Shown in pieces: positions 1 through 64,000 of a DNA stretch of 64,000 bases (its first letter is position 1; every line of letters begins with the position of its first letter). Both the position numbers and the translations under genes were made by a program. The notes under the pieces are model-generated. The model did no database searches. It was not told where the DNA came from and saw only the letters and a list, made by a program, of their open reading frames with translations. The DNA comes from an uncultured Acidobacteriota bacterium (GTDB taxonomy: Bacteria; Acidobacteriota; UBA6911). Where the stretch lies: assembly GCA_963839475.1 (NCBI GenBank), contig CAWIVH010000005.1, positions 10,357 to 74,356 of the forward strand. The letters are read 5' to 3'.

Positions 1-364
1 CCACTACTGCTCCCGATCCTACTGCCGAAAGGGCAACCGATCAATGGCAGTGAGTTGAGAATAGCGACTATGTCACAAATATGAGAAAGCCGCCGAATAA
101 AAGCCCGAGCACGATAGGTGTTGCAGGGATATTTCTCAAACCATAACGAATTCATATCCAATTCGCGCACGTTGTCCTAGTGCCATCGATGATGCGATGG
201 AGTAGGTAAATCAGCCAATGAGCAATTTTGTTCGGACGCCTGAGCAATGTGGAACTGACGGGCAAACGACTCCAAACATATTATTTTCCAGAGGTGCCGT
301 TAGCTGAGACGGAAGCATAAAGTGTTTCACTGATGCGGTTGTGATGAGTCAGTAGGAGGGTGTT

Positions 365-577
365 GTGGGCTCATGCAGTTTTGATCGTCTTTTGCAGTTG
401 ATCAACAAGCAGTTGGATCTGGATGGACAACTGGAGGTCTACGATCATCTGGACCGATGCGGTATCTGCCGAGATGCTGTTTGTCAGATTTCTCGCGATC
501 GGGATGAGGCATTTGTCATCTATCGCACATTCCGCGAGAAACCATCCATGCGCCGGCACCGCATCTACGCGACCTAA
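365..577 (+). CDS. small zf-HC2 (anti-sigma-type) zinc-finger protein
   Basis: 70 aa ORF (GTG start) after AGGAGG; HLDRCGIC fits the HxxxCxxC ZAS/zf-HC2 motif, preceded by an N-terminal Cys. Confidence 0.55.
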   Translation: MGSCSFDRLLQLINKQLDLDGQLEVYDHLDRCGICRDAVCQISRDRDEAFVIYRTFREKPSMRRHRIYAT

Positions 578-717
578 TTGCGCGAATCCAGGGTCACCGA
601 GACGGTAATTGGTTTCAACCGAATGACCACGCACGCGGCTGCACTTTGATCTCGCTTTCCGCAAACTCCTGTTCGACCTGCGAGATGACGGGGAGGGCAT
701 ACAGAAGAGAAGAACCT

Positions 718-1113
718 ATGCCGAAACAAAGAATACGCATCCTTTTAGTAGACGACACCGGCTTGATAAGGCAATCCCTTGCAGAATTGATTAACATAGA
801 ACCGGACATGGAGATCGTGGGCGAAGCATCTGACGGAATGGAGGCTCTAGAGTTGACTAAGCGGCTCCTCCCGGAAGTCGTAATCATGGATGTGAAAATG
901 CCGAGAATGAATGGGATAGAGGCGACGCGGGCCATTCATTCCGAATTTCCCTGCGTTCATGTCATCGGGTTTTCTGTGTTTGAAGCAGCAATGTATCACG
1001 AGGTCATGCGCCAGGCGGGAGCGGCAACAACTATTTCGAAGAGCGAACCATCGGAGGCGCTCTTTTCGGCGATACGCGAATGCCACCGTCTAGGAGCTCT
1101 ATCGGCGCAATAA
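718..1113 (+). CDS. single-domain response regulator (NarL-like receiver)
   Basis: RILLVDD, IMDVKMPRMNGIEAT, conserved Lys in ISKS; no output domain; ATG 718 chosen within ORF 646..1113. Confidence 0.85.
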   Translation: MPKQRIRILLVDDTGLIRQSLAELINIEPDMEIVGEASDGMEALELTKRLLPEVVIMDVKMPRMNGIEATRAIHSEFPCVHVIGFSVFEAAMYHEVMRQAGAATTISKSEPSEALFSAIRECHRLGALSAQ

Positions 1114-1270
1114 AGAACTGCGTCGCAGTTTTTCGGTCCAAAGCTGAGCCCACCTATTCGGTCCGCACCAAAGCGCTTTCCCCACTCGGCCCAGAGATCT
1201 GTCTAAAAGTAAATGGATTCGGCATCTTGAGTCCTGCCACAGGAGCGATTTATCGGGACCTCGAGCCTGG

Positions 1271-1441
1271 ATGAGCAGTAGATAAGACAAAAGGCAAGTT
1301 TCACGCGATCAAGGGGAGGGTGAAGGAGGAAGTAGGGAAAGTGACGAACAGGCCGGAATTGGAGGCTGAAAACAAAGATAAAAAAACACAGGAGACGTCC
1401 AGAAGAAAATCGGTGTGATAAAGAAAGTATTCGGAGAATGA
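1271..1441 (+). pseudogene. CsbD-like (UPF0337) stress protein, frameshifted or degenerate; absent from ORF track
   Basis: Frame at 1281 reads DKTKGKFHAIKGRVKEEVGKVTNRPELEAENKDKK; after the A7 run (1380-1386) another frame reads GDVQKKIGVIKKVFGE-stop, a typical CsbD pattern; no in-frame start codon. Confidence 0.65.
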
Positions 1442-1549
1442 TGAAGGCCGTATCCCGCAAAATCAGCCGGACAGCACGGAGGGATCCAAGTCGAGGTCCG
1501 GGGCTTTGATAGATGAAACCTTGGAGTACAATTACAAAAGGGAACGACT

Positions 1550-2605
1550 ATGGCATTTCTTGGAGAGATCCTCGAATCTAAAACCGCGGATGGCGAGCTT
1601 TTTGAACCGATCGGCGACGGTCGCCTACGCTGCTTCGCCTGCGGCCATTGCTGCCCAATCCCGGAAGGGGCCCAGGGTGTCTGCAAGGTGCGCTTCAACC
1701 GCAACGGCGTGCTCCGCGTGCCCTTCGGCTATGTTGCCGGCCTGCAGAATGATCCTATCGAGAAAAAACCGTTCTTTCACGTTTTGCCCGGCGCTTCTGC
1801 CCTTAGCTTCGGCATGCTGGGATGCGATCTTCACTGTGCCTATTGCCAAAATTGGGTGACGTCTCAGGCGCTTCGCGATCCGGCGGCGATCGCCTCCACG
1901 CGCCGTGCCTCGCCCGTGGACCTTGTTCAGATCGCATTACAGGAAGGCTCCAAAGTCCTCGTCAGCACCTACAATGAACCACTGATTACCGCTGAATGGG
2001 CCGTGGCCGTTTTCAAAGAGGCCAAACGCGCCGGCCTCCTGACCGGTTTTGTCTCGAACGGCAACGCCACCCCCCGGGTCCTGGATTACCTGCGCCCATG
2101 GTTGGATATTTACAAGGTGGACCTTAAATCGTTTGACGACCGGCGTTATCGACAACTGGGCGGGAGGCTCGAGCCGATTCTGGATTCGATCCGCAGAATT
2201 CACGCGAGCGGGTTATGGCTTGAAATCGTAACGCTCCTCGTTCCCGGCTTCAACGACGGAGGCGACGAATTATCCCGCCTGACCGAATTCATCGCCGGGT
2301 TGGATCCGGAAATCCCCTGGCACGTGACTGCTTTCCATCCCGACTATAAGATGACCGATCCCCGCAGGACTTCGGGCCGCGACTTGCTGGAAGCCGTTGA
2401 TATCGGCCGCGGAGCAGGGCTCCAATACATTTACGCCGGCAATTTGCCGGGCACACTGGACGGACTGGAAAACACCTGTTGCCCGAGGTGCCAGAACCTG
2501 ATCGTGGAGCGGCGCGGCTTCAGGGTCCTCCGGATGAATATTTCCTCAAATGGTTCCTGTCCTTCCTGCGCCCACCCGATCCCGGGTCGCTGGTCCACGC
2601 ACTGA
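1550..2605 (+). CDS. amrS: AmmeMemoRadiSam system radical SAM enzyme
   Basis: N-terminal CFACGHCC..CKVR, DPIEKKPFFH, GCDLHCAYCQN (CxxxCxxC), STYNEP, C-terminal CPRC..CPSC. Confidence 0.9.
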   Translation: MAFLGEILESKTADGELFEPIGDGRLRCFACGHCCPIPEGAQGVCKVRFNRNGVLRVPFGYVAGLQNDPIEKKPFFHVLPGASALSFGMLGCDLHCAYCQNWVTSQALRDPAAIASTRRASPVDLVQIALQEGSKVLVSTYNEPLITAEWAVAVFKEAKRAGLLTGFVSNGNATPRVLDYLRPWLDIYKVDLKSFDDRRYRQLGGRLEPILDSIRRIHASGLWLEIVTLLVPGFNDGGDELSRLTEFIAGLDPEIPWHVTAFHPDYKMTDPRRTSGRDLLEAVDIGRGAGLQYIYAGNLPGTLDGLENTCCPRCQNLIVERRGFRVLRMNISSNGSCPSCAHPIPGRWSTH

Positions 2606-2614
2606 TCCGTCCGG

Positions 2615-3385
2615 TCAGTACAGGGCGCCACAAGCCTGGAGCGATTTCCTGATGGAGCTGCAGAATTCCATGATCTGCGGATAAGTCGTCTTGTCCATCC
2701 TCCGCGGGCGAGGCAACTCAACCCGAATTTCATGCACGATCTTGCCCTCCGGGGAAAGGACAGCCACCCGGTCGGAAAGCTGAACCGCTTCGGTCATCAG
2801 TGAAGTGGTGAAAACAGTCGTGGTCGGCCGGGACTGGCTCAAACGCTGAAAATCATTGGACATCACTTCGCGTTCCATGGCATCGAGCCCGCAAAATGGG
2901 TCATCCATGAGGAGTGCGTCCGGGCTGTGAACCATAGCTCTGGCCATGGCCACCCGAACCTGCTGGGCCGGCGAAAGTTCACCCGGCTTCATGCTTTCCG
3001 TCCCTTCCATGCCCAGCATTACCAGCAACTGGCGCGCGCTATCCGTGAGCGACCTCGAATCCAACCTCCGGATCTCTCCCTGCAGCAAAACGTTTGCCAG
3101 CACGGATCTCCACGGCATCAGGGCCGGGGAAGAAAGCACTACCCCCATTTCCTTCTGCGCCGAAGTCACTTTCATGCCGCCCACAATAATTTCCCCTGAA
3201 ACCGGCTGCATCAGGCCTGCAATCAGCCGGATCAGCGTCGATTTCCCGCTGCCAGGGGGGCCAAGAACAGAAACGAACTCCCCCGGTCGGATTTCCAGGC
3301 TTACCGGTCCCCGGGCAACGCGTTGTCCCCGGCCTTTCAATTCAGGCCAGGAGACACCATGTATATTGATTTCTGCCGGAGGCAT
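2615..3385 (-). CDS. NitT/TauT-type ABC transporter ATP-binding protein (degenerate motifs)
   Basis: Walker A GPPGSGKST, LMPWRSVLANV, signature LSPAQ, Walker B LLMDDPF, C-terminal LPRPR; ATG 3385 chosen because the ORF extension to 3568 looks non-coding. Confidence 0.85.
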   Translation of the reverse strand: MPPAEINIHGVSWPELKGRGQRVARGPVSLEIRPGEFVSVLGPPGSGKSTLIRLIAGLMQPVSGEIIVGGMKVTSAQKEMGVVLSSPALMPWRSVLANVLLQGEIRRLDSRSLTDSARQLLVMLGMEGTESMKPGELSPAQQVRVAMARAMVHSPDALLMDDPFCGLDAMEREVMSNDFQRLSQSRPTTTVFTTSLMTEAVQLSDRVAVLSPEGKIVHEIRVELPRPRRMDKTTYPQIMEFCSSIRKSLQACGALY

Positions 3386-3599
3386 GTATGGACTCCAAGA
3401 ATTCAGAAGGAATATATTATGATAAATCTCACGGCAAATCCTACCGGATCCGTTTCGTGCACACAGAATAAAAAAACTGTTGGCAAATTCAGCCGCGGCA
3501 GGTAGCTTGCTAGCTGTTTTTTTTAATACCCAGTAATTCCAACGGATGGTTGTGAGGTAATATCGCAAAGCCCTTTCCGGGCATACTGGAGGATCGGAG

Positions 3600-4364
3600 A
3601 TGCAATTGCAGGCGGCATCACCCTATCTGGGAGAGATTATCGGAACGGCCATCCTGATCATTTTCGGTGGCGGCACCGTAGCCTGTGTCGCGCTTGCACG
3701 GAGCAAGGGCCAGAATGGCGGTTGGATTGTGGTGACAACAGGATGGGGACTGGGAGTGGCGATGGCGGCTTACTGCGTCGGCCGAATAAGCGGCGCCCAC
3801 CTGAACCCGGCGCTGACACTTGCCTTGGCGGCTATCGGCACCTTCTCTTGGAGCCTCGTGCCGGGATACATTGTCTCGCAATTGGTGGGGGCCTTCCTCG
3901 GCGGATGCATTGTATGGCTTTGCTACCTGCCGCACTGGAAAGAGACCGCCGACCCCGCTGCGAAGCTGGGCGTCTTCTCAACAGCACCGGCCATTCGAAA
4001 TACCCCGGCCAATCTGATGAGCGAGATCATAGGCACGGCAGTGCTGGTTTTCGGGATCCTGGCGATCGGGGCCAATGCGCAGGAATTGAAAGGAACCGGA
4101 GGACTCGACCTGTCGCTGGTTTTCAGCAAAGGGCTGAGCGCATTGCTCGTCGGTTTCCTTGTGTGGGCTATAGGCCTGGCGCTGGGAGGCCCGACGGGGT
4201 ATGCGATCAATCCTGCGCGCGATCTAGGGCCGAGGATTGCCCACGCACTGCTCCCCATTGCCGGCAAAGGGGACTCGGACTGGGGATACAGCTGGATTCC
4301 GATTGTGGGGCCGGTCGCAGGTGCTTTGCTTGGAGCCTTTCTCTTCAAGTTTGCGGGCTTTTGA
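3600..4364 (+). CDS. glpF: MIP family channel, glycerol uptake facilitator-like aquaglyceroporin
   Basis: Two NPA boxes (SGAHLNPALT, GYAINPARDLGPR), six hydrophobic segments, GGAG RBS. Confidence 0.9.
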   Translation: MQLQAASPYLGEIIGTAILIIFGGGTVACVALARSKGQNGGWIVVTTGWGLGVAMAAYCVGRISGAHLNPALTLALAAIGTFSWSLVPGYIVSQLVGAFLGGCIVWLCYLPHWKETADPAAKLGVFSTAPAIRNTPANLMSEIIGTAVLVFGILAIGANAQELKGTGGLDLSLVFSKGLSALLVGFLVWAIGLALGGPTGYAINPARDLGPRIAHALLPIAGKGDSDWGYSWIPIVGPVAGALLGAFLFKFAGF

Positions 4365-4399
4365 TCCATTGAAATACCGGCCGTCGTCACAGAAAGGAT

Positions 4400-5557
4400 T
4401 TGCCCGTGGCTACTAAGCGAATCGGCATCATCATGAACGGTGTAACCGGGAGAATGGGTACCAACCAGCACCTCGTCCGTTCTCTCCTTGCGATCCGCCA
4501 GGAGGGCGGTTTGCCGCTTCCGGGCGGGGACATCCTTGAACCGGATCCGGTGCTGGTCGGGCGGAATGCCCAAAAGCTCGAAGCGCTCGCGCAGAAATAC
4601 GGTATTGCCCGCTACAGCACCGATCTCGAACGCTGCCTGGCCGATCCCGGCGATTCCGTTTATTTTGATGCCCAGACCACAGCCCAGCGGGCGCCTGCAG
4701 TGCGAGCGGCGATTGCCGCCGGGAAACATATCTACTGTGAAAAGCCCGTGTCCGCCTCGCTGCACGAGTCCCTGGAACTTGCGAAACTCGCCCGCACCGC
4801 TGGAGTAAAAAACGGCGTCGTGCAGGACAAACTCTTCCTCCCGGGAATCATCAAACTGCGCCGGCTGATCGATGGGGGATTTTTCGGGAAGATACTTTCG
4901 GTTCGCGGGGAGTTCGGCTACTGGGTGTTCGAAGGCGACTGGCAGCCAGCCCAGCGCCCGTCATGGAACTATCGCAAGGAGGATGGCGGCGGCATCATTG
5001 TCGACATGTTCTGCCATTGGCGGTATGTCCTGGACCACCTCTTTGGCGGTGTGGAGTCAGTCTGCTGCCTGGGTGCTACCCATATCCCGGAGCGTGTAGA
5101 CGAGCAGGGACATTCCTATCAGGCCACAGCCGACGATGCGGCGTACGCGATGTTCATGCTCCACGACGGCGTGATCGCTCAGATGAATTCGTCCTGGGTA
5201 GTGCGGGTTTACAGGGATGATCTTCTGACCCTTCAGGTGGATGGCACCGAAGGAAGTGCTGTAGCCGGTTTGCGCACCTGCAAAGTGCAACATCGCAGCA
5301 TGACCCCAAAGCCGGTCTGGAATCCTGACATCCCTCAGCCCATTCGGTTCTTCGATACCTGGCAGGAAATCCCCGACAATGCGGTGTTTGGCAATGCCTT
5401 CCGCAGCCAGTGGGAACTCTTCCTGAAACATGTCGTCTGCGGTACGGCCTTCCCATGGGATTTGGTGGAGGGTGCCAAGGGACTGCAACTCGCGGAGCTC
5501 GGCCTGAAATCGTGGGAAGAACGACGCTGGCTGGACATTCCACAGTTGCCGGTCTGA
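4400..5557 (+). CDS. Gfo/Idh/MocA family oxidoreductase
   Basis: Rossmann start IGIIMNGVTGRMG, HIYCEKP motif, GGGIIVDMFCHW. Confidence 0.9.
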   Translation: MPVATKRIGIIMNGVTGRMGTNQHLVRSLLAIRQEGGLPLPGGDILEPDPVLVGRNAQKLEALAQKYGIARYSTDLERCLADPGDSVYFDAQTTAQRAPAVRAAIAAGKHIYCEKPVSASLHESLELAKLARTAGVKNGVVQDKLFLPGIIKLRRLIDGGFFGKILSVRGEFGYWVFEGDWQPAQRPSWNYRKEDGGGIIVDMFCHWRYVLDHLFGGVESVCCLGATHIPERVDEQGHSYQATADDAAYAMFMLHDGVIAQMNSSWVVRVYRDDLLTLQVDGTEGSAVAGLRTCKVQHRSMTPKPVWNPDIPQPIRFFDTWQEIPDNAVFGNAFRSQWELFLKHVVCGTAFPWDLVEGAKGLQLAELGLKSWEERRWLDIPQLPV

Positions 5558-5578
5558 AGAAACTGAAGGAGCTCTACG

Positions 5579-6406
5579 ATGCACCCGGCAGGCTCAGTAT
5601 CTCTTGAACGCCTCAGCCTGAACCAGTACACAACGCACCGGTGGTCGGTGCGCGAAGCCGTGGAAGGTTGCTCAAGGGCGGGGCTTGGTTCCATTGGCCT
5701 CTGGCGCGACAAGGTAAAGGCCCAAGGTTTGGAGGAAAGCGCCCGGATCTGCCGTGAAACAGGGATCAAGGTTTCCAGTCTATGCCGGGGAGGGATGTTC
5801 CCGGCCAATACCGAAAGCGAAAGGCAAGCGAAGATCGATGATAATCGCCGTGCCATCGATGAATGCGCCGCATTGAACAGCGATACCTTGGTGCTGGTTT
5901 GCGGCGGCCTCCATAGCCGCGATGTCGATTCGGCGAGACAAATGGTGGAGCAGGGAATCGCAACGATCGCCGATTACGCCCGCAGTCAAGGCGTAAAGCT
6001 TGGAATTGAGCCGCTGCATCCGATTTTCGCGGGTGACCGCTCGGTAGTGAACACCCTGGGACAGGCGCTCGATATCGCCGATCGGATCGGCCACCCCTCG
6101 GTCGGGGTCGTTGTCGATGTATATCACGTCTGGTGGGACCCTGATCTTTATGGGCAAATCGAGCGAGCTGGAAGCAGGATTTTCGGTTTCCACGTGAGCG
6201 ACTTTCTCGTGCCTCCACCTGATGTCCTTCTGGGCCGTGGAATGATGGGGGATGGGGTGATCGAGATCCGTCGCATCCGCACGGCGGTCGAAGCGGCGGG
6301 ATTCCAAGGTCCGATTGAATGCGAGATTTTCAACCGCGCCATCTGGGATTCGCCGGGAGACGCGGTTCTCACGCAGATGAAACGTCGGTTTATCGAATAC
6401 TGCTGA
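5579..6406 (+). CDS. sugar phosphate isomerase/epimerase (xylose isomerase-like TIM barrel)
   Basis: LGIEPLHP, VVVDVYHVWWD, GFHVSD, GDGVI, IECEIF metal-binding pattern. Confidence 0.88.
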   Translation: MHPAGSVSLERLSLNQYTTHRWSVREAVEGCSRAGLGSIGLWRDKVKAQGLEESARICRETGIKVSSLCRGGMFPANTESERQAKIDDNRRAIDECAALNSDTLVLVCGGLHSRDVDSARQMVEQGIATIADYARSQGVKLGIEPLHPIFAGDRSVVNTLGQALDIADRIGHPSVGVVVDVYHVWWDPDLYGQIERAGSRIFGFHVSDFLVPPPDVLLGRGMMGDGVIEIRRIRTAVEAAGFQGPIECEIFNRAIWDSPGDAVLTQMKRRFIEYC

Positions 6407-6468
6407 GGCGCAACCTGGTCCCACGCATATGGATACGGGGTTGCGGCTCCAGGATCGGAAATGGAACC

Positions 6469-7713
6469 ATGACAACTGATCCAGACAAAAACGTCCTTGA
6501 GCAGCCGGCCGCGGGGCTGGTTGGCCATCAGGTTTATGTCGCGCTGACTGCCTTCCTTGCGCTTTTCTCCATTGTGGGTTTTGCGCTCTATGGCCTGCCT
6601 TTTTTTTATGATTTCATGGTGCGCGAATTCGGCTGGACCCGCGCACAGGTGACCTCCGGAAACGCCTACAGCAAATTGGTGGTAGGTCCCGTTTTCGGTT
6701 TCCTTGCCGGATGGATCATCGATCGTTTCGGCCCCAGGCGCCTGATGCTCGTAGGGATATTGATGGCCGGCCTGGCTCTGATAGGATTGGGATCGATCTC
6801 TTCCCTCGGTTTCTTTTATTTCTTCTATCTATTCAATGCCCTGGGATATGTCTGCGGCGGGCCGCTCCCCAACCAGGTATTGCTGTCCCGCTGGTTTAAC
6901 CAGGCGCGAGGGAAAGCCATGGGTTTCGCATACCTCGGGATTGGAATCGGAGGGGCGATTGTTCCGCTTCTCGCCGCCTGGCTCATTCAGGGATTCGGCT
7001 GGCAGTCAGCGCTCAAGGCGCTTGGATGCCTGATGCTGGCGATTAGCTTTCCCATGGCTTTCTTTTTGAAAGAGGCCCCCCCGACCGGGGCGGGAACTCC
7101 AGCGAGAAAGGCCGAACCCGTGTTGATCGGGCCAGTATTCAAGTCCGGGGCGTTCTACCTGCTGGCAATCGGAAGCATGTGTTCGATCGGGGCGGTGGGC
7201 GGCACCATGCAGAATCTGAAGCTCTTCCTGAGCCTGGATCAGCATCTGCCTCAGGCCGCCAGCGCGCAGGTTGCCTCCCTCATTCTAGTAAGCAGCAGCG
7301 TCGGCAGGCTCTTGATGGGATGGATGGCGGACCGTTTCCCCAAGAAATACATCATGATCCTCATCTATGCCATTGTGGCAGGATCGATACCGCTTTTGTT
7401 CATTGCTTCTTCTCATGTGGCACTTTATGCCTTTGCGCTCATTTTCGGGATTGGCCTTGGCGGGGACTACATGATCATCCCGCTCATGGCCGCGGAGATT
7501 TTCGGCGTCAAGGTCCTCGGCCGGTTGATGGGGGTTGTGCTTACGGCTGACGGCGTGGCGGAGGCTTTGACCCCTCTTGTCGTTGCGGCTATCCGGGACC
7601 GGACGGCTTCCTACAGCGGTGGTTTCGTGTTGTTGATAGCCCTTGCAGCTACCGGGGCGCTGGCTGTCTCGTTCCTGCCCAATCGGCGAGGAGGTGCTCA
7701 AGAAAGGCAATGA
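6469..7713 (+). CDS. MFS transporter
   Basis: About 12 TM segments; motif A GWIIDRFGPRR and second GWMADRFPKK; ATG 6469 chosen. Confidence 0.9.
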   Translation: MTTDPDKNVLEQPAAGLVGHQVYVALTAFLALFSIVGFALYGLPFFYDFMVREFGWTRAQVTSGNAYSKLVVGPVFGFLAGWIIDRFGPRRLMLVGILMAGLALIGLGSISSLGFFYFFYLFNALGYVCGGPLPNQVLLSRWFNQARGKAMGFAYLGIGIGGAIVPLLAAWLIQGFGWQSALKALGCLMLAISFPMAFFLKEAPPTGAGTPARKAEPVLIGPVFKSGAFYLLAIGSMCSIGAVGGTMQNLKLFLSLDQHLPQAASAQVASLILVSSSVGRLLMGWMADRFPKKYIMILIYAIVAGSIPLLFIASSHVALYAFALIFGIGLGGDYMIIPLMAAEIFGVKVLGRLMGVVLTADGVAEALTPLVVAAIRDRTASYSGGFVLLIALAATGALAVSFLPNRRGGAQERQ

Positions 7714-8452
7714 TGGCGTAAAGACTCAACCCGATCAATCCCAGGAGAGTAAATGCCGCAAATACCATTGGCGTGTCCCTCTTAAATGCGGCGGCGAGCA
7801 TCAAGGACCCGAGGCCGGTTTCGGCTTGGGCGAACTCTCCCGCGGTGACTCCCACGACGGAGAGGGGAACAGCCGCTTTCAAAGCGGAAAGGACGCCGGG
7901 CAGGCTTGCCGGTACTCTCGCCTTGAGCATTATCTGGAAATCGGTCGCACCCATCATTTTCAGGGTTTCCTCCACCGGGACGGGAACCGATTGGAGGCCG
8001 GAAACGATTCCAATCATGATGGTCATGAAACTCAAAGCAAAGGCTATCAGAATTTCCGGTTTCATCCCGAAACCGAACCAGATGAAAATGACAGGAACAA
8101 GCAGGATCATAGGGGCCTGCCGTAAAGCCTGCAAAACCGGAAAGCTCACCCGATAGCCATGGGGAGTCATAACAAGGAGGACGGCGAGCGGAATTGCGAC
8201 CATCAGGGCAAGAAGGAAACCGCCCGTAATTTCAGCTGCAGATATCCAGGTATGAGCATTCAGCCGGGCGGCCTGCGAAGATATTTCCATGGCGATCCTT
8301 GCAGGTGTCGGCAGGACCTCCGGACGGATTTCCAGGATGCGGCCGGAGGCTTCCCAGAGGAGGATGAGCGAACCCGCGGCGAAAATCCAGGATGCCATGG
8401 GCCGCAAGCTCTTAAGAATCGACCCGTGGAGCGATGAGCCTCTCATCCCCAT
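7649..8452 (-). CDS. NitT/TauT-type ABC transporter permease
   Basis: LPTPARI, EAA-like loop EETLKMMGATDFQIMLKARVPASLP, GEFAQAETGLG. Confidence 0.88.
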   Translation of the reverse strand: MGMRGSSLHGSILKSLRPMASWIFAAGSLILLWEASGRILEIRPEVLPTPARIAMEISSQAARLNAHTWISAAEITGGFLLALMVAIPLAVLLVMTPHGYRVSFPVLQALRQAPMILLVPVIFIWFGFGMKPEILIAFALSFMTIMIGIVSGLQSVPVPVEETLKMMGATDFQIMLKARVPASLPGVLSALKAAVPLSVVGVTAGEFAQAETGLGSLMLAAAFKRDTPMVFAAFTLLGLIGLSLYAIIAFLEHLLADWAGTRQPAPR

Positions 8453-8613
8453 CTACTTGCTCCTTTCCCAGGCATCTCTCCGGAAACCTGACACGCTCGA
8501 CAGATTAAACCGCAAAGACCGTATAGAAAAATTGATGTAATCCCCAGGGGTCTTAGCGACCTTCGCGGTTCAAAAAGATCGCTGGCTCAATTGTCCAAAT
8601 CGGCTCAAAACAC

Positions 8614-9585
8614 CTATGGAACATACGGGTGGAAGATTACTTTGGAGCCGGGACGGAGACAGCGAACCTGGAGCTTAGCGGCTGCGCCCTGCCCGGATTC
8701 CGCTTCTATGCCGAAGGTGTACAGCGTCCGGATCTGGTTTAGCATCCGGCGCATCAGGTCCTCATAGTGATCACGATATTCTCGCGTGAAGAAGGCTGCC
8801 CCGGCAGTCGCCTGAGCCAGTTCCTTCAGCAGGCTGTAGGTCACGGTGGAACCTGTCCTGCCGCTCCGGGTTCCCAGGATGGTGCCGTAACTCACAACGA
8901 ACAATTCAAGATTGGTGCCTCCGAGGAGGTTTCTCAGCGGCTTGATCTTCGATACCGTTTCATAATCCATATCCTCGATGAACAAAATGAGGACGCGCCG
9001 CTTTTCCTGGCGTGCGTTCATTCTCTGGACTGCCGAGAACAGCGCCGGGTACAAAAAAGCGTCTTCCGGCCGGTGGCGTCCTCGAAGCTCATGGATGGCG
9101 TTTTTAGCGGAGAATCCGTCGGTCGATTCTTCGAGTACTATGTGCAGCTCCTTTTCGTAGTATCCGACCCAGAGCGATTGCTTGCCCAACATCTTGTCGA
9201 TGAGCTCATAGGCCATGTTGCGCGCTGAAAGTGCCCCGGTCACAGCCCGCTCGTTGTATCGTTCATCCTCGATCGACTCTGGGAAAATGGCGCGATCAAA
9301 AAGCAGGCCGTAAACAGTTGGCAATTCGTCCCGGGCCATGAATTCAATCTTTCGCGGGCTGCCGTCCTCCAGGATCTCGATTTCATCTCGGCCGAGGTTT
9401 TCTATGAAAAGGTCGCTTTTGTCGCGGAAACTTGCGGTGATGTAAATCGGCCGCTTGCCCGCGGCAGGAGGCTGTTCAGCTTTTACGGATACCATGACTG
9501 AAACCGCCAGGCACAACATCAGGGGGACTTTGATTGAAAATCCTGCAGTCCTGATCCTGTCTGCGCCTGTCAGTTTCCGACTCAT
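8614..9585 (-). CDS. secreted VWA-domain protein (acidobacterial VWFA-like)
   Basis: Signal-like segment, then SFRDKSDLFIENLGRDEIEILEDG..I; RRVLILFIED; LAQATAGAAFF; start overlaps the radical SAM stop. Confidence 0.7.
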   Translation of the reverse strand: MSRKLTGADRIRTAGFSIKVPLMLCLAVSVMVSVKAEQPPAAGKRPIYITASFRDKSDLFIENLGRDEIEILEDGSPRKIEFMARDELPTVYGLLFDRAIFPESIEDERYNERAVTGALSARNMAYELIDKMLGKQSLWVGYYEKELHIVLEESTDGFSAKNAIHELRGRHRPEDAFLYPALFSAVQRMNARQEKRRVLILFIEDMDYETVSKIKPLRNLLGGTNLELFVVSYGTILGTRSGRTGSTVTYSLLKELAQATAGAAFFTREYRDHYEDLMRRMLNQIRTLYTFGIEAESGQGAAAKLQVRCLRPGSKVIFHPYVP

Positions 9586-10922
9586 TGGGTTTGGGGCTCC
9601 GGAAAAAACATAGGATACAACAAAGTGGACTTTAGGAAGCGCCAGACGTATCTGGGACGCAGGTGGTAGGAGACGTAGGCAAACTCCCTCAAACGATGAA
9701 GATCTTCGCTGGAAACTCCGGGATGGCGGTAAACACTGGTCCAGCCGTTGAACCTTTCCCAGTTGGATTCGAAAATGAGGTGTTTGACGTTCCGGTAGAA
9801 CTGCGTGCCGGGATAGGGCGTGGTCACGGTGAACTGGATCGCAAAAGTATTCAGTTTCTTGGCATAGCGGATGGTGTCGCGGATGCCAGCCTCGGTGTCA
9901 TTCGGCAATCCCAGGGTGTAATTGGCTATGACGCGGATCCCTTTTTTATGACAGTGGTCAATGACCTTTTCCTGGTGACTCTTCGGTATGGCCTTGCGCA
10001 AGTTTTGACGAAGGGTGGATTCATTGGACGATTCCACTCCCACTTCGACGCTCCGCAGGCCGGCCCGATAGAGCACGTTCAACAACTCAGGATCCAGCCG
10101 GTCGGTGCGCGCTTCCATGCTCCAGCGAACGTCGAGCCCGCGCGCGAGGATCAACTCGGCGAACTCCTGGGCCCGTTTCTTGTCGAATGTCATGTTCGGA
10201 TCGCGGAAGGTAATCCCGCGGATCCCATACCTATCCGAGAGATACTGTATCTCATCGATGATATTTTCAGGCGAACGCATCCGATATTTCGAATTGACCA
10301 AATAGGGGCAGTAATTGCATGTGTAAGGGCAGCCCCTGCTGCCGAGCATCGGCAGCGTTATCCCCTTGTTGGTGATAATCTGATAGCGGAACCGGCGCAC
10401 ATCAAACTGGTCCCATTTGGGGAAAGGCAACGCGTCCAGATCCTGGATGAAACCGGCGGCGACCAGGCCCGTTGGAATCTCTCCCCGGGCGAGGGCGGGG
10501 GCGATATTCTCAATCTCATCGGAGACCACAAAATCTGCGTCTTCGAGATAAAACTCCGGCTGGGCGGCTGCGAAAGTGCCGAAAACCCCGACGCGGCATC
10601 CAAAACGCTGTTTGGCTTCGCGGATCACCCGGCGCTCAAAATTGCAGTCCACAATCGAAGACGCCACCAGATAGAGATCGGCCGGCACCAACTGGTCCAT
10701 CTGCCGCACGTCCAGGATTCGCACCTCGGCTCCATGGTGTGACAGGATGGAGTCCAGGTAGGCGAGTGTGATGTTGGGGATTGCAGCAATTCTTCTTTTT
10801 GCGATTTCCAGCAGCCGCGCAAATGGGGAAGTCCCCACGGTAAAAACCGTTCCCATTCCGCCTGCTACATCTTTGAGGGTGCAGTTCTTCTGCTGGCTCG
10901 CACTTAAGACGACGATTCTCAT
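9582..10922 (-). CDS. cobalamin-binding (class B) radical SAM protein
   Basis: SRGCPYTCNYC motif, FRDPNMT, GVES, NYTLGLPNDT, TPYPGT; N-terminal B12-binding-like domain. Confidence 0.88.
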   Translation of the reverse strand: MRIVVLSASQQKNCTLKDVAGGMGTVFTVGTSPFARLLEIAKRRIAAIPNITLAYLDSILSHHGAEVRILDVRQMDQLVPADLYLVASSIVDCNFERRVIREAKQRFGCRVGVFGTFAAAQPEFYLEDADFVVSDEIENIAPALARGEIPTGLVAAGFIQDLDALPFPKWDQFDVRRFRYQIITNKGITLPMLGSRGCPYTCNYCPYLVNSKYRMRSPENIIDEIQYLSDRYGIRGITFRDPNMTFDKKRAQEFAELILARGLDVRWSMEARTDRLDPELLNVLYRAGLRSVEVGVESSNESTLRQNLRKAIPKSHQEKVIDHCHKKGIRVIANYTLGLPNDTEAGIRDTIRYAKKLNTFAIQFTVTTPYPGTQFYRNVKHLIFESNWERFNGWTSVYRHPGVSSEDLHRLREFAYVSYHLRPRYVWRFLKSTLLYPMFFPEPQTQ

Positions 10923-11278
10923 TTAGACCCGCGAATCCTTTCCAGGGAATGCCACCAGCGTCTGAGTATCCCAAGATACTCAGGCCTCTGTGGCTTCGGG
11001 GCTGTCGGGAGGCTGAAAAAAGTTGGACTAAATGCTGATAACAAAACAACTTAAATCTTAGTCACCACACTACGCCCTGAAACGTGAATTATAGCAACCG
11101 TCGGCCGTAAATCAAGCCGTGAGAGCGAAGAGGGAACTTGCCGGCACGTGCAGGCATGGCTCTCTGGCCCTGATTCTGCCGGGCGGAATCCAATTGAGTT
11201 TTGCAGGAGGCTTTGGTAGCTTTATGGGCGCTTGCGCCTGCTGAATTTGGAAAGGAAGTGCGCGAGCATCACACAAAA

Positions 11279-11866
11279 ATGGAAGAACTGAGCAATCTCC
11301 CGCCGCCACCCGAGAGAGCCGAGGTGCCCACAACACCTTCGGCCCGGCCGAAGGTGCTTTCCGAGCTAAGATCCTGGTTCCGCGATGTTTTATTTGCCTT
11401 TGCAACCGCAATTTTCATTGTTTTATTTGTGATCCAGCCGGTCAAGGTCGAAGGAACCAGCATGCTCCCCCGATTGGTGGACCAAGAGCGGATTTTCGTC
11501 AATCGCTTCATTTACCGGTTCTCCGAGATCCATCGGGGAGACATCGTGGTCTTCTGGTACCCCCGCGACCGCAGCAAATCATTCATAAAGCGCGTAATAG
11601 GACTTCCCGGCGACGAGCTGGAGATTCGTTATGGAGCTTTATATGTCAACGGTCAGAAGTTTGACGAGCCCTACTTAAAACCGGAGTTTGTGGATCACGA
11701 CTGGCTGAGAAAGGAAATAGTACCGCCGGGGCAGTACTTCGTCCTCGGCGACCATCGCAATTCCAGCAACGACAGCAGAAACTGGGGCTTTGTGCCCCGG
11801 GAACTCATCTATGGCAAGGCGGTTTTCCGCTATTGGCCGATGGCGCGTATTGGCCTGGTGGACTAA
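11279..11866 (+). CDS. lepB: signal peptidase I
   Basis: EGTSMLP (catalytic Ser), FIKRVIGLPGD (catalytic Lys), GDHRNSSNDSR. Confidence 0.95.
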   Translation: MEELSNLPPPPERAEVPTTPSARPKVLSELRSWFRDVLFAFATAIFIVLFVIQPVKVEGTSMLPRLVDQERIFVNRFIYRFSEIHRGDIVVFWYPRDRSKSFIKRVIGLPGDELEIRYGALYVNGQKFDEPYLKPEFVDHDWLRKEIVPPGQYFVLGDHRNSSNDSRNWGFVPRELIYGKAVFRYWPMARIGLVD

Positions 11867-11917
11867 AGGCCTGGCGGAGCTTCCCGCCAAAATCCGGATG
11901 TTCAAAAAGACAAAATA

Positions 11918-13012
11918 ATGAAAGCTATACTTGCACTGGAAGACGGCCGCACCTTCGCGGGCCGCGCTTTTGGAGCCGAGGGCGAAGCTGCGGGCGAAGT
12001 CGTTTTTAATACTTCGATGGCAGGATACCAGGAAATCCTGACCGATCCATCCTATGCCGGACAAATTGTCGCCATGACCTGTCCGCACATCGGGAATTAC
12101 GGCACGAATCCCGAAGACGAAGAATCCCGCCGGCCGTTTGTCGAGGGGTTTGTCGCCCGCGAATTCAGCGAGTGCTGGTCTAACTGGCGCGGCCGGGAGT
12201 CGATGGGGCAGTACCTCAAGCGCCACGGCATCGTCTCAATCTCTGAGGTGGACACCAGGGCGCTCGTGCGTCATATCCGGACGCGCGGGGCGCTACGCGG
12301 AATTATCAGTTCCGTGGAGCCCGATGAGAGGAAACTTGTGGAACGCGCGAGGGCGCTTCCCAGCATGATCGGATGCGATCTGGCTTCGCAGGTAACCTGT
12401 TCCAGCCCCTATGCCTGGGGTGAAGAAAAGGAAGCGAGAGATCGCCTGCGTGTCATTGCCTACGACTTCGGCATCAAGCGTAATATTCTGAACAACCTGG
12501 TTTTGGCTGGCTGCCAGGTTTCGGTTGTGCCCGGTTTCACCGACGCCAGGGAAATAATCGCGCTGAAACCGGATGGAGTGTTTCTCTCCAACGGGCCCGG
12601 AGATCCAGAACCCGTAGAGTATGCCATCAAAAATATCCGGCGGCTGCTGGGACGGGTGCCGATGTTCGGCATCTGCCTCGGACACCAGTTGATGGGCCTG
12701 GCGATGGGGGGACGCACCTACAAACTCAAATTCGGGCATCGTGGCGGAAACCAACCGGTCAAAAACCTGCTCAACGGCCGCGTCGAAATTACCGCTCAGA
12801 ATCACGGTTTTGCCGTAGACCCGGATTCGATGGATCCACAGCAGGTCGAACTCACCCATATAAATTTGAACGATCAGACGCTCGAAGGGATGAGACACCG
12901 GAATCTGCCGGCTTTCTCGGTCCAATACCATCCGGAGGCTTCCCCAGGCCCGCACGATTCGTACTATCTTTTTGATGATTTCATTCGGCTCATGACCGAG
13001 TCGCGGAAATAG
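11918..13012 (+). CDS. carA: carbamoyl-phosphate synthase small subunit
   Basis: [48 protein letters not shown]. Confidence 0.98.
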
Positions 13013-13015
13013 GCA

Positions 13016-16000
13016 ATGCCCAAGCGAACCGATATCCACAAAATCCTGATAATAGGTTCAGGTCCGATCATCATCGGCCAGGCCTGCGAATTTGACTATT
13101 CCGGCACCCAGGCCTGCAAAGCCCTTCAAAGCGAGGGTTTTGAGGTTGTGCTGGTGAATTCCAATCCGGCGACCATAATGACCGATCCCGAGCTCGCGGA
13201 CCGGACCTATATCGAGCCATTGACCAGTGAGTCGGTGGCCGCCATTATCGCGCGGGAAAGGCCGGATGCGCTGCTCCCCACCGTGGGCGGGCAGACCGGG
13301 CTGAATCTCTCGGTGGAACTGGCTCGGGCCGGAATTCTCGACCATTACGGAGTGGAAATGATCGGCGCCAAGCTCCGGGCCGTGGAAGTCGCCGAGGACC
13401 GTCAGCTGTTCAAGGATGCAATGACGGAAATCGGGCTCCAATCGGCACGCTCCCGCGTCGTTCGCTCCCTTCACGAAGCTCAGGCTTTTCTGGAATCGAT
13501 CGGACTGCCCGCGATTATCCGCCCCAGCTTTACCCTGGGCGGCTCAGGCGGGGGGATCGCCTTCAATACCGAGGAATTCGACGAAATCATCGCCCGCGGG
13601 CTGGACATCTCCCCGGTACACGAGGTGCTGGTCGAGCAATCGCTGCTCGGCTGGAAGGAGTACGAGCTCGAGGTGATGCGGGACTTGGCCGACAATGTCG
13701 TTATCATCTGTTCGATCGAGAATTTCGATCCGATGGGAGTTCACACGGGAGACTCGATCACCGTTGCCCCCGCCCAAACCCTGACCGACCGGGAGTACCA
13801 GATCATGCGGGATGCGGCGATCCGCATTATCCGCAAAGTCGGTGTTGAAACCGGCGGATCGAACATCCAATTTGCGGTGCGCCCGGAGGACGGCTCGCTG
13901 GTGGTCATCGAGATGAATCCGCGTGTTTCCAGGAGTTCGGCCCTGGCTTCGAAAGCCACCGGATTCCCGATTGCAAAAATCGCGGCCAAGCTGGCCGTTG
14001 GTTATACGCTCGACGAAATTCCGAACGACATCACCAAAAAAACCCCGGCGAGTTTCGAGCCGACGATCGATTACGTGGTGGCCAAAATCCCCAAGTTCAA
14101 CTTCGAAAAGTTCGCTGAATCCGACCCTACCCTCGGCACTCAGATGAAATCGGTCGGCGAAGTGATGGCGATCGGGCGCACATTCAAGGAGGCCCTGCTC
14201 AAGGGGATCCGGTCCCTCGAGCGCGGGAAGGGGCTCATGTCGGAAAAAGTGGATCCGGAAAAGCTCTTCCACAATCTTGTCACGCCGGTTTCGGAGCGTT
14301 TGATGTACATCTATTACGCCCTGCTCCAAGGCCGTAGCGTCGAAGAGCTCCATGGCATGACGAAAGTGGACCCTTGGTTTCTCAGCCAACTGGCCGAGGT
14401 TGCGGCAATGCAATCCCAGATTTTGGGCAAGCAGCTGGAAAGTCTGCCCGAGGATCAGTTGAGAAGCTGCAAGCGAGCCGGTTTCTCGGACGAGATGCTT
14501 GCAGGGCTGCTGCAACAGCCAGACGGGTCTTCTCCCTCGGTTTATCAGGTCATGCAGCGGCGGCATGACCTCGGGATCCGGCCGGTTTATAAACGCGTGG
14601 ATACTTGTGCGGCTGAGTTTGAATCCCACACCCCCTATCTCTACTCCACCTACGAAGAGGAATGTGAGGCACAGCCGACGGATCGGAAAAAGATCGTAGT
14701 TCTCGGGAGCGGCCCGAACCGGATAGGGCAGGGCCTGGAATTTGATTACTGCTGTTGCCACGCATCTTTCGCATTGAAGGAAACCGGTTTTGAAACCATC
14801 ATGATCAATTGCAACCCGGAAACCGTTTCCACCGATTATGACACGTCGGACCGGCTTTATTTTGAACCCCTGACCTTCGAGGATGTCATGGAGGTCATGG
14901 CAGTGGAAAAACCCTGGGGCGTCATTGTGCAGTTCGGCGGGCAGACTCCGCTCAATCTGGCTCTTAAGCTCAAAGCTGCCGGCGTGCCCATCATCGGCAC
15001 GTCGCCGGAGAGCATCGATCTGGCCGAAGACCGGAAGCGCTTCGGACAACTCCTGACGGACCTGTGCATTCCCCAGCCCCCCAACGGGACCGCGCGATCG
15101 TTGGAAGAGGCGCGCGCCGTGGCGTCGCAAATCGGGTATCCGGTGCTGGTGCGGCCCTCGTATGTGTTGGGCGGCCGAGCCATGTCGATTGTCTATGACC
15201 AGGATGCACTCGACCGGTACATGACGACTGCGGTTTCGGCGTCCCCCGAGCACCCGGTGCTGATCGACATGTTTCTCGAAAACGCGTTCGAGTACGATGT
15301 TGACGCATTGTGCGATGGGGAACGGGTCATTATCGCCGGCGTGATGGAGCACATTGAAGAAGCCGGGATTCACAGCGGCGACAGTACCTGCGTCCTGCCC
15401 CCCATCATGGTAGAACTCGACGTTCTGGAACGGATGAAAGTTTTTACCCACAAGCTCGGCAAGGCCCTGAACGTGATCGGGCTGATGAATATCCAATTCG
15501 CGGTCCAGAAAAACAAGGTCTACGTCCTGGAAGTGAATCCTCGTGCCTCTCGCACCGTGCCGTACGTGAGCAAAGCCACCGGCGTTCCTTTGGCCAAGAT
15601 GGCGGCGCGGGTGATGACGGGGGAGAAGCTCCAAGACCTGGGTCTAATCGAAGAATTGCGAGTCAAGCACTGCTTCGTAAAGTCTCCTGTTTTCCCTTTT
15701 AACAAGTTTCCCGGAGTGGATACCATCCTCGGCCCGGAGATGAAATCCACCGGGGAGGTCATGGGTGTTTCCGACAGCTTCGGGAGCGCTTTTGCCAAAG
15801 CTCAGATTTCAGCCGGGATGAAGATACCGCGGACGGGCTCGGCATTTTTGAGCGTGAATGAAGGCGATAAGGAAGGACTGCTGCCGATTGCCCTCGATCT
15901 CAGCGAACTGGGATTCCATATCATCGCCACACGCGGCACGCAGCAATATCTGGCGGCTCATAAAGTGGAATCCGAGCCGGTTTTCAAAGTGGGTGAAGGC

Positions 16001-16261
16001 CGGCCCCACATCGTGGACCTGCTTAAAAGCGGGAAGATCGACCTGATCATCAACACCCCTCTCGGCCGGCAGTCGCACTATGACGAAAAGGCGATCCGGC
16101 GCGCCGCGACCACTCATATGGTGCCCTGTATAACCACTCTCTCCGGTGGCGCGGCGGTGGTCAGCGCGATCCGGGCGCTTCGGAGGGAAAAGCTCACCGT
16201 TCGGAGCCTGCAGGAGTATCACGGCCTTTTCAAGGAGCACGCTGCGCACCCCCACAAATGA
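13016..16261 (+). CDS. carB: carbamoyl-phosphate synthase large subunit
   Basis: [30 protein letters not shown], duplicated ATP-grasp domains, C-terminal MGS domain; 1081 aa. Confidence 0.99.
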
Positions 16262-16367
16262 GTTTTGCAGTAATTGCCGCCCCAATCAACGAACGCGAGG
16301 ATCGGGGCCGGGAAGACTGGATATTCCGATCCGCTCGCGCTGCCGAAAAATAGACCCTCCATTTGGC

Positions 16368-16394
16368 TAAAGCATTGCAGAATTTACACGATAA
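16368..16394 (+). promoter_or_regulatory. sigma28 (FliA/SigD)-type promoter upstream of cheA
   Basis: TAAA-N15-CACGATAA versus consensus TAAA-N15/16-GCCGATAA. Confidence 0.65.
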
Positions 16395-16441
16395 GAACCA
16401 CTTGAGCCTTCATTGAAGGGCCATGCATTGGGGCAACACAA

Positions 16442-18700
16442 ATGGAGAATGAGGAAATGAGTCATCCAACGCTGGGGGAAGGACCGGAGCGTTCATTGGA
16501 CGATGCACTCTCCCTTCTCATTCAAATTGAACCTTCCGAAAGGGAAGGATTCCACCGCCTTCATGAAATCCTGGAGCAGCTTGTAACCCATCACCGTTAC
16601 TCGGGACAGGCGCACGATTTAATTGCCGGCGCGAAAAAAAGTGTCCAGGACCTCCTGGAGGGACGAGTCGCAGACCCGCTCCAGGTCCTCCAGGACATTT
16701 CCATCGTGCTGGAGTCCGCAAGCTACTTGTTGGAGGATCTCTCGGTCAAATCAGAATCTTCGGCGCCAGCCCCGGCGAACCCTACGTGCCAATCGAAATC
16801 CGATCCGACGCCGGAAAATACATTGGCAGCGAAGCCTCAGCCTGCGCCGGCGACGCCAACTGGAGCCCTCGAAAGCGAGGCTCTCGCGCCGGAACCTCTC
16901 CCTCCCGACACCGATGCCGATTTGCTCAATGAGTTCGTGGTTGAGTCCAAGGAACTCCTGGAGCGAGCCGAGGTGGCTCTTCTCAGCCTCGAAACCAATC
17001 CGCAGGACGCTGAAGCTGTCAACACGATCTTTCGTGGTTTCCACACGATCAAGGGAACCTCGGCATTTCTCGGGCTGACGCGCATGTCCGGGTTGGCCCA
17101 TTGTGCGGAATCGCTGCTGAGTCGCGTCCGGGATAACGAAATCCGCTGCACAGGAGGATACGCCGACCTGGCCCTGCGCTCCGTGGATATGCTCAAGAGC
17201 CTTGTCCAGAGCGTTCAGAATGCCCTGGGTGGCGGCTTGATGACCGTGCCTCCCAAATACGAGGAACTCAAGTCGCTGCTCGCGAATCCCGAGGCGGCTG
17301 GCATTTCAGCGGAGCACGGTCCCGATTCGGGCGAGCCCGCACCGGCAAAAATGACAGAGAGGGAAGAATGGGATGCAGAGATCGAACATGCCGGGGAGCC
17401 GGTCACTCATGCCGATGAGGAGAAGGTCCAGGAGCCTCCTCCATTTAGAACCCCTGCATCCGGCCAGGCTGGGGGCGCCGCTCCCTCCCCGGTTCGTGCT
17501 GCCAAACTTGAGAAACAGGCCGATTCGTCGGTTCGCGTAAGCACCGACCGGTTGGACCGGCTGGTGGATATGGTGGGGGAACTTGTCATCGCCGACTCGA
17601 TGGTGGCACAGGATGACAGGGTGAGGCAGGGTGGAAACCACGATCTGATGCGCAAAGTCTCTCACCTCGGGAAAATAGTGCGAGAGCTGCAGGACCTCGC
17701 CATGTCGATGCGCATGGTGCCGCTCAAAGCCACATTTCAGAAAATGGGGCGGCTGGTGCGAGACCTGTCCCACAAAAGCGGCAAGAAGGTCCATCTCATC
17801 ACTGAGGACAACGATACCGAAATCGACCGGAACATGGTCGATATCATCAATGATCTGCTCGTACACATGGTGCGGAATTCAGTGGATCATGGCATAGAGC
17901 ACCCTGACGACAGGAAACGTACCAGCAAAGATGAGATGGGGACGGTCTTCCTGTCGGCCTCCCACTCCGGCGGAAATGTCGTCGTCCAGATCCGAGACGA
18001 CGGCAAAGGGCTGGATCGAAACCGGATATTCCAGAAGGCGGTCGAAAAAGGACTGGTGGACTCCGACAAGCCCATGTCCGACGCCGATGTCTTCAACCTG
18101 ATTTTTGCCCCGGGCTTCTCCACCGCTGACAAGGTCACAGACGTCTCCGGGCGCGGGGTTGGGATGGATGTTGTGCGCAAGGGGGTGGAGGCACTACGAG
18201 GCAGGATCGATATCCTATCGGAATTCGGCAAGGGGTGCATTTTTACGGTGCGGCTACCTTTAACGCTTGCCGTCACCGACGGCATGCTGATCCGGGTGGG
18301 GCAGGAACGTTATATCGTGCCAACAGCCAACATTCACTTGAGCTTCAGGCCGGAACCCGGCTCACTATCCACGATTGCCTCCAGAGGCGAGATGGTCATG
18401 CTGCGCGGGGAACTCATGCCCATGTTCCGCCTGCATAATTTGTTCAACATAGTTGGAGCGGTAGAAGATCCGACCAAGGGATTGCTGGTAGTCGTGGGTG
18501 ATGGAGAGCGCCGCTGCACGATCTTGGTCGATGAGTTGTTGGGGCAACAGCAGGTGGTCGCGAAATCTCTAGGTGAAGGATTGGGGAAAATTCAGGGCGT
18601 TTCGGGCGCCGCCATTCTTGGCGACGGCCGTGTGGGTCTGATAATCGATCCTTCGGAAGTAATCCAGACGGCAAGGCAATCTTCCGGCGTCACCGCCTGA
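16442..18700 (+). CDS. cheA: chemotaxis histidine kinase CheA
   Basis: HPt FRGFHTIKG, dimerisation RVSTDRLDRLVDMVGELV, HATPase HMVRNSVDHGIE/DDGKGL/GFST/GRGVGMDVV, C-terminal CheW domain. Confidence 0.97.
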   Translation: MENEEMSHPTLGEGPERSLDDALSLLIQIEPSEREGFHRLHEILEQLVTHHRYSGQAHDLIAGAKKSVQDLLEGRVADPLQVLQDISIVLESASYLLEDLSVKSESSAPAPANPTCQSKSDPTPENTLAAKPQPAPATPTGALESEALAPEPLPPDTDADLLNEFVVESKELLERAEVALLSLETNPQDAEAVNTIFRGFHTIKGTSAFLGLTRMSGLAHCAESLLSRVRDNEIRCTGGYADLALRSVDMLKSLVQSVQNALGGGLMTVPPKYEELKSLLANPEAAGISAEHGPDSGEPAPAKMTEREEWDAEIEHAGEPVTHADEEKVQEPPPFRTPASGQAGGAAPSPVRAAKLEKQADSSVRVSTDRLDRLVDMVGELVIADSMVAQDDRVRQGGNHDLMRKVSHLGKIVRELQDLAMSMRMVPLKATFQKMGRLVRDLSHKSGKKVHLITEDNDTEIDRNMVDIINDLLVHMVRNSVDHGIEHPDDRKRTSKDEMGTVFLSASHSGGNVVVQIRDDGKGLDRNRIFQKAVEKGLVDSDKPMSDADVFNLIFAPGFSTADKVTDVSGRGVGMDVVRKGVEALRGRIDILSEFGKGCIFTVRLPLTLAVTDGMLIRVGQERYIVPTANIHLSFRPEPGSLSTIASRGEMVMLRGELMPMFRLHNLFNIVGAVEDPTKGLLVVVGDGERRCTILVDELLGQQQVVAKSLGEGLGKIQGVSGAAILGDGRVGLIIDPSEVIQTARQSSGVTA

Positions 18701-18938
18701 TGCGGTTGGCGGAGTTTTAGCCGGTCGTGCCTCATCGCATATGTAGGCCGGATGTGCCCTCGAGAGCAAGCAGAGGAAAGTGAAAATACTACTGGAGATC
18801 GACAAGGTTTTGGCGACTCAGGAAGTCGTTGCCCTTCATGCGGCTTCCTAGGAGATTGGGAAGTCGTGGGGCAGCGGCCGGGCTCGGTTCCTGGATGCGG
18901 GGTTTTGAACGATACAACGAACATCAGGCAGGTAAGCT

Positions 18939-19421
18939 GTGAGACATGTAGTGGCAGTAGCCGACATGAAGATCTCCAATCAGCCGGGTGATGAAATAAT
19001 TACCTTTGCGCTGGGGAGCTGCCTCGGGATCACCGTTTACGATCCCGTCGCATTTGTCGGCGGGATGCTTCATGTGATGCTGCCGCTTTCGACTATCGAT
19101 CCAACCAAGGCTGCCGAGAATCCTTACATGTTTGTCGACACGGGAGTGCCTAGACTGTTCCTGGAAAGCTACAAAGCCGGCGCTTCGAAACAGCGGCTCG
19201 AGGTGAAAGTGGCCGGAGGGGCGTGCCCAAACGGGAAGGAGGACGACGACTACTTTCAAATCGGCAAAAGGAATTTTGTAATGCTCCGGAAGCTTCTGTG
19301 GAAAAACGGGGTTCTGCTCAAATCCAGCGACGTTGCCGGAACCCATTCGCGGACCATGAGCCTGGATATTGCAACGGGCAAAGTCAGTCTACGAATCAAT
19401 GGAGCTATAACGCAGCTCTGA
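18939..19421 (+). CDS. cheD: chemoreceptor glutamine deamidase CheD
   Basis: TFALGSCLGITVYDP, GGMLHVMLP, KVAGGA, IGKRN, DVAG..SRT. Confidence 0.95.
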   Translation: MRHVVAVADMKISNQPGDEIITFALGSCLGITVYDPVAFVGGMLHVMLPLSTIDPTKAAENPYMFVDTGVPRLFLESYKAGASKQRLEVKVAGGACPNGKEDDDYFQIGKRNFVMLRKLLWKNGVLLKSSDVAGTHSRTMSLDIATGKVSLRINGAITQL

Positions 19422-19452
19422 AAACCAATGCACCAAGTGAAGGAAACGGCTC

Positions 19453-20517
19453 GTGATCAAAGTCCTCATTGTGGATGATTCTGCGGTTGTACGCAAAGTG
19501 CTGACGGAAGAGCTCTCCAAATATGAAGATATAGAAGTGGTAGGGACCGCCATCGATCCCTATGTGGCACGCGAAAAAATCGTGAGCCTCCGTCCGGATG
19601 TCCTTACCCTCGACCTGGAAATGCCCCGCATGGACGGCCTGTCGTTCCTGTCGAGGCTGATGAAGCATTTCCCCCTGCCTGTTGTCGTCGTGAGTTCTCT
19701 GACTCCTCAGAATAGCGCTACGGCGCTCAGAGCCCTTGAACTAGGCGCCGTGGAAGTCGTGTCCAAGCCGGGATCGCAGTTTTCGATTCCTGACGTTCAC
19801 CGGCAGTTGATCCGGGCGATTAGAGCCGCTGCATCGGCTCAGGTCGGTGCCCTGAAATCCTCTGGAATTTCTGCGGGGACGGCTTCGGAAACCCCGTCGG
19901 TGCGCCTGTCTCCGCTGCATACCACCCACAAGGTGGTCGCCATTGGCGCTTCCACGGGTGGGACGCAAGCCCTGGAGGTGGTCCTGCAGCAAATGCCGGC
20001 GGATGCGCCCGGGACCGTAATCGTGCAGCACATGCCGGAGTTTTTCACTCAGTCTTTCTCCGAGCGCCTGAACAAAGTCTGCCGGATGGAAATCCGTGAA
20101 GCCAAGGACAGGGATGATGTCGTTCCCGGCGTGGTGCTGATTGCCCCCGGAAACCGCCATATGGTTTTGCAGGTGAGCGGTGCGCGATATGCGGTCCGCA
20201 TCAAGGATGGCCCGCCGGTCTACCACCAGCGGCCCAGTGTGGATGTGCTTTTCCAGTCGGTCGCTGAAAATGCGGGCCCCAATGCCGTTGGCGCCATACT
20301 GACAGGGATGGGCGCCGATGGGGCGAAAGGGCTGCTGGCGATGAGGAAAGCCGGTGCTCACACCCTGGCTCAAGACGAGCAGAGCTGCGTGGTTTTCGGG
20401 ATGCCCAAGGAGGCCATCAAGCTGGGTGCCGCGGAAACGATTGTTTCCCTCCAACAGGTAGCCGGAACCATCCTGAGGCTGGTGAACGAACGCCCGGGAA
20501 TACCCATTCGTGAATAG
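19453..20517 (+). CDS. cheB: chemotaxis methylesterase CheB (REC plus esterase)
   Basis: N-terminal receiver; catalytic GASTGG, VQHMP, LTGMGADGA. Confidence 0.97.
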   Translation: MIKVLIVDDSAVVRKVLTEELSKYEDIEVVGTAIDPYVAREKIVSLRPDVLTLDLEMPRMDGLSFLSRLMKHFPLPVVVVSSLTPQNSATALRALELGAVEVVSKPGSQFSIPDVHRQLIRAIRAAASAQVGALKSSGISAGTASETPSVRLSPLHTTHKVVAIGASTGGTQALEVVLQQMPADAPGTVIVQHMPEFFTQSFSERLNKVCRMEIREAKDRDDVVPGVVLIAPGNRHMVLQVSGARYAVRIKDGPPVYHQRPSVDVLFQSVAENAGPNAVGAILTGMGADGAKGLLAMRKAGAHTLAQDEQSCVVFGMPKEAIKLGAAETIVSLQQVAGTILRLVNERPGIPIRE

Positions 20518-20520
20518 GGA

Positions 20521-20988
20521 TTAGATCGCGGCTTCCTCGCTGCAGTAAAGCTCGATTTCCGCCCTACCAAAATCCAGGCCCAGGTTCGCCCGGGCGGCTA
20601 AACGGCCGCTTCCGGGCGAGACCGGATCGGCAGGATTGGCAAATACAACAGGCGCATCGAGATCAAAGACGAGCGCGCTTCCGGCAATCGCCGGCAGAAG
20701 GTTGCCGCATATAACATTAGCCGTTTCTTTGAGCGCATCCTCCTGCATTTCTTTGCTCGGGTCCGCATCGTCGCCAAGCATGTTGGACGCCAGCGCGGGC
20801 ACCACTTCACCGTAAATCCTGATCAGCAGGCTGCCGGCAAAAGGGCCGCGAAAAGACACGGCAACCGTGGCTTCCAGCAAGCTGTCTTTCTGCGCCTGGC
20901 TGATCTCGCGCGAGGACAGGATAAATCCAAGATCCTCAAAAATCTGCGCCGCTGTCCGGTAAAGGACCGCCTCCGTCTGCTTGTTCAT
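20521..20988 (-). CDS. cheX: CheX-like phosphatase (copy 1)
   Basis: VSFRGPFAG, DALKETANVICGNLL (ExxN), FDLDAP. Confidence 0.8.
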   Translation of the reverse strand: MNKQTEAVLYRTAAQIFEDLGFILSSREISQAQKDSLLEATVAVSFRGPFAGSLLIRIYGEVVPALASNMLGDDADPSKEMQEDALKETANVICGNLLPAIAGSALVFDLDAPVVFANPADPVSPGSGRLAARANLGLDFGRAEIELYCSEEAAI

Positions 20989-21364
20989 CCGCCATTCCTG
21001 TCATTCGAAAAATGGTTGAGCGAAGCGCTTCAGGCGTGAAGGGCTTGTGAACGAACTCCACGCCTTTGCGCTGAAGCAATTCAATTCTTGCCTGGCTGGT
21101 TTCCGTGGAAATGACTACGATCGGAGTTGCGGCCAAATCCGGATCCTGCCGCACACGGTCGATCATTTGCTCCCCGTTCATGATTGGCATATTGATGTCC
21201 ACCAAGGCCAGGTCAACCCAGTTCGATTTCAGCGATTCGAGCCCCTCCTGGCCGTTAGAAGCCTGATAGACCTCCCCCAAAGGCAGACCGGTCAGGCGCA
21301 ATACGCGGATCACCATGTTACGCATTACCGCGCTATCATCGACAACCAGTACATTCAGCGACAT
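20936..21364 (-). CDS. CheY-like single-domain response regulator
   Basis: VLVVDDS, LVDINMPIMNG, VISTE, HKPFT; 53-nt overlap with cheX copy 1. Confidence 0.9.
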   Translation of the reverse strand: MSLNVLVVDDSAVMRNMVIRVLRLTGLPLGEVYQASNGQEGLESLKSNWVDLALVDINMPIMNGEQMIDRVRQDPDLAATPIVVISTETSQARIELLQRKGVEFVHKPFTPEALRSTIFRMTGMADEQADGGGPLPDSGADF

Positions 21365-21436
21365 TCTTATCTCCGATATTCAGTTTCGGGGACTTGATTC
21401 CTTCAGCACTCCGGATGGAAGCCTGCGAATCGCCTA

Positions 21437-22276
21437 TCAGCCACTTTTTCTAAAATCCTGAAGCCAGATTGAGGTTTGGGCACAGACTCTTTCGAAGCCT
21501 TCGATCGTCAGCCCGATGCGTTCCCGGCAACCCGCGTCGTCGATGCGCATGTTGAGGGCAGCGGCCCCCAGTCCCACACCGATGGATTTCGCGGCCAGAT
21601 TCGCGAGCATTACCGCATCCAGGATCGGGGTCGGCTTTTCCGCCGGGTACAGGTGATGCATTTCAATGGCGTTTGTGATGTCTTCAGGAAAGCCCCATCG
21701 TCTGGCCATTGCGCCTCCGATCTCGGCGTGATCGCACCCGAAGAGCACCCGCTCGGCTTCTACAAACGACAACCTTCGTTCCTCGCAGGTTTCCAGAATC
21801 TTCGCTACGCTCGCTTCCAGGTAGCGCACCATGATCAGCTTGCCTATGTCGTGAACCAGAGCGGCGATTCCCGCCGCTTCGGGCACCTTCGATGGACGCG
21901 TTTCCTTGATGATCGCCTTCACTGCCAAAGAGGCGGCAGCGCCATGAAGCCATAAATCATCTTCAGATAGCTCATAGAGCGGCGCCGAGGCCTTCATCGA
22001 ACGGAAATGCTCGCCCAGCACCAGGTTCAGCAGCGTGGTGGTTCCAAGGCGAATGACAGCGTCGCGCACCCGATCAATCTGAAACCGGCCGCCATAGGCC
22101 GCCGAATTTGCCGCTCTCAGAATATTGGAGGCGACGGCGGCGTCATACTCGACTATCTGAATGATTTCCGCCGTACTCAGATCCTCACGGTTCAGGGCGA
22201 CGATCAACTTCTGCACCGTGATTGGAAGCGGGTCCAGGCGCTTGACGCCGGTCAAGAGTTTTTCAGGTATAGCCAT
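21437..22276 (-). CDS. HDOD domain protein
   Basis: LDPLP, YDAAVASNILRAANSAAY, AVIRLG, LVHDIGKL, DHAEIGGAMARRWGFPEDITNAIEMHH. Confidence 0.92.
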   Translation of the reverse strand: MAIPEKLLTGVKRLDPLPITVQKLIVALNREDLSTAEIIQIVEYDAAVASNILRAANSAAYGGRFQIDRVRDAVIRLGTTTLLNLVLGEHFRSMKASAPLYELSEDDLWLHGAAASLAVKAIIKETRPSKVPEAAGIAALVHDIGKLIMVRYLEASVAKILETCEERRLSFVEAERVLFGCDHAEIGGAMARRWGFPEDITNAIEMHHLYPAEKPTPILDAVMLANLAAKSIGVGLGAAALNMRIDDAGCRERIGLTIEGFERVCAQTSIWLQDFRKSG

Positions 22277-22314
22277 GCGAAATCGCCCTCTGGCCGCCAA
22301 CCGGCCAGTATTCC

Positions 22315-22341
22315 ATATCGGCCGTTTTCAAAATCGCTATA
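22315..22341 (-). promoter_or_regulatory. sigma28-type promoter upstream of HDOD gene
   Basis: Minus strand TATA-N15-GCCGATAT, with a perfect SigD-type -10. Confidence 0.65.
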
Positions 22342-22470
22342 GGTTGTTGTTGGGCACGCAAATACCGCCAGCGGTGCTGGTTGCTTTTCCAGTCCCACTA
22401 GCCTTGAATCCAGTCTGCTCAGGGCGCTTGCAGCCGCCTTTGTTAGCCGGGCAAATCCGGGGCAGCTCAA

Positions 22471-23688
22471 TCAGGCTGTGGATGCCGGGACCGGCGCATC
22501 CAGGGCGCTGGCAAGCGAACTGAAAACCGGAAAGTCCTTCGTTTCCGAACTCTGCCCCAGGAATTCACGCACTTTTTCGGACTCAGAGACAAACCTCAAG
22601 TCAAGTCCGAGTGCCTGAATCTCATAAATAAGGTTGTGAAAGCGTCTCACAATGGCGACTCCCGATATGATTCCCGCCGATACCTGGATCACCAGGCGGC
22701 TCTGGCCGGATTCGGCCATTCGCCTGATTTCCCCGATTACTTCGGTGGCTAGCGACTGCACGAATCCGGCGAAATCCGGATCCCCGCCCTCGGGACATGA
22801 CAGGATTCGTGCCTCTCCCGACCGTGACAGGCATCCCTCTTCCACCTCGTCCGCGGGATAGAATCCGTTCGGCTGCATCGGCTTTTCGATCAGTTTGACG
22901 ACCTCCTCACGCGTGAAGGGGATCAACAAAAACTCAATGATACCCTTGGCCTTGTAATCGAGGATCGGCCGCAAAGCCGTTCTCAAAGCCATCCCGACGA
23001 CCCGTTTGCCGCGCATCATTTTTTTATGGGTCAGCTGAAATGTCTCGAAAATCTCCGCCGTTCCGTTGTTGGGAAGGGTCAGGTTCAGGAACAGCCAATC
23101 ATGGTGGCCCGATGCTATCTTTTTCATCGCCATGCCATTATTGGTTTCCGTTTCAAGGTCGAATCTATCGCCCATGTAGTCGCGCAGCATTTTAAGCAGC
23201 TCTTCATTATGGTCCACTGCCAGGACCTTGGTTTTGGCGGGGCCCGCTTTCGCCGCGGCGTTCGCCTGCACTTCCGCTTCGGTCGGCGGCGTTTCACCTG
23301 CATAGAGCTCAAGTACCGGATTGACTTTGGACAGCAGCACTTCGCGAGTGAACGGTTTGGCGATGTAGTCTTTCAAGCCAAGCTTGATCAATTTGAAAAC
23401 AGTCTCCTTGACTGTTTCGGTGGTCAGCATCATGACTGGAATCGGTTTCAAGGCCGGATCGGTTTTCAGTTCGACCAGGGTGTGGTAGCCGTCCAGTACC
23501 GGCATGTTGTAATCCAGGAGGATGAGATCCGGCTTTTCCTTTTGCGCAACAGCAACGCCGACCTGGCCGTTCTCAGCCTCGAGAATCTCCACTCCGAAAG
23601 GTCGCAAATGCTTGCCCACGATCATGCGAAGTGTTTTGCTATCGTCAATGGTCAGGATTTTTTTCATAGCCGTTCTTGGCTCCTTCAA
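22471..23688 (-). CDS. response regulator with REC, pseudo-REC and C-terminal STAS-like domain
   Basis: Canonical REC (TIDDS, LLDYNMP, AKPF); second REC-like domain (AVDH, FLNLTLP, LIPF); C-terminal region with STAS-like pattern ending FPVFSSLASAL. Confidence 0.75.
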   Translation of the reverse strand: MKEPRTAMKKILTIDDSKTLRMIVGKHLRPFGVEILEAENGQVGVAVAQKEKPDLILLDYNMPVLDGYHTLVELKTDPALKPIPVMMLTTETVKETVFKLIKLGLKDYIAKPFTREVLLSKVNPVLELYAGETPPTEAEVQANAAAKAGPAKTKVLAVDHNEELLKMLRDYMGDRFDLETETNNGMAMKKIASGHHDWLFLNLTLPNNGTAEIFETFQLTHKKMMRGKRVVGMALRTALRPILDYKAKGIIEFLLIPFTREEVVKLIEKPMQPNGFYPADEVEEGCLSRSGEARILSCPEGGDPDFAGFVQSLATEVIGEIRRMAESGQSRLVIQVSAGIISGVAIVRRFHNLIYEIQALGLDLRFVSESEKVREFLGQSSETKDFPVFSSLASALDAPVPASTA

Positions 23689-23718
23689 TAATTTTGTATT
23701 TCTGAAACCGGGATGACG

Positions 23719-24210
23719 CTATCGGGATTTCTCAACCACCAATTGAACCCTGAATTGGTACTTGCCGGCCAGGACCCCGACCTGCAGGTTCTGAGCATCG
23801 GCCGGCGGATAAGTTGAATATTCCCTTCCTTCAATCACGGAAGGCATCGAGAGCTTGAATGCCTCCCCGTCCTGGCTGAGATTGTTTTTCAGTCCGCCGG
23901 CGAGCATGTTGACCAGTTCTCCGGCCGCGTCCCTGACGGTTTCATCCACGTCCTCTATTTCCGTTCCAAGGAGGCCGGATGCCAAAAGGCACGCGTTTTG
24001 CCGGTCAAAATGCAATGCCAAAAAACCGGAAATTTTTCCCGCAAATCCGATGATCGAGGACAAACCGATTTCACCCGTAATGCTTTCGGCGGGAACCAGG
24101 CCGGCCTGCTCGCTGTACATGTTCGCGAATATGTCCTTGGCTGCAGAATCGATGCCCGCCACAAAATCAGGGTGAATATCCGTCGTCGGAACGGAAACAG
24201 GAATGTGCAT
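23719..24210 (-). CDS. cheX: CheX-like phosphatase (copy 2)
   Basis: SSIIGFAG, DAAGELVNMLAGG (ExxN), LSMPSVIEG; ATG 24210 with GGAGGA RBS. Confidence 0.88.
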   Translation of the reverse strand: MHIPVSVPTTDIHPDFVAGIDSAAKDIFANMYSEQAGLVPAESITGEIGLSSIIGFAGKISGFLALHFDRQNACLLASGLLGTEIEDVDETVRDAAGELVNMLAGGLKNNLSQDGEAFKLSMPSVIEGREYSTYPPADAQNLQVGVLAGKYQFRVQLVVEKSR

Positions 24211-24236
24211 AGATGTCCTCCAATCAACACACCTCT

Positions 24237-24264
24237 TTATCGGAGTCGGCGTTGGCATCCATTA
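24237..24264 (-). promoter_or_regulatory. sigma28-type promoter upstream of cheX copy 2
   Basis: Minus strand TAAT-N16-TCCGATAA. Confidence 0.6.
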
Positions 24265-24502
24265 CCAAAAGAATCCGGAAAAGAGCGGGCCGCGTTTTGG
24301 GGTGTGTTGAACGTCGCTTGGAAGGGGTTTGGCTGCCTCTCCGGATGGAGCGGAATGGGATGGAAATCGCAGAGCAAGATGAAAGTCCTGCTTGACTTCG
24401 AGCGCTCGCTCACCACGAGCGGCCTTGCCGAATTTCGAGCGGCTAAAATACCGAAAGGCGAGGTTTTGAGGTGATTCTTGGTAGAGACGGGAGGGAAGTT
24501 TC

Positions 24503-24530
24503 TAAATTAGGGAGGTGAAACTGTCGATAT
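24503..24530 (+). promoter_or_regulatory. sigma28-type promoter upstream of cheR
   Basis: (C)TAAA-N16-GTCGATAT. Confidence 0.6.
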
Positions 24531-24594
24531 ACTTTAGCAATCGTCACTGGGGAAGAAAGTCCCAGTACCGGCCCGTGCCCGGAAATTGGAAGGA

Positions 24595-25461
24595 ATGATG
24601 GGGATCGAAAGCCCACTGGAAGACTCGTCGCCCTGGAATTCTGCCGAACTTACGGATCGTCATTTCCGGGTGATCAGCGGCATTCTCCACCAAAGATGCG
24701 GCATCAAGCTGACGGAAGGTAAGGAAGGACTGGTCAAAGCCAGGCTGTCCAAACGGCTTCGTCATCTGGGCCTCGGTGGTTTTGATCAGTACCTTGATTA
24801 TCTGAACAGTGATGCGGGTTCGGGCGAACTGTACACGATGATCGATTCCCTTACGACCAACAAAACGAGTTTTTTCCGCGAAGACGCTCATTTTCATTTC
24901 CTGCGCGACCATATTCTGCCCGCTGTGCGCCAGCAGGGAGGCAGACTGAGGATTTGGAGCGCGGCATGCTCATCGGGGGAAGAGCCCTATTCCATTGCAC
25001 TTCTGCTGAAGAACGTTTGGCCCGATATCCAAAAGTGCGATGTAAAAATCCTGGCCACCGACATCTCCGCGCGTGTGCTGGACCAGGCCAAATCGGGAAT
25101 TTACAGTGGGGAAGCAGTAGCGGACGTTCCCCGTCCGATGCTTGAGCGATATTTCACCGCTTGCGGTTCGGCAGCCAATCGAGAGTTCAAGATCAACGAT
25201 GAGGTAAGATCGCTCATTCGCTTCGCACGCCTTAACCTGATGGAGGAATGGCCCATGACGGGGCCGTTCAACCTGATCTTCTGCCGGAATGTGATGATCT
25301 ATTTCGACAAAGAGACACAGAAGAAACTTGTTCGCAGATTTTGGGAACTGCTCGAGACCGATGGGTACCTTTTTGTAGGTCATTCGGAGAGCCTTACCGC
25401 TACCTCCAAAGACTATAGGTATATTCAGCCGGCAACCTACCGAAAACACTGCATGTGCTGA
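24595..25461 (+). CDS. cheR: chemotaxis methyltransferase CheR
   Basis: LTTNKTSFFRE, RIWSAACSSGEEPYSIA, ATDIS, FCRNVMIYFD, LFVGHSE. Confidence 0.97.
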   Translation: MMGIESPLEDSSPWNSAELTDRHFRVISGILHQRCGIKLTEGKEGLVKARLSKRLRHLGLGGFDQYLDYLNSDAGSGELYTMIDSLTTNKTSFFREDAHFHFLRDHILPAVRQQGGRLRIWSAACSSGEEPYSIALLLKNVWPDIQKCDVKILATDISARVLDQAKSGIYSGEAVADVPRPMLERYFTACGSAANREFKINDEVRSLIRFARLNLMEEWPMTGPFNLIFCRNVMIYFDKETQKKLVRRFWELLETDGYLFVGHSESLTATSKDYRYIQPATYRKHCMC

Positions 25462-25793
25462 TGGAGCTCTGCAATGACGTCAACCCGGCTGAGGAACGCC
25501 TGCCGCATCTTCATGGCAATGTCTGAACATATGTTGATTTAAATAAAGTATTTGAGCCAACTTATCTAAAGCATTACTTGAAGTATTGCCCTTCTTTCCG
25601 GATAACGATATCCTCCTAATTCCGCCTGATCTTGCCCGTGCTGTCTTTCCCTGGATCGAGGGGTGCAGTTTGAATCCGGCAAACCGACGCAGCCCTGGCC
25701 AGCAAAGCCAAAGAGCCTTTTGACCGAAGCGGGCGATCGGCTGAAAAAAATAACTCCAAATCTCCATCCGAAGTTTTGCAGCTGAGTACTTTC

Positions 25794-25821
25794 TAAAGAA
25801 GAATCGGTCGGCTGCCGAAAT
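25794..25821 (+). promoter_or_regulatory. sigma28-type promoter upstream of MCP
   Basis: (C)TAAA-N16-GCCGAAAT. Confidence 0.6.
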
Positions 25822-25948
25822 AGCCTAGGTGCGCGGATCTTGGTGAATTTTCGCACGCGCTGCAATTTCTGATGATTCCGGATTGTCATGCGAAAACAGG
25901 CAAAATCCTACTCAGCAGACCGGCTTCGACAACGATGAGGATATCGGT

Positions 25949-28591
25949 ATGGGATTCAAAGGTTTGAAAAGTCTCGCCCTTAAGATTGTAGTTTCAGTCG
26001 CCGCTGTGACCATCATCGGCATAGGTACTCTTACATATCTCCAGATGCAGAAGAACGAAGCATTATTCCTATCGAATCTGGAAGAATCTACTGCCGACCT
26101 GAATAGCACCATCCTGGCTGCCCTGAAAAACGGCATGCTTAAAAATGACACCGAAGGAGTTGATAAGCTGGTCGAGCAGACTGGGAAGATCGCTACCATC
26201 AAGCAGATCTTCATAACGGACGAGACCGGAAAAATTACCCGGACTTCCGGTAGCAATAAGGGAACGATGATCGATGCCGCGCTGATGAAAAGTACGACAG
26301 CGTCTTCCGCAGGCGTTTCAAAAATGGCCACGGCGGGCGATGGTTCGCCCTATGTTTCCAGCTTCAGCCCAATCCGCGCTGAAAAGGACTGCCTGACCTG
26401 TCACTCCCAGAAGGAAGGTGAGCCTCTGGGCTACATCAGCGTTGATGCCTGGGCTAAGCGCGGATACGAACAATTGAGCGCTGCCCGAAACATGTCGCTT
26501 CTGCTCGGGCTGATCATCATGCTTCTGATGACCGTGGCAATTTACTTCGTCGCCCAATCGATGGCAAAACCGCTGGTCAAGCTCTCCGATAATGCGCGCA
26601 ATATAGCCATGGGCGACTTTGAGCAGAATATCGGCCACCACTCGGTGGATGAAATCGGGGTCCTCGCGGATTCTTTCCGAGCCCTCCGATCTTATGCCAA
26701 GGAAGCAGCTTCGGCCGCGGAAGCGCTCGGAAACGGAGATCTATCCGTCCAGGTTAAGCCTAAATCCGAGCGCGACGTCCTCTCCCTGAGTCTTAAACAT
26801 GCGATCGAGACCCAGCAAAAGCTGGCCGCTGAGACTGGAAAGCTCAGCCAGGCTGCCATTGATGGAAAATTGTCAATCCGGGGAGATTCCACGCAGTTCA
26901 ATGGCTGTTATCGCGACCTCGTCCAGGGGATCAACAACACGCTCGATGCGGTTATTGGCCCGCTGCAGGTGGCGGCGAACTACGTAGACCGGATCTCGAA
27001 GGGAGACATCCCAACGCGGATCGCAGACAAGTACAACGGGGATTTCAACGAGATCAAGAACAACCTGAACACCTGCATCGACGCGGTAAACATGCTGGTG
27101 GCGGACGCCGCGATGCTGTCTAAAGCTGCTGTGGAAGGAAAGCTTGATACCCGGGCGGATGCGGCGAAGCATGGCGGAGACTTCCGCAAGATCGTGCAAG
27201 GTGTGAACGACACGCTGGATGCGGTGATCGGGCCGCTGAAAGTGGCGGCGAACTACGTGGACCGGATCTCGAAGGGTGACATCCCGGCGAAGATCACCGA
27301 TAAATACAGCGGGGACTTCAACGAGATCAAGAACAACGTGAACACTTGCATCGACGCGGTGAACCTGCTGGTAGGGGATGCGAACATGCTGGCGAATGCG
27401 GCGGTGGAAGGGAGGCTGCAGACGCGGGCGGAGGCGGCGAAACACGGCGGGGACTTCCGGAGGATCGTGCAGGGAGTGAACGACACGCTCGATGCCGTGA
27501 TCAGCCCTGTGAACGAGGCGGCGGAGGTTCTGGAGAAGGTCGCGGCGAAGGACCTGACTGCGCGGGTGAAAGGTGACTACCGGGGAGACCTGGCGAAGCT
27601 GAAGAACGTGCTGAACCAGGCGGTGCAGAACCTGGATGATGCGCTGACGCAGGTGATGTTCGGGGCGGAGCAGGTGACATCGGCGGCGACGCAGATCAGC
27701 GCGGGGAGCCAGTCGTTGTCGCAGGGGGCGTCCGAGCAGGCAAGCTCGCTGGAAGAAGTATCGTCGAGCCTGCAGGAGATGTCGTCAATGACGAAGCAGA
27801 ACGCGGCGAACGCGAAGGAAGCGCGAGGGCTATCAGACGGGGCGAGGTCGTCGGCGGAGAAGGGCGTGGAGAGCATGAAGCGGTTGTCGGAGGCGATCGC
27901 AAAGATCAAGGGGAGTTCCGACGCGACGGCCAAGATCGTGAAGACGATCGACGAGATCGCGTTTCAGACAAACTTGCTGGCGCTGAACGCGGCGGTGGAA
28001 GCGGCGCGTGCGGGGGATGCGGGGAAGGGGTTTGCGGTGGTGGCCGAGGAGGTGCGGAACCTGGCGATGAGAAGCGCAGAGGCGGCGAAGAACACGGCTA
28101 ACCTGATCGAGGAGTCGGTGAAGAACGCGGAAGGCGGAGTATCGATCAACCAGGAGGTGCTCAAGCAGCTGGTGGAGATCAACGGACAGGTGAACAAGGT
28201 AAGCGAGGTAATGGCGGAGATCGCGGCGGCGTCGGACCAGCAAAGCCAGGGTGTGACGCAGGTAAACACGGCGGTGGAGCAAATGAACCAGGTGACGCAA
28301 CAGACAGCGGCGAACGCGGAGGAATCGGCGAGCGCGGCGGAAGAGCTGTCGGGGCAGTCTGAGGAGATGAAGGGGATGGTGGCAACCTTCAGGCTTTCGA
28401 CGGTTGCGGCGGGCAGCGGGCATCGCGGGGGAACTGCAAAAACCACATTGAGGGTTCAGATGCCGCAGAGGCGGCTGGCGGTGCCGAGGCCTGGAACTGC
28501 GAAACCCGCTCCCGCAGCGGCGTGGGGCCCATCTCCGGCAAAGCTGATACCTCTGGATGACGATGAAGAGCTTATCCTGAAAGAGTTTTAG
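25949..28591 (+). CDS. methyl-accepting chemotaxis protein with CxxCH periplasmic sensor and poly-HAMP region
   Basis: TM1, periplasmic domain with KDCLTCH, TM2, HAMP repeats, signalling hairpin [35 protein letters not shown]; ATG 25949 chosen. Confidence 0.96.
26941..27486 (+). repeat. 273-bp (91 aa) tandem intragenic repeat encoding HAMP pairs
   Basis: GCT(C/G)GATGC recurs at 26941, 27214 and 27487; unit [42 protein letters not shown]. Confidence 0.9.
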
Positions 28592-28606
28592 TCCGTGGGG
28601 GACAGG

Positions 28607-28644
28607 AAGCCCGGGCTGGTCTGAAATGCCGGCTCGGGCTTTTT
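28607..28644 (+). terminator. intrinsic terminator-like hairpin between mcp and cheW
   Basis: AAGCCCGGGCTGG-loop-CCGGCTCGGGCTT followed by a T run. Confidence 0.7.
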
Positions 28645-28684
28645 GAATCGGGAGTTGCAGGGTGAGCCAGGAAGGGAGCCATCG

Positions 28685-29191
28685 ATGGTCGCAGTAAACG
28701 CAAAGCGAATCGATTCGGGGAGCATATCCGGGACGGTTGGAGGCAAGTTTTTAACATTTTTCCTCGCAGCGGAAGAGTACGGGATCGAGATCCTGAAGGT
28801 GCATGAGATCATCGGGATGATGCTGATCACGAGCGTGCCGCGCACACCGGAGTTCATCCGGGGAGTAATCAACCTGCGAGGGAAGGTGATTCCGATCGTA
28901 GACTTGAGGCTGAAGTTCGGAATGGAGCCAAAGGAAAAGACCGAGGAAACCTGCATCATCGTCGTGCATGTGGAGGGAGTAGAAATCGGGATCATGGTGG
29001 ACCGGGTGTCCGAGGTGCTGAACATCGCATCCGAGGAAATAGAAGCCCCCCCGTCATTCGGTGCTGATGTCAACACGGATTTCATTCTGGGATTGGGAAA
29101 ATCGCAAGGCAAGGTCAAGATCCTGCTCGATATCGATCGCGTGTTGTCCGCGAGCGAACTTATCGACATCAGTGGGGCCAAAGTATCGTAG
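28685..29191 (+). CDS. cheW: chemotaxis adaptor CheW
   Basis: FLTFFLAAEEYGIEI, VPRTPEFIRGVINLRGKVIPIVDL, GIMVDRVSEV, LLDIDRVL. Confidence 0.96.
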   Translation: MVAVNAKRIDSGSISGTVGGKFLTFFLAAEEYGIEILKVHEIIGMMLITSVPRTPEFIRGVINLRGKVIPIVDLRLKFGMEPKEKTEETCIIVVHVEGVEIGIMVDRVSEVLNIASEEIEAPPSFGADVNTDFILGLGKSQGKVKILLDIDRVLSASELIDISGAKVS

Positions 29192-29266
29192 AAATGAATG
29201 CATCCCGGGCTTTATAAAAGCACGGCTAAGTACCGCACCGATCCCGAGTGCAGCCGGGGGGCGAAA

Positions 29267-29755
29267 TCAGATGGCTTGTGTGATCAATTGGACCAGAAAA
29301 CGATGAGTCCCCGCGGTAACTCCCAACATCATATTCTGCGCATTCACGGGTGGGTAGGTTTTGTACCCTTTCCCTTCAATCACCGTTGGAATGGATATTT
29401 TCAAGGTATCCTTGGCGCCGCTGATCCGGTTTTTAAATCCGCCGGCGACCATGTTCGCCATTTCACCCATAGCGTCCCGGATCATCTCATCGCCCTCCTG
29501 AACTTCCATTCCCAGAAGAGCCGAGGCGATTTTGCTCGCCGAACTGCGGCTGAAGTGCAGGCTTAATACTCCTGACATGTTGCCGGCGAACCCGATGATG
29601 GCAGACATCCCTATTTCCCCCGGTACTTCTTCCTTGGGGATGAGGCTCGCCTGCTCGCTGAACATGCTTAGGAAGATCTCCTTGAGCGTCTGATCGATTT
29701 CGTTCTTGAAGTCGGGTGGCGCAATGCTTCCCTGCATTGGCGATGGGCCATGCAT
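29267..29755 (-). CDS. cheX: CheX-like phosphatase (copy 3; close paralogue of copy 2)
   Basis: SAIIGFAG, DAMGEMANMVAGG (ExxN), ISIPTVIEG. Confidence 0.88.
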   Translation of the reverse strand: MHGPSPMQGSIAPPDFKNEIDQTLKEIFLSMFSEQASLIPKEEVPGEIGMSAIIGFAGNMSGVLSLHFSRSSASKIASALLGMEVQEGDEMIRDAMGEMANMVAGGFKNRISGAKDTLKISIPTVIEGKGYKTYPPVNAQNMMLGVTAGTHRFLVQLITQAI

Positions 29756-29795
29756 AGAGATCCCTCCTCACCATTCCATGGTAATCATGAAACCA

Positions 29796-29823
29796 TTATC
29801 GGTGGATGCCGTCGATATCTTTA
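29796..29823 (-). promoter_or_regulatory. sigma28-type promoter upstream of cheX copy 3
   Basis: Minus strand TAAA-N16-ACCGATAA. Confidence 0.68.
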
Positions 29824-30049
29824 CCGAATAGTGACAGTGCTTACGGAGTCAGGAAGGCCGCTCGGGACCAATGGGGCGCAGATCGTCATAAACACATCCG
29901 CGTTGATTAGATAAAGTATTTTATGGTTTGCGGGTTGCGCCAGACCATCCAATGCAAAGCTCCATGAAATGAGGTGTGGGCTTAACGGATAGGAAAGGAT
30001 ACCTGCTGCAGGGGAATGGGAAAACTCCGGCAGAAGGGACGGCTTTAGG

Positions 30050-30526
30050 TTACGGTTTCGGTTCCGGCGGAGACTCCGGATTCTCTTCCGTTGCTTTTTG
30101 GGGGTCGGCCTCTGGTTGTCGGGCCGGGTTTTCCTGCCCGGGCATCCCGATGTTTGGGAACAGTTCGAATGCCGTGCCTTCGTGAATCAGATGCACACCT
30201 TCGGTTTGAAGCCTCACGAAGTGGGTGCAGTATTTTCGGCTGTCCCCCCCCATGCAGTGATCCACGCAGAATAGATCGGTATCCGTGCAGTTGACGCATT
30301 CGCCCAGGGAAACGCACACCTTGGGAACTGTGATCCCGCAGGTGCTGCACAGGGTGAAGAGGTTTTCGCTTTCAACATAACGGTCGCAGCTGGGCAGTGC
30401 CGAGTTGTTCTCCAGGTAGCCGTAAATTCGGCAGCCCATGAAGATATGGCTTCCGCCGCTCCCGGCAGCTTCGATCTGTGCCAGGCTTTCATCCAGCCAG
30501 TTGATGCAATTCCTGCAATTGATCAT
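30050..30526 (-). CDS. cysteine-rich hypothetical protein
   Basis: 158 aa; 12 Cys in the first ~100 aa (three CxxC, one CxxxC); acidic Pro-rich tail; 40 nt downstream of glmU. Confidence 0.7.
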   Translation of the reverse strand: MINCRNCINWLDESLAQIEAAGSGGSHIFMGCRIYGYLENNSALPSCDRYVESENLFTLCSTCGITVPKVCVSLGECVNCTDTDLFCVDHCMGGDSRKYCTHFVRLQTEGVHLIHEGTAFELFPNIGMPGQENPARQPEADPQKATEENPESPPEPKP

Positions 30527-30565
30527 GGTCCGGTATCATTTCTGCCGCATCCATCAGGCGACGCC

Positions 30566-31957
30566 TCATTTTTCAGGCGATCTGTTCCTCCGGTTCCGGC
30601 TGCGCCATTCCAACTTGTTAACCTGTCTCTCCCGAGCAATTCCCAGGGCGTTCGCAGGGACATCTTGAGTAATGCAACTGCCGGCGGCGATGGCGGCGTC
30701 CCGGCCAATTCGGACTGGAGCTACCAGCTGGCAACCCGAACCGATAAACGCACCATCCTCGATTATGGTAGCATTCTTGGCGACGCCGTCAAAATTGCAG
30801 GTAATGGTCCCAGCTCCAACATTTACGCCCGAACCGATCACGGCATCCCCAAGATAGGACAAATGGCAAGCGCAGGATCCGGGTCCCATGTGGGTCTTCT
30901 TGATTTCCACAAAGTTGCCGATGCGGCAGCCGGAACCTATATCGGCGTTGTCCCGTAGATGGGCGAAAGGGCCGACAATCGCGCCACTTCCGATGCTGGA
31001 CTCGCAGATAAGGCTGGAATCCAGGACCTGAACTTCGTCGCCAATCTTCGAGTTGCGGATGCGAACATGGGAATGGATCACTGCACCCTCACCGATGATC
31101 GTTTTTCCCTCGAGATGTACCTGCGGGTAGAGAATCGAATCTTTACCCACGATGACCCCGCCGTCGACGTAGGTGTGCGCCGGATCCATGACGGTAACTC
31201 CGGCAGCCATCAATGAAGAGCATTTCTCGCGCCACAGATAGCCCGAAATCCGTGACAATTCCTCGCGGTTGTTGATACCCTGGAGTTCGTCGAAGTCCGC
31301 GTGAAGCAGCGCTTCGATTTTCCTCCCGTCACCTTTTTGAATGCCGATGACATCTGTCAGGTAATATTCCTTTTGAGCGTTGTCGGTGGAAATTCGGGCC
31401 AGCGCATCCAGCAGAAGCGGGATGTCGAAGCAATAAAACGCCGCGTTGATTTCGGTGATTTTCTTTTGCTCCCGGGTGGCGTCCTTTTCCTCCACAATCC
31501 CGGCTACGGTACCGTCCGGCCCGCGCAAAATCCGGCCGTAGCCATAGGGGTTCGGCGGCCGGGTCGTCAGGATAGTGGCTGCCGCCCCGGTTTCGCGATG
31601 GTGCTGTATGAGCTTTTGAAGCGTGGCACTTTTTATTCGCGGAGTGTCGCCCGAGAGCACCAGCAGATCCCCATCGCGTCCTCTGAGATTATCTTGGGCC
31701 GTAAGGACGGCATGGCCGGTTCCCATTTGATTTTCCTGCAGAACGAATGTGGCAGGATGACCCGCCATGCAGTCCCGAACACGGTCGGCATCCTGGCCGA
31801 TTACGATAAAGACCTCTTCGGGCTGCAGATCGAGCGCTGCCCGGTAGACCATTTTCAGCATGGGTTCGCCGCAGATTTCATGGAGAACCTTGGCGCGACG
31901 GCTTACCATCCGCGTGCCTTTCCCGGCAGCCAAAATAAGCGTGCAAATGGATTTCAT
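30566..31957 (-). CDS. glmU: bifunctional UDP-GlcNAc pyrophosphorylase / glucosamine-1-phosphate acetyltransferase
   Basis: LILAAGKGTRM, QMGTGHAV, EYYLTD, hexapeptide repeats, GAGTITCNFDG. Confidence 0.97.
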   Translation of the reverse strand: MKSICTLILAAGKGTRMVSRRAKVLHEICGEPMLKMVYRAALDLQPEEVFIVIGQDADRVRDCMAGHPATFVLQENQMGTGHAVLTAQDNLRGRDGDLLVLSGDTPRIKSATLQKLIQHHRETGAAATILTTRPPNPYGYGRILRGPDGTVAGIVEEKDATREQKKITEINAAFYCFDIPLLLDALARISTDNAQKEYYLTDVIGIQKGDGRKIEALLHADFDELQGINNREELSRISGYLWREKCSSLMAAGVTVMDPAHTYVDGGVIVGKDSILYPQVHLEGKTIIGEGAVIHSHVRIRNSKIGDEVQVLDSSLICESSIGSGAIVGPFAHLRDNADIGSGCRIGNFVEIKKTHMGPGSCACHLSYLGDAVIGSGVNVGAGTITCNFDGVAKNATIIEDGAFIGSGCQLVAPVRIGRDAAIAAGSCITQDVPANALGIARERQVNKLEWRSRNRRNRSPEK

Positions 31958-32080
31958 AGGAGTGACCCGGATTCCATGAAGCGACAATCCTGTTGTTTGA
32001 TTTGCGTGCAACGAGGGTTTTGGATCTGATGTCGGTGGTGGAGGCACCTCTGCATTCCGCAGGCCTTCCGCCGGTCCAGT

Positions 32081-32905
32081 CTACAAGATAGAGTTCAGGG
32101 ATCCCACGGCCAGTCCCACCAATTCGCAGAATCCCGAATCGGAGTGCATGGGAGCGAAATCCTGGTCATTCTTGGCGTAAATCCGGTTTTCCTCGTTCAG
32201 CTCAATCGCGCGCTGCAGTGCACGGAGGGAATCGGAATTCCGGCCCTGCAGGGAAAGGGCGGCCGCCATAGCATACAAAACGTAATCCGCTTCTTTGTGA
32301 AGTTCGAGGGATTGCCTGAAATAGTCCACCGCACCTGCGTAATTACCCCGATTGTGCTCCAGGATGCCCAGGGAATAAAGCTGGTCGTTCGTAATGGCCG
32401 GTTTTTTGTGGGCAGCCTCTTCCCGGTCGCAGATCTGCAGATAGGTGCGGGAGCGCGCAAGAATTTCAGGCTCCGAAGGATAAGATTCAATCAAAGACCT
32501 GAATTCCGACCGCGCCTTTTTAAATTCCTTTTGGTAAAGAAGCTTGATCGCGCGCTCCAGACAAGCCAAGGCGGCTCCTGTGCTTTTGGTTTCCTGCAGC
32601 AATCTGGATCCTTGCTCCCGAGGTGGGGCGAACTTGCGCATATCTACGGTGACACTTTTAGGGATCGCCGCTGCAGCGGGCACGCGCGCCGATGCGGATG
32701 CCTGCTTCGTGCGGGTGGCTGCCTTTTTTTCAGGCATTTTCGAGATCGGAGGCTTTTGCGAACTTTTCTGCTGCGATTTTTGGGAACCAGGGCTTCCAGC
32801 TTTTTTGCCGGATACAGTTTTCTGGCTAATGCTCCCGCCAGCACGGATGGTTCCTCCGCTCTGTTTTTCTGTGCCCGCCGGTCTGCGAGACTGTGATTTC
32901 ACCAT
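32081..32905 (-). CDS. tetratricopeptide repeat protein with Lys/Ser-rich low-complexity N-terminus
   Basis: TPR-like helices (YSLGILEHNRGNYAGAVDYF, YAMAAALSLQG) ending NRIYAKNDQDF. Confidence 0.8.
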   Translation of the reverse strand: MVKSQSRRPAGTEKQSGGTIRAGGSISQKTVSGKKAGSPGSQKSQQKSSQKPPISKMPEKKAATRTKQASASARVPAAAAIPKSVTVDMRKFAPPREQGSRLLQETKSTGAALACLERAIKLLYQKEFKKARSEFRSLIESYPSEPEILARSRTYLQICDREEAAHKKPAITNDQLYSLGILEHNRGNYAGAVDYFRQSLELHKEADYVLYAMAAALSLQGRNSDSLRALQRAIELNEENRIYAKNDQDFAPMHSDSGFCELVGLAVGSLNSIL

Positions 32906-32989
32906 CCATTTTACCTTAAATTCAACATTTTCAATAACTTATACTGTTTTTAATTTCGGCCAAAAAATGTGAGTTATTATTAGGAGAAT

Positions 32990-33005
32990 TTGACTGATAA
33001 GTCAA
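32990..33005. promoter_or_regulatory. inverted repeat, candidate operator in the divergent TPR/mglB intergenic region
   Basis: TTGACT-GATA-AGTCAA in AT-rich intergenic DNA. Confidence 0.4.
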
Positions 33006-33197
33006 GGGTAAGATCAGGCGCACTTGGACCAGGACCGTTTGCCGGTGATTCTTATCGCACGTAAGTGTTTATTCAGCACTAGTTTCTGTTTTTTTTGCCA
33101 TGCCATGCAAATTCCTCGATTGAATCATTTTTAAGAATGAATAAGATAGTCTTGTACGCTGGCAAATCCATGACAGCGCAAGTGGGTTTGGAATCCG

Positions 33198-33734
33198 ATG
33201 GGCACTAGCAGCATAGTATTGCATGAAGCCGAATTCTCCCAACTCAAGGCCATACTCGAGAGCACTCAGAAGGATCTCAAGGCCGAATTGGTGCTTCTGA
33301 TTGACAGAAGCGGCCAGCAGATTGCCTCACAGGGCCCGCGAGTCGACATCGACCAGACAGCCTTGGCCACGCTCGCTGCAGCCAATATTGCTGCCACCAA
33401 TGGGCTGGCGCAGGTTGTGGGGGAGCCGTCTTTTTCCACGCTCTTCCATCAGGGAACGAAACGGAGCATTCATATCCTGGATGTGGCGAGATCTCTCTCG
33501 CTGGTGCTGGTTTTTGATCAGAACGTGTCTCCAGGTATGGTTCGATGGAAAGTGAGGCGGGCAGCTGCCTGCCTGGATGAGATTTTCGCAAACCTTCAAA
33601 AGAAACTGGCGTCCGGAAACGTTTCTCCCGTGGCGACCGAGCAGGTTTCCCGCATGTTCAGCGACGAAGAACTGGACGAACTGTTCGACCGTCTTGGCCC
33701 GAAACCGGAAAAGGATCGAAAGGTGCAGCCGTGA
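33198..33734 (+). CDS. mglB: roadblock/LC7 protein MglB (GAP for MglA)
   Basis: [40 protein letters not shown]; GTGA overlap with mglA. Confidence 0.88.
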
Positions 33735-34318
33735 CCTTCATCAATTACGTAGCCCGCGAAATCAACTGCAAAATCGTCTATTACGGCCCGGGACTGGGGG
33801 GCAAAACCACCAACCTTCAATATGTTTATGAGGTCACCAACCCTGAAAACAAAGGAAAGATGATCTCGCTGGCTACTGAAACCGAGCGGACACTCTTCTT
33901 TGATTTTCTTCCTATTGATCTCGGCCAGGTTAAGGGATTCAGGACGAGATTTCATTTGTACACAGTACCCGGGCAGGTTTTTTATGATGCAAGCCGGAAA
34001 CTCATTTTGCGCGGAGTGGATGGTGTAGTCTTCGTAGCCGATTCCCAGGAAGAGCGGATGGACGCCAATCGTGAGTCGCTGGCAAATCTGTCGGACAACC
34101 TGAAGGAGCACGGCTATGACCTGCTCAAGATTCCCTACGCTCTGCAATTGAACAAGCGAGATCTGCCTTCGGCCATGCCCGTAGAGGAAATGAAGAGCGC
34201 TCTCCTCGTCAAAGGAGAACCGGCATTCGAAGCAGTGGCTATTCGGGGTGTCGGCGTGCTGGATACCCTGAAAGTTGTGGCCCGGCAGGTTCTCGTCGAG
34301 CTACGCAAGAGCGCTTAA
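33731..34318 (+). CDS. mglA: MglA small Ras-like GTPase
   Basis: [47 protein letters not shown]. Confidence 0.97.
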
Positions 34319-34357
34319 TTTCCAGCCTTCAACTATCCGCACCCCAAAGGAGCCAAC

Positions 34358-34726
34358 ATGATCCACAATCGTGAATTCTTGAAGGTAGTCGATGACGCCA
34401 AAACTCGTGTCCGTGAAATCACCGTGGAGGAAGTGCGACAGTTGCAGCAGCAGAACATCCCATTCCATTTTGTCGACGTCCGGGAGGATTCGGAATGGCA
34501 GGCGGGCCGGGCTGCAGGATCGATACACCTGGGGAAAGGGATCATTGAGCGCGATGTAGAAACGGACATCCCGGACAAAGGCGCTAAGGTGGTGCTCTAT
34601 TGCGGCGGCGGCTTCCGCTCGGCTTTGGCCGGAGACATGCTTCAGAAAATGGGGTACCGGGATGTGCTGTCGATGGCGGGCGGGATCAAAGCCTGGATGA
34701 CGGCGGGGTATCCGATGAGTACCTAA
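34358..34726 (+). CDS. rhodanese-like domain protein
   Basis: VDVREDSEW, GSIHLGKG, LYCGGGFRSALA, SMAGG. Confidence 0.92.
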   Translation: MIHNREFLKVVDDAKTRVREITVEEVRQLQQQNIPFHFVDVREDSEWQAGRAAGSIHLGKGIIERDVETDIPDKGAKVVLYCGGGFRSALAGDMLQKMGYRDVLSMAGGIKAWMTAGYPMST

Positions 34727-34907
34727 TCCGGAGTGTTTTCCCGGTCTCTGTTGCGGTTGCGGGTTTACTCCGCTGCACCATTACTCAACCGTGATCCGGG
34801 AATCTTCAGGCTCAGGGCAAGCAAGAACGCCTGTCTGAAAGACGGCCTGCAATCACGACCCCAGGCTTATGGATGCCGGTTGCAGCGTTTAGCCAAGCGA
34901 AAGGCAG

Positions 34908-34943
34908 AGGCGGGCGGAACCGCCCGGTTCCGCCCCGTCTTTT
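34908..34943 (+). terminator. intrinsic terminator after mglBA-rhodanese, between convergent genes
   Basis: GGCGGAACC-GCCC-GGTTCCGCC stem followed by CCGTCTTTT. Confidence 0.65.
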
Positions 34944-34959
34944 CATATCCTAATGCACC

Positions 34960-36550
34960 TCAAACTTGCGGCCGGCTGATCCTGCTGTGATGCCGGCTGT
35001 AGGTGAAGTAAATCACGAGTCCGATCAGCAACCAGATGAGCAACCTCATCCAATTCACGTAGCCAAGCTTGTACATCATGTAGCCGTTGAACAGGATTCC
35101 CAGGACCGGCACGAAAGGTACCAGCGGAGTTCGGAACGGCCTCGCCTGGCTGGGATTTGTTTTGCGCAGGATGAGAACGGCGATACATACGATCACGAAA
35201 GCCAGCAGAGTCCCGATGTTCACCATCTTGCCAATGTCGTCGATGGGTGTGAGGCTGCCCACGATAGCTGCCAGAAGGCCCACAAGCATGGTGTTCTTAT
35301 AGGGAGTGCGGTACTTCGGATGGATGGCGGCAAAAAACTTGCGGGGTAGCAGCCCATCCTTGGCCATCGCGTAGAGAACCCGGGTTTGCCCAAGCAGCAT
35401 TACCAGCATGACGCTTGTCAGACCGGCCAGGGCTCCTGCGGTGATGAGATGCGAAGCGGCCGTCAATCCGCGGTCCATAAATGCGCGTGCGATGGGAGCC
35501 TCGATGTTGATTTCGCGCCATGGGACCATGCCTGTCAGCACCGCGGCTACCGCGATGTAAAGCACTGTGCAGGCCAGGAGCGAAGCGATGATGCCTATGG
35601 GAAGATCGCGTTGCGGATTCTTGGCTTCCTGAGCGGTTGTCGAGACGGCGTCGAAACCGATGTACGCGAAAAAGATATAGGCTGCACCAGCGCCGATGCC
35701 CGACAATCCGAACGGTGCGAAGGTTGACCAGTCGCTGCCCCAGTTCTTTGTATCTACATACTGTATTCCGAGGGCGATCACGAACAACACGACCGATACT
35801 TTGATTACGACGATCGTGGCATTGAATCCGGCCGATTCCTTGATCCCGACGACCAGGATGCCTGTGATCACCAAAGCGATGAACAAAGGCGGGAAGGTTG
35901 AATCCGATTTCCATGCCGAAAAGGTGGGGGGCGTTCAGGAGGTCGTGAGCGCGCTGGATCAGTTCAGGCGACTTGGCGCTGGCAATTTGGGTGACTTTTT
36001 CAATGAAGGCTTGGGTGCCTTCCACGAGGTTCGGATCCGACGCCTTCGCCATGGCGCGGGCGATTGTGTGCTCGGCGGTGCGGAGAGCGGTCCAGTGGTC
36101 ATAGGCCAGCCACAACGGGATGTCGATTTTGAAAATCCTCATGAATTCGATGAAATGGTTCGACCATCCGGATGAAACCGTGCTGGCTCCCATGGCATAT
36201 TCCAAAGTCAAATCCCAGCCTATGATCCAGGCAAACAGTTCGCCGAGCGTGGCGTAGGCGTAGGTGTAGGCGCTTCCCGCCAGCGGGATCATGGCTGCAA
36301 ACTCGGCATAGCAGAGTCCGGCGAAAGCGCACCCGAGCCCTGAAATCACGAAGGAAAGCATCAGGCCAGGTCCGGCGTAATGGGCGCCCAGTCCGGATAG
36401 GACAAAGATACCGGCTCCGATTATTGCCCCAACCCCGAGTGCGGTCAGCGAAACCGGACCCAGCGTGCGCTTTAGCGTATGCTCCCCCGACTCGTGAGCC
36501 TCATCGAGCAGCATGCTCATCGGCTTTTTAGCGAACAGATTCATACCCAT
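34960..36550 (-). pseudogene. APC-family amino acid permease split by a single-base frameshift (possibly a sequencing error)
   Basis: N-part LKRTLGPVSLTALGVGAIIGAGIF..GFNLPA continues as LFIALVITG..FFAYIGFD if one T is removed from the run at 35885-35887. Confidence 0.85.
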
Positions 36551-36803
36551 TCAGTTCTCCTGTCATCAGCGGCACGCAACAGTAAGCGCGCGCCAGGGCC
36601 TGGCCCTTTCGCGCTCCTTCTAGCGGGAGTTTGAACCCGGCTTGCCCGAATTGCAGTCGCGATATATGTTTGCGGAAACTAGCACCTTCTGCCGAATCGT
36701 GCAAGCTCCAAAATCTGGGAGGATCAGCCCCTGGCGGGGAATTCAGCCCGTGATTCAGCCGGGTTTCGCGAGCCCGTGCCAGGTGGGGTGCGGAAATGGC
36801 ACA

Positions 36804-37028
36804 TCAATCGATGCCGCACATGCCTCGCTGGGCGGCACTGCAAGATCCGCAGGGGCCGGTTTCCCGTGGAGCCGGGCTTGGGGATGAAGCGGCTACGGCG
36901 AAAGTGGACAGCAGCTGCATTACCTGAGCGCTGCCGCAGGACCGGCAATGAACTTCATCGTCCCGGTTAAATGTGAGATGTTCGAAGCGGGTATTGCACT
37001 CGCGGCATTCATATTCAAATATCGGCAC
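36804..37028 (-). CDS. FmdB family zinc-ribbon protein
   Basis: MPIFEYECRECNTRFE..CRSCGS..LLSTF, C-terminal CGSC..C. Confidence 0.9.
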   Translation of the reverse strand: MPIFEYECRECNTRFEHLTFNRDDEVHCRSCGSAQVMQLLSTFAVAASSPSPAPRETGPCGSCSAAQRGMCGID

Positions 37029-37039
37029 CGGGTTCCTCC

Positions 37040-38026
37040 CTAGTCCTGTAGCTCGTCGGTCTCTGATGTTACCAGAGGGGCCTTTTCGTTTGAAGACCGA
37101 GTCTTAGGCCGAGGCGGGTATAGCAGCGATAAAACTATAGAACCGGCAAGTATGCACACCACAACCGCCAGGGAAATTCCAATCGATATTTTTACAAAAT
37201 TCCCTGTCAGCATCTTGGCTCCGATAAATGCCAGCACGATCCCCAAACCTCTGCCGAGATAGGCAAACCGGTCAATAACCGCGGCCAGAAGGAAGTACAT
37301 CGAGCGCAGTCCCAGGATGGCGCAAATGTTCGATGTGTAGACGATGAAGGCATCGTTTGTCACACCGAAGATTGCGGGGATCGAATCCGTGGCAAAAACG
37401 AGATCGGTGGTCTCTACCGTGACTAGCACCAGGGCTAGAGGAGTCGCGAAGAGTCTTCCGCTTCTGCGCACAAAGAAACCTCCGGATTCGTAGTCGGTCA
37501 CCAGGGGCACCAGCTTCTGGAACTGCCTCACCACGGGATTTCGACCTGGCTCCACTTGCGCACCATCCTGCTGCAGGATTTTGATTCCAGTCCAGACGAG
37601 AAACGCGCCGAAGACGTAGATCATCCAATGGAATGCGTGGAGCAGCGCTGCTCCCGCCACTATGAAGGTGGCACGCATGCCCAGGGCTCCCAGAATCCCC
37701 CAGAAAAGCACTCGGTGGTGTAATTGCGAAGGCACTTTAAAGTAAGTGAAAATCAGGATGAAGACGAATATATTGTCGACGCTAAGAGCGTATTCAATAA
37801 GGTATCCAGTAAAGAACTCGAGCCCCTTCGCTCTTCCGAACTGATGCGAAATCCAGAATCCGAATGATATGGAAAGCATCACCCAGATCAGGCTCCAGCC
37901 AAACGCCTCCTTCACCCCAACCGCACGAGCACGCCGGTGGAGCAGCCCGAGGTCTATGAGCAAAAGGACCAATACAACTGCTATGAAAATGGTCCAGAAA
38001 ATAGGCGACGCGATGCTATGAAACAT
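37040..38026 (-). CDS. terC: TerC/Alx family metal homeostasis membrane protein
   Basis: FFTGYLIEYALSVDNIFVF, HRVLFWGILGAL, VETTDLVFATDSIPAI, TSNICAILGLRSMYF. Confidence 0.95.
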   Translation of the reverse strand: MFHSIASPIFWTIFIAVVLVLLLIDLGLLHRRARAVGVKEAFGWSLIWVMLSISFGFWISHQFGRAKGLEFFTGYLIEYALSVDNIFVFILIFTYFKVPSQLHHRVLFWGILGALGMRATFIVAGAALLHAFHWMIYVFGAFLVWTGIKILQQDGAQVEPGRNPVVRQFQKLVPLVTDYESGGFFVRRSGRLFATPLALVLVTVETTDLVFATDSIPAIFGVTNDAFIVYTSNICAILGLRSMYFLLAAVIDRFAYLGRGLGIVLAFIGAKMLTGNFVKISIGISLAVVVCILAGSIVLSLLYPPRPKTRSSNEKAPLVTSETDELQD

Positions 38027-38076
38027 CGATGGCTCCCATTGAAGGCATCCGAAACAGATGGCCGGGCTGCTCAGCC

Positions 38077-38560
38077 TCAGGCGAGCAGGGAATCGGCATA
38101 GAACTCCAGGACATCCAGGTAGGGGCTGCAGTGCCTCCTGTCTTTAATGTATTCGTAGGCCTGCCTTGCTGTCATTCCCCGGGCTTTGACCAAGTAGGCT
38201 GCCGCTGCGGTCGGGGCACGGTTCCAGCCCGCCGTGCAGTGGAGATAGACTTTCGTCCATCGCGCAGCCAACGCGGATTCTACCTCCGCCACGCATTTCG
38301 GCAGGTTTGCCGCTATGTCCTGCTTGTTGAAATCCAGGATCGGGGACCGACGCAGCTCAATTTCAGCCTGAGACAGCCGCGTTCAGCAGCTTTTTCTCAG
38401 ACATTCTCTGGTTGGTGAGGTCCCCATCGCTTTGCAGGTTGACGATGGTCGTTATCCCCATCCTTTTCAACCAATGCGCGTCCTCCGGACGCACATAGCA
38501 CCCCACCCAAAGGCGGTCCGGGATAATCTCGTTGCAGTCGAGCATCAGGCCAGGTCCCAT
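38077..38560 (-). pseudogene. dual-specificity protein phosphatase split by a single-base frameshift (possibly a sequencing error)
   Basis: NEIIPDRLWVG..GITTIVNLQ..KLLNA joins LSQAEIELRRSPILDF..VYLHCTAGWNRAPT (HCxxGxxR) if one base is removed at 38377-38378. Confidence 0.8.
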
Positions 38561-38633
38561 CGTTTGACTTTTTACTTTATCATCGCCATCAATGGATGGC
38601 ACTGATTATCCCATGGCTCGGAAAAGGAACTGG

Positions 38634-39629
38634 TCATTGCCCGGCGGCTGAGCACCGGCGCAAGCGGTCCATGATCGCGGTGCCCAAACCTTCCTCCGGG
38701 ACGGGAACAGCCACCAATCGGTCCAAGCCCAGGGAATCCAGCCTGCGCAAGGCTGAAAACAGGTTAGCGGCGGCTTCGCGAAGGTTACCGGTCGGGGAGA
38801 GGATTTCGATCGCCTCGAACTGGTTGGGCGCTTCCGGAGGGGTGAATGCCAGGAGCCCTGCCCTTTCGCCGGTTTTCAATCCTTGCTCCGGCTTTTCCAG
38901 GATTTCAAGGGGAGTCAAGGTCGCGTAGTGACGCGAGAGCTGCCCAGGGGACTCCGGCCGCGAGGCATCTCCTGTAAATCGGAGGAGTGGTCCCAGCAGC
39001 TCCTCCAGATCTTCGATCGCGGTACCGCCTGCCCTCAAAATGACCGGAAAAGGTCCCGCCAGCGAAAGGATGGTGGATTCAACCCCGACTGTGCAGGGCC
39101 CTCCATCAAGGATCAAATCGACTGCATCGCCTAATTGATCCATGACATGGCTGGCCTGTGTCGGACTTATGTAGCCGAAAGGATTGGCGCTCGGAGCCGC
39201 GATGGCTCTGTCCGAAGCCCGGATCAGATCCAGGGCGGCCGGATGATGTGGAACACGTATCGCGACCGTCGGAAGGCCTGCCGTGACAATCGGCGGGATC
39301 CGATCGGTTTTGTACAGGACAAGCGTCAGTGGCCCGGGCCAAAAACGCTGCGCGAGCTGAGAAGCGCAGCCTCCGTCGGGAAGCGCAAAACGAGATACTT
39401 CATCCGGTCCTGCAAGATGGACGATCAACGGATCGAAGGAAGGCCTTTTCTTCACTTCGAAAATCCTCGCAACGGCGGACGGATTGCAGGCGTCGGCTCC
39501 CAGACCGTAAACGGTTTCGGTCGGAAAAGCGACCAACCCTCCGCTTCGAATAATGTCGGCCGCCCTCGAAATGGCGGCCGGATCGGAAGCATCCAGAATC
39601 TTTTGCACTAGAGCCATCCTTGCCTGCAA
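38634..39629 (-). CDS. sua5: L-threonylcarbamoyladenylate synthase (Sua5/TsaC)
   Basis: VAFPTETVYGLGA, KKRPSFDPLIVH, FWPGPLT, AAPSAN, GVESTI, SPGQLSRHYA, C-terminal SUA5 domain. Confidence 0.96.
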   Translation of the reverse strand: MQARMALVQKILDASDPAAISRAADIIRSGGLVAFPTETVYGLGADACNPSAVARIFEVKKRPSFDPLIVHLAGPDEVSRFALPDGGCASQLAQRFWPGPLTLVLYKTDRIPPIVTAGLPTVAIRVPHHPAALDLIRASDRAIAAPSANPFGYISPTQASHVMDQLGDAVDLILDGGPCTVGVESTILSLAGPFPVILRAGGTAIEDLEELLGPLLRFTGDASRPESPGQLSRHYATLTPLEILEKPEQGLKTGERAGLLAFTPPEAPNQFEAIEILSPTGNLREAAANLFSALRRLDSLGLDRLVAVPVPEEGLGTAIMDRLRRCSAAGQ

Positions 39630-39751
39630 CTAAGGTTTATCCACGAATCCCACGCGGCCAATTATAGCAATTGCAGCGCCGCAAGGGAGTACATTCGCCC
39701 CGGTGCCGGCCATGGGTTGGCCTCCCTTTTATTCACTTGTTCTGCCTATTC

Positions 39752-39780
39752 TTGACAGCGCCGCGGAGCCAGCCTATATT
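39752..39780 (+). promoter_or_regulatory. sigma70-type promoter for the UpxY/NusG paralogue
   Basis: TTGACA-N17-TATATT about 50 nt before ATG 39832. Confidence 0.8.
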
Positions 39781-39831
39781 TCGCTTTCCTAATCACTTCT
39801 TTAGAAATTGGCCATCTTAAGAATAGGATGT

Positions 39832-40344
39832 ATGGAAACCACCACGGATATCGCCTGGTACGCCCTCTACACAAGAAGCCGCTTCGAAAAGAAACTCCTG
39901 GTCGAATTGACGGATCGCTCCATCGAGGTTTTCCTCCCGATGCGGGAAGTCCTCAGCCGCTGGAAGGACCGCAAGAAGAAGGTGTGGCTTCCTTTGTTCC
40001 CGGGATACATTTTTGTGCACCAGGAGGACAATCCTACCAATCGGTACCGTGTCCTCAATGTCCCCGGCGCCGTCAGATTCGTGGGTCACGAAGGTCAGCC
40101 GGAATCGATTCCCGAAGTTCAGATAGAAGGCATCAGGCGTTTCCTCGAATCCAGCATTTCAGTGGATCCCTACCCCTATCTCCAGATCGGACGCCCCTGC
40201 GAAGTCATTGCGGGCCCGCTGCGTGGAGTGCGGGGAATTCTGGTGCAGAAAAAGGGCAGGTTCCGTTTCGTTCTGCAGGTCGACCTGATTCGGCAGGCCG
40301 TATCCGTTGAAATCGATGCTTCTGACGTAAAACCTCTGGATTAA
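39832..40344 (+). CDS. UpxY/RfaH-type NusG paralogue (transcription antiterminator)
   Basis: WYALYTRSRFEKK, RWKDRKKKVWLPLFPGYIFV (NGN), KOW GRPCEVIAGPLRGVRG. Confidence 0.92.
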   Translation: METTTDIAWYALYTRSRFEKKLLVELTDRSIEVFLPMREVLSRWKDRKKKVWLPLFPGYIFVHQEDNPTNRYRVLNVPGAVRFVGHEGQPESIPEVQIEGIRRFLESSISVDPYPYLQIGRPCEVIAGPLRGVRGILVQKKGRFRFVLQVDLIRQAVSVEIDASDVKPLD

Positions 40345-40373
40345 GCTTCGGAGCCGTATTTTTAGTAAAACCC

Positions 40374-41534
40374 TCAATTGATCTCGAGCTCATCTTTGGA
40401 CGGCAGCTTGGGGAATGCGGCGTGGGGCTCCTTCTGATACCAAAATGCGCTGGAAGCAATATCGTCCCGGAGTGGCAGATACCTGCCGCCCGATTTCCAT
40501 CCCAGGGCCTGAATGGTGACCTTCAAATCCTTTTCAAAGCGGATAGGGTCCATGATATGCCACCTGTACATCCCGAACCGTTGCTGGGACTGGTACTGCC
40601 CGTCACCCCGAAGGACCTGGGCCAGGCCGGTGTAGGGCCCCGAAAATTCCTGGTATCGCTTTGTTTCGGGATGGTCGAAGTCGTAAGATCCACAGAAATA
40701 ATCTTCCGTCCCGGTTCCGCAGATGGTAGGGAACTCGCTGTCGCCATCCATGAAGAACTTGATTTCTCCTTCGCCCCACCATCCGCTGTTGTGGGATCCC
40801 CATGCAATATACGTCCCAACATAATGTCCCTGGCCTTTTACACCTTCCAGGATAATGTGATCGGTTTTGTCCGGGAGGGGATTGGAGCGCCGGAACTGCG
40901 TGTGCAGATAAGCTGCGTCTGCCGGTATTTCCGTGAGGGCGTAATCCACCTGGTAATAGAGCGTCATGGCATTGACATCTATATTCTCCATCGTGATCCG
41001 GCATGATTTTCGGAACGGCATGGGCCAATAGCTGTTGAACGCACTTCCCGGATTCACGGTTACGGCCAGAGAATGGATCTGGGCATATTTGCTCCAACCC
41101 ATCGCAAAAAAGTCTCCGACGGGGCACTCGATCGAAGGTTGCTCCTCGCCATCCCAGTAAAAGCGGATGATGGAAAAGCGCCAATTCCCCGTGGGTGTCA
41201 TCCAGATATGCTGTATGGCACCCGGACCGTCGATCCTGGCCATGGTGAATTCTTCCTTCGACTGGATTCTCACCGATGGGGAAACTTTCCATTTTTGGCC
41301 GAGCTCACGCGCGGCATTTTTTCCGGTTCCCTCAGTCGCCATGCCGCCGCGCCCCTTTTCCCCGTTAAAGTTTTCAGGGCTGATGGAGCGGGTTCGAGCC
41401 GAAGAGAGCCGGTAAAGGTTCCCCATACCCATCTGCAAACCGTTGAAACTTTCCTGCTGTGCATCGATGTTGACAGCAAGGAGGATCACTGTGACGGATA
41501 AGCCAAGGATTGTTCTAAGCGCCGGATTTTTCAT
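40374..41534 (-). CDS. secreted DUF2961 / GH172 glycoside hydrolase
   Basis: Signal peptide, SISPENFNGEKGRGG, GPGAIQHIWMT, WWGEGEIKFFMDGD, GTGTEDYF. Confidence 0.9.
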   Translation of the reverse strand: MKNPALRTILGLSVTVILLAVNIDAQQESFNGLQMGMGNLYRLSSARTRSISPENFNGEKGRGGMATEGTGKNAARELGQKWKVSPSVRIQSKEEFTMARIDGPGAIQHIWMTPTGNWRFSIIRFYWDGEEQPSIECPVGDFFAMGWSKYAQIHSLAVTVNPGSAFNSYWPMPFRKSCRITMENIDVNAMTLYYQVDYALTEIPADAAYLHTQFRRSNPLPDKTDHIILEGVKGQGHYVGTYIAWGSHNSGWWGEGEIKFFMDGDSEFPTICGTGTEDYFCGSYDFDHPETKRYQEFSGPYTGLAQVLRGDGQYQSQQRFGMYRWHIMDPIRFEKDLKVTIQALGWKSGGRYLPLRDDIASSAFWYQKEPHAAFPKLPSKDELEIN

Positions 41535-41758
41535 GGGATTCTCCCTTTCGAACCTGGTTTCGTCCTGCGTGAAGGGCGATTTTAATCCATCGCCGGAAAA
41601 TCGGGCGCAAAAAGAATGACGGAACCTTCTTTTGACGGGAGGGGCGTTGAACGCTCAGATCACCGAATTGTCAATCTTTGGGGGTGAAACCGTCTAAGGA
41701 AAACTCGTAGAATTCCGGCTCGGCTGCGGCAGTGGAACAGCCGACCTGGTGATTCGAC

Positions 41759-44293
41759 ATGAAGCCGACGTTGCTTAAATATCTCGACAACTTCCGTCGA
41801 TTGGACGGTTCGGTTGCCTATGTGCATCGGAGGGGGTACCGCCATGCGCGCTGGACCTATGCCGACGTGTGGGCGGCATCCGTCGGCTTTGCCCGGGAAC
41901 TGGAGAAACGCCAGGTCGCCAAGGGCGATAACGTGCTTATCTGGGGGGAAAACTGCGCAGAATGGGTGGCGGCATTCATGGGTTGCGTGATGCGCGGAGC
42001 TGTGGCGGTTCCGATGGATCAGATTGCGGCGCCTGAGTTCGCACGGCGTGTAATCCTGCAGGCCGGGATCCGGATGGCGGTTTGTTCCAGGGCATTCACA
42101 CTTTATGACCTCGGAGTTCCAGTGGTAGCCCTGGAGGACTTGTCCTATCGACCGGGCGGGCAGGTGGAGCCGTACCCCTCGCCGCATCTCCTGCCGGAGG
42201 ATGTCGTCCAGATTGTTTTCACATCGGGAACCACGGCCGATCCGAAGGGAGTGGTAATTTCACACAAGAATATCCTCGCAAACCTGGAGCCGCTCGAAAA
42301 AGAAATTGGCAAATACCTCAAATATGAGAGGCTGGTGCACCCGCTTCGATTCCTGAACCTGCTGCCTCTGAGTCATGTCTTTGGGCAGTTTCTTGGGATG
42401 TTCATCCCGCAGCTGCTTGGAGCTACCGTCGTTTTCCAGGACAGCCTCAACCCTTCGGAAATCATAGAAACCATAAGGCGGGAAAAAGTATCCGTGCTGG
42501 TGGCCGTACCCCGCCTCCTCGACTCCCTGCGCGACAAACTGGAGCGTGACGCTGAGAGCTCCGGCCAACTCGAGAGCTTTCGCAAGGAGTTCGAAACAGC
42601 GCTAAGCGAGCATTTCATCTTTCGCTGGTGGCGTTTCCGCAAGATCCACAGCCAATTCGGCTGGAAATTCTGGGCCTTCATCTCAGGTGGCGCGGCGCTG
42701 GATGCGAAAACCGAGCAGTTCTGGGGACGGCTCAGTTTCGTCGTAATCCAGGGGTACGGCCTGACTGAGACGACCTCGATCATCAGCGTCAACCACCCGT
42801 TCAGGCTGGGCAAGGGATCCATCGGGAAGGTGCTTCCGGGGCGCGAGATCAAGCTGGCTCCCGATGGCGAGATACTGGTGAGGGGAGAGAATATCGCATC
42901 CGCCTACTACCGAGCGAAGGACTACCAGGCGGTGTCGGGGGATGAGGGCTGGTTCCATACGGGCGACATGGGGGAACTCGATGCCCAGGGAAATTTGTTT
43001 TTTAAGGGCCGGAGGAAGAATGTCCTCGTCACCCGCGAGGGGATGAACATTTTTCCGGAGGATCTCGAAGCGGCCTTGAAGGTGCAGCCGGGTGTTCGGG
43101 ATTGCATTGTTGTCGGACTGGAGCAGGAAGGGAATTCAGAGCCGTGTGCCGTACTGCTGATGCATGACCGCGAGTCCGATGTCTCGACGGCTATAGCGAA
43201 AGCGAATGAATGCCTGGCCGACTATCAGCGAATCCGGAAGTGGTACGTGTGGCCAGAGGAAGATTTCCCACGCACTTCGACACAGAAGCCGCGGCATGGC
43301 ATCATCCAGGAGCAGGTTCGCGCCCGTCTGGCCGGAGGCGAAAAGCCCGTTTCCAGCGGGACTCTGGCTGAGCTGATTTCGCGCATTACGGGGCGTTCCC
43401 GGGGAGAACTTTCGCCCGAAGTGAACCTCTCCGCCGATCTTGGTCTCAGCTCCATCGAAAGGGTTGAGTTGCTGGGAGCTCTCGAGGATAGGTATCAGGT
43501 GGATCTGAATGAATCCCGCTTCACTTCCGCCACCACGGTCGGCGATCTGGAAGCCATGCTCCGACAGCCTGTTCCACAGCGCAGTGACTATATATATCCA
43601 CGCTGGGCCAGATCCTGGCCGGTCGCCTTCATCCGCATGATTGTCTACTACCTTCTCTCCTGGCCTGCCACTATGTTCATGGCGCGGCCCATCATCCGTG
43701 GTAGGGAACACCTGCGGGGATTGGATGGCCCCCTGCTCCTGATCTCCAATCACATCACCCAGGTCGATATCGGTTTTGTGCTGCTCGCACTGCCCTGGCG
43801 CTATCGCCATCGGCTTGCGGTGGCCATGCTGGGTGAAATGCTTCAGGCGATGCGCCATCCTCCCGGTGACGCGGGATTTTGGCGGCGGTGCCTGGAGCGA
43901 CTTTCGTACTTCCTCGTGGTTGCCCTGTTCAACGTTTTTCCTCTTCCGCAGCAGACCGGATTCAGGAGAAGTTTCGCGTATGCAGGGGAGTGTGCCGATC
44001 GCGGGCTTTCCATACTTGTTTTTCCTGAAGGCCGCCGGACCCAGGATGGAAACCTTTCTCCCTTCAGGGCGGGGGTTGGAATGCTGGCCAAAAATCTGGC
44101 CCTTCCCGTGGTTCCGATGCGGATTGACGGATTGTGGGAAATGAAACAAAAAGCTCGCAGAATCGCACGCCGCGGGGAAGTAAGAGTAACAGTAGGCGAA
44201 GTATTCCGCTTTCAGACGGATGCCGACGCCGAATGGATCGCCGCCGAGCTGGAACGCCGGATGCGAGAATTAAAGTGGGACGCACCAGCATGA
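41759..44293 (+). CDS. acyl-CoA ligase - acyl carrier - 1-acylglycerol-3-phosphate acyltransferase fusion
   Basis: FTSGTTADPKG, QGYGLTE, FHTGD; ACP-like DLGLSSIERVEL; PlsC SNHITQVD and VFPEGRRT. Confidence 0.92.
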   Translation: MKPTLLKYLDNFRRLDGSVAYVHRRGYRHARWTYADVWAASVGFARELEKRQVAKGDNVLIWGENCAEWVAAFMGCVMRGAVAVPMDQIAAPEFARRVILQAGIRMAVCSRAFTLYDLGVPVVALEDLSYRPGGQVEPYPSPHLLPEDVVQIVFTSGTTADPKGVVISHKNILANLEPLEKEIGKYLKYERLVHPLRFLNLLPLSHVFGQFLGMFIPQLLGATVVFQDSLNPSEIIETIRREKVSVLVAVPRLLDSLRDKLERDAESSGQLESFRKEFETALSEHFIFRWWRFRKIHSQFGWKFWAFISGGAALDAKTEQFWGRLSFVVIQGYGLTETTSIISVNHPFRLGKGSIGKVLPGREIKLAPDGEILVRGENIASAYYRAKDYQAVSGDEGWFHTGDMGELDAQGNLFFKGRRKNVLVTREGMNIFPEDLEAALKVQPGVRDCIVVGLEQEGNSEPCAVLLMHDRESDVSTAIAKANECLADYQRIRKWYVWPEEDFPRTSTQKPRHGIIQEQVRARLAGGEKPVSSGTLAELISRITGRSRGELSPEVNLSADLGLSSIERVELLGALEDRYQVDLNESRFTSATTVGDLEAMLRQPVPQRSDYIYPRWARSWPVAFIRMIVYYLLSWPATMFMARPIIRGREHLRGLDGPLLLISNHITQVDIGFVLLALPWRYRHRLAVAMLGEMLQAMRHPPGDAGFWRRCLERLSYFLVVALFNVFPLPQQTGFRRSFAYAGECADRGLSILVFPEGRRTQDGNLSPFRAGVGMLAKNLALPVVPMRIDGLWEMKQKARRIARRGEVRVTVGEVFRFQTDADAEWIAAELERRMRELKWDAPA

Positions 44294-44994
44294 AGAAAGT
44301 CGTTGAGAGGGAAAGAAATAAGAGATATTACAGGGTCCTCCATGTCCCGATCTGGTTGTGGGTTTTTTTTATTCTGCCGGGGAACCTGACTTACGATTTG
44401 TATACTCATGGGCCGAATGGACGGCATGCGCTTTGGCTGGCCCTTGTCTTGGCCGTCTGCGCGGTTAGAGGATTCAAGGGAAGACTGCCGGGAGTCGAAC
44501 CCCGCCCCTATATCACCCATTACGGCGTGGATCAGCCGAACTTGCCTTACAGGGTCGTTTGTTACACCGCGGCTTGGATTGACCTGCTGGTACCCTTTAC
44601 GCTCAATTTTATCGGGCTTACCATGGCTTCCGTAACCGGCGTCTGGAAACTGCAGCAGCTGTACGCCTGGTTGTATTATCCACTTGCCTTTGCAGTCATT
44701 GCCGGAACATTTTTCGGACTCACGCCGAGGGCAAAACGCTCCACGATCGGCGAGGGAGCTGAAAAGGCCTGGTTTTATGTGGCTATCTGGACCGTCGTCC
44801 CGACCCAAGTGACAGCCTGGGGCGCCTGGCGCCTCGGCAGCCGGCTGGGATTCGATCCGCTGGCCCTCAGCCGGTTCCGCTTCGGAGTGTTCCTGGGGGT
44901 GACAGCCTTGTTTCTGACGCTGGGAATTCGACAGATACTGCCCCGCACCCGGCGTTATTACACTCCTATGATGCCGGCCACCGGCGGCTTCTAA
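44290..44994 (+). CDS. hypothetical integral membrane protein
   Basis: ATGA overlap with the upstream fusion; about 5-6 hydrophobic segments. Confidence 0.75.
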   Translation: MKKVVERERNKRYYRVLHVPIWLWVFFILPGNLTYDLYTHGPNGRHALWLALVLAVCAVRGFKGRLPGVEPRPYITHYGVDQPNLPYRVVCYTAAWIDLLVPFTLNFIGLTMASVTGVWKLQQLYAWLYYPLAFAVIAGTFFGLTPRAKRSTIGEGAEKAWFYVAIWTVVPTQVTAWGAWRLGSRLGFDPLALSRFRFGVFLGVTALFLTLGIRQILPRTRRYYTPMMPATGGF

Positions 44995-45010
44995 ACCTGG
45001 ATGAAACCGG

Positions 45011-45343
45011 TCAGGAGCTTGCCGCAGCAGCCGCGGCGGCCTGTTCGCGTCGCCGCTTGGTCATGACGGCAGGAGCCTGGCTTCCCGAACCGCCCGTAAC
45101 CGCGATGGTAACCATCCCCCACCCCAGGCCTTTGAGCGGGTTGCTCCAGCGTATATGGCCCGTGGACTGATCGAGCGCATAAATCTCGCCGCGCGCGGTA
45201 GCATAAAGCTCACCTTCCGAAAGAACGACATTTACAAAATCATCCCCTTTCAACAATACCCGCCAGACTTCCGCTCCGGTCGCGCGGTCAAGTGCCACAA
45301 CATTTCCCTTGATCCCCAGGAAAACCAGATCCGATCCACCCAT
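45011..45343 (-). CDS. small PQQ-like beta-propeller repeat protein
   Basis: VVALDRATGAEVW and IYALDQSTGHIRWS repeats. Confidence 0.75.
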   Translation of the reverse strand: MGGSDLVFLGIKGNVVALDRATGAEVWRVLLKGDDFVNVVLSEGELYATARGEIYALDQSTGHIRWSNPLKGLGWGMVTIAVTGGSGSQAPAVMTKRRREQAAAAAAASS

Positions 45344-45445
45344 AAACCGCCTCCTCCTGTTTCCGAAGTCCAGGATCTCATTCCACTTGCGCCGGCAACA
45401 GCTGCCGGAATTCTAAGCGCCGGGTCCATCCCGGCTCTGAAGTCG

Positions 45446-46228
45446 CTACTTGAAGATGTCCGACGGGATTTCCTTGTAGCCGGCGGGAACCTCGAATACC
45501 GAGCTTGGGATTGGCGACTTTCTGATGGAGGTGACAACTGTAGTGCGAGTTATTGTCGTCTTTCCCGCCTTGATGCTTTGAACGCTCTTGAGTGTCATCC
45601 CGTCAATCTTCTTGAACTCCTCGAACAGTATTTTGATGTTGAAAAGGGGATTTGCGCCAATATTCATTTTGAGTGCTTCGTAGTAGAGCGGCGGAACCTT
45701 TAACTCCGGAGCTGCCCAAATGTCGAGTTGCATCGGTCCCTGGACGGAATACTTTTCCGTTCGATATCCCGCGATGGTTTCACCGGCTCCTGTCCTGGTC
45801 ACGGTGATCGATCCCATGGTTTTACCCATAGCCTCCCTTATGGTTTCCATTTGAACTTTATCCTCGGAGATTTCTTCCGCCGCCTTTTCGATCTCCTCGT
45901 TCATCTGCTGAATGGTAATGGAACTGTATGTCTTGTCTTTGTGATTGATGGTAATGATTCGCCCCTGGTCGATCCGGATGATCATATCCACACCGTCCGG
46001 GGAATTCCGTCTCATAGCGTTCTTTCCAAAATAATCAGTCGACCGGATGATCTCACCGGGTGAACCGGGCAGGGCTCCAGTGATCGTCGTGGTTTCCTGC
46101 AGGGTCAAGTCAATCGCGGGCTGCGACGGCTTTTTCTTTGCAGTGTTTTGACATAGAGCTGGCACGCAGATTAAAGCCGCATGCCAAATCAGTAAAACTC
46201 CAGCGCACCACGCTTTTGTAGCCCTCAT
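45446..46228 (-). CDS. secreted DUF4412-like protein
   Basis: Signal peptide, GETIAGYRTEKY, C-terminal IPSSVFEVPAGYKE. Confidence 0.7.
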   Translation of the reverse strand: MRATKAWCAGVLLIWHAALICVPALCQNTAKKKPSQPAIDLTLQETTTITGALPGSPGEIIRSTDYFGKNAMRRNSPDGVDMIIRIDQGRIITINHKDKTYSSITIQQMNEEIEKAAEEISEDKVQMETIREAMGKTMGSITVTRTGAGETIAGYRTEKYSVQGPMQLDIWAAPELKVPPLYYEALKMNIGANPLFNIKILFEEFKKIDGMTLKSVQSIKAGKTTITRTTVVTSIRKSPIPSSVFEVPAGYKEIPSDIFK

Positions 46229-46434
46229 CGAAAGCCCCGATTCAGAGATAACAGGAAGATTTTCCGCGAGTTCAAGCGGTCAATTAATAATTCACCACAC
46301 GGCTTCAAAAAACCACAAGGTTTTTGGACCCGTCTGAAGACGGCATAGACAGTCCGTATCAGAATTCAGAATGACTGAACTCCATGGGTGCGTTATATGA
46401 TGGGTTTCCCGCGCTATTTTGCTGGAGGACATCG

Positions 46435-48141
46435 ATGGATCGAAGACAATTTATGTGGACAGGTACCTACCCGCTTTTTTCTAATTGGATGACTGGCACG
46501 GCCGCCGGAGCCGATTCTGGACTTCGAGGTTGCCCGGAGGTTTATTCCGCCCTGGTCTCTGCCAATGACGAACAGGTTCCGCTTCTCCTCGCAAAACAGG
46601 AACGCCAATCCTCAAGCCGACAATTGGGCGGCTTGTCGGATGCGGACGGGATTTACACCGCGGGTGCTGCCGCTGGATTCATCAGAACCCTGGCGGCTGC
46701 ATTTTGTGCTCCCGAATCCAAACATTATCTCTCGAAGGACCTTATCCAGCCGATGGAATTAGCCGCAAAATTCCTGCGTTCGATCCAGCATCCTGATGGT
46801 ACGATCGACCTTCACACCACCAACTTCCATTCTCCCCCGGACACCGCTTTCGTGGTGGATCCCGCAGCCGTCGCAGTTGCCATTCTTCAGCGGCAGAATC
46901 ATAGCGGACTGACCGGCTTATTGTCCTTGATGAAGTCTTTTCTGTTGGCGGCTGGGGATGCTTTGGCCACGGGGGGATTACACACCCCCAATCATCGTTG
47001 GGTGGTTTGCTCCGCTCTGGCCCGGCTACACAAGCTCGGTCCGAATGAAAAATACCTCAAACGAATCGATTCCTGGCTTGGCGAAGGCATTGATATTGAT
47101 GCCGATGGACAATTCAACGAACGAAGCACCTCCGTGTACTCGCCCGTGACCGATAGTGCACTGACTACCGTCGCCCGCCTCCTTGACCGGCCTGCACTCC
47201 TTGACCCGGTCAGGCGCAATCTCGAAATGACTTTTTATTACCTGCATGCCGATGGAGAGGTGGCAACGGAAGGATCGCGGCGCCAGGATCAGTACGCCCG
47301 CGGATCGACGACTGGCTACTACCTTCCAGCCCGCTACCTGGCAATTCGAGACCGGAATGGGCGGTTGGCAAGCTTCGTTCGTTCCATTGAGGCGATCGGG
47401 TGTGAGCGCCTGGCGGGAAACCTGGCCTATTTCCTTGAAAATCCAGATTTGCGAAGTCCATTACCCGCTTCTGAACCGCTGCCATCCGATTTTTCCCGCT
47501 TCTTTGTGGGCTCCAACCTTGTCCGCATTCGCCGAAAAGCCGTCAGCGGCACTATCCTCGGCGGGAACCCGGTCCTGTTTTCATTCCACAAAGGGGAAGC
47601 TGCGTTGGAGAGCGTCCGGCTGGCTGCGGCATTTTTCGGCAAAGGCCAGTTCGTCGGAGAAAAGCTGATCTGGGAAATGAACCGCGGCATCCTCAGCCAA
47701 AGCCTCGTAGCTCCCTATTATCAACCGCTTGCGGAAAAAGACCGGCGCACCGACGGGGATTGGGGCCGGATGGACCGCTCGTTGCGGCAGCAAAGCGAGG
47801 TCCAGTCACTAAATACCCGGGTTGTGGTCTCAGAAGAGAATGGGCGCTTTGAAATCGAAATCCGAATGACCGGCTGCGAACGAGTTCCGGTCTCGGTTGA
47901 ACTTGGATTCAGGCGCCGGGGAAATTTATCCGGTGTCACGCCTCATCCCTCAATTGCGGATGCATTCCTCCTATCCTCCGGGTATGGATCTTATGAATCG
48001 GGGGGGGAGACCATCGAGTTCGGACCCGGATTATCCGAACACAGGTATGTTCAAATTCGCGGGGCACTACCGAAGCTGGACGCATTAAGCGTTTATATCA
48101 CAGGGTTTACACCGTTTAAACATAATCTGATCATCCGGTAG
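46435..48141 (+). CDS. putative Tat-exported protein (alpha/alpha toroid, lyase-like by inference)
   Basis: GGAGGA RBS; MDRRQF twin-arginine; motifs GGLHTPNHRWV, DGQFNERSTSVY, SRRQDQY. Confidence 0.7.
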   Translation: MDRRQFMWTGTYPLFSNWMTGTAAGADSGLRGCPEVYSALVSANDEQVPLLLAKQERQSSSRQLGGLSDADGIYTAGAAAGFIRTLAAAFCAPESKHYLSKDLIQPMELAAKFLRSIQHPDGTIDLHTTNFHSPPDTAFVVDPAAVAVAILQRQNHSGLTGLLSLMKSFLLAAGDALATGGLHTPNHRWVVCSALARLHKLGPNEKYLKRIDSWLGEGIDIDADGQFNERSTSVYSPVTDSALTTVARLLDRPALLDPVRRNLEMTFYYLHADGEVATEGSRRQDQYARGSTTGYYLPARYLAIRDRNGRLASFVRSIEAIGCERLAGNLAYFLENPDLRSPLPASEPLPSDFSRFFVGSNLVRIRRKAVSGTILGGNPVLFSFHKGEAALESVRLAAAFFGKGQFVGEKLIWEMNRGILSQSLVAPYYQPLAEKDRRTDGDWGRMDRSLRQQSEVQSLNTRVVVSEENGRFEIEIRMTGCERVPVSVELGFRRRGNLSGVTPHPSIADAFLLSSGYGSYESGGETIEFGPGLSEHRYVQIRGALPKLDALSVYITGFTPFKHNLIIR

Positions 48142-48418
48142 CACCGTCCAAGGATCCTTTATCTGGTTCCGAGTCGGCCGCGAATTGCGCGCTGTTTTGG
48201 GACATTTTCTTCACCACTTATCTGCACTCCCGCTCACGTTTGGATGGTCAGACAGACCGGTCAGGGCTTGACCTGGGCCGTGCGATTTGGCAACTTTGTA
48301 ATGGTTCTGGAGTTTTGGATCCCTGTCCATCCTATTTCTGAGCCGGTCATGCACTTGACTGGCAGGGAAATGAGGCAGGGAAAATCATTGGATTCAACAA
48401 GATAGCAAAGGACTGAAA

Positions 48419-48841
48419 ATGCCGAGAAAGAAAAAAGCCTCAACGGAAAGCGAATCGCCTGCCAGCATACAAGCGGCTGCGCCGGCACCTGAATTGAAGA
48501 CAAGCAAGACCAGGAACAAGACCGCCGGCTCAGCCAAAAAAACCGTCGCCAGGAAAAAGGCGACCGAGACCGAAGCACAGCAGGTTCAGGCCGTTGAACA
48601 GGTTCCAGTCCAGCTGCAGCAGGAAGCCACTCCTGCTATTGAGAATATAGAATTGCCGGCCACGGATCCGAATGAAATCCCCGCGGTTCCGGAGTATGAA
48701 CAGGTCGCATTGCTCGCCTATTCCTTTTGGGCAGCTCGAGGCTATCAGGGCGGGTCACCCGCGGAAGACTGGTTCAGAGCCGAGCAGGAAATCCGCCGCA
48801 GACGCGATGATCGCTCGCAGGACCATCCGGGAGTTCAATAA
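48419..48841 (+). CDS. DUF2934 domain protein
   Basis: Lys/Ala-rich N-terminus, then EQVALLAYSFWAARGYQGGSPAEDWFRAEQEI. Confidence 0.88.
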   Translation: MPRKKKASTESESPASIQAAAPAPELKTSKTRNKTAGSAKKTVARKKATETEAQQVQAVEQVPVQLQQEATPAIENIELPATDPNEIPAVPEYEQVALLAYSFWAARGYQGGSPAEDWFRAEQEIRRRRDDRSQDHPGVQ

Positions 48842-49086
48842 GCCGCCAGGAAAAAGCGGCGGCAACCGCCGGGTTTTCGGCAAATTCTCCGCAAAATCGA
48901 ACTTCATCAAGGGGTAACCTGATGGACGGCTCCGTTTTTTTGCGCCTCCTATAGGTCGCATCGTCAAGGCCCCCCGAAGACTGCAATGCCTGATTTGCGC
49001 GATTTTTTTTGCCGATCGCTGACATTCATTGCGAGGACTTTGAGTGCTTCGGGTTAAAATCGAACTCTCATCCTGAAGGAGGCCGT

Positions 49087-50376
49087 ATGAAAGCGGAGTC
49101 CGATTCCCCGGCGGGTGCCAATCCGAAATCCACACGCAGAGAGTTTCTTCATTCGACGATCGCCGGCACGGCAACCGTGGCCGGAATGGGCTATGCGGTC
49201 CGTGAGGGTATTTCGCGCAGCCCGAACGACCGGATCGGGATAGGCTTTATCGGTGTCGGCGGACGCGGGATGTCGCACGTCAAGACGCTGCTTCAGATGA
49301 TAGCCGGAGGTGAAAACCTGCAGCTGGTCGCTGTCCAGGATGCTTACGGGCCTCGCCTTCAGGCTGCTGTGGAGGCATCCAAAGCGAAACCCTATCGCAC
49401 TCATGCGGAGCTTCTGGCAGATAAAAACGTTGATGTTGTATGCATAGCCTCCCCTGATCGCCTGCACATTCCCCAGGCCATGGACGCTATCAGAGCCGGA
49501 AAAGATGTCTACTGCGAAAAGCCCATGGGGCATTGGACGCAGATCGAGCCTGCGCGCCAATTCCTGGAGGAAACGCGCAAGCTGAACCGCGTGGTTCAGA
49601 TCGGCAATCAAGGCAACTCCAGCAGCTTCTGGCCGAGGATCCGGGACTTGATCAAGCAGGGTGCCATCGGCCGTCCCCAGCATGTCCAAGCCGGGTTTTA
49701 CCGCTTTGGAGACTGGGGTGAGAGGATGAATATCCCCGATCCCGAAGCCAGGCCCGGCCCTGACCTCGATTGGGATGCTTTTCTGGGGGATGCGCCGAAG
49801 GTTCCCTTCACGGTGCAGCGCTTTTTCAGCTGGCGCATGTTCCTCGACTATGCGGGCGGTCCCTGCACCGATCTTTTCCCCCACGTTTATACGCCGTTTC
49901 TGAGCACCCTCGACCTTAAGGTGCCTTCCCTGGTGTCCACTTCGGGCGGGATCTTCAAGTATGACAATTATGGCCGGGAAGTCCCGGACACCTTCAACAT
50001 GTGCATTGATTTCCCGGAAAGGTTATCGGTGGTCCTGGTCTGCACGCTGGCTAACAGTTACATGACCGAGCCTGCCATTCGTGGTGACGAGGGCACCATC
50101 ACGCTTCAGAATCCCGTTTGGGAAGTGGGCTGCGATACCGTGACTGTCTATAAGCGCGGCAGTTCGCAGCCGGTGGTGATCCAGGGAGAAAAGCCGAACA
50201 GCACACTTGCGCACTGGAAGAATTTCCTGGCATGTGTGCGGAGCAGGGAAAAACCGGTAAGTGACGTCGAGTTCGGGTTCCACGTCCAGGCAGCCCTTTG
50301 CATGGGGATGCTCTCCTTCCTTCAGAAGAAGGTGGCCCGTTTCGACTCGTCTCGGAACGAAATCCAGTTGATCTGA
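49087..50376 (+). CDS. Tat-exported Gfo/Idh/MocA family oxidoreductase
   Basis: STRREFL, IGFIGVGGRG, SPDRLH, DVYCEKP, DLDWDAFLG. Confidence 0.9.
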   Translation: MKAESDSPAGANPKSTRREFLHSTIAGTATVAGMGYAVREGISRSPNDRIGIGFIGVGGRGMSHVKTLLQMIAGGENLQLVAVQDAYGPRLQAAVEASKAKPYRTHAELLADKNVDVVCIASPDRLHIPQAMDAIRAGKDVYCEKPMGHWTQIEPARQFLEETRKLNRVVQIGNQGNSSSFWPRIRDLIKQGAIGRPQHVQAGFYRFGDWGERMNIPDPEARPGPDLDWDAFLGDAPKVPFTVQRFFSWRMFLDYAGGPCTDLFPHVYTPFLSTLDLKVPSLVSTSGGIFKYDNYGREVPDTFNMCIDFPERLSVVLVCTLANSYMTEPAIRGDEGTITLQNPVWEVGCDTVTVYKRGSSQPVVIQGEKPNSTLAHWKNFLACVRSREKPVSDVEFGFHVQAALCMGMLSFLQKKVARFDSSRNEIQLI

Positions 50377-50412
50377 ATCCGGACCTTGCTCAGGAAGGGA
50401 TGACTGAAGGGA

Positions 50413-51348
50413 TCAGCGTGAGGCTCCCTTCGCGATTTCTCTCGCTTTGGCCTCAATTTCGAGCGCGGTTTTCTGCGCTGCTTCGAAATTCACGGCCGGC
50501 GGGTTGCGTTTATGGCCGACGCGAGAAAGCCAGGCTGGTCCCAGAACCTGCCATTTTTCATGTATGAGTTTGAGGATCTCTACCCGAGGCATCTTCGGCT
50601 GGTCCGCTCCCCATGCTTCGAGAACCGTGCGCGCCATGAGCCAATGACCTTCATCCCCCGGATGAATCCCGTCGGCGGCCAGGGTAAATCGCGGATTTTC
50701 CTTTCTCCCTACCTCCGTACGCTCCAGCATCGGTTTATGCACATCCACGACAGGCAAGGTCTTGCTGCGGAGCGAGCGGATCCAGGTGCCGTAGGGAACC
50801 AGCACTTCGCCATCGTAATTGATGTAGGGAGTTTCGTAGCCGAACTGCGGCGCATCCCTGCCGACCACTTTACTCCGAGCTGCAACGGCGTCGAAGGGAG
50901 GCGGAGTTAGAAGTACGGCCTTCGCCCCGGCGGCTTGGATCCTGCTGATAAGCTGCCGCATGCCCTCCTGGAACGCGGCGAACCTCTCATCGGAAAAGGG
51001 GTGATAGATACCGTCATTCATGCCGTAACAAACTACTACTACATCCGGCTTGGATTTAGTGAGGGCGCTTTCAACGCGGTCATGGATGTTGGGGCGGGGA
51101 AAGGGATGAACCGGTTCGGTTAATCCTTCCACCGTCTCGCTGCTCAGCCCGAGCTTGATGACCTCGAACCTCTGCGCAGGAAGATTCTGTATCAGCCATG
51201 ATTCGATGATTTCCACGTAACGGCCATCCTGTGTGATGGAGTCGCCCAGGAAAACAACACGCTGAGCGTCCTGAAGAAAGAAATCGGCGGCAAAAGTCGA
51301 GGAAATGAGGAAGCAAAACAGGGTGGATGAGCAGAGGATTCGTTTCAT
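50413..51348 (-). CDS. SGNH/GDSL hydrolase
   Basis: Signal peptide, VVFLGDSIT, CYGMNDG, DGIHP. Confidence 0.9.
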   Translation of the reverse strand: MKRILCSSTLFCFLISSTFAADFFLQDAQRVVFLGDSITQDGRYVEIIESWLIQNLPAQRFEVIKLGLSSETVEGLTEPVHPFPRPNIHDRVESALTKSKPDVVVVCYGMNDGIYHPFSDERFAAFQEGMRQLISRIQAAGAKAVLLTPPPFDAVAARSKVVGRDAPQFGYETPYINYDGEVLVPYGTWIRSLRSKTLPVVDVHKPMLERTEVGRKENPRFTLAADGIHPGDEGHWLMARTVLEAWGADQPKMPRVEILKLIHEKWQVLGPAWLSRVGHKRNPPAVNFEAAQKTALEIEAKAREIAKGASR

Positions 51349-51502
51349 GATTCATTTGTCCTGAAAGGTGGCTGTTTCCGAGACCCCAAAAGGAATTCAA
51401 AGCTGTATCTTATACTTTTTGCGCCGATGCAAAGTGTATTTTGATTTTCACTCCTCCGGTGATTCTGTGATAAAGAAAGTTCCTGAAAGGGGCATACCTG
51501 GC

Positions 51503-52276
51503 ATGAATTGGCTGACGATATTGTTTGCGCTTGTGGGCGGATTATTCCAGGGTGGATCGGTCCAGAGTCAGGCACCTCCAAAAAGAGTTCTGCTGGCCGT
51601 TGGAGCCCACGCCGGTGACATGGAAATCACCGCCGGCGCGCTCCTGGCAAAACAGGCGAAGGCGGGAGACCGCGTGGTGATTCTCCATCTGACCCTGGGC
51701 GAAGGCGGCGACCCGCGCAAAACTCCCCAGCAATACGGGGAGCAGAAACGGAAGGAGGCGGTTGAGGCCGCCAAAGCCATCGGCGCGGAAGTCCTGTTTG
51801 GGCCCTACAAGGACGGGGAACTTCCCAATAACGACGAGGTGCGAAGGTACGTCTCGGATGTCATACGCCAAGTCAAGCCCACCCATCTAATCACCCATTG
51901 GAAAAACAGCCTGCACAAGGATCACACGACGACTCATGCGGTCGTGACAGATGCAACCCTGATGGCATCGCTCCCGGGTGTTCAAAGCATATTTCCCGCG
52001 CATCGCGGCCTCCGATCCATACTCTTCGCGGAGAACTGGGAGGACAAACCCGATTTCAATCCCTACGTCTATGTCGATGTTTCGGATTCGATTCAAGAGT
52101 GGGAAAAATGCGTGACACAGTACGAGTTTATCCGGGGAGGCGTATCCAAATACCCCTATCTGGAATACTACAAAGCCTTGCTGAAAGTGCGCGGGGCCGA
52201 GGGAGGAATCGGGCTGGCTGAGTGCTTTGATATTGACCCTTACGGGAAAAAACAGGTCTACCGGTCCCTGCCCTGA
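51503..52276 (+). CDS. PIG-L family deacetylase
   Basis: AVGAHAGDME, LTLGEGG, THWKNSLHKDH; signal-like N-terminus. Confidence 0.88.
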   Translation: MNWLTILFALVGGLFQGGSVQSQAPPKRVLLAVGAHAGDMEITAGALLAKQAKAGDRVVILHLTLGEGGDPRKTPQQYGEQKRKEAVEAAKAIGAEVLFGPYKDGELPNNDEVRRYVSDVIRQVKPTHLITHWKNSLHKDHTTTHAVVTDATLMASLPGVQSIFPAHRGLRSILFAENWEDKPDFNPYVYVDVSDSIQEWEKCVTQYEFIRGGVSKYPYLEYYKALLKVRGAEGGIGLAECFDIDPYGKKQVYRSLP

Positions 52277-52719
52277 ACTGCAAAAAGCTTTGCCAGCTTT
52301 TCCTTCCTGTATCTAAAAATCTTTTCAACGTCTCGAGCGACGAACAGACGCCGAATAATTTCCCCGCCCCATACGGCATAGCGCACATCGTCGATGACGA
52401 TGGTGCTGCTACCCGAGGCTTCGAAACGGTGCTCGTGGTGCCACATCCTGTAAGGACCCCGGCGCTGTTCATCTACAAAGCGAAAGGGCGGATCCCATTC
52501 CGTGATTTCGCTTTTCCATCGCAGCGGGAAACCATGAATTTTGAGCCTGTAATCAATCAACAGCCCTTTCCGCATTTTCAGGTCCGTCTCGGGGAGTATT
52601 TCGAAGCTGAGCCAGGGAGGGGTGATTACCTGCAAGTTTTGGGGGCTGGCGAAAAACGGGAAGATCTCATCGATCGGCCGTGGCAGCTCCTGACTCGTAA
52701 TCAGGGAGAATATTCTCAT
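52258..52719 (-). CDS. SRPBCC family protein
   Basis: IFPFFASPQNLQVITPPWL, FVDEQRRGPYRMWHHEHRF; ATGA overlap with hrpB. Confidence 0.9.
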   Translation of the reverse strand: MRIFSLITSQELPRPIDEIFPFFASPQNLQVITPPWLSFEILPETDLKMRKGLLIDYRLKIHGFPLRWKSEITEWDPPFRFVDEQRRGPYRMWHHEHRFEASGSSTIVIDDVRYAVWGGEIIRRLFVARDVEKIFRYRKEKLAKLFAVQGRDR

Positions 52720-55262
52720 AGCACCTCCGGGTCGGGCCATGGGTGTTTCGGATACCGGCGCTGCAGCTCTTTTCGAATTGCCGGATAATGTTTTTTCCAA
52801 AATCCCGTGAGGTCGCGCGTGACCTGGACGGGCCTTCCATTCGGAGCCAGCAGATGCAGGGTTAATGGCAGGCGCCCGCCGCAGATAGCGGGCGTACGGT
52901 GGCAGGGGATGAAGTCCTGCAGCCTTGATTCGATCCATGGCGGCCTTCCGGATTCGTAGTGGATTTTGACCGTCCGCTTCGGATGAATCATGATTCGCTC
53001 CGGCGCCTCCCGGCGCAGAATTTCGCGCTGCCTTGCGGCTAATCCTGCCAGGATTCCTTCGCAAAGCGAGACGCTTTTGAGATCCGCCAGCCGGGTTCGC
53101 TCGATGCATGCCCTTTCGATGGTTGCCCGGAACAGGTCGGGGCCCACGGAAGGGAATCTCTGGTCCGGATAATGGATCGAGAGGCATTCGAGGCGCACCA
53201 TCAAGGCTTGCATTTCCTGCTGGTCGGGGAAAACCCCGGGATTCTTAATGGCTGCTTCGGCAAGCATGGCTGCGGCTGCCGGCGATGGCGGCGCGGGATG
53301 GATTTTTTCCTCCAGGACGACTTGCCCGTAGGTGGTCCGCCGCTGTTCATCCACGCGGCCGGCCGGTTCGTTCCATACGATCCGGGTTTCTTCTATCAGA
53401 AACTCAGGAAACAGGTCCGCAATCCATTCCGGCTCGATTGCGGAAGCGAGCCGCACCCACACGGAGCCCGCTGTTCTGGAGGCCGGTTCGCCGCGGCGTT
53501 CCGTGACATCCAGTGCAGCCATCAGCTCAGCTTTGTGTACACCGCTCTCATCGGCAAGCCTCGCGCTGCCGCCTCCGGAGAGCAAGAGTTCTCGCGATGT
53601 GGAGGATCGCCTGCGTGCCACGCGATCGGGAAAGGCGGACAATATGGCGATTTGGAGCGCTTCGTCCACCTCCTTGTCCGCATGAGGAGGCAATTTGCGA
53701 CTGCCGGCGAGGCGTACCAGCTGCGCTTCTGCGCGGCGGACGCGATCCAGGGCGCCCCGATCCAGCTTCATGGCTCGAAGCCGGCCAGGCTCAAAGCCTC
53801 CCTTCTCGGCTTCCCGATAGCTGTCCCGCATTTCGAGAAGATCGGAATCTGCATTGTGCCGCGTGACTCTTGTGCGGGACCCTGCCGAAAAGCCTGTCCG
53901 GGAATCCGATCTTATGTCCCGCTCCCCGAGCAGCGCGGCGAGGAGGATGCCATCCCTGGAACAGTTCCGGTTTTCGCTTTCGACGATCAGTCGGGCGAGC
54001 CGTGGGTGTAAAGGGAAACGGAGCATGCTTCTTCCGGTTGAGGTCAGGCTCCCGTGTACATCCAGTGCTCCAAGCCTGATGAGGATCTCTTCCGCGGCGT
54101 CGAGCGCTGCCGTCGGGGGCGGCTCAAACCATGGAAACGCCCGCGGATCCTCAATCCCGGCACCGTGCAGCATAAGGAGGGTTTCGGCCAAATCCGAGCG
54201 ACGGATTTCAGGAATATCATGCTCGGGGCGGGATTCGAAATCCATCTTCGTATATAGGCGGATCACTCGTCCGTTGCGGGTGCGGCCGGCGCGCCCGGCT
54301 CGTTGTGCGGCGGATGACCGGCTGATTTTGACGGTTTGCAGCACAGGAAGCCCGCTCCAGGACGAATGCGAGGCGGCACGTGCCAGGCCCGAATCGATGA
54401 CCGCCGCAATCCCGGGTATGGTGACAGACGTCTCGGCGACGTTGGTTGAGAGAATTATTTTTATCTTTTCAGACGGACGTATCGCTTCCTCCTGCGCCTC
54501 GGCCGGTAGATCGCCATGAAGAGGATAAAGTGCCAATCCTCCATTGGAAACAGTTGCGGATAGAGCCTCGGCAGTCTTTCGGATCTCCGCAGCTCCCGGC
54601 AAAAATACCAGCACGTCCCCATCTAATCCTTCGCGGAGGAGGCGCAGCAGAGCAGCACGGGTCTTTTCTTCAAGCTTCAAATCGCTGGCTTTGTCCTCAT
54701 GATCGATCCTCACGTCGTATAGGGTCCCTTCGCTCCTAATAATCGGGGCATTCCCGAGGAATGCGGCCAGGGGGGCAGCATCAAGAGTGGCTGACATCAC
54801 CACCATTTTCAGGTCCGGCCGACCCTTTTGTTGCAGCTGGCGCAGGAAGGACAGGGCTAGATCGGTTGTGAGATGACGCTCGTGAAACTCGTCGAGGATG
54901 ACGGCTGCAACTCCTCGAAGCTCAGGATCCTGTACGATGCGGCGCGAGAGAATCCCTTCCGTGACAAATCGGATCCGTGTGGCGGCGCTGCCGATTTGCT
55001 CGAACCGGACTGAATAGCCGACGGTGCCGCCCGGAGTCTGGCCCATTTCCGCGGCTACCCGTCGTGCTGCCAGCCGAGTCGCAAGCCGGCGGGGCTCGAG
55101 GATGACGATTTCACCGGGGGCGGCTAACCCTCCGTCGAAGAGGGCGCGAGGCACCCGGGTCGTTTTTCCCGCTCCGGCAGGAGCGGTCAAAACCACCGCC
55201 GGCTCGCTTTTCACGGCGGCGACAATCTCGGGCAGGCAGGTATCAATCGGTAAAGGATCCAT
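52716..55262 (-). CDS. hrpB: ATP-dependent RNA helicase HrpB
   Basis: APAGAGKTT, LEPRRLA, DEFHER, MSATL, STNVAETSVTI, QRAGRAGR, C-terminal YPKHPWP. Confidence 0.95.
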   Translation of the reverse strand: MDPLPIDTCLPEIVAAVKSEPAVVLTAPAGAGKTTRVPRALFDGGLAAPGEIVILEPRRLATRLAARRVAAEMGQTPGGTVGYSVRFEQIGSAATRIRFVTEGILSRRIVQDPELRGVAAVILDEFHERHLTTDLALSFLRQLQQKGRPDLKMVVMSATLDAAPLAAFLGNAPIIRSEGTLYDVRIDHEDKASDLKLEEKTRAALLRLLREGLDGDVLVFLPGAAEIRKTAEALSATVSNGGLALYPLHGDLPAEAQEEAIRPSEKIKIILSTNVAETSVTIPGIAAVIDSGLARAASHSSWSGLPVLQTVKISRSSAAQRAGRAGRTRNGRVIRLYTKMDFESRPEHDIPEIRRSDLAETLLMLHGAGIEDPRAFPWFEPPPTAALDAAEEILIRLGALDVHGSLTSTGRSMLRFPLHPRLARLIVESENRNCSRDGILLAALLGERDIRSDSRTGFSAGSRTRVTRHNADSDLLEMRDSYREAEKGGFEPGRLRAMKLDRGALDRVRRAEAQLVRLAGSRKLPPHADKEVDEALQIAILSAFPDRVARRRSSTSRELLLSGGGSARLADESGVHKAELMAALDVTERRGEPASRTAGSVWVRLASAIEPEWIADLFPEFLIEETRIVWNEPAGRVDEQRRTTYGQVVLEEKIHPAPPSPAAAAMLAEAAIKNPGVFPDQQEMQALMVRLECLSIHYPDQRFPSVGPDLFRATIERACIERTRLADLKSVSLCEGILAGLAARQREILRREAPERIMIHPKRTVKIHYESGRPPWIESRLQDFIPCHRTPAICGGRLPLTLHLLAPNGRPVQVTRDLTGFWKKHYPAIRKELQRRYPKHPWPDPEVL

Positions 55263-55292
55263 CGTTGGAGAAACTGAGTCGAAAAGCTCGAT

Positions 55293-56838
55293 TTATAGTA
55301 TAGCCTCGATCAAACTCGGACCCTGGACTGGAAAACGATTGCCCGAGTTGCTTGGCCAGCTCCTGGGCCGTATCGACTCGCACCGCCGGGACCCCCATTC
55401 CGCGGGCCAAGGATACCCAATCCAGGACGGGCCGATCTAGGTCCGTCATTCCGGCCGAAGCCGGACCCGACGCCTGCATTCCTGCCCGCGCCAATTCAAT
55501 TTTAAGAATGCGGTAGCTGCGATTCGCGCAGATGATGGTAGTGACGTTTAATCCCTCTCGTGCCTGAGTCCAAAGAGCCTGGTTGGTGTACATGGCGCTT
55601 CCGTCGGCCTGAAACGCCAGGACCCTCCTGTCGGGGCAGGCCAGGGCTGCGCCCGTGGCGCAGGGAAGCCCCATTCCTATCGACCCTCCTGTGTTGCCCA
55701 GGTAGGTGAAAGGCGGCGCTCCGGCCGAAATCTGAAAGTAGGGATGGGCCGAGCTGACGGCTTCATCGACCAGGATCAAGCCTTCCATTTGCATGGAGGC
55801 GATGGCCTCCCCCAGACTTTGCGGCGTGATGGGCCCGCTGGGGCAGTGGGGCCGGACGAGAGGAGCGACCGGGCCATTCGCCGGGGCGCCGAGGGAGTCG
55901 GCCAAGGATTCCAGTGCATTTGCCGCATTTTCTTCGGGGCGTGCCAGGATGGCGAGCCGGGTGTGCTCGGGAGTCAATCGGCTGGGCAATCCAGGATAGC
56001 CGAAGAATGCGACAGGCTCCGTGGCCCCTGCGAGTATCAGGAATTCGAATTCAGCCAGGCGCGCCAGAGCCTGCTCAGGGAAATAGGGCACCCGTTCGAC
56101 TGCCGGAAGACCCGCGCCCCTTTCAAGCCGAGCGAGGAATGTCCCGGCGATAATGCTGCAGCCCGTGGCGGCCGAGATCCGCGCCGCTGCCAGCAGACCC
56201 GGGCGGAACAGTGCCTGTGTGCCCAAGAGCAAGGCGACGCGCCTGGATTTCTTCATGATTGCGCGGACGGACTCGAGAGCTTCTCCTGAGACAGGCGCCA
56301 ACTCTTTCGCTGCTTCTGGAATTTCCACCGGTCCCTCTGCTTCCCCTGATTGACAATCCATCGGAACAATGAGAGTTGCCACATGGCCCCCTTGGGTGCG
56401 GGCAGCCGCCAGGGCTTCGGCGAAATCATGCGGGAGGCTGCGGGCGCTGGCGGAGGTGCGCACCCATGCTGAAACCGGTCGGGCCAGCGCAGCGATATCG
56501 GAAGTGAGCGGCGCATCCGCAGATATATGCCAGGTCATATGCTCACCGACGAGATTCACTATCGGCGAACGCGCCCGGCGGGCATTGTGAAGATTGGCAA
56601 TTCCATTGGCCAGGCCCGCTCCGTGGTGGAGCAAGGTAAGGGCTGGCCTGCCCGTCATCCGCGCATAACCGTCGGCAGCTCCAGTGCACACCCCTTCAAA
56701 CAGGCCCAGGACCGATCGGAAACCGGGGATGGTTTCGAGAGCTGCCACCAAAGGCAATTCCGTTGTTCCGGGATTTGCCAGGCACAGTTCAATGCCCGCT
56801 TGCTTCGCTGTCAGGATCAAAGCCTCCGCTGCTTTCAT
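55293..56838 (-). CDS. thiamine pyrophosphate-dependent enzyme (acetolactate synthase large subunit-like), apparent extra base near the 3' end
   Basis: NPGTTE, GAADGYARM, ThDP motif ADGSAMYT..N; removing one G at 55321-55323 gives the ending PGPSLIEAIL-stop. Confidence 0.88.
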
Positions 56839-56840
56839 AT

Positions 56841-59762
56841 CTACTTGTCCAGGCTGGGGCTGCCGCTGACCTTCGGGTTCGAGACGGGTCCGGTCAGGGC
56901 GCGCATGACGGCTTCCAGGATGGATTGCCGGGCTTCTTCAACTAATGTGTTTTTGCGGGTCGGGTGCACGCGATTCGTCAACAGGATGATAAACACTTCC
57001 CTAGGCGGATCGATCCAGATGGAGGTCCCGGTAAAGCCGGTATGGCCAAAGGCTTGAGGTGAAAAAACCCGCTCCGTCCACTTCCCGGGCACGGGCTTAC
57101 CCCAGCCGAGGCCGCGTCCTCCTTCGGGAGATCCCTGCAGCGCCGTAAAACGCGCGATTGTTTCGGGATTAAAATAGCGGCGATGATCATAAAAACCGCG
57201 GTTGAGAAGAGTCTGGGCGAAGATCGCAAGGTCGTGAGCCGTGCTGAACAGTCCCGCATGGCCTGCGACACCCCCCATGGCAAATGCGTTTTCATCGTGA
57301 ACTTCCCCGCGAATAATTCGATTGCGCCATGGATCGTCTTCTGTCGGGGCAATGCGCGGCAGCAGATTCTTTGCGGGTCTATATTCCGTCGATTTCATGC
57401 CCAAAGGGCCGAACAACCTGTCGGCAAGGATCTTTTCGAGCGGGCGCGCCGATGCTCTCGCAATAATCTCGCCGGCAAGGATCATGCTAAAGTCGCTGTA
57501 GACCGATTTGGTGCCCGGCGCATATTCGAGCGGGACGTCGAAAATCAGCTTCAAAATGGCATTGTAGCCCTTGGCTTCCAGGTAGAGCGGCTTAAAAGCC
57601 GGCAGCCCGGCTGAGTGGGTGAGCAAATCAATAACTTTGATCTTTTCTTTTCCCTCACCTTTGAATTCGGGCAGATAGTCCTGGACGGGGGCGTTCAGAA
57701 GGAGTCGTCCGGATTCAACCAGCATCATGGCTGCCGAAGTCGTTGCGACGGCCTTCGATACCGACGCAAGATCATAAATGGTGTCGCCGGTGACTGCCGC
57801 GGAGGCATTGGAGTAGTCCAGCCGTCCCGCAGCGGTATCAAGCACGACGGATCCCCGATAACCCACGACCAGGGCTGCGCCGGGGAATGCTTTCTTTTCG
57901 ACGTAATCGGCGAGGACCTGCTCGGTTTCCCTGAAGGCGTCTTCCGGCAATCCCATCTCCTGGGGAGGTTTTTTTCCCAAAGTCAAATCAAGCCGGGGCA
58001 ACTGCACGCCGTCTCCAATCCTGGCATATTCCGGGATGGATACAGGCATTCTTCCGGTGATGGCAATTTCCCCGGAAAGAGCTTTGGCGACGGAGGAGAA
58101 GGAAACGTCCGCGTAGCTGAAACTGCAGATGTATCCTGCGACCTTCGGGACCGCCCGCAAAACGTAGGGATTTCCGAAGGCGAGCAGCATGACCGGCTTG
58201 CCTGATGCCTGGAGCTTCTCGATTGCCTGCCTGTGATTTTCCGGCATCGCAAGGCTTCCCTTTCCAGAAATCACCCGGACCAGCGTGCTGCACAGGATGA
58301 TGTCGGAATCCGAGGCGGTTTTTATAATTCCGCGAATCATCTCATCGGGAGTCCTGGCATCAATAGTTCCCGATCGCAGCGAAGGAAATCTGCGTCTTAA
58401 ATCTGCCTGGAATGCCGTGCCCGGGGAAGGATCCGAGTCCGATGAGAGAACGAGGCTGTAGATTTTCTGCGCCTTGAGCGGATTGAGAGGCAGCAGGTGC
58501 TGGTCGTCCCTCACCAGGGTTATTGCCTTTTCCGCCATTGTTTGGGCCAGTTGCTGGCTTTCGGGGGAAGCGATAATTGCGGCGATCGGATCGAGGGGAG
58601 TCACCCGCTTTTTGTGCAGTCCCAAGGCGGTCTTGGCGCTCAGCACTCTTTCCACCGATTGATCAATCCGGGCAACCGAAATGTCCCCGCGCTCCACGGC
58701 GCGCACCACCTCGTTGATTGCCACTTCAGTGTCCGGTGGCAGCAAGAGCAGGTCGGCTCCGGCCTGAAGGGCTCGAACTGCGGCCAGCCCTCCCCAGAAT
58801 CGCGTGGTGATGCCTCCCATTTCCATGGCGTCGGTGACAACCAGCCCCTTGAAATGCAGTGTGTTTCGGAGCAGCCCGGTCAGGATCTTCGGTGACAGTG
58901 TTGCTGGCGTGCCGCTCTCACCGGTTATTTTGGGAACGGCGACATGCGCGGTCATGATGGAGTCTACGCCAGCGGCAATCGCGGCGCGAAACGGCACCAA
59001 CTCCACTGTGTTCAACCGTTCCTCGTCCGAGGCTACGACTGCGAGCCCGATATGAGTATCGGTTGCGGTATCGCCATGCCCCGGAAAATGCTTGGCGGTG
59101 GTCATGACTCCGTTATCCCTGGCCCCCCGAATGTAGGCTGAGCCCAAGCGGGCTACCAACTGCGGATCCTCCCCGAATGACCTTATATTGATGACTGGAT
59201 TGTCCGGGTTATTGTTTACATCCATGACCGGCGCATAGATCCAATGGACACCCATGGCCCGAGCCTCTCTGGCGGTAATGGCTCCCTCGCGGTATGCCAG
59301 TTCCTCGGAACCTGCGGCGCCCAAGGCCATCGTCCACGGGAAAGAGGTGGTATCTGCTATGCGGAACGAAGCGCCCCGTTCGAAGTCAGCCGAGACCAGC
59401 AGCGGCAGCGCGGATGCTTTTTGCAGGTCATTGAGAAGCACTGCGGATTCATAGACATTTCCAGCAAAAAGGATTACGCCGCCTACCCGGTTCTGCCGCA
59501 CTTCTTTTTCTAGATCGAGGAACTCCCGGCTCTGATGGTTCAGAAACTTGCCGTTTACCCTGACGGCTATCAACTGGGCCACCTTGTCCCGGAGCGTCAT
59601 GGCTTTCATCGTTTTTGCGATCCAGGACTTGTCCGGGTTCGCGAATTTGTAGGTCGCTACGGGTTGGGTTACCGGGCGCTTCGCCGCAGGAGATACAGCA
59701 GTTGCGGAGTAGACAGAACACAAAAGAACCGCGAAGCAAAAACCAATCCGTTTTGATTTCAT
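56841..59762 (-). CDS. GH3 beta-N-acetylglucosaminidase (NagZ-like) fused to a beta-lactamase-fold serine hydrolase (AmiE-like)
   Basis: SADFERG, RSFGED, KHFPGHG, VVTDAM; then LASVSK (SxxK), YSD, LLTHSAG, GHTGFTG; signal peptide. Confidence 0.92.
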   Translation of the reverse strand: MKSKRIGFCFAVLLCSVYSATAVSPAAKRPVTQPVATYKFANPDKSWIAKTMKAMTLRDKVAQLIAVRVNGKFLNHQSREFLDLEKEVRQNRVGGVILFAGNVYESAVLLNDLQKASALPLLVSADFERGASFRIADTTSFPWTMALGAAGSEELAYREGAITAREARAMGVHWIYAPVMDVNNNPDNPVINIRSFGEDPQLVARLGSAYIRGARDNGVMTTAKHFPGHGDTATDTHIGLAVVASDEERLNTVELVPFRAAIAAGVDSIMTAHVAVPKITGESGTPATLSPKILTGLLRNTLHFKGLVVTDAMEMGGITTRFWGGLAAVRALQAGADLLLLPPDTEVAINEVVRAVERGDISVARIDQSVERVLSAKTALGLHKKRVTPLDPIAAIIASPESQQLAQTMAEKAITLVRDDQHLLPLNPLKAQKIYSLVLSSDSDPSPGTAFQADLRRRFPSLRSGTIDARTPDEMIRGIIKTASDSDIILCSTLVRVISGKGSLAMPENHRQAIEKLQASGKPVMLLAFGNPYVLRAVPKVAGYICSFSYADVSFSSVAKALSGEIAITGRMPVSIPEYARIGDGVQLPRLDLTLGKKPPQEMGLPEDAFRETEQVLADYVEKKAFPGAALVVGYRGSVVLDTAAGRLDYSNASAAVTGDTIYDLASVSKAVATTSAAMMLVESGRLLLNAPVQDYLPEFKGEGKEKIKVIDLLTHSAGLPAFKPLYLEAKGYNAILKLIFDVPLEYAPGTKSVYSDFSMILAGEIIARASARPLEKILADRLFGPLGMKSTEYRPAKNLLPRIAPTEDDPWRNRIIRGEVHDENAFAMGGVAGHAGLFSTAHDLAIFAQTLLNRGFYDHRRYFNPETIARFTALQGSPEGGRGLGWGKPVPGKWTERVFSPQAFGHTGFTGTSIWIDPPREVFIILLTNRVHPTRKNTLVEEARQSILEAVMRALTGPVSNPKVSGSPSLDK

Positions 59763-60128
59763 AACTTAACCTGAGAAAAGATCAAATCCCTGAATATGGA
59801 GTCGGAAGCATACTATCACAGCAAGCCCGAACCCTAGCCGGAGCGGAAGCGGACCGGCGAAGGGGACGCACATTTTATAAATCCACAATGGGAACGAATC
59901 ATGTTATTTTTCGAGGCGGCATCATGACGATTCGCCCGTGATACGATTACCGAAATATCCGGGCGCGGCCGGAGGGGTGCCGTAAACGGCTGAGCAATTG
60001 ATAAAAAGAACCTTCGCTTCTAGGAGCGAGCGGTTTCCGCCCGGCCTCCGGAGCCCCACGATTGGTCCGGGATATCGCGGAAACTGAAATGGGAAAAACC
60101 TCTTGAGGTAATATCAGGGCAGATCACC

Positions 60129-61778
60129 ATGGATCAGATTCAACCCATTGTTGTTCCGACCATACCGTTCCCGGATCAGAGGCCGGGAACCTCAGGCCTT
60201 CGCAAGAAGACCCGGATATTTCTAACCCCGGGCTATCTTGAAAACTTCATTCAGTCCACTTTTGATGCGATCGCCGAGGAGGTCCAGGGGGGCCTTGCGG
60301 GACGCACTCTTGCCGTCGGTGGCGACGGTCGCTATTTCAATCGTCAGGCCATCCAGACCATTTTGAAAATGGCGGCCGCCAACGGTTTCGGCCGTATCCT
60401 GGTCGGGAGATCCGGTCTGCTCTCCACTCCGGCGATGTCCGCGATCATCCGAAGAAGGGGCACGCTGGGCGGCCTGCTGCTTACGGCGAGCCATAACCCC
60501 GGGGGCATTGACGCCGATTTCGGGGTGAAATACAACATGCAGAACGGCGGCCCCGCGCCGGAGCGGGTTACCGAAAGGATTTTCGCCAGGAGCCGTGAAA
60601 TAAAGCGCTACCTTACCCTGCAGTCATCCGATATCGACCTGGATCGCGAGGGCACTTTCGAGCTCGGAGGGACTGAGGTTTCGATCATAGATCCCATGGC
60701 GGATTACACCGCTGTGATGGAACAGCTGTTCGACTTTGAAACCCTGTCCGGCCTTTTCCGCAAGGGCTTCCGCCTTGTCATTGATGCGATGCATGGTGTC
60801 ATGGGCCCGTATGCCCGCCACATTTTCGAATCTCGGCTGGGTGCTCCCAGAGGCACCGTGATCCATGATATTCCGCTGGAAGACTTCGGCGGTCACCACC
60901 CGGACCCTAATTTAGCTCACGCCGCAGAATTGGTGGAGCGGATGATGGGCCCCAACGCCCCCGATTTCGGAGCAGCGTTTGATGGGGACGGTGACAGGAA
61001 CATGGTTCTGGCTCCGGGGCTTTTTGTAACTCCCGGAGATTCGGTTGCGATTATTGCCGAGCATGCCAGGACATCCATCCCCGGCTACCACCAGGGCCTT
61101 GCTGGAGTCGCCCGGTCGATGCCGACCAGCTCGGCACTGGACCGGGTGGCGCGCAGCTTTTCCATCCCCTGTTATGAAACTCCAACCGGCTGGAAATATT
61201 TCGGCAATCTCATGGATGCGGGAATGTGCACCATTTGCGGTGAGGAGAGCTTCGGCACGGGTTCCGACCATGTGAGGGAAAAAGATGGGCTTTGGGCGGT
61301 TTTGAGCTGGTTATCGATTCTGGCCTCGACCGACAAAAGTGCCGTGCAGGTGGTTCAGGACCATTGGGCGCGATTCGGCAGAAGCTACTTCCAGCGCCGT
61401 GATTTTGAGGCTCTTTCCTCGGGGCCCGCTTCGGAAATGATCGAATCGTTGCGGGGAAGGCTGTCTGAAATTCAGGGAATGATCGTCTGCGGATCCGAAG
61501 TGACTCGCGCCGATGATTTCGAGTATATCGATCCCGTCGACGGGAGCTTAACCCGTCAGCAAGGTGTGCGTATTTTTCTGGCGGATGGATCTCGAATCGT
61601 TTGTCGGTTTTCGGGTACCGGCACGGAAGGCATGACGTTGCGCCTCTACCTGGAGCGTTTCCGTACCGATGGGACGGAACCGCTCGATCCCCTTGTAAAT
61701 CCTTTGGCAGAGGCTGCGCTCAAGATTATCCGCCTGAAAGAGTTTTGTGGACGGGATCAAGCAGACGTGATCACTTGA
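60129..61778 (+). CDS. pgm: phosphoglucomutase
   Basis: DQRPGTSGLRKK, LTASHNPGG, DGDGDRN, CGEESFGTGS. Confidence 0.97.
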   Translation: MDQIQPIVVPTIPFPDQRPGTSGLRKKTRIFLTPGYLENFIQSTFDAIAEEVQGGLAGRTLAVGGDGRYFNRQAIQTILKMAAANGFGRILVGRSGLLSTPAMSAIIRRRGTLGGLLLTASHNPGGIDADFGVKYNMQNGGPAPERVTERIFARSREIKRYLTLQSSDIDLDREGTFELGGTEVSIIDPMADYTAVMEQLFDFETLSGLFRKGFRLVIDAMHGVMGPYARHIFESRLGAPRGTVIHDIPLEDFGGHHPDPNLAHAAELVERMMGPNAPDFGAAFDGDGDRNMVLAPGLFVTPGDSVAIIAEHARTSIPGYHQGLAGVARSMPTSSALDRVARSFSIPCYETPTGWKYFGNLMDAGMCTICGEESFGTGSDHVREKDGLWAVLSWLSILASTDKSAVQVVQDHWARFGRSYFQRRDFEALSSGPASEMIESLRGRLSEIQGMIVCGSEVTRADDFEYIDPVDGSLTRQQGVRIFLADGSRIVCRFSGTGTEGMTLRLYLERFRTDGTEPLDPLVNPLAEAALKIIRLKEFCGRDQADVIT

Positions 61779-61833
61779 ATCCGATGAATGTGATCCAAAT
61801 GGGAACGGCGCTTTTTTCCAGAGGGGTAGCAGG

Positions 61834-62787
61834 ATGCGAAATTTGATCATTGTGGGATCGGGACCAGCGGGTTTCACTTCAGCCATTTACGCCGCGCGCG
61901 CCGACCTGGCGCCGCTTATGATTGCCGGCGAGCCGAAAGGAACGCAACTTCCCGGAGGACAGCTGATGTTGACCTCCGAAGTTGAAAATTTCCCAGGGTT
62001 TGCCCAAGGTATTTCAGGACCGGAATTGATGGAGCAGATGCGGAAGCAGGCGGAGCGATTCGAGGTTGAAATCCAGGAGCTTGATGTCGAGGAAGTCCGC
62101 TTCAAACCAGGAGGCCCTTTCCAACTCCGCCTCCAGGACCGGTGGGAAGAATGCCGGAGTGTTATCCTGGCTACCGGTGCTACAGCCAAATGGCTCGATT
62201 TGCCAGACGAGATGAAATACCGGAACCGAGGCCTCTCGGCCTGCGCAGTGTGCGACGGCATGTTTTTCAGAGGGCAGGAGGTCATGGTGGTGGGTGGTGG
62301 TGACACCGCCGTCGAGGAAGCCCTCACTTTGGCGCATCACGCCAGCAAGGTCATCATTGTTCACCGGCGCGATTCTCTCCGGGCGAGCAAAATCATGCAG
62401 GACAGGGCCAAATCCAACCCGAAAATCTCCTTCATGTGGAACTCCGTACTGACGGGGTATAGCGGCCAAAACGCGCTCGAAGCGGTTCAGGTGAAAAATG
62501 TCGTGACGGGCGATGAGAAAACGGTGACCATCGGCGGCGTATTCATGGGAATCGGGCACCAGCCCAATACAGCCTTTTTGAAAGGGGTGATTGACTTGGA
62601 TCCGCAAGGGTATATCGTCACCCGCAATAATGTAGAAACGAGCATGGAGGGCGTTTTTGCTGCCGGAGATGTTCATGATCCTGAGTTCAGGCAGGCCATT
62701 ACTGCCGCCGGATTCGGTTGCATGGCGGCTTTGAAAGCGGAACGATGGCTGGCGCTGCAACATTTCGCGCAATCTCAGGGAGCGTAA
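61834..62787 (+). CDS. trxB: thioredoxin-disulfide reductase
   Basis: IVGSGPAG, GGQL, SACAVCDG, GGGDTA, HRRD, FAAGDV. Confidence 0.96.
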   Translation: MRNLIIVGSGPAGFTSAIYAARADLAPLMIAGEPKGTQLPGGQLMLTSEVENFPGFAQGISGPELMEQMRKQAERFEVEIQELDVEEVRFKPGGPFQLRLQDRWEECRSVILATGATAKWLDLPDEMKYRNRGLSACAVCDGMFFRGQEVMVVGGGDTAVEEALTLAHHASKVIIVHRRDSLRASKIMQDRAKSNPKISFMWNSVLTGYSGQNALEAVQVKNVVTGDEKTVTIGGVFMGIGHQPNTAFLKGVIDLDPQGYIVTRNNVETSMEGVFAAGDVHDPEFRQAITAAGFGCMAALKAERWLALQHFAQSQGA

Positions 62788-62832
62788 TGGCAGCCGCCCT
62801 CATTCATCCGGCAAAGCGGGGCAAATAGAGCT

Positions 62833-63939
62833 TTGAAGCCCAAAGTGACAGGTCCCGCAATGGTCTATTATGTCAGCGCGCACGGTTATGGCCATGGTGT
62901 GCGTTCGACCGACATCATCCGGGCTCTCAATCGGCTTTGCCCGGAACTCACGGTTCATGTTGTTACTAATCTGCCGTCCTCATTCCTTCTGAATCGCATC
63001 GACTCAGGTCTGAACATTTTCCATGGCGGGGCTTTTGATTTCGGCATGGCTCAGCTCGATTCCATACGTGTGGATGTCGAGCACAGCCTGGCTGGAATTG
63101 AGGCTATCTACTCTAAGCGGGAGGATCTCATCCGGCAGGAGATGGACTTTTTCTTAAAGAACTCGATCCAGCTGGTTGTTGCCGATATACCCGCAATCCC
63201 GTTGGAAGCTGCAGCCAGGGCCGGGCTGCCGGGAATTGCCGTCGGCAACTTCGGGTGGGACTGGATCTACTCCCAGTTTGCGGAGCGAGACTCACGGTGG
63301 ACCGTCATGGTTGATGCCATCCAGCAAGGGTACCGTTCTGCCGACTTGCTGCTTCGGCTTCCTTTTGCTGAACCGATGAGCGTTTTTCGCAGAATCGAAG
63401 ACGTTCCCGTGGTGGCTTCGCCCGGACGTCAGCGTCGCGAAGAGATTGCGGCCATGACCGGCGCACGCCTCGACCGTCCCTGGATCCTCTTGTCATTTAC
63501 GACACTGGATTGGGACGAGGAAGCTCAGGACCGAGTGGAGAACTGCCGCGACCACGAGTTTTTTACTGTACTGCCCCTGGCATGGCTCCGCTCCAATATC
63601 CATGCCATCCATCGCGAGCAGGTATCCTTCGGCGACGTGGTCGCCTCCGTGGACGCGGTCATTTCGAAACCAGGTTTCGGCATCATTTCCGATTGTGTCG
63701 TGAGCGCCAAACCCCTGATTTACGCCGATCGCAAGGATTTCAAAGAATACGATGTGCTCGTCGAGTCCATCCAGAAATTCCTAAAAAATGTTCACATTCC
63801 AGCTGGACGCCTTTATCAGGGGGAGCTCCGCGAGGCCCTGGATCAACTTGTTCACGCCCCGGAGCCTCTCCTGAAGCCTGCCATGGGAGGGGCCGAATTT
63901 GCGGCTCGCAGGATGATCCAGTATCTTGATTGCCGGTAA
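62833..63939 (+). CDS. GT-B fold glycosyltransferase-like protein (resembles L-arabinokinase N-terminal domain)
   Basis: YYVSAHGYGHGVR, NFGWDWIY, VISKPGFGIISDC. Confidence 0.65.
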   Translation: MKPKVTGPAMVYYVSAHGYGHGVRSTDIIRALNRLCPELTVHVVTNLPSSFLLNRIDSGLNIFHGGAFDFGMAQLDSIRVDVEHSLAGIEAIYSKREDLIRQEMDFFLKNSIQLVVADIPAIPLEAAARAGLPGIAVGNFGWDWIYSQFAERDSRWTVMVDAIQQGYRSADLLLRLPFAEPMSVFRRIEDVPVVASPGRQRREEIAAMTGARLDRPWILLSFTTLDWDEEAQDRVENCRDHEFFTVLPLAWLRSNIHAIHREQVSFGDVVASVDAVISKPGFGIISDCVVSAKPLIYADRKDFKEYDVLVESIQKFLKNVHIPAGRLYQGELREALDQLVHAPEPLLKPAMGGAEFAARRMIQYLDCR

Positions 63940-64000
63940 AACCGCGCGGGCAAGGCAGCGGCCTCGGATTTTCCGGTGTTTCAACGCTCAGGCGGAATCG

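Follow-up and report, generated by a model that had tools for sequence, protein, structure and literature searches.

Sigma-28-type promoter-like sites upstream of six units of a fragmented chemosensory island in an uncultured acidobacterial genome

The window, the whole 64,000-nt stretch of DNA analysed here, carries a chemosensory island with a complete core chemotaxis set by Pfam: cheA, cheW, mcp, cheY, cheR, cheB, cheD, and three cheX genes. The island is flanked within the window by carAB, glmU, a TPR gene, and mglB-mglA. Gene labels assigned earlier from the sequence alone proved right by Pfam, apart from that of a "REC-STAS" protein, here called REC-x. The genes (identified by Pfam) and a terminator (identified by folding) are laid out as follows.

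16442 to 20517, plus strand: cheA (16442-18700), then a 238-nt gap, cheD (18939-19421), and cheB (19453-20517)
20521 to 22276, minus strand: HDOD (21437-22276), followed by cheY (20936-21364) and cheX1 (20521-20988)
22471 to 24210, minus strand: cheX2 (23719-24210), followed after a 30-nt gap by REC-x (22471-23688)
24586 to 28591, plus strand: cheR (24586-25461) and mcp (25883-28591)
28604 to 28644, plus strand: intrinsic terminator hairpin in the mcp/cheW gap, then a U-run (U5)
28685 to 29191, plus strand: cheW, 168-aa call (gene call on relative L053); longest ORF from 28643
29267 to 29755, minus strand: cheX3, a single-gene unit

The cheX2 gene is the ortholog of the cheX found 5' of REC-x in two relatives (L113 and L111), and cheX3 is its paralog, with 51% identity by BLASTP. 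The starts of cheX2 and HDOD were revised from the longest ORF, since the promoter-like sites listed below would otherwise fall inside these ORFs rather than upstream of them. The revised cheX2 start is ATG 24210 with the ribosome-binding site GGAGGA, and that of HDOD is ATG 22276 with AGAGGG, as in the relative L056.

The sequence-only reading had quoted six strings resembling sigma-28 promoters, and all of them (6/6) occur exactly in the window at the positions and on the strands it gave.

16368 to 16394, plus strand: P(cheA), TAAAG-N14-CACGATAA (= TAAA-N15-CACGATAA), 47 nt 5' of the cheA ATG at 16442
22315 to 22341, minus strand: P(HDOD), TATAG-N14-GCCGATAT (= TATA-N15-GCCGATAT), 38 nt 5' of the HDOD ATG
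24237 to 24264, minus strand: P(cheX2), TAATG-N15-TCCGATAA (= TAAT-N16-TCCGATAA), 26 nt 5' of the cheX2 ATG at 24210
24503 to 24530, plus strand: P(cheR), TAAAT-N15-GTCGATAT (= TAAA-N16-GTCGATAT), 55-67 nt 5' of the cheR start
25794 to 25821, plus strand: P(mcp), TAAAG-N15-GCCGAAAT (= TAAA-N16-GCCGAAAT), 61-67 nt 5' of the mcp start
29796 to 29823, minus strand: P(cheX3), TAAAG-N15-ACCGATAA (= TAAA-N16-ACCGATAA), 40 nt 5' of the cheX3 ATG at 29755

All six sites lie on the coding strand, with 26-67 nt between the end of the -10 box and the start codon after start correction, and their boxes share 10-11 of the 12 FliA/SigD consensus positions. The -35 box is TAAA at all sites but two, HDOD (TATA) and cheX2 (TAAT). 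Its fifth position is G in 5/6 (TAAAG), a feature absent from the earlier note that, judged by sequence, fits an extended sigma-28 -35 box. Every -10 box (6/6) has the invariant CGA core of the sigma-28-type consensus GCCGATAA/T, with 0-2 mismatches to GCCGATAW. Off-consensus -10 boxes are found at mcp (GCCGAAAT), the weakest of the six sites, with a T-to-A change inside the box, and at cheA (CACGATAA), with two mismatches. The spacer from TAAA to the 8-mer in sigma-28 promoters is about 15 nt, and studied systems tolerate one base more; here it is N15 in two sites and N16, one base above the canonical length, in four. The bipartite motif is strictly oriented, lacks dyad symmetry, and keeps its spacer fixed at 15/16. 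The six upstream regions contain no sigma-70-like hexamer pair.

The same reading had assigned a site to every unit of the island. The six sites are real, but the unit count was overstated, as cheW and cheD-cheB have none of their own. A site scan found no sigma-28-like site for cheW 3' of the terminator, and the best score in the cheA-cheD gap (18701-18938) was 6 bits, with no such site. The mcp/cheW terminator folds at -34.5 kcal/mol (z -4.8; none of 200 shuffles as stable) and probably sets a lower cheW:mcp ratio via partial read-through.

The sites are concentrated in the island well beyond chance. The pattern TAAA-N15/16-NNCGAWAW matches four times in the window, where 0.67 matches would be expected, and TAAA-N15/16-GCCGATAW with at most one mismatch matches four times in 128 kb of strand; in both cases all four are reported sites. 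The loosest pattern covering all six, TAWW-N15/16-NNCGAWAW, gives 12 window matches, 10 of them within 16322-29823. When the upstream regions (180-200 nt each) were dinucleotide-shuffled, the probability of any match with at most two mismatches on the right strand was 0.006-0.035 per region, and such a match is present in 6/6 regions. The proposed association with chemotaxis was borne out within the window, where 6/6 che units and 2 of about 20 other units carry the motif (Fisher p = 1.2e-4). A matrix built from relatives only, scanned over both strands of the window, placed five of the six sites at ranks 1-5, including cheX2 (19.9 bits, rank 1), cheX3 (18.7 bits, rank 2), cheA (16.6 bits, rank 3), and cheR (16.5 bits, rank 4); the mcp site scored 13.5 bits and ranked 13th.

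Relatives from Acidobacteriota metagenomes have the same genes in other orders, again with sigma-28-like boxes 5' of unit starts and with mostly N16 spacers. The idea that the pathway includes HDOD, REC-x, and the CheX copies gains from this rearrangement: despite it, they co-occur with cheA/W/R/B/D/Y/mcp at more than 30 relative loci. The proposed motif likewise carried over to other genomes. When oriented upstream regions from 30 non-redundant relatives were searched with a matrix of the six window sites, 10 forward and 2 reverse matches scored 13 bits or more, and 9 and 1 scored 14 bits or more. In relatives, 32/76 che-labelled genes are preceded by a site scoring 10 bits or more, compared with 8/58 others (p = 2.9e-4). 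L110, a relative whose entire gene set forms one operon, has no such site.

At cheX2 and HDOD, the boxes stand out as the chief invariant columns in upstream DNA that has otherwise diverged. Across six lineages, TAA-G plus TCCGATAA accounts for 12/14 invariant columns upstream of cheX2-type genes, at 25-28 nt from the ATG in L113 and L111. Upstream of HDOD in L056 and L111, the invariant columns are the TAT..GGCCGATA boxes, the ribosome-binding site, and the ATG. In the intergenic alignment for REC-x of relatives, conservation is limited to one block, TCA(A/T)G-N-TCGATAAG, present in 12/14 sequences, and cheA of four relatives is preceded by TAAA-N15/16-(G/A)CCGATT(T/G) and that of a fifth by TAAT-N16-GCCGATTT. 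As these alignments read, strictly orthologous footprints are confined to cheX2 and HDOD, and the backing for the cheR, mcp, and cheX3 sites is family-level recurrence only.

The boxes are thus present, oriented, at promoter distance, far beyond chance, and conserved at orthologous positions. We consider it likely, at a probability of roughly 0.75, that the six sites are functional promoters for RNA polymerase with a sigma factor of the FliA/SigD (sigma-28) family, so that a single alternative-sigma switch would serve the fragmented island. The units under this switch would be cheA(-cheD-cheB), HDOD-cheY-cheX1, cheX2-REC-x, cheR, mcp (with cheW by read-through), and cheX3. A sigma-28 would be encoded in this genome, transcription would start some 6-8 nt downstream of each -10 box, and the regulon may be co-expressed with flagellar late genes, "late class" being our inference. 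If co-expressed in this way, the receptor, kinase, adaptation enzymes, three CheX phosphatases, HDOD, and REC-x would not be produced until the cell makes its motility apparatus.

The link to flagellar genes comes from relatives. No fliA, flgM, or any other flagellar gene lies within the 64-kb window, and no fliA, flgM, or flagellin was seen in the annotated flanks of relatives. Orthologous che clusters adjoin flbD-motAB in three relatives (L002, L005, and L007), and genes for NeuB and a CMP-sugar synthase neighbour the flbD-motA-motB loci of relatives. In L007, TAAC-N16-GCCGATAT (one mismatch) occurs 31 nt 5' of flbD-motA-motB, whose identity was confirmed by Pfam; in L005, a similar site with two mismatches precedes ORFs assigned by homology to the L007 genes. 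Sequencing runs containing the island sequence were metagenome DNA runs only, and the RNA runs searched gave no match.

The sites might instead be promoters of a different group-3 alternative sigma factor with sigma-28-like specificity, either a paralog dedicated to the module or one controlled by partner switching, and the island would then not be tied to flagellar late genes. Such a factor would suit a window that has no flagellar gene and in which the island has mglB-mglA and a TPR gene as neighbours, as well as the mostly N16 spacer and a STAS-like domain in REC-x that hints at partner switching. We regard it as unlikely, however, given the close consensus match of the boxes, the same motif 5' of flbD-motA-motB in L007 and of the homologous ORFs of L005, and the flagellin-glycosylation-type genes that adjoin the cluster in relatives.

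It is more doubtful still that a transcription factor, rather than a sigma factor, recognises the conserved boxes. Conservation does extend past the -10 box 5' of REC-x in relatives (TCGATAAGGTGATCGCATG), but the fixed spacing, strict orientation, and asymmetry of the bipartite motif argue for sigma recognition, as do its distance of 26-67 nt from start codons and the lack of an alternative sigma-70 promoter in these regions. For cheA only, a sigma-54 promoter is conceivable at 16364-16379 (TGGCTAAAGCATTGCA), overlapping the proposed -35 box 62 nt 5' of the ATG. This weak sigma-54-like string has the GG-N10-GC frame and two mismatches to TGGCAC-N5-TTGCW, and cheA is the gene whose sigma-28-type -10 box has two mismatches. 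Sigma-54-like strings are not enriched (21 found and 30 expected), though, the island has no enhancer-binding protein gene, and sites of the TAAA-N15/16-GCCGATTT type precede cheA in relatives, making a sigma-54 promoter here very improbable. Chance matches picked by eye, for which one could cite the degenerate pattern tolerated by the earlier note and the AT-richer intergenic DNA (49-56% GC compared with 56% overall), are effectively refuted by the shuffles of those same regions, the independent relatives-only matrix that puts the sites on top of the window, and the boxes kept in relatives, including the cheX2 and HDOD footprints.

Regulation of chemotaxis by sigma-28 is well documented elsewhere. 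Sigma-28 targets in E. coli and Salmonella include the che genes; the class 3 FliA regulon there comprises motAB-cheAW, tar-tap-cheRBYZ, tsr, and aer, and the FliA consensus is TAAAGTTT-N11-GCCGATAA (PMC2577667). The island resembles this system in its -35 TAAAG and -10 nCCGATAW with the CGA core, in its targets (chemoreceptor, cheA/W, cheR/B, and cheY), and in having multiple promoters per pathway. It differs in being split into six small units on both strands with mostly N16 spacers, in lacking cheZ while having three CheX, CheD, HDOD, and a REC-REC-STAS-like protein, and in that its promoters are predicted from sequence in a window without fliA or flagellar genes. Tran et al. (2008, PMC2577667) predicted sigma-28 sites 5' of fliC and of che cluster 1 in Geobacter sulfurreducens. 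There too a che cluster was given to the flagellar regulon purely computationally, in an organism with CheD and CheX, but with one site per cluster in one of six to seven clusters, whereas here a single cluster has a site at each of its major fragments, with conservation across lineages in addition. The Bacillus subtilis SigD consensus is TAAA-N15-GCCGATAT, with mcp genes, motAB, and hag among its targets, and most che genes of this organism lie in a long fla/che operon. The island shares these boxes, including the GCCGATAT variant at the HDOD site, and a pathway with CheD and CheC/CheX-type phosphatases, but consists of many sigma-28-type units rather than one long fla/che operon.

Co-switching of chemotaxis with motility by sigma-28 is ordinary in bacteria; what is new here is the unstudied lineage, and nothing is overturned. 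If the sigma-28 reading is right, the logic of making chemotaxis proteins only when motility is on would extend to a lineage that is uncultured, probably acidobacterial, and without a promoter description in the literature we searched. TAAAG-N15-nCCGATAW would then be a usable promoter model for annotating such genomes, and regulatory and gene-neighbourhood evidence would mark HDOD, the REC-REC-STAS-like regulator, and the three CheX proteins as working pathway parts. It would also suggest how a regulon stays coherent after operon fragmentation, each fragment keeping or gaining the same promoter and the unfragmented operon of a relative having none.

The REC-x protein itself may bear on sigma control. 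Its CheY-like receiver domain is solid (Pfam, E = 1.8e-27), but the "REC-STAS" label otherwise needs amending, as the protein has a second REC-like domain and then an alpha/beta domain with sub-threshold STAS similarity (E = 0.07 in the window). Among 80 members of the REC-x family, 29 have a STAS match, the best at 1.8e-4; a profile search of the PDB and hhalign against SpoIIAA were both negative. In Pseudomonas aeruginosa, the HptB-HsbR-HsbA partner switch acts on FlgM/FliA, and REC-x, with its CheY-like receiver and STAS-like end, recalls this phosphorelay-controlled STAS protein linked to sigma-28. The likeness is by domains alone: the domains come in a different order, STAS is putative in REC-x, and no anti-sigma gene was seen. 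It is a long shot that REC-x, whose own unit has a sigma-28-type site, acts as a phosphorylation-controlled anti-anti-sigma factor on a FlgM-like anti-sigma, with kinase activity feeding back on the island's sigma factor; such an arrangement would link chemotaxis to transcription through a partner-switching loop in Acidobacteriota. An AlphaFold2 model of REC-x (pLDDT 90) gives the C-terminal domain an alpha/beta fold.

FliA/SigD-type promoters would put the fragments of this chemosensory cluster under one alternative-sigma switch, and partial termination after mcp would tune the amount of cheW; we give this reading about a three in four chance of being right. The sequence-only reading had assigned one sigma-28-type promoter to each of six units, and all six promoter strings were found in the window at the coordinates and on the strands listed here. 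Its gene labels are likewise borne out by Pfam.

Genes of the chemosensory island (Pfam assignments) and their proposed promoter sites
before cheA: carA-carB, the 5' neighbours
16442-18700 (+): cheA; site 16368-16394 (+)
18939-19421 (+): cheD
19453-20517 (+): cheB
20521-20988 (-): cheX1
20936-21364 (-): cheY
21437-22300 (-): HDOD gene, longest ORF; site 22315-22341 (-)
22471-23688 (-): REC-x, a response regulator
23719-24258 (-): cheX2, longest ORF; site 24237-24264 (-)
24586-25461 (+): cheR; site 24503-24530 (+)
25883-28591 (+): mcp; site 25794-25821 (+)
28643-29191 (+): cheW
29267-29755 (-): cheX3, then glmU; site 29796-29823 (-)

The longest ORFs of cheX2 and HDOD extend past their own promoters. 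Their true starts are ATG 24210, preceded by GGAGGA, and ATG 22276, preceded by AGAGGG, the latter in an arrangement identical to that of a relative (locus L056). With these corrected starts, the distance from the 3' end of the -10 box to the start codon is 47 nt for cheA, 38 for HDOD, 26 for cheX2, 55-67 for cheR, 61-67 for mcp, and 40 for cheX3. The sigma-28 consensus is TAAAGTTT-N11-GCCGATAA in E. coli, and that of SigD in B. subtilis is TAAA-N15-GCCGATAT. Five of the six sites have a TAAAG-like -35 box with G at position 5, a feature unused in the sequence-only reading that matches the extended sigma-28 -35 box. CheA also carries an N-terminal extension of ~160 residues ahead of its Hpt domain (16442-16920, +), with no Pfam match, which is kept in relatives, whose alignments begin at residues 12-30.

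Among DNA runs, the window sequence was found in soil, wetland, and sediment metagenomes only. The genome collection has full-length REC-x relatives at ~45% identity, all from Acidobacteriota MAGs, the metagenome collection and protein database yielded further DNA loci at up to 55%, and the closest REC-x relative is a protein, P0002, that is 84% identical. One related locus (L008) has a carB with 80% identity to the window's. The gene set recurs in relatives, with HDOD, REC-x, and two CheX among its members, but rearranged, commonly as [cheR<-cheW<-mcp] [cheX->] [<-cheX1<-cheY] [REC-x->cheD->cheB->HDOD->cheA->cheW], with TPR->glmU->orf->cheX->REC-x->cheA->cheW in loci L113 and L114. No other evidence links HDOD, REC-x, and the CheX copies to the pathway as strongly as this conserved neighbourhood, which upholds the membership proposed for them. 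At L110 (2879-11185 of a 6.9-Mb contig), the whole set forms one co-directional operon, cheA-cheR-cheD-cheY-cheX-cheB-HDOD-cheX-REC-x, behind a PAS-HisKA (PAS-histidine-kinase) gene, and no sigma-28-like site was found in that cluster.

The promoter boxes are conserved upstream of orthologous genes. Across six lineages, the aligned cheX2-type upstream regions share 14 invariant columns, of which TAA-G and TCCGATAA make up 12, and the box-to-ATG distance is 25-28 nt in L113 and L111 versus 26 nt in the window. The invariant positions upstream of HDOD include TAT, GGCCGATA, the RBS, and the ATG, and four relatives have TAAA-N15/16-(G/A)CCGATT(T/G) before cheA, and a fifth has TAAT-N16-GCCGATTT there. 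In relatives with REC-x as the first gene of an operon, the sole conserved intergenic block is TCA(A/T)G-N-TCGATAAG, present in 12 of 14 sequences. A further block, TCGATAAGGTGATCGCATG, lies 3' of this promoter and is conserved well past the -10 box (L001-L008, L064, L067, L071, L076); it may be a 5'-leader or operator element. In the window, the 3' end of cheX2 (23719-23746, -) holds a weak sigma-28-like string, TCAAT-N15-CCCGATAG (11 bits), 30 nt upstream of REC-x; this string resembles the relatives' TCAAG-type REC-x promoter.

Cross-trained matrices were run in both directions. When one trained on the six window sites was applied to the oriented upstream DNA of 30 non-redundant relatives, it gave 10 forward versus 2 reverse hits at >=13 bits and 9 versus 1 at >=14 bits. 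Sites of at least 10 bits preceded 32 of 76 che-labelled genes versus 8 of 58 others (p = 2.9e-4), and the non-che genes reaching at least 12 bits were mostly cluster neighbours, namely flbD and the small first ORF of a REC-HD-GYP/GNAT operon. When a relatives-only matrix was run on both strands of the window, five of the six sites took ranks 1-5, with the mcp site 13th (13.5 bits). Iterative, EM-like refinement on the relatives was discarded for drift and over-fitting, and the cross-trained matrices were used instead. Among strand-biased 6-mers in the relatives, CTAAAG and CGATAA stood near the top and were not significant after multiple testing.

The predicted tie between the motif and flagella comes from relatives only. 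At L007, TAAC-N16-GCCGATAT, with one mismatch, lies 31 nt upstream of flbD-motA-motB (genes confirmed by Pfam), and a similar site with two mismatches precedes the homologous ORFs at L005, assigned by homology rather than by Pfam scan. NeuB and CMP-sugar synthase genes adjoin these loci. Among sigma-28-like sites the highest score, 17.9 bits, belongs to those of the form TAAAG-N15-GTCGATAA upstream of a 103-106-aa ORF of unknown family. This ORF is the first gene of an operon that also encodes a REC-HD-GYP protein and a GNAT acetyltransferase, adjoining flbD-motAB (L002 1417-3837; L003 3448-3826; L005 4732-7181; L007 3239-5689). The ORF is not recognisable as FlgM and has no homolog in the window, from which the whole block is missing. 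The window contains no fliA, flgM, flagellin, or motor genes, and no fliA was found among the ORFs in the relatives' flanks. The presence of a sigma-28 gene here, the positions at which transcription begins, and "late class" timing are all inferred. Recognition by another sigma-28-like group-3 sigma factor with no tie to flagella is the best placed of the alternatives, and we consider it unlikely.

Two other identities for the boxes are less probable. One is that they form a transcription-factor site, which we regard as very unlikely. The other, a sigma-54 promoter at cheA, is about as unlikely: a weak sigma-54-like string does overlap the -35 box of cheA, though strings of this kind show no enrichment. 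The matches were also counted against chance. The pattern TAAA-N15/16-NNCGAWAW matched four times in the window versus 0.67 expected, all four being proposed sites, as were all four occurrences of TAAA-N15/16-GCCGATAW when up to one mismatch was allowed (64 kb, both strands); allowing up to two gave 26 matches versus 11.7 +/- 3.6. Extra loose-pattern matches at 16322 and 25584 score low (8.0 and 11.1 bits). At unit starts, matches with up to two mismatches occurred at 2 of ~20 elsewhere in the window versus 6 of 6 che units (Fisher p = 1.2e-4); of the two, one lacks the CGA core and the other is a site before a TPR gene. Ten sigma-70-like hexamer pairs occur in 16000-33300, all of them outside the six upstream regions. 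Dinucleotide-preserving shuffles, made region by region as a control for the AT-richer intergenic composition, gave P = 0.006-0.035 per upstream region for a correctly oriented match with two mismatches or fewer, yet all six regions have one, so chance matching can be set aside.

The TPR site was considered as a seventh candidate before the TPR-glmU operon (32953-32979; region 32953-33005, -; TAAT-N15-GCCGAAAT) and rejected. Its score is only 10.6 bits, the region's best sigma-70-like promoter (TTGACT-18-AATAAT) overlaps it, and a scan of the relative L006 did not recover it. The TPR gene, a Cys-rich ORF of 154-158 aa, and a divergent Roadblock/MglB-like and small-GTPase/MglA-like pair adjoin the che cluster in both the window and distant relatives (window 32081-34318; L006 19351-21167; L113 1542-5804). 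This group is a conserved polarity-type module beside chemotaxis genes; the window's Cys-rich ORF (30050-30526) is 69% identical in L113.

Sites of this type do precede the six starts claimed, and the number of units is less certain, given a terminator and a gap that each lack a site. A strong intrinsic terminator hairpin between mcp and cheW (28604-28644, +; -34.5 kcal/mol, z -4.8) is followed by a U-run, and no sigma-28-like site lies between it and the cheW start, which is probably ATG 28685. Between cheA and cheD, where relatives carry cheW, 238 nt (18701-18938) are non-coding; neither an ORF nor a match to the promoter was found there, nor was a clear terminator. Rfam and tRNA scans of the window found nothing, so a riboswitch does not account for the long cheR-mcp spacer.

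The label "REC-STAS" given to REC-x holds for its CheY-like N-terminal receiver and omits a middle REC-like domain. An AlphaFold2 model (80-sequence alignment, pLDDT 90.4) has three domains: a REC, a REC-like one in the middle, and an alpha/beta one at the C-terminus. By Foldseek the REC-REC part is PleD-like, and matches to the full model are dominated by REC. In the window protein, similarity to STAS falls short of the threshold (E = 0.07), and STAS is the only recurrent non-REC family among its relatives (29/80, best E 1.8e-4). A PDB profile search for STAS was negative, as was hhalign against SpoIIAA, so that STAS is plausible but unproven.

That sigma-28 controls che and mcp genes is textbook knowledge for E. 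coli, Salmonella, and B. subtilis. A computational prediction of such control exists for a Geobacter che cluster (PMC2577667). Given these precedents, sigma-28-type che control here would be a known kind of regulation. Of modest interest are the lineage, the presence of HDOD and REC-x in the promoter set, the many separate promoters, including one each for two paralogous cheX genes, and the apparent persistence or multiplication of promoters as the cluster fragments.

Elsewhere in the window, two ORFs (34960-35886 and 35297-36550, within 34960-36550, -) overlap in different frames, and both match the amino-acid permease family, one in its C-terminal part and the other in its N-terminal part. 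This is likely a frameshift, reflecting either a pseudogene or an assembly error. At 56841-59762 (-), a 973-aa fusion protein combines a glycoside hydrolase family 3 domain with a beta-lactamase-family domain.

Follow-up and report, generated by a model that had tools for sequence, protein, structure and literature searches.

A chemosensory cluster of Acidobacteriota with an F7-like core, CheX phosphatases and a receiver-receiver-STAS-like regulator as a candidate branched pathway

The chemosensory genes present on a DNA fragment from an Acidobacteriota host (phylum assigned by CarB) raised the question of what their CheA kinase controls, and whether the accessory genes located among them belong to the same pathway. 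Analysis of the 64-kb window (i.e. the whole stretch of DNA under study) via Pfam and translations revealed a cluster of 12 genes spanning 13.3 kb (16442-29755), and every member of the twelve-gene set listed in the initial annotation was recovered at its position (Table 1). The core proved complete (CheA, CheW, CheB, CheR, CheD and one MCP), and the genes were indeed organised in convergent and divergent units, with a cheA-cheD-cheB unit devoid of cheY. Finding 12 chemosensory genes within 13.3 kb, in a set that is repeated in at least 14 other loci, is far beyond chance. As also claimed earlier, no flagellar or pilus Pfam families were detected among the approximately 50 ORFs covering the whole window, although the lack of motility genes in these 64 kb has little bearing on the rest of the genome. 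A Roadblock/small-GTPase pair is located 3.4 kb from the cluster.

Table 1. Genes of the chemosensory cluster and domains of its fused regulator (window positions).
Feature	Coordinates	Strand	Description	Basis
cheA	16442..18700	+	histidine kinase, 752 aa	Pfam Hpt, H-kinase_dim, HATPase_c, CheW
cheD	18939..19421	+	receptor glutamine deamidase	Pfam CheD 92.9 bits
cheB	19453..20517	+	methylesterase, N-terminal receiver	Pfam; NCBIfam NF001965
cheX1	20521..20988	-	CheC/CheX-type phosphatase, 155 aa	Pfam CheX 44.3 bits
cheY-like	20936..21364	-	single-domain receiver, 142 aa	Pfam
HDOD	21437..22300	-	stand-alone HDOD protein	Pfam HDOD 166.8 bits
P0001	22471..23667	-	REC-REC-STAS-like regulator, 398 aa	homologue search, alignment, AlphaFold2, Foldseek
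STAS-like domain	22474-22848	-	C-terminal 125 aa of regulator	fold
REC2	22882-23241	-	degenerate in window: DH, N, T, I	
REC1	23308-23667	-	all catalytic residues present	
cheX2	23719..24258	-	CheX phosphatase	Pfam CheX 77.9 bits
cheR	24586..25461	+	methyltransferase	Pfam
mcp	25883..28591	+	receptor	Pfam 2 HAMP, 3 HAMP_2, MCPsignal
cheW	28643..29191	+	coupling protein	Pfam CheW 136.4 bits
cheX3	29267..29755	-		Pfam CheX 88.7 bits

The core does not lie outside the known classes and looks F7-like by three sequence proxies, namely a receptor of the 36H type, the occurrence of CheD, and CheR and CheA sequences whose best scores are against enteric proteins. Specifically, the receptor signalling domain aligned without gaps to residues 269-518 of E. 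coli Tsr, and CheD (also matched by the NCBIfam CheD models) was 62-72% identical to its orthologues. Among PDB sequences, CheA scored 346 bits against the E. coli CheA core versus 315 bits against that of T. maritima, while CheR scored 203 bits against Salmonella CheR, 160 against P. aeruginosa CheR1 and 130 against B. subtilis CheR. Moreover, the CheR alignment showed a 3-residue gap versus CheR1 but no such gap versus the Salmonella protein, and its beta-subdomain was of the longer form, as in pentapeptide-dependent CheRs. In the published class table (PMC9321776), CheD and 36H occur together in F7 only, and the addition of CheX to these two is a combination found in none of the published class summaries consulted, this table included. 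CheB exceeded the cut-off of NF001965 (422.5 versus 293 bits), and CheA displayed P1 (Hpt, residues 160-251), P3, P4 and P5 domains, with no P2 domain detected by Pfam. CheA further carries an N-terminal extension of approximately 110 aa that is conserved in 14 orthologues; a duplicate Hpt at this position was ruled out by hhalign (probability 0.6%).

The receptor (probable start at Met23, nt 25949) consists of two TM segments, a periplasmic sensor, five HAMP domains and the 36H signalling domain, followed by a linker of approximately 55 aa and a terminal ILKEF. This tail is kept in the orthologues and is accompanied by a CheR bearing the beta-subdomain insertion. The sensor harbours a CLTCH sequence (CXXCH) at ORF residue 170 (nt 26390-26404), flanked by two hydrophobic segments, and yielded no match to PDB sequences and only weak Pfam matches to Tll0287-like, Mcp40H-20_sensor and sCache_3_2, the first two below their cut-offs (21.1 versus 24.1 and 23.2 versus 27). 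Signalling-linked sCache_heme domains bind NO (PMC12889525). The CXXCH sensor was conserved in, and confined to, the subclade of the window (L086, L087), and none of the 11 distinct orthologous MCPs examined in the other clusters (15 ORF rows) had the motif. The heme sensing proposed in the initial annotation thus survives as a CXXCH-bearing periplasmic sensor in the window, but not as a system-wide property (0/11 elsewhere), and the putative c-heme sensor is, among the MCPs examined, a lineage-specific trait.

For receptors with the Tar-like topology seen here (a periplasmic sensor plus two TM segments), Ortega et al. report a link to flagellar, motor-controlling F7 systems, and a role in motility is thus possible. 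The cluster might then serve ordinary taxis, with the small CheY-like receiver controlling a motor (flagellar or type IV pilus) whose genes lie elsewhere in the genome, the CheX proteins simply dephosphorylating CheY-P like those of spirochaetes and Thermotoga, and the HDOD and REC-REC-STAS proteins merely tuning signal gain, for instance as a phosphate sink. We consider this conceivable but somewhat doubtful. Che clusters that look conventional do contain CheX-CheY pairs in Verrucomicrobiota, Vampirovibrionales and Myxococcota, both receivers keep the aromatic switch residue, and the nearby Roadblock/small-GTPase pair would fit as well. However, motor or pilus genes were found neither in the 64 kb nor in the 10-kb flanks of those related loci for which genes were listed. 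Moreover, no partner was more constant than the fused regulator, whose conservation extends along the entire protein (44-55% identity) and would be unexpected for a mere sink, and its trio with cheX2 and HDOD persists away from cheA.

The two receivers could further be assigned to separate branches, each with its own CheX, as had been proposed. The first 53 nt of cheX1 are shared with the end of the cheY-like gene, and this overlap recurs in relatives (53 nt in L002, 29 nt in L001), while cheX2 sits directly upstream of the regulator gene in an arrangement kept in 10 loci. The small receiver contains the expected residues (DD, D56, T87, K107 and an aromatic residue at K-3) and a conserved C-terminal tail ending in DF in the orthologue consensus. 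CheX1 carries a D-x3-E-x2-N-x21-P motif that was kept in 11/11 orthologues, and the catalytic Glu and Asn are retained in all three CheX proteins, which fall into two divergent types (27% identity). The motifs of the HDOD protein (HDIGKL, GCDHAE and HH; probable start at Met9, nt 22276) were conserved in an alignment of 14 orthologues. The cheX3 gene closes a run of minus-strand genes that also includes orf158 and a glmU-like gene, and its product is a paralogue of CheX2 (51% identity). Since relatives carry two CheX genes, the three copies noted initially are real in the window but not typical of the system, and the third is a lineage-specific paralogue of CheX2.

The regulator ORF spans 22471-23688 (405 aa), or 398 aa when started at 23667. 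Its five catalytic REC1 positions were invariant across 120 homologues, whereas REC2 retained a receiver fold (model and residue census) but missed 3/5 catalytic residues. Together with the C-terminal STAS fold, this bears out the REC-pseudoREC-STAS architecture for the window itself. It does not extend to the family, as 117/120 homologues possess a complete second receiver and the degeneration is restricted to the lineage of the window. With AlphaFold2 models (one of which had a pTM of 0.41 and uncertain packing between domains), the best Foldseek matches were PleD for the REC-REC part and anti-sigma antagonists, RsbS, RsbV and SpoIIAA for the C-terminal domain (best E-value 6.7e-4, TM 0.57-0.73). 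Pfam STAS scored 15.3 bits on this domain, below its cut-off of 22.6, and a profile search with the domain family retrieved no canonical STAS. The C-terminal domain is therefore best described as a predicted divergent STAS fold, an assignment that rests on fold and not on sequence. This receiver-receiver-STAS-like regulator is an undescribed protein type.

These structural matches might in turn indicate that the cluster is the chemosensory front end of a classical partner switch, in which the STAS-like domain acts as the anti-sigma-factor antagonist for an alternative sigma factor and becomes available or not according to the aspartyl phosphorylation of the receiver fused to it, instead of serine phosphorylation. 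The regulator would then correspond, in fused form, to the STAS proteins found in F7 clusters of gamma-proteobacteria, such as CrsR/CrsA in Shewanella, through which Che1 is tied to RpoS (PMC9855816). In stage 1 and 2 F7 clusters, cheY, cheA, cheW, aer2, cheR, cheD and cheB are likewise accompanied by a serine phosphatase and by one or two anti-sigma antagonists (PMC7184735), and a SpoIIE-family gene is located approximately 6 kb away in one related locus (L004). However, no RsbW-type anti-sigma kinase, PP2C or sigma factor gene was found in the window or conserved near any of the related loci, the domain family is too divergent for a profile match to canonical STAS, and the putative phospho-serine at the SpoIIAA-type position (present in 94/120 homologues) is replaced in 26/120. 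We therefore regard this explanation as unlikely, and the partner-switching output suggested by the initial annotation can still only be inferred.

Conservation of the accessory genes with the core, on which the initial annotation had chosen in advance to stake its proposal, was examined in relatives. At least 14 distinct loci were found to carry the same gene set next to a REC-REC-STAS orthologue (taxon labels: 12 Acidobacteriota or Terriglobia, one Dissulfurispiraceae), with proteins 36-77% identical and two further gene orders. Because the flanking genes (radical SAM, S26 peptidase, orf158, TPR and Roadblock) are syntenic, these clusters are orthologous but rearranged, and the window cluster is probably a rearranged version of a system that has been kept by uncultured Acidobacteriota across the phylum. 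The trio of cheX2, fused regulator and HDOD was kept even apart from cheA (L004, L086). Since this linkage outlasts rearrangement, the accessory set is no chance combination and is likely coupled functionally to the che core. The accessory operon could nevertheless serve a different pathway and lie between the che units by coincidence, given that gene order varies between lineages and that four loci with full 10-kb flanks (L022-L025) carry REC-REC-STAS paralogues without che genes. Such coincidence seems very improbable, as the set stays together in 14 distinct loci through at least three gene orders and CheX is a chemotaxis-specific phosphatase family.

We therefore favour, at roughly even probability, a branched CheA pathway with CheX-terminated outputs, in which a conserved module for output and termination is attached to an F7-like core and of which the window holds a rearranged local copy. 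This agrees with the branches and the conserved accessory set of the earlier interpretation, and departs from it in that heme, three CheX and the pseudoreceiver are not system-wide and the core appears F7-like. The module would comprise the cheY-like receiver with cheX1, the stand-alone HDOD, and cheX2 with the REC-REC-STAS-like regulator. In the lineage of the window, a gas or redox ligand (with NO as precedent) may bind the periplasmic c-heme, sCache_heme-like sensor, and the signal, carried along the five HAMP domains, would reach the 36H tip and determine CheA activity. CheA~P would then phosphorylate CheB for adaptation, the small receiver, and REC1 (Asp52) of the fused regulator, with the adjacent CheX quickly resetting each output receiver and CheX3 providing added capacity. 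Phosphorylation of REC1 may alter the packing of the REC pair on the STAS-like domain, thereby exposing or hiding a partner-binding surface and yielding a non-motor regulatory output; the best reading of this branch output is a phosphorylation-controlled STAS-like binding module. The small receiver might work with HDOD, act as a phosphate sink, or address a motility device encoded elsewhere.

Among known systems, the ancestral F7 clusters of stages 1 and 2 (V. cholerae cluster III, P. aeruginosa Che2, and S. oneidensis Che1 with CrsR/CrsA) come closest, those of gamma-proteobacteria already having STAS proteins together with a serine phosphatase (PMC7184735, PMC9855816). They share with our cluster a 36H receptor that contains multiple HAMP domains and binds heme as a cofactor (predicted here from CXXCH), CheA, CheB, CheD, CheR and CheW, STAS-fold proteins within the cluster, and a lack of adjacent motor genes, their function being unknown or non-motility. 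Here, however, the STAS-like domain forms one protein with two receivers, whereas theirs is a separate protein next to a REC-PP2C protein; an HDOD protein and two or three CheX come in addition, and a putative c-type heme in a periplasmic Cache-like sensor replaces the b-type heme in a cytoplasmic PAS domain; gene order and host (Acidobacteriota) differ as well. The CheX/CheY pairs of Thermotoga and the spirochaetes (F2) were reportedly described by Park et al. 2004 and Muff and Ordal 2008. Such pairs (PMC8235581) have in common with ours a CheX above the Pfam cut-off, the Glu/Asn motif and a cheY-like neighbour, whereas our cluster holds three copies of two types, one of which is paired with a multidomain regulator, and joins them with CheD and 36H.

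In structure, the complete regulator model matched PleD (REC-REC') best, and in both an adaptor receiver comes after an active one, yet the regulator's output is STAS-like instead of GGDEF, and its second receiver is degenerate in the window's lineage only. PhyR-NepR, SypE/SypA and HsbR/HsbA are partner switches governed by aspartyl phosphorylation, and as proposed here, receiver phosphorylation sets the availability of a partner-switch-type binding module; to our knowledge, none of them has STAS fused directly to a receiver, or is driven by CheA and served by CheX phosphatases of its own. The sCache_heme (DUF3365/Tll0287) sensors of Geobacter GSU0582 and GSU0935 (PMC12889525, PMC2577667) are distinguished from the window sensor by its sub-threshold Pfam scores, its lack of a PDB sequence match and its putative heme, but likewise constitute a periplasmic MCP domain with a single CXXCH between two TM helices. 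Finally, the Geobacter 'alpha group' clusters, reported only in Geobacteraceae, where a single cheX was counted per genome (PMC2577667), are without mcp, and their HD protein compares with HDOD at the HD-superfamily level only; they nonetheless combine, as here, a che cluster (cheA, W, B, R) with a stand-alone HD-superfamily protein of unknown role.

Twelve chemosensory genes were placed within a single cluster by ORF listing, translation and Pfam/NCBIfam scans, and their coordinates and strands divide the cluster into four units of transcription direction (see table). The cheB and cheX1 genes converge with their stop codons 3 bp apart, the divergent genes cheX2 and cheR are separated by 327 bp, and the reading frame of cheX1 shares 53 nt with that of a CheY-like single-domain protein (referred to as the small receiver). 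Since the counts of promoters and terminators in a scan of 16000-30700 were not above those of shuffled sequence, operon limits were drawn from gene spacing alone. The approximately 50 other ORFs of the 64-kb window that were annotated with Pfam encode, among others, a helicase, carAB, transporters and enzymes of sugar and lipid metabolism; none matches a flagellar or pilus family. Neither Rfam nor tRNA scanning returned a match in the window. The initial annotation of a twelve-gene cluster in a window lacking flagellar and pilus genes was thus correct as written. At most 14% of the window's words occurred in public runs, only in DNA metagenomes of soil, wetland and sediment, and these runs provided no RNA support for the window.

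Coordinates and strands of the chemosensory units and of further features (window positions unless a locus is named)
Feature	Coordinates	Strand	Content
Chemosensory cluster	16442-29755		twelve genes
Unit 1		+	cheA-cheD-cheB
CheA N-terminal extension	16442-16770	+	helical, ~110 residues
Unit 2	24258 down to 20521	-	cheX2, multidomain receiver protein (fused regulator), HDOD, cheY-like, cheX1
Small-receiver C-terminal tail	20936-20990	-	coded within the cheX1 overlap
Unit 3		+	cheR-mcp-cheW
Receptor C-terminus	28574-28588	+	acidic residue, then Phe
Unit 4		-	cheX3
Orphan response regulator	646-1113	+	155 aa, single domain, at the left window end; no kinase among annotated neighbours
orf158	30050-30526	-	158 aa, Cys-rich, no Pfam family
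Roadblock/GTPase pair	33198-34318	+	Roadblock/LC7 protein (178 aa), then small Ras/Arf-like GTPase (195 aa); stop and start overlap
Split permease	34960-36550	-	two overlapping ORFs (308 and 417 aa) in different frames
Acyl fusion	41759-44293	+	844 aa; AMP-binding, phosphopantetheine-carrier and acyltransferase, arranged as in an acyl-ACP synthetase/acyltransferase fusion
Hydrolase fusion	56841-59762	-	973 aa; glycoside hydrolase family 3 (NagZ-like) fused to a serine beta-lactamase/PBP-type domain
Extra genes of locus L001	11422-12907 (L001)		receiver protein; HisKA-only protein
Extra genes of locus L002	3443-5102 (L002)		receiver protein; HisKA-only protein

The conservation of this gene set was examined in loci around homologues of the fused regulator, a protein with two receiver domains (REC1 and REC2) and a STAS-like C-terminus. 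Loci were obtained from the contigs of these homologues and from a scan of one genome per GTDB species, and their six-frame ORFs were compared with the twelve proteins of the window cluster. A homologue covering the full length with at least 40% identity was present in 23 distinct loci, 14 of which had cheA within 10 kb. All 14 cheA-linked loci carried cheD and cheB, 13 carried HDOD (L015 being the exception, and the copy in L087 being cut and seen by Pfam), 10 carried both the small receiver and cheX1, and 9 carried a receptor gene, with proteins 36-77% identical to those of the window. Twelve of these loci were labelled Acidobacteriota/Terriglobia, one Dissulfurispiraceae, and one (L087) came from a metagenome contig bearing no label; more distant versions, at 28% identity, were seen in 'Eisenbacteria'. 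The expectation that the accessory genes travel with the core was borne out by this recurrence of the set beside regulator homologues, and the pathway is conserved in Acidobacteriota rather than being a local oddity. Besides two gene orders found repeatedly in other loci, there is a third in the window. The overlap of the small-receiver and cheX1 genes is kept at 29 nt in L001 and 53 nt in L002, and cheX2 lies immediately upstream of the regulator gene in 10 loci. The cheX2-regulator-HDOD trio stands away from any cheA in L004 and L086, and four loci whose flanks are complete hold orphan regulator paralogues. A second REC-REC-STAS paralogue (L016, L022, L023, L024 and L025; 40-45% identity), with no che genes within 10 kb, is present in some of these MAGs, and the family therefore also works outside a che context.

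The flanks of the window cluster (radical SAM, S26 peptidase, the Cys-rich orf158, a TPR protein and a Roadblock protein) were syntenic with five Acidobacteriota loci, and the best named matches of CarB were all from Acidobacteriota (76-79% identity; best metagenomic match 93%). The window therefore holds an orthologous, rearranged copy. A Geobacter-type origin, prompted by a sensor match to Mcp40H-20, was rejected, since CarB and the flank synteny both point to Acidobacteriota. The orf158 product shares 66% identity with an ORF found at the corresponding place in L002 and L018, so that a genuine metal-binding protein, as yet uncharacterised, is probable. The Roadblock/GTPase pair is MglB/MglA-like and lies 3.4 kb from cheX3, with a Roadblock gene at the same relative position in L002 and L018. 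The two permease ORFs correspond to the C- and N-terminal parts of one amino-acid permease, and their different frames suggest a frameshift, owing either to a pseudogene or to an assembly error. L001 and L002 each contain two genes missing from the window, encoding a receiver protein of approximately 250 aa whose helical C-terminal domain is conserved (55% identical in the two loci) and a short protein with HisKA only; at the same position, the contig of the closest relative (P0002) encodes an Hpt protein and a 246-aa receiver.

The fused regulator itself spans 398 aa, with a probable start at Met8, and a search of 5.8 billion proteins yielded over 100 homologues that match it along its full length, with identities of 44-55%. 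AlphaFold2 prediction from a 36-sequence alignment yielded three domains (mean pLDDT 87), and the closest structural match of the whole model was to PleD-type tandem receivers. When the last 125 residues were modelled alone (pLDDT 83), 18 of the top 19 Foldseek PDB matches were STAS domains (best E-value 6.7e-4; TM up to 0.73), mainly from anti-sigma-factor antagonists and RsbS/RsbR, including TM1081, and also from the SLC26-type transporter SPDT, with RsbV and SpoIIAA lower in the list. The modelled C-terminal domain, a beta-hairpin followed by alternating alpha/beta elements, thus has a STAS fold. The Pfam STAS family PF01740 scored below its gathering threshold (15.3 versus 22.6 bits), with E<=0.1 in only 4 of 20 family members. 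A profile of the STAS-like domain recovered 54 clusters among 1.84 billion representatives, mostly C-termini of ~390-aa proteins or fragments, with zero canonical STAS domains among them, and no homologue of the REC2-STAS half was found in the plasmid collection. Against PDB sequences the same profile matched CHMP2A, a spurious coiled-coil hit; the domain is not identified by sequence alone.

A residue census of 120 homologues bears on the two receivers. In REC1, the five catalytic positions are essentially invariant. REC2 adopts a receiver fold in the model, yet scores 16.2 bits in Pfam against a cut-off of 30.2; its DD, D, T and K positions are kept in 116-118 homologues, the complete set in 117, whereas DH, N, T and I stand at these positions in the window protein and in a relative 84% identical to it. 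The earlier designation REC-pseudoREC-STAS therefore holds for the window protein, but the family is REC-REC-STAS-like. At the SpoIIAA-type serine position (start of helix 2), Ser occurs in 94, Ala in 17 and Thr in 5 of the 120 homologues.

All three CheX proteins, members of the CheC/CheX/FliY phosphatases, exceed the Pfam PF13690 cut-off of 27 bits (44.3, 77.9 and 88.7 bits), and each contains D-x3-E-x2-N-x21-P, one residue shorter in spacing than the CheX active-site consensus D/S-x3-E-x2-N-x22-P. Every orthologue examined retains this motif (11 of 11 and 13 of 13). CheX2 and CheX3 share 51% identity, CheX1 and CheX2 27%; because the relatives have two CheX, CheX3 is specific to the window lineage. 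The small receiver has the full set of phosphorylation residues and the aromatic switch residue. The HDOD protein scores 166.8 bits with Pfam PF08668 (cut-off 22.9), and its motifs HDIGKL, GCDHAE and HH are kept in 14 orthologues. Che clusters in MAGs of Spirochaetales and Myxococcota also contain a CheY-HDOD-CheX triad 3' of cheR, and an Opitutales MAG contains a CheY-HDOD pair.

In the receptor, a sensor of approximately 145 residues lies between two hydrophobic segments (at ~27-55 and 198-229) and contains a single CLTCH at residue 170, followed by five HAMP domains and the signalling domain. Such a CXXCH in an extracytoplasmic domain is a mark of sCache_heme (Tll0287/DUF3365), although Pfam PF11845 (Tll0287) remains below its gathering score (21.1 versus 24.1 bits), as does Mcp40H-20_sensor (23.2 versus 27); sCache_3_2 is a further sub-threshold match, and comparison of the sensor domain with PDB sequences returned nothing meaningful. 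A 2026 preprint describes signalling-linked sCache_heme domains that bind NO tightly and do not bind O2 (PMC12889525). CXXCH is common only to the nearest subclade (CLTCH in L086, CIECH in L087) and is missing from 11 distinct orthologous receptors (15 ORF rows) of the other clusters examined. The traits highlighted in the initial annotation, namely heme sensing, three CheX and a pseudo-receiver, are the least conserved parts across its relatives. The conserved novelty is the double CheX-plus-receiver module combined with HDOD and the STAS-like fusion.

Regarding the class of the pathway, the receptor signalling domain aligned over 250 residues with E. coli Tsr 269-518 with zero gaps, and 44H and 40H receptors in the PDB require 14 and 28 additional residues; the receptor is therefore of class 36H, the heptad class of cognate F7 receptors. 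The F7 auxiliary protein CheD is present as well (Pfam CheD, 92.9 bits), and the top PDB scores of CheA and CheR were to enteric F7 proteins. A published class table combines CheD and 36H receptors in F7 only and gives CheX for F2 and F3 only (PMC9321776); Paludibaculum, one cultured acidobacterium, is listed with an F7 system. The F7 gene order Y-A-W...R...B, with cheY beside cheA, is not found in the window (A-D-B / X-Y-HDOD-RR-X / R-M-W / X, RR being the fused regulator), and relatives have W-M-A-R-D-Y-X-B-HDOD-X-RR or a split arrangement. CheA consists of P1, P3, P4 and P5, with no P2 by Pfam, preceded by a conserved extension that is kept in 14 orthologues and matches no Pfam family; a second Hpt domain, an F4-like trait, was ruled out for this extension (hhalign probability 0.6%). 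Judged by the proxies of receptor class, CheD, CheA and CheR, the pathway is best described as a variant of F7-like type.

CheR scored highest with Salmonella CheR (203 bits), followed by P. aeruginosa CheR1 (160) and B. subtilis CheR (130), and its alignment lacks the three-residue beta-subdomain deletion of CheR1. Absence of that deletion is a mark of pentapeptide-dependent CheRs. The receptor C-terminus consists of a linker of approximately 55 residues and then ILKEF, with LKDF, FGEF, FKDF, FRNF or LREF at the ends of orthologous receptors, and given the CheR subdomain type it is plausible that this tail tethers CheR. The LKEF/LKDF ends resemble the small-receiver tail, conserved in 12 orthologues with the ending (G)xDF, and a common docking partner is conceivable for both tails.

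Starting from what is established, namely gene content, domain folds, catalytic residues, receptor class and conserved linkage, a pathway is proposed in which the predicted heme sensor would report a gas or redox cue and set the activity of CheA, which in turn would pass phosphoryl groups to CheB, to the small receiver and to REC1 of the fused regulator. CheX1 and CheX2, plus CheX3 in the window lineage, would reset the two outputs, and phosphorylation of REC1 may alter exposure of the STAS-like surface to a putative partner. The recurrence of the CheY-HDOD-CheX triad, together with the existence of REC-HDOD fusions, suggests that the small receiver may act with the HDOD protein; alternatively, it could serve as a phosphate sink or act on a motor whose genes lie elsewhere. 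A plain taxis system is the main rival explanation; the Tar-like topology of the receptor favours it, but the conservation of the fused regulator over its full length and the absence of motor genes from all flanks inspected speak against it. The preferred reading, a STAS-like output, has a more specific form in the classical sigma-factor partner switch, for which no kinase, phosphatase or sigma gene was found in support: neither an anti-sigma kinase nor a PP2C was encoded by window ORFs of 150 aa or longer or by the genes called in L001, L002, L086 and L087, and a single SpoIIE gene was present in L004.

In this widespread lineage, a STAS-fold domain and a CheY-like receiver share one polypeptide chain that has its own CheX, which offers a direct, testable link from CheA phosphotransfer to a STAS-type output. 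The triad recurring in several phyla provides a handle on HDOD, a common domain. Acidobacteriota is an abundant phylum of soil and sediment, and the literature searched contained no paper on this signalling system in it. At its boldest, the fusion could be a 'Rosetta stone' revealing that the original F7-type output was a CheY-gated STAS partner switch instead of a motor, and that the Acidobacteriota system, with two CheX-timed branches and HDOD, is a distinct undescribed chemosensory class in which a transient periplasmic NO/redox signal leads to a regulatory decision, by way of a sigma factor or the like; we consider this unlikely.

In the literature searched, we found no description of a REC-STAS fusion or of this accessory set, nor of HDOD or CheX in Acidobacteria che clusters. 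The nearest known systems are the ancestral F7 clusters, whose stage 1 order comprises an anti-sigma antagonist, cheY, cheA, two cheW, aer2 (36H), cheR, cheD, cheB, mcpA, a second anti-sigma antagonist and a serine phosphatase, and whose role is still unclear (Ortega et al., PMC7184735). In Shewanella, the counterpart pair CrsR/CrsA regulates RpoS (PMC9855816). The link of the STAS proteins in ancestral F7 clusters to CheA is circumstantial, and the fusion would make the long-open question of what such systems control directly testable. Both systems have a 36H/CheD core and a STAS-fold component; in the window, however, receivers and the STAS-like domain form one protein, CheX and HDOD extend the accessory repertoire joined to that core, the predicted heme is periplasmic and c-type, and gene order and host phylum differ. 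The system is not categorically new; its fused output protein is undescribed.
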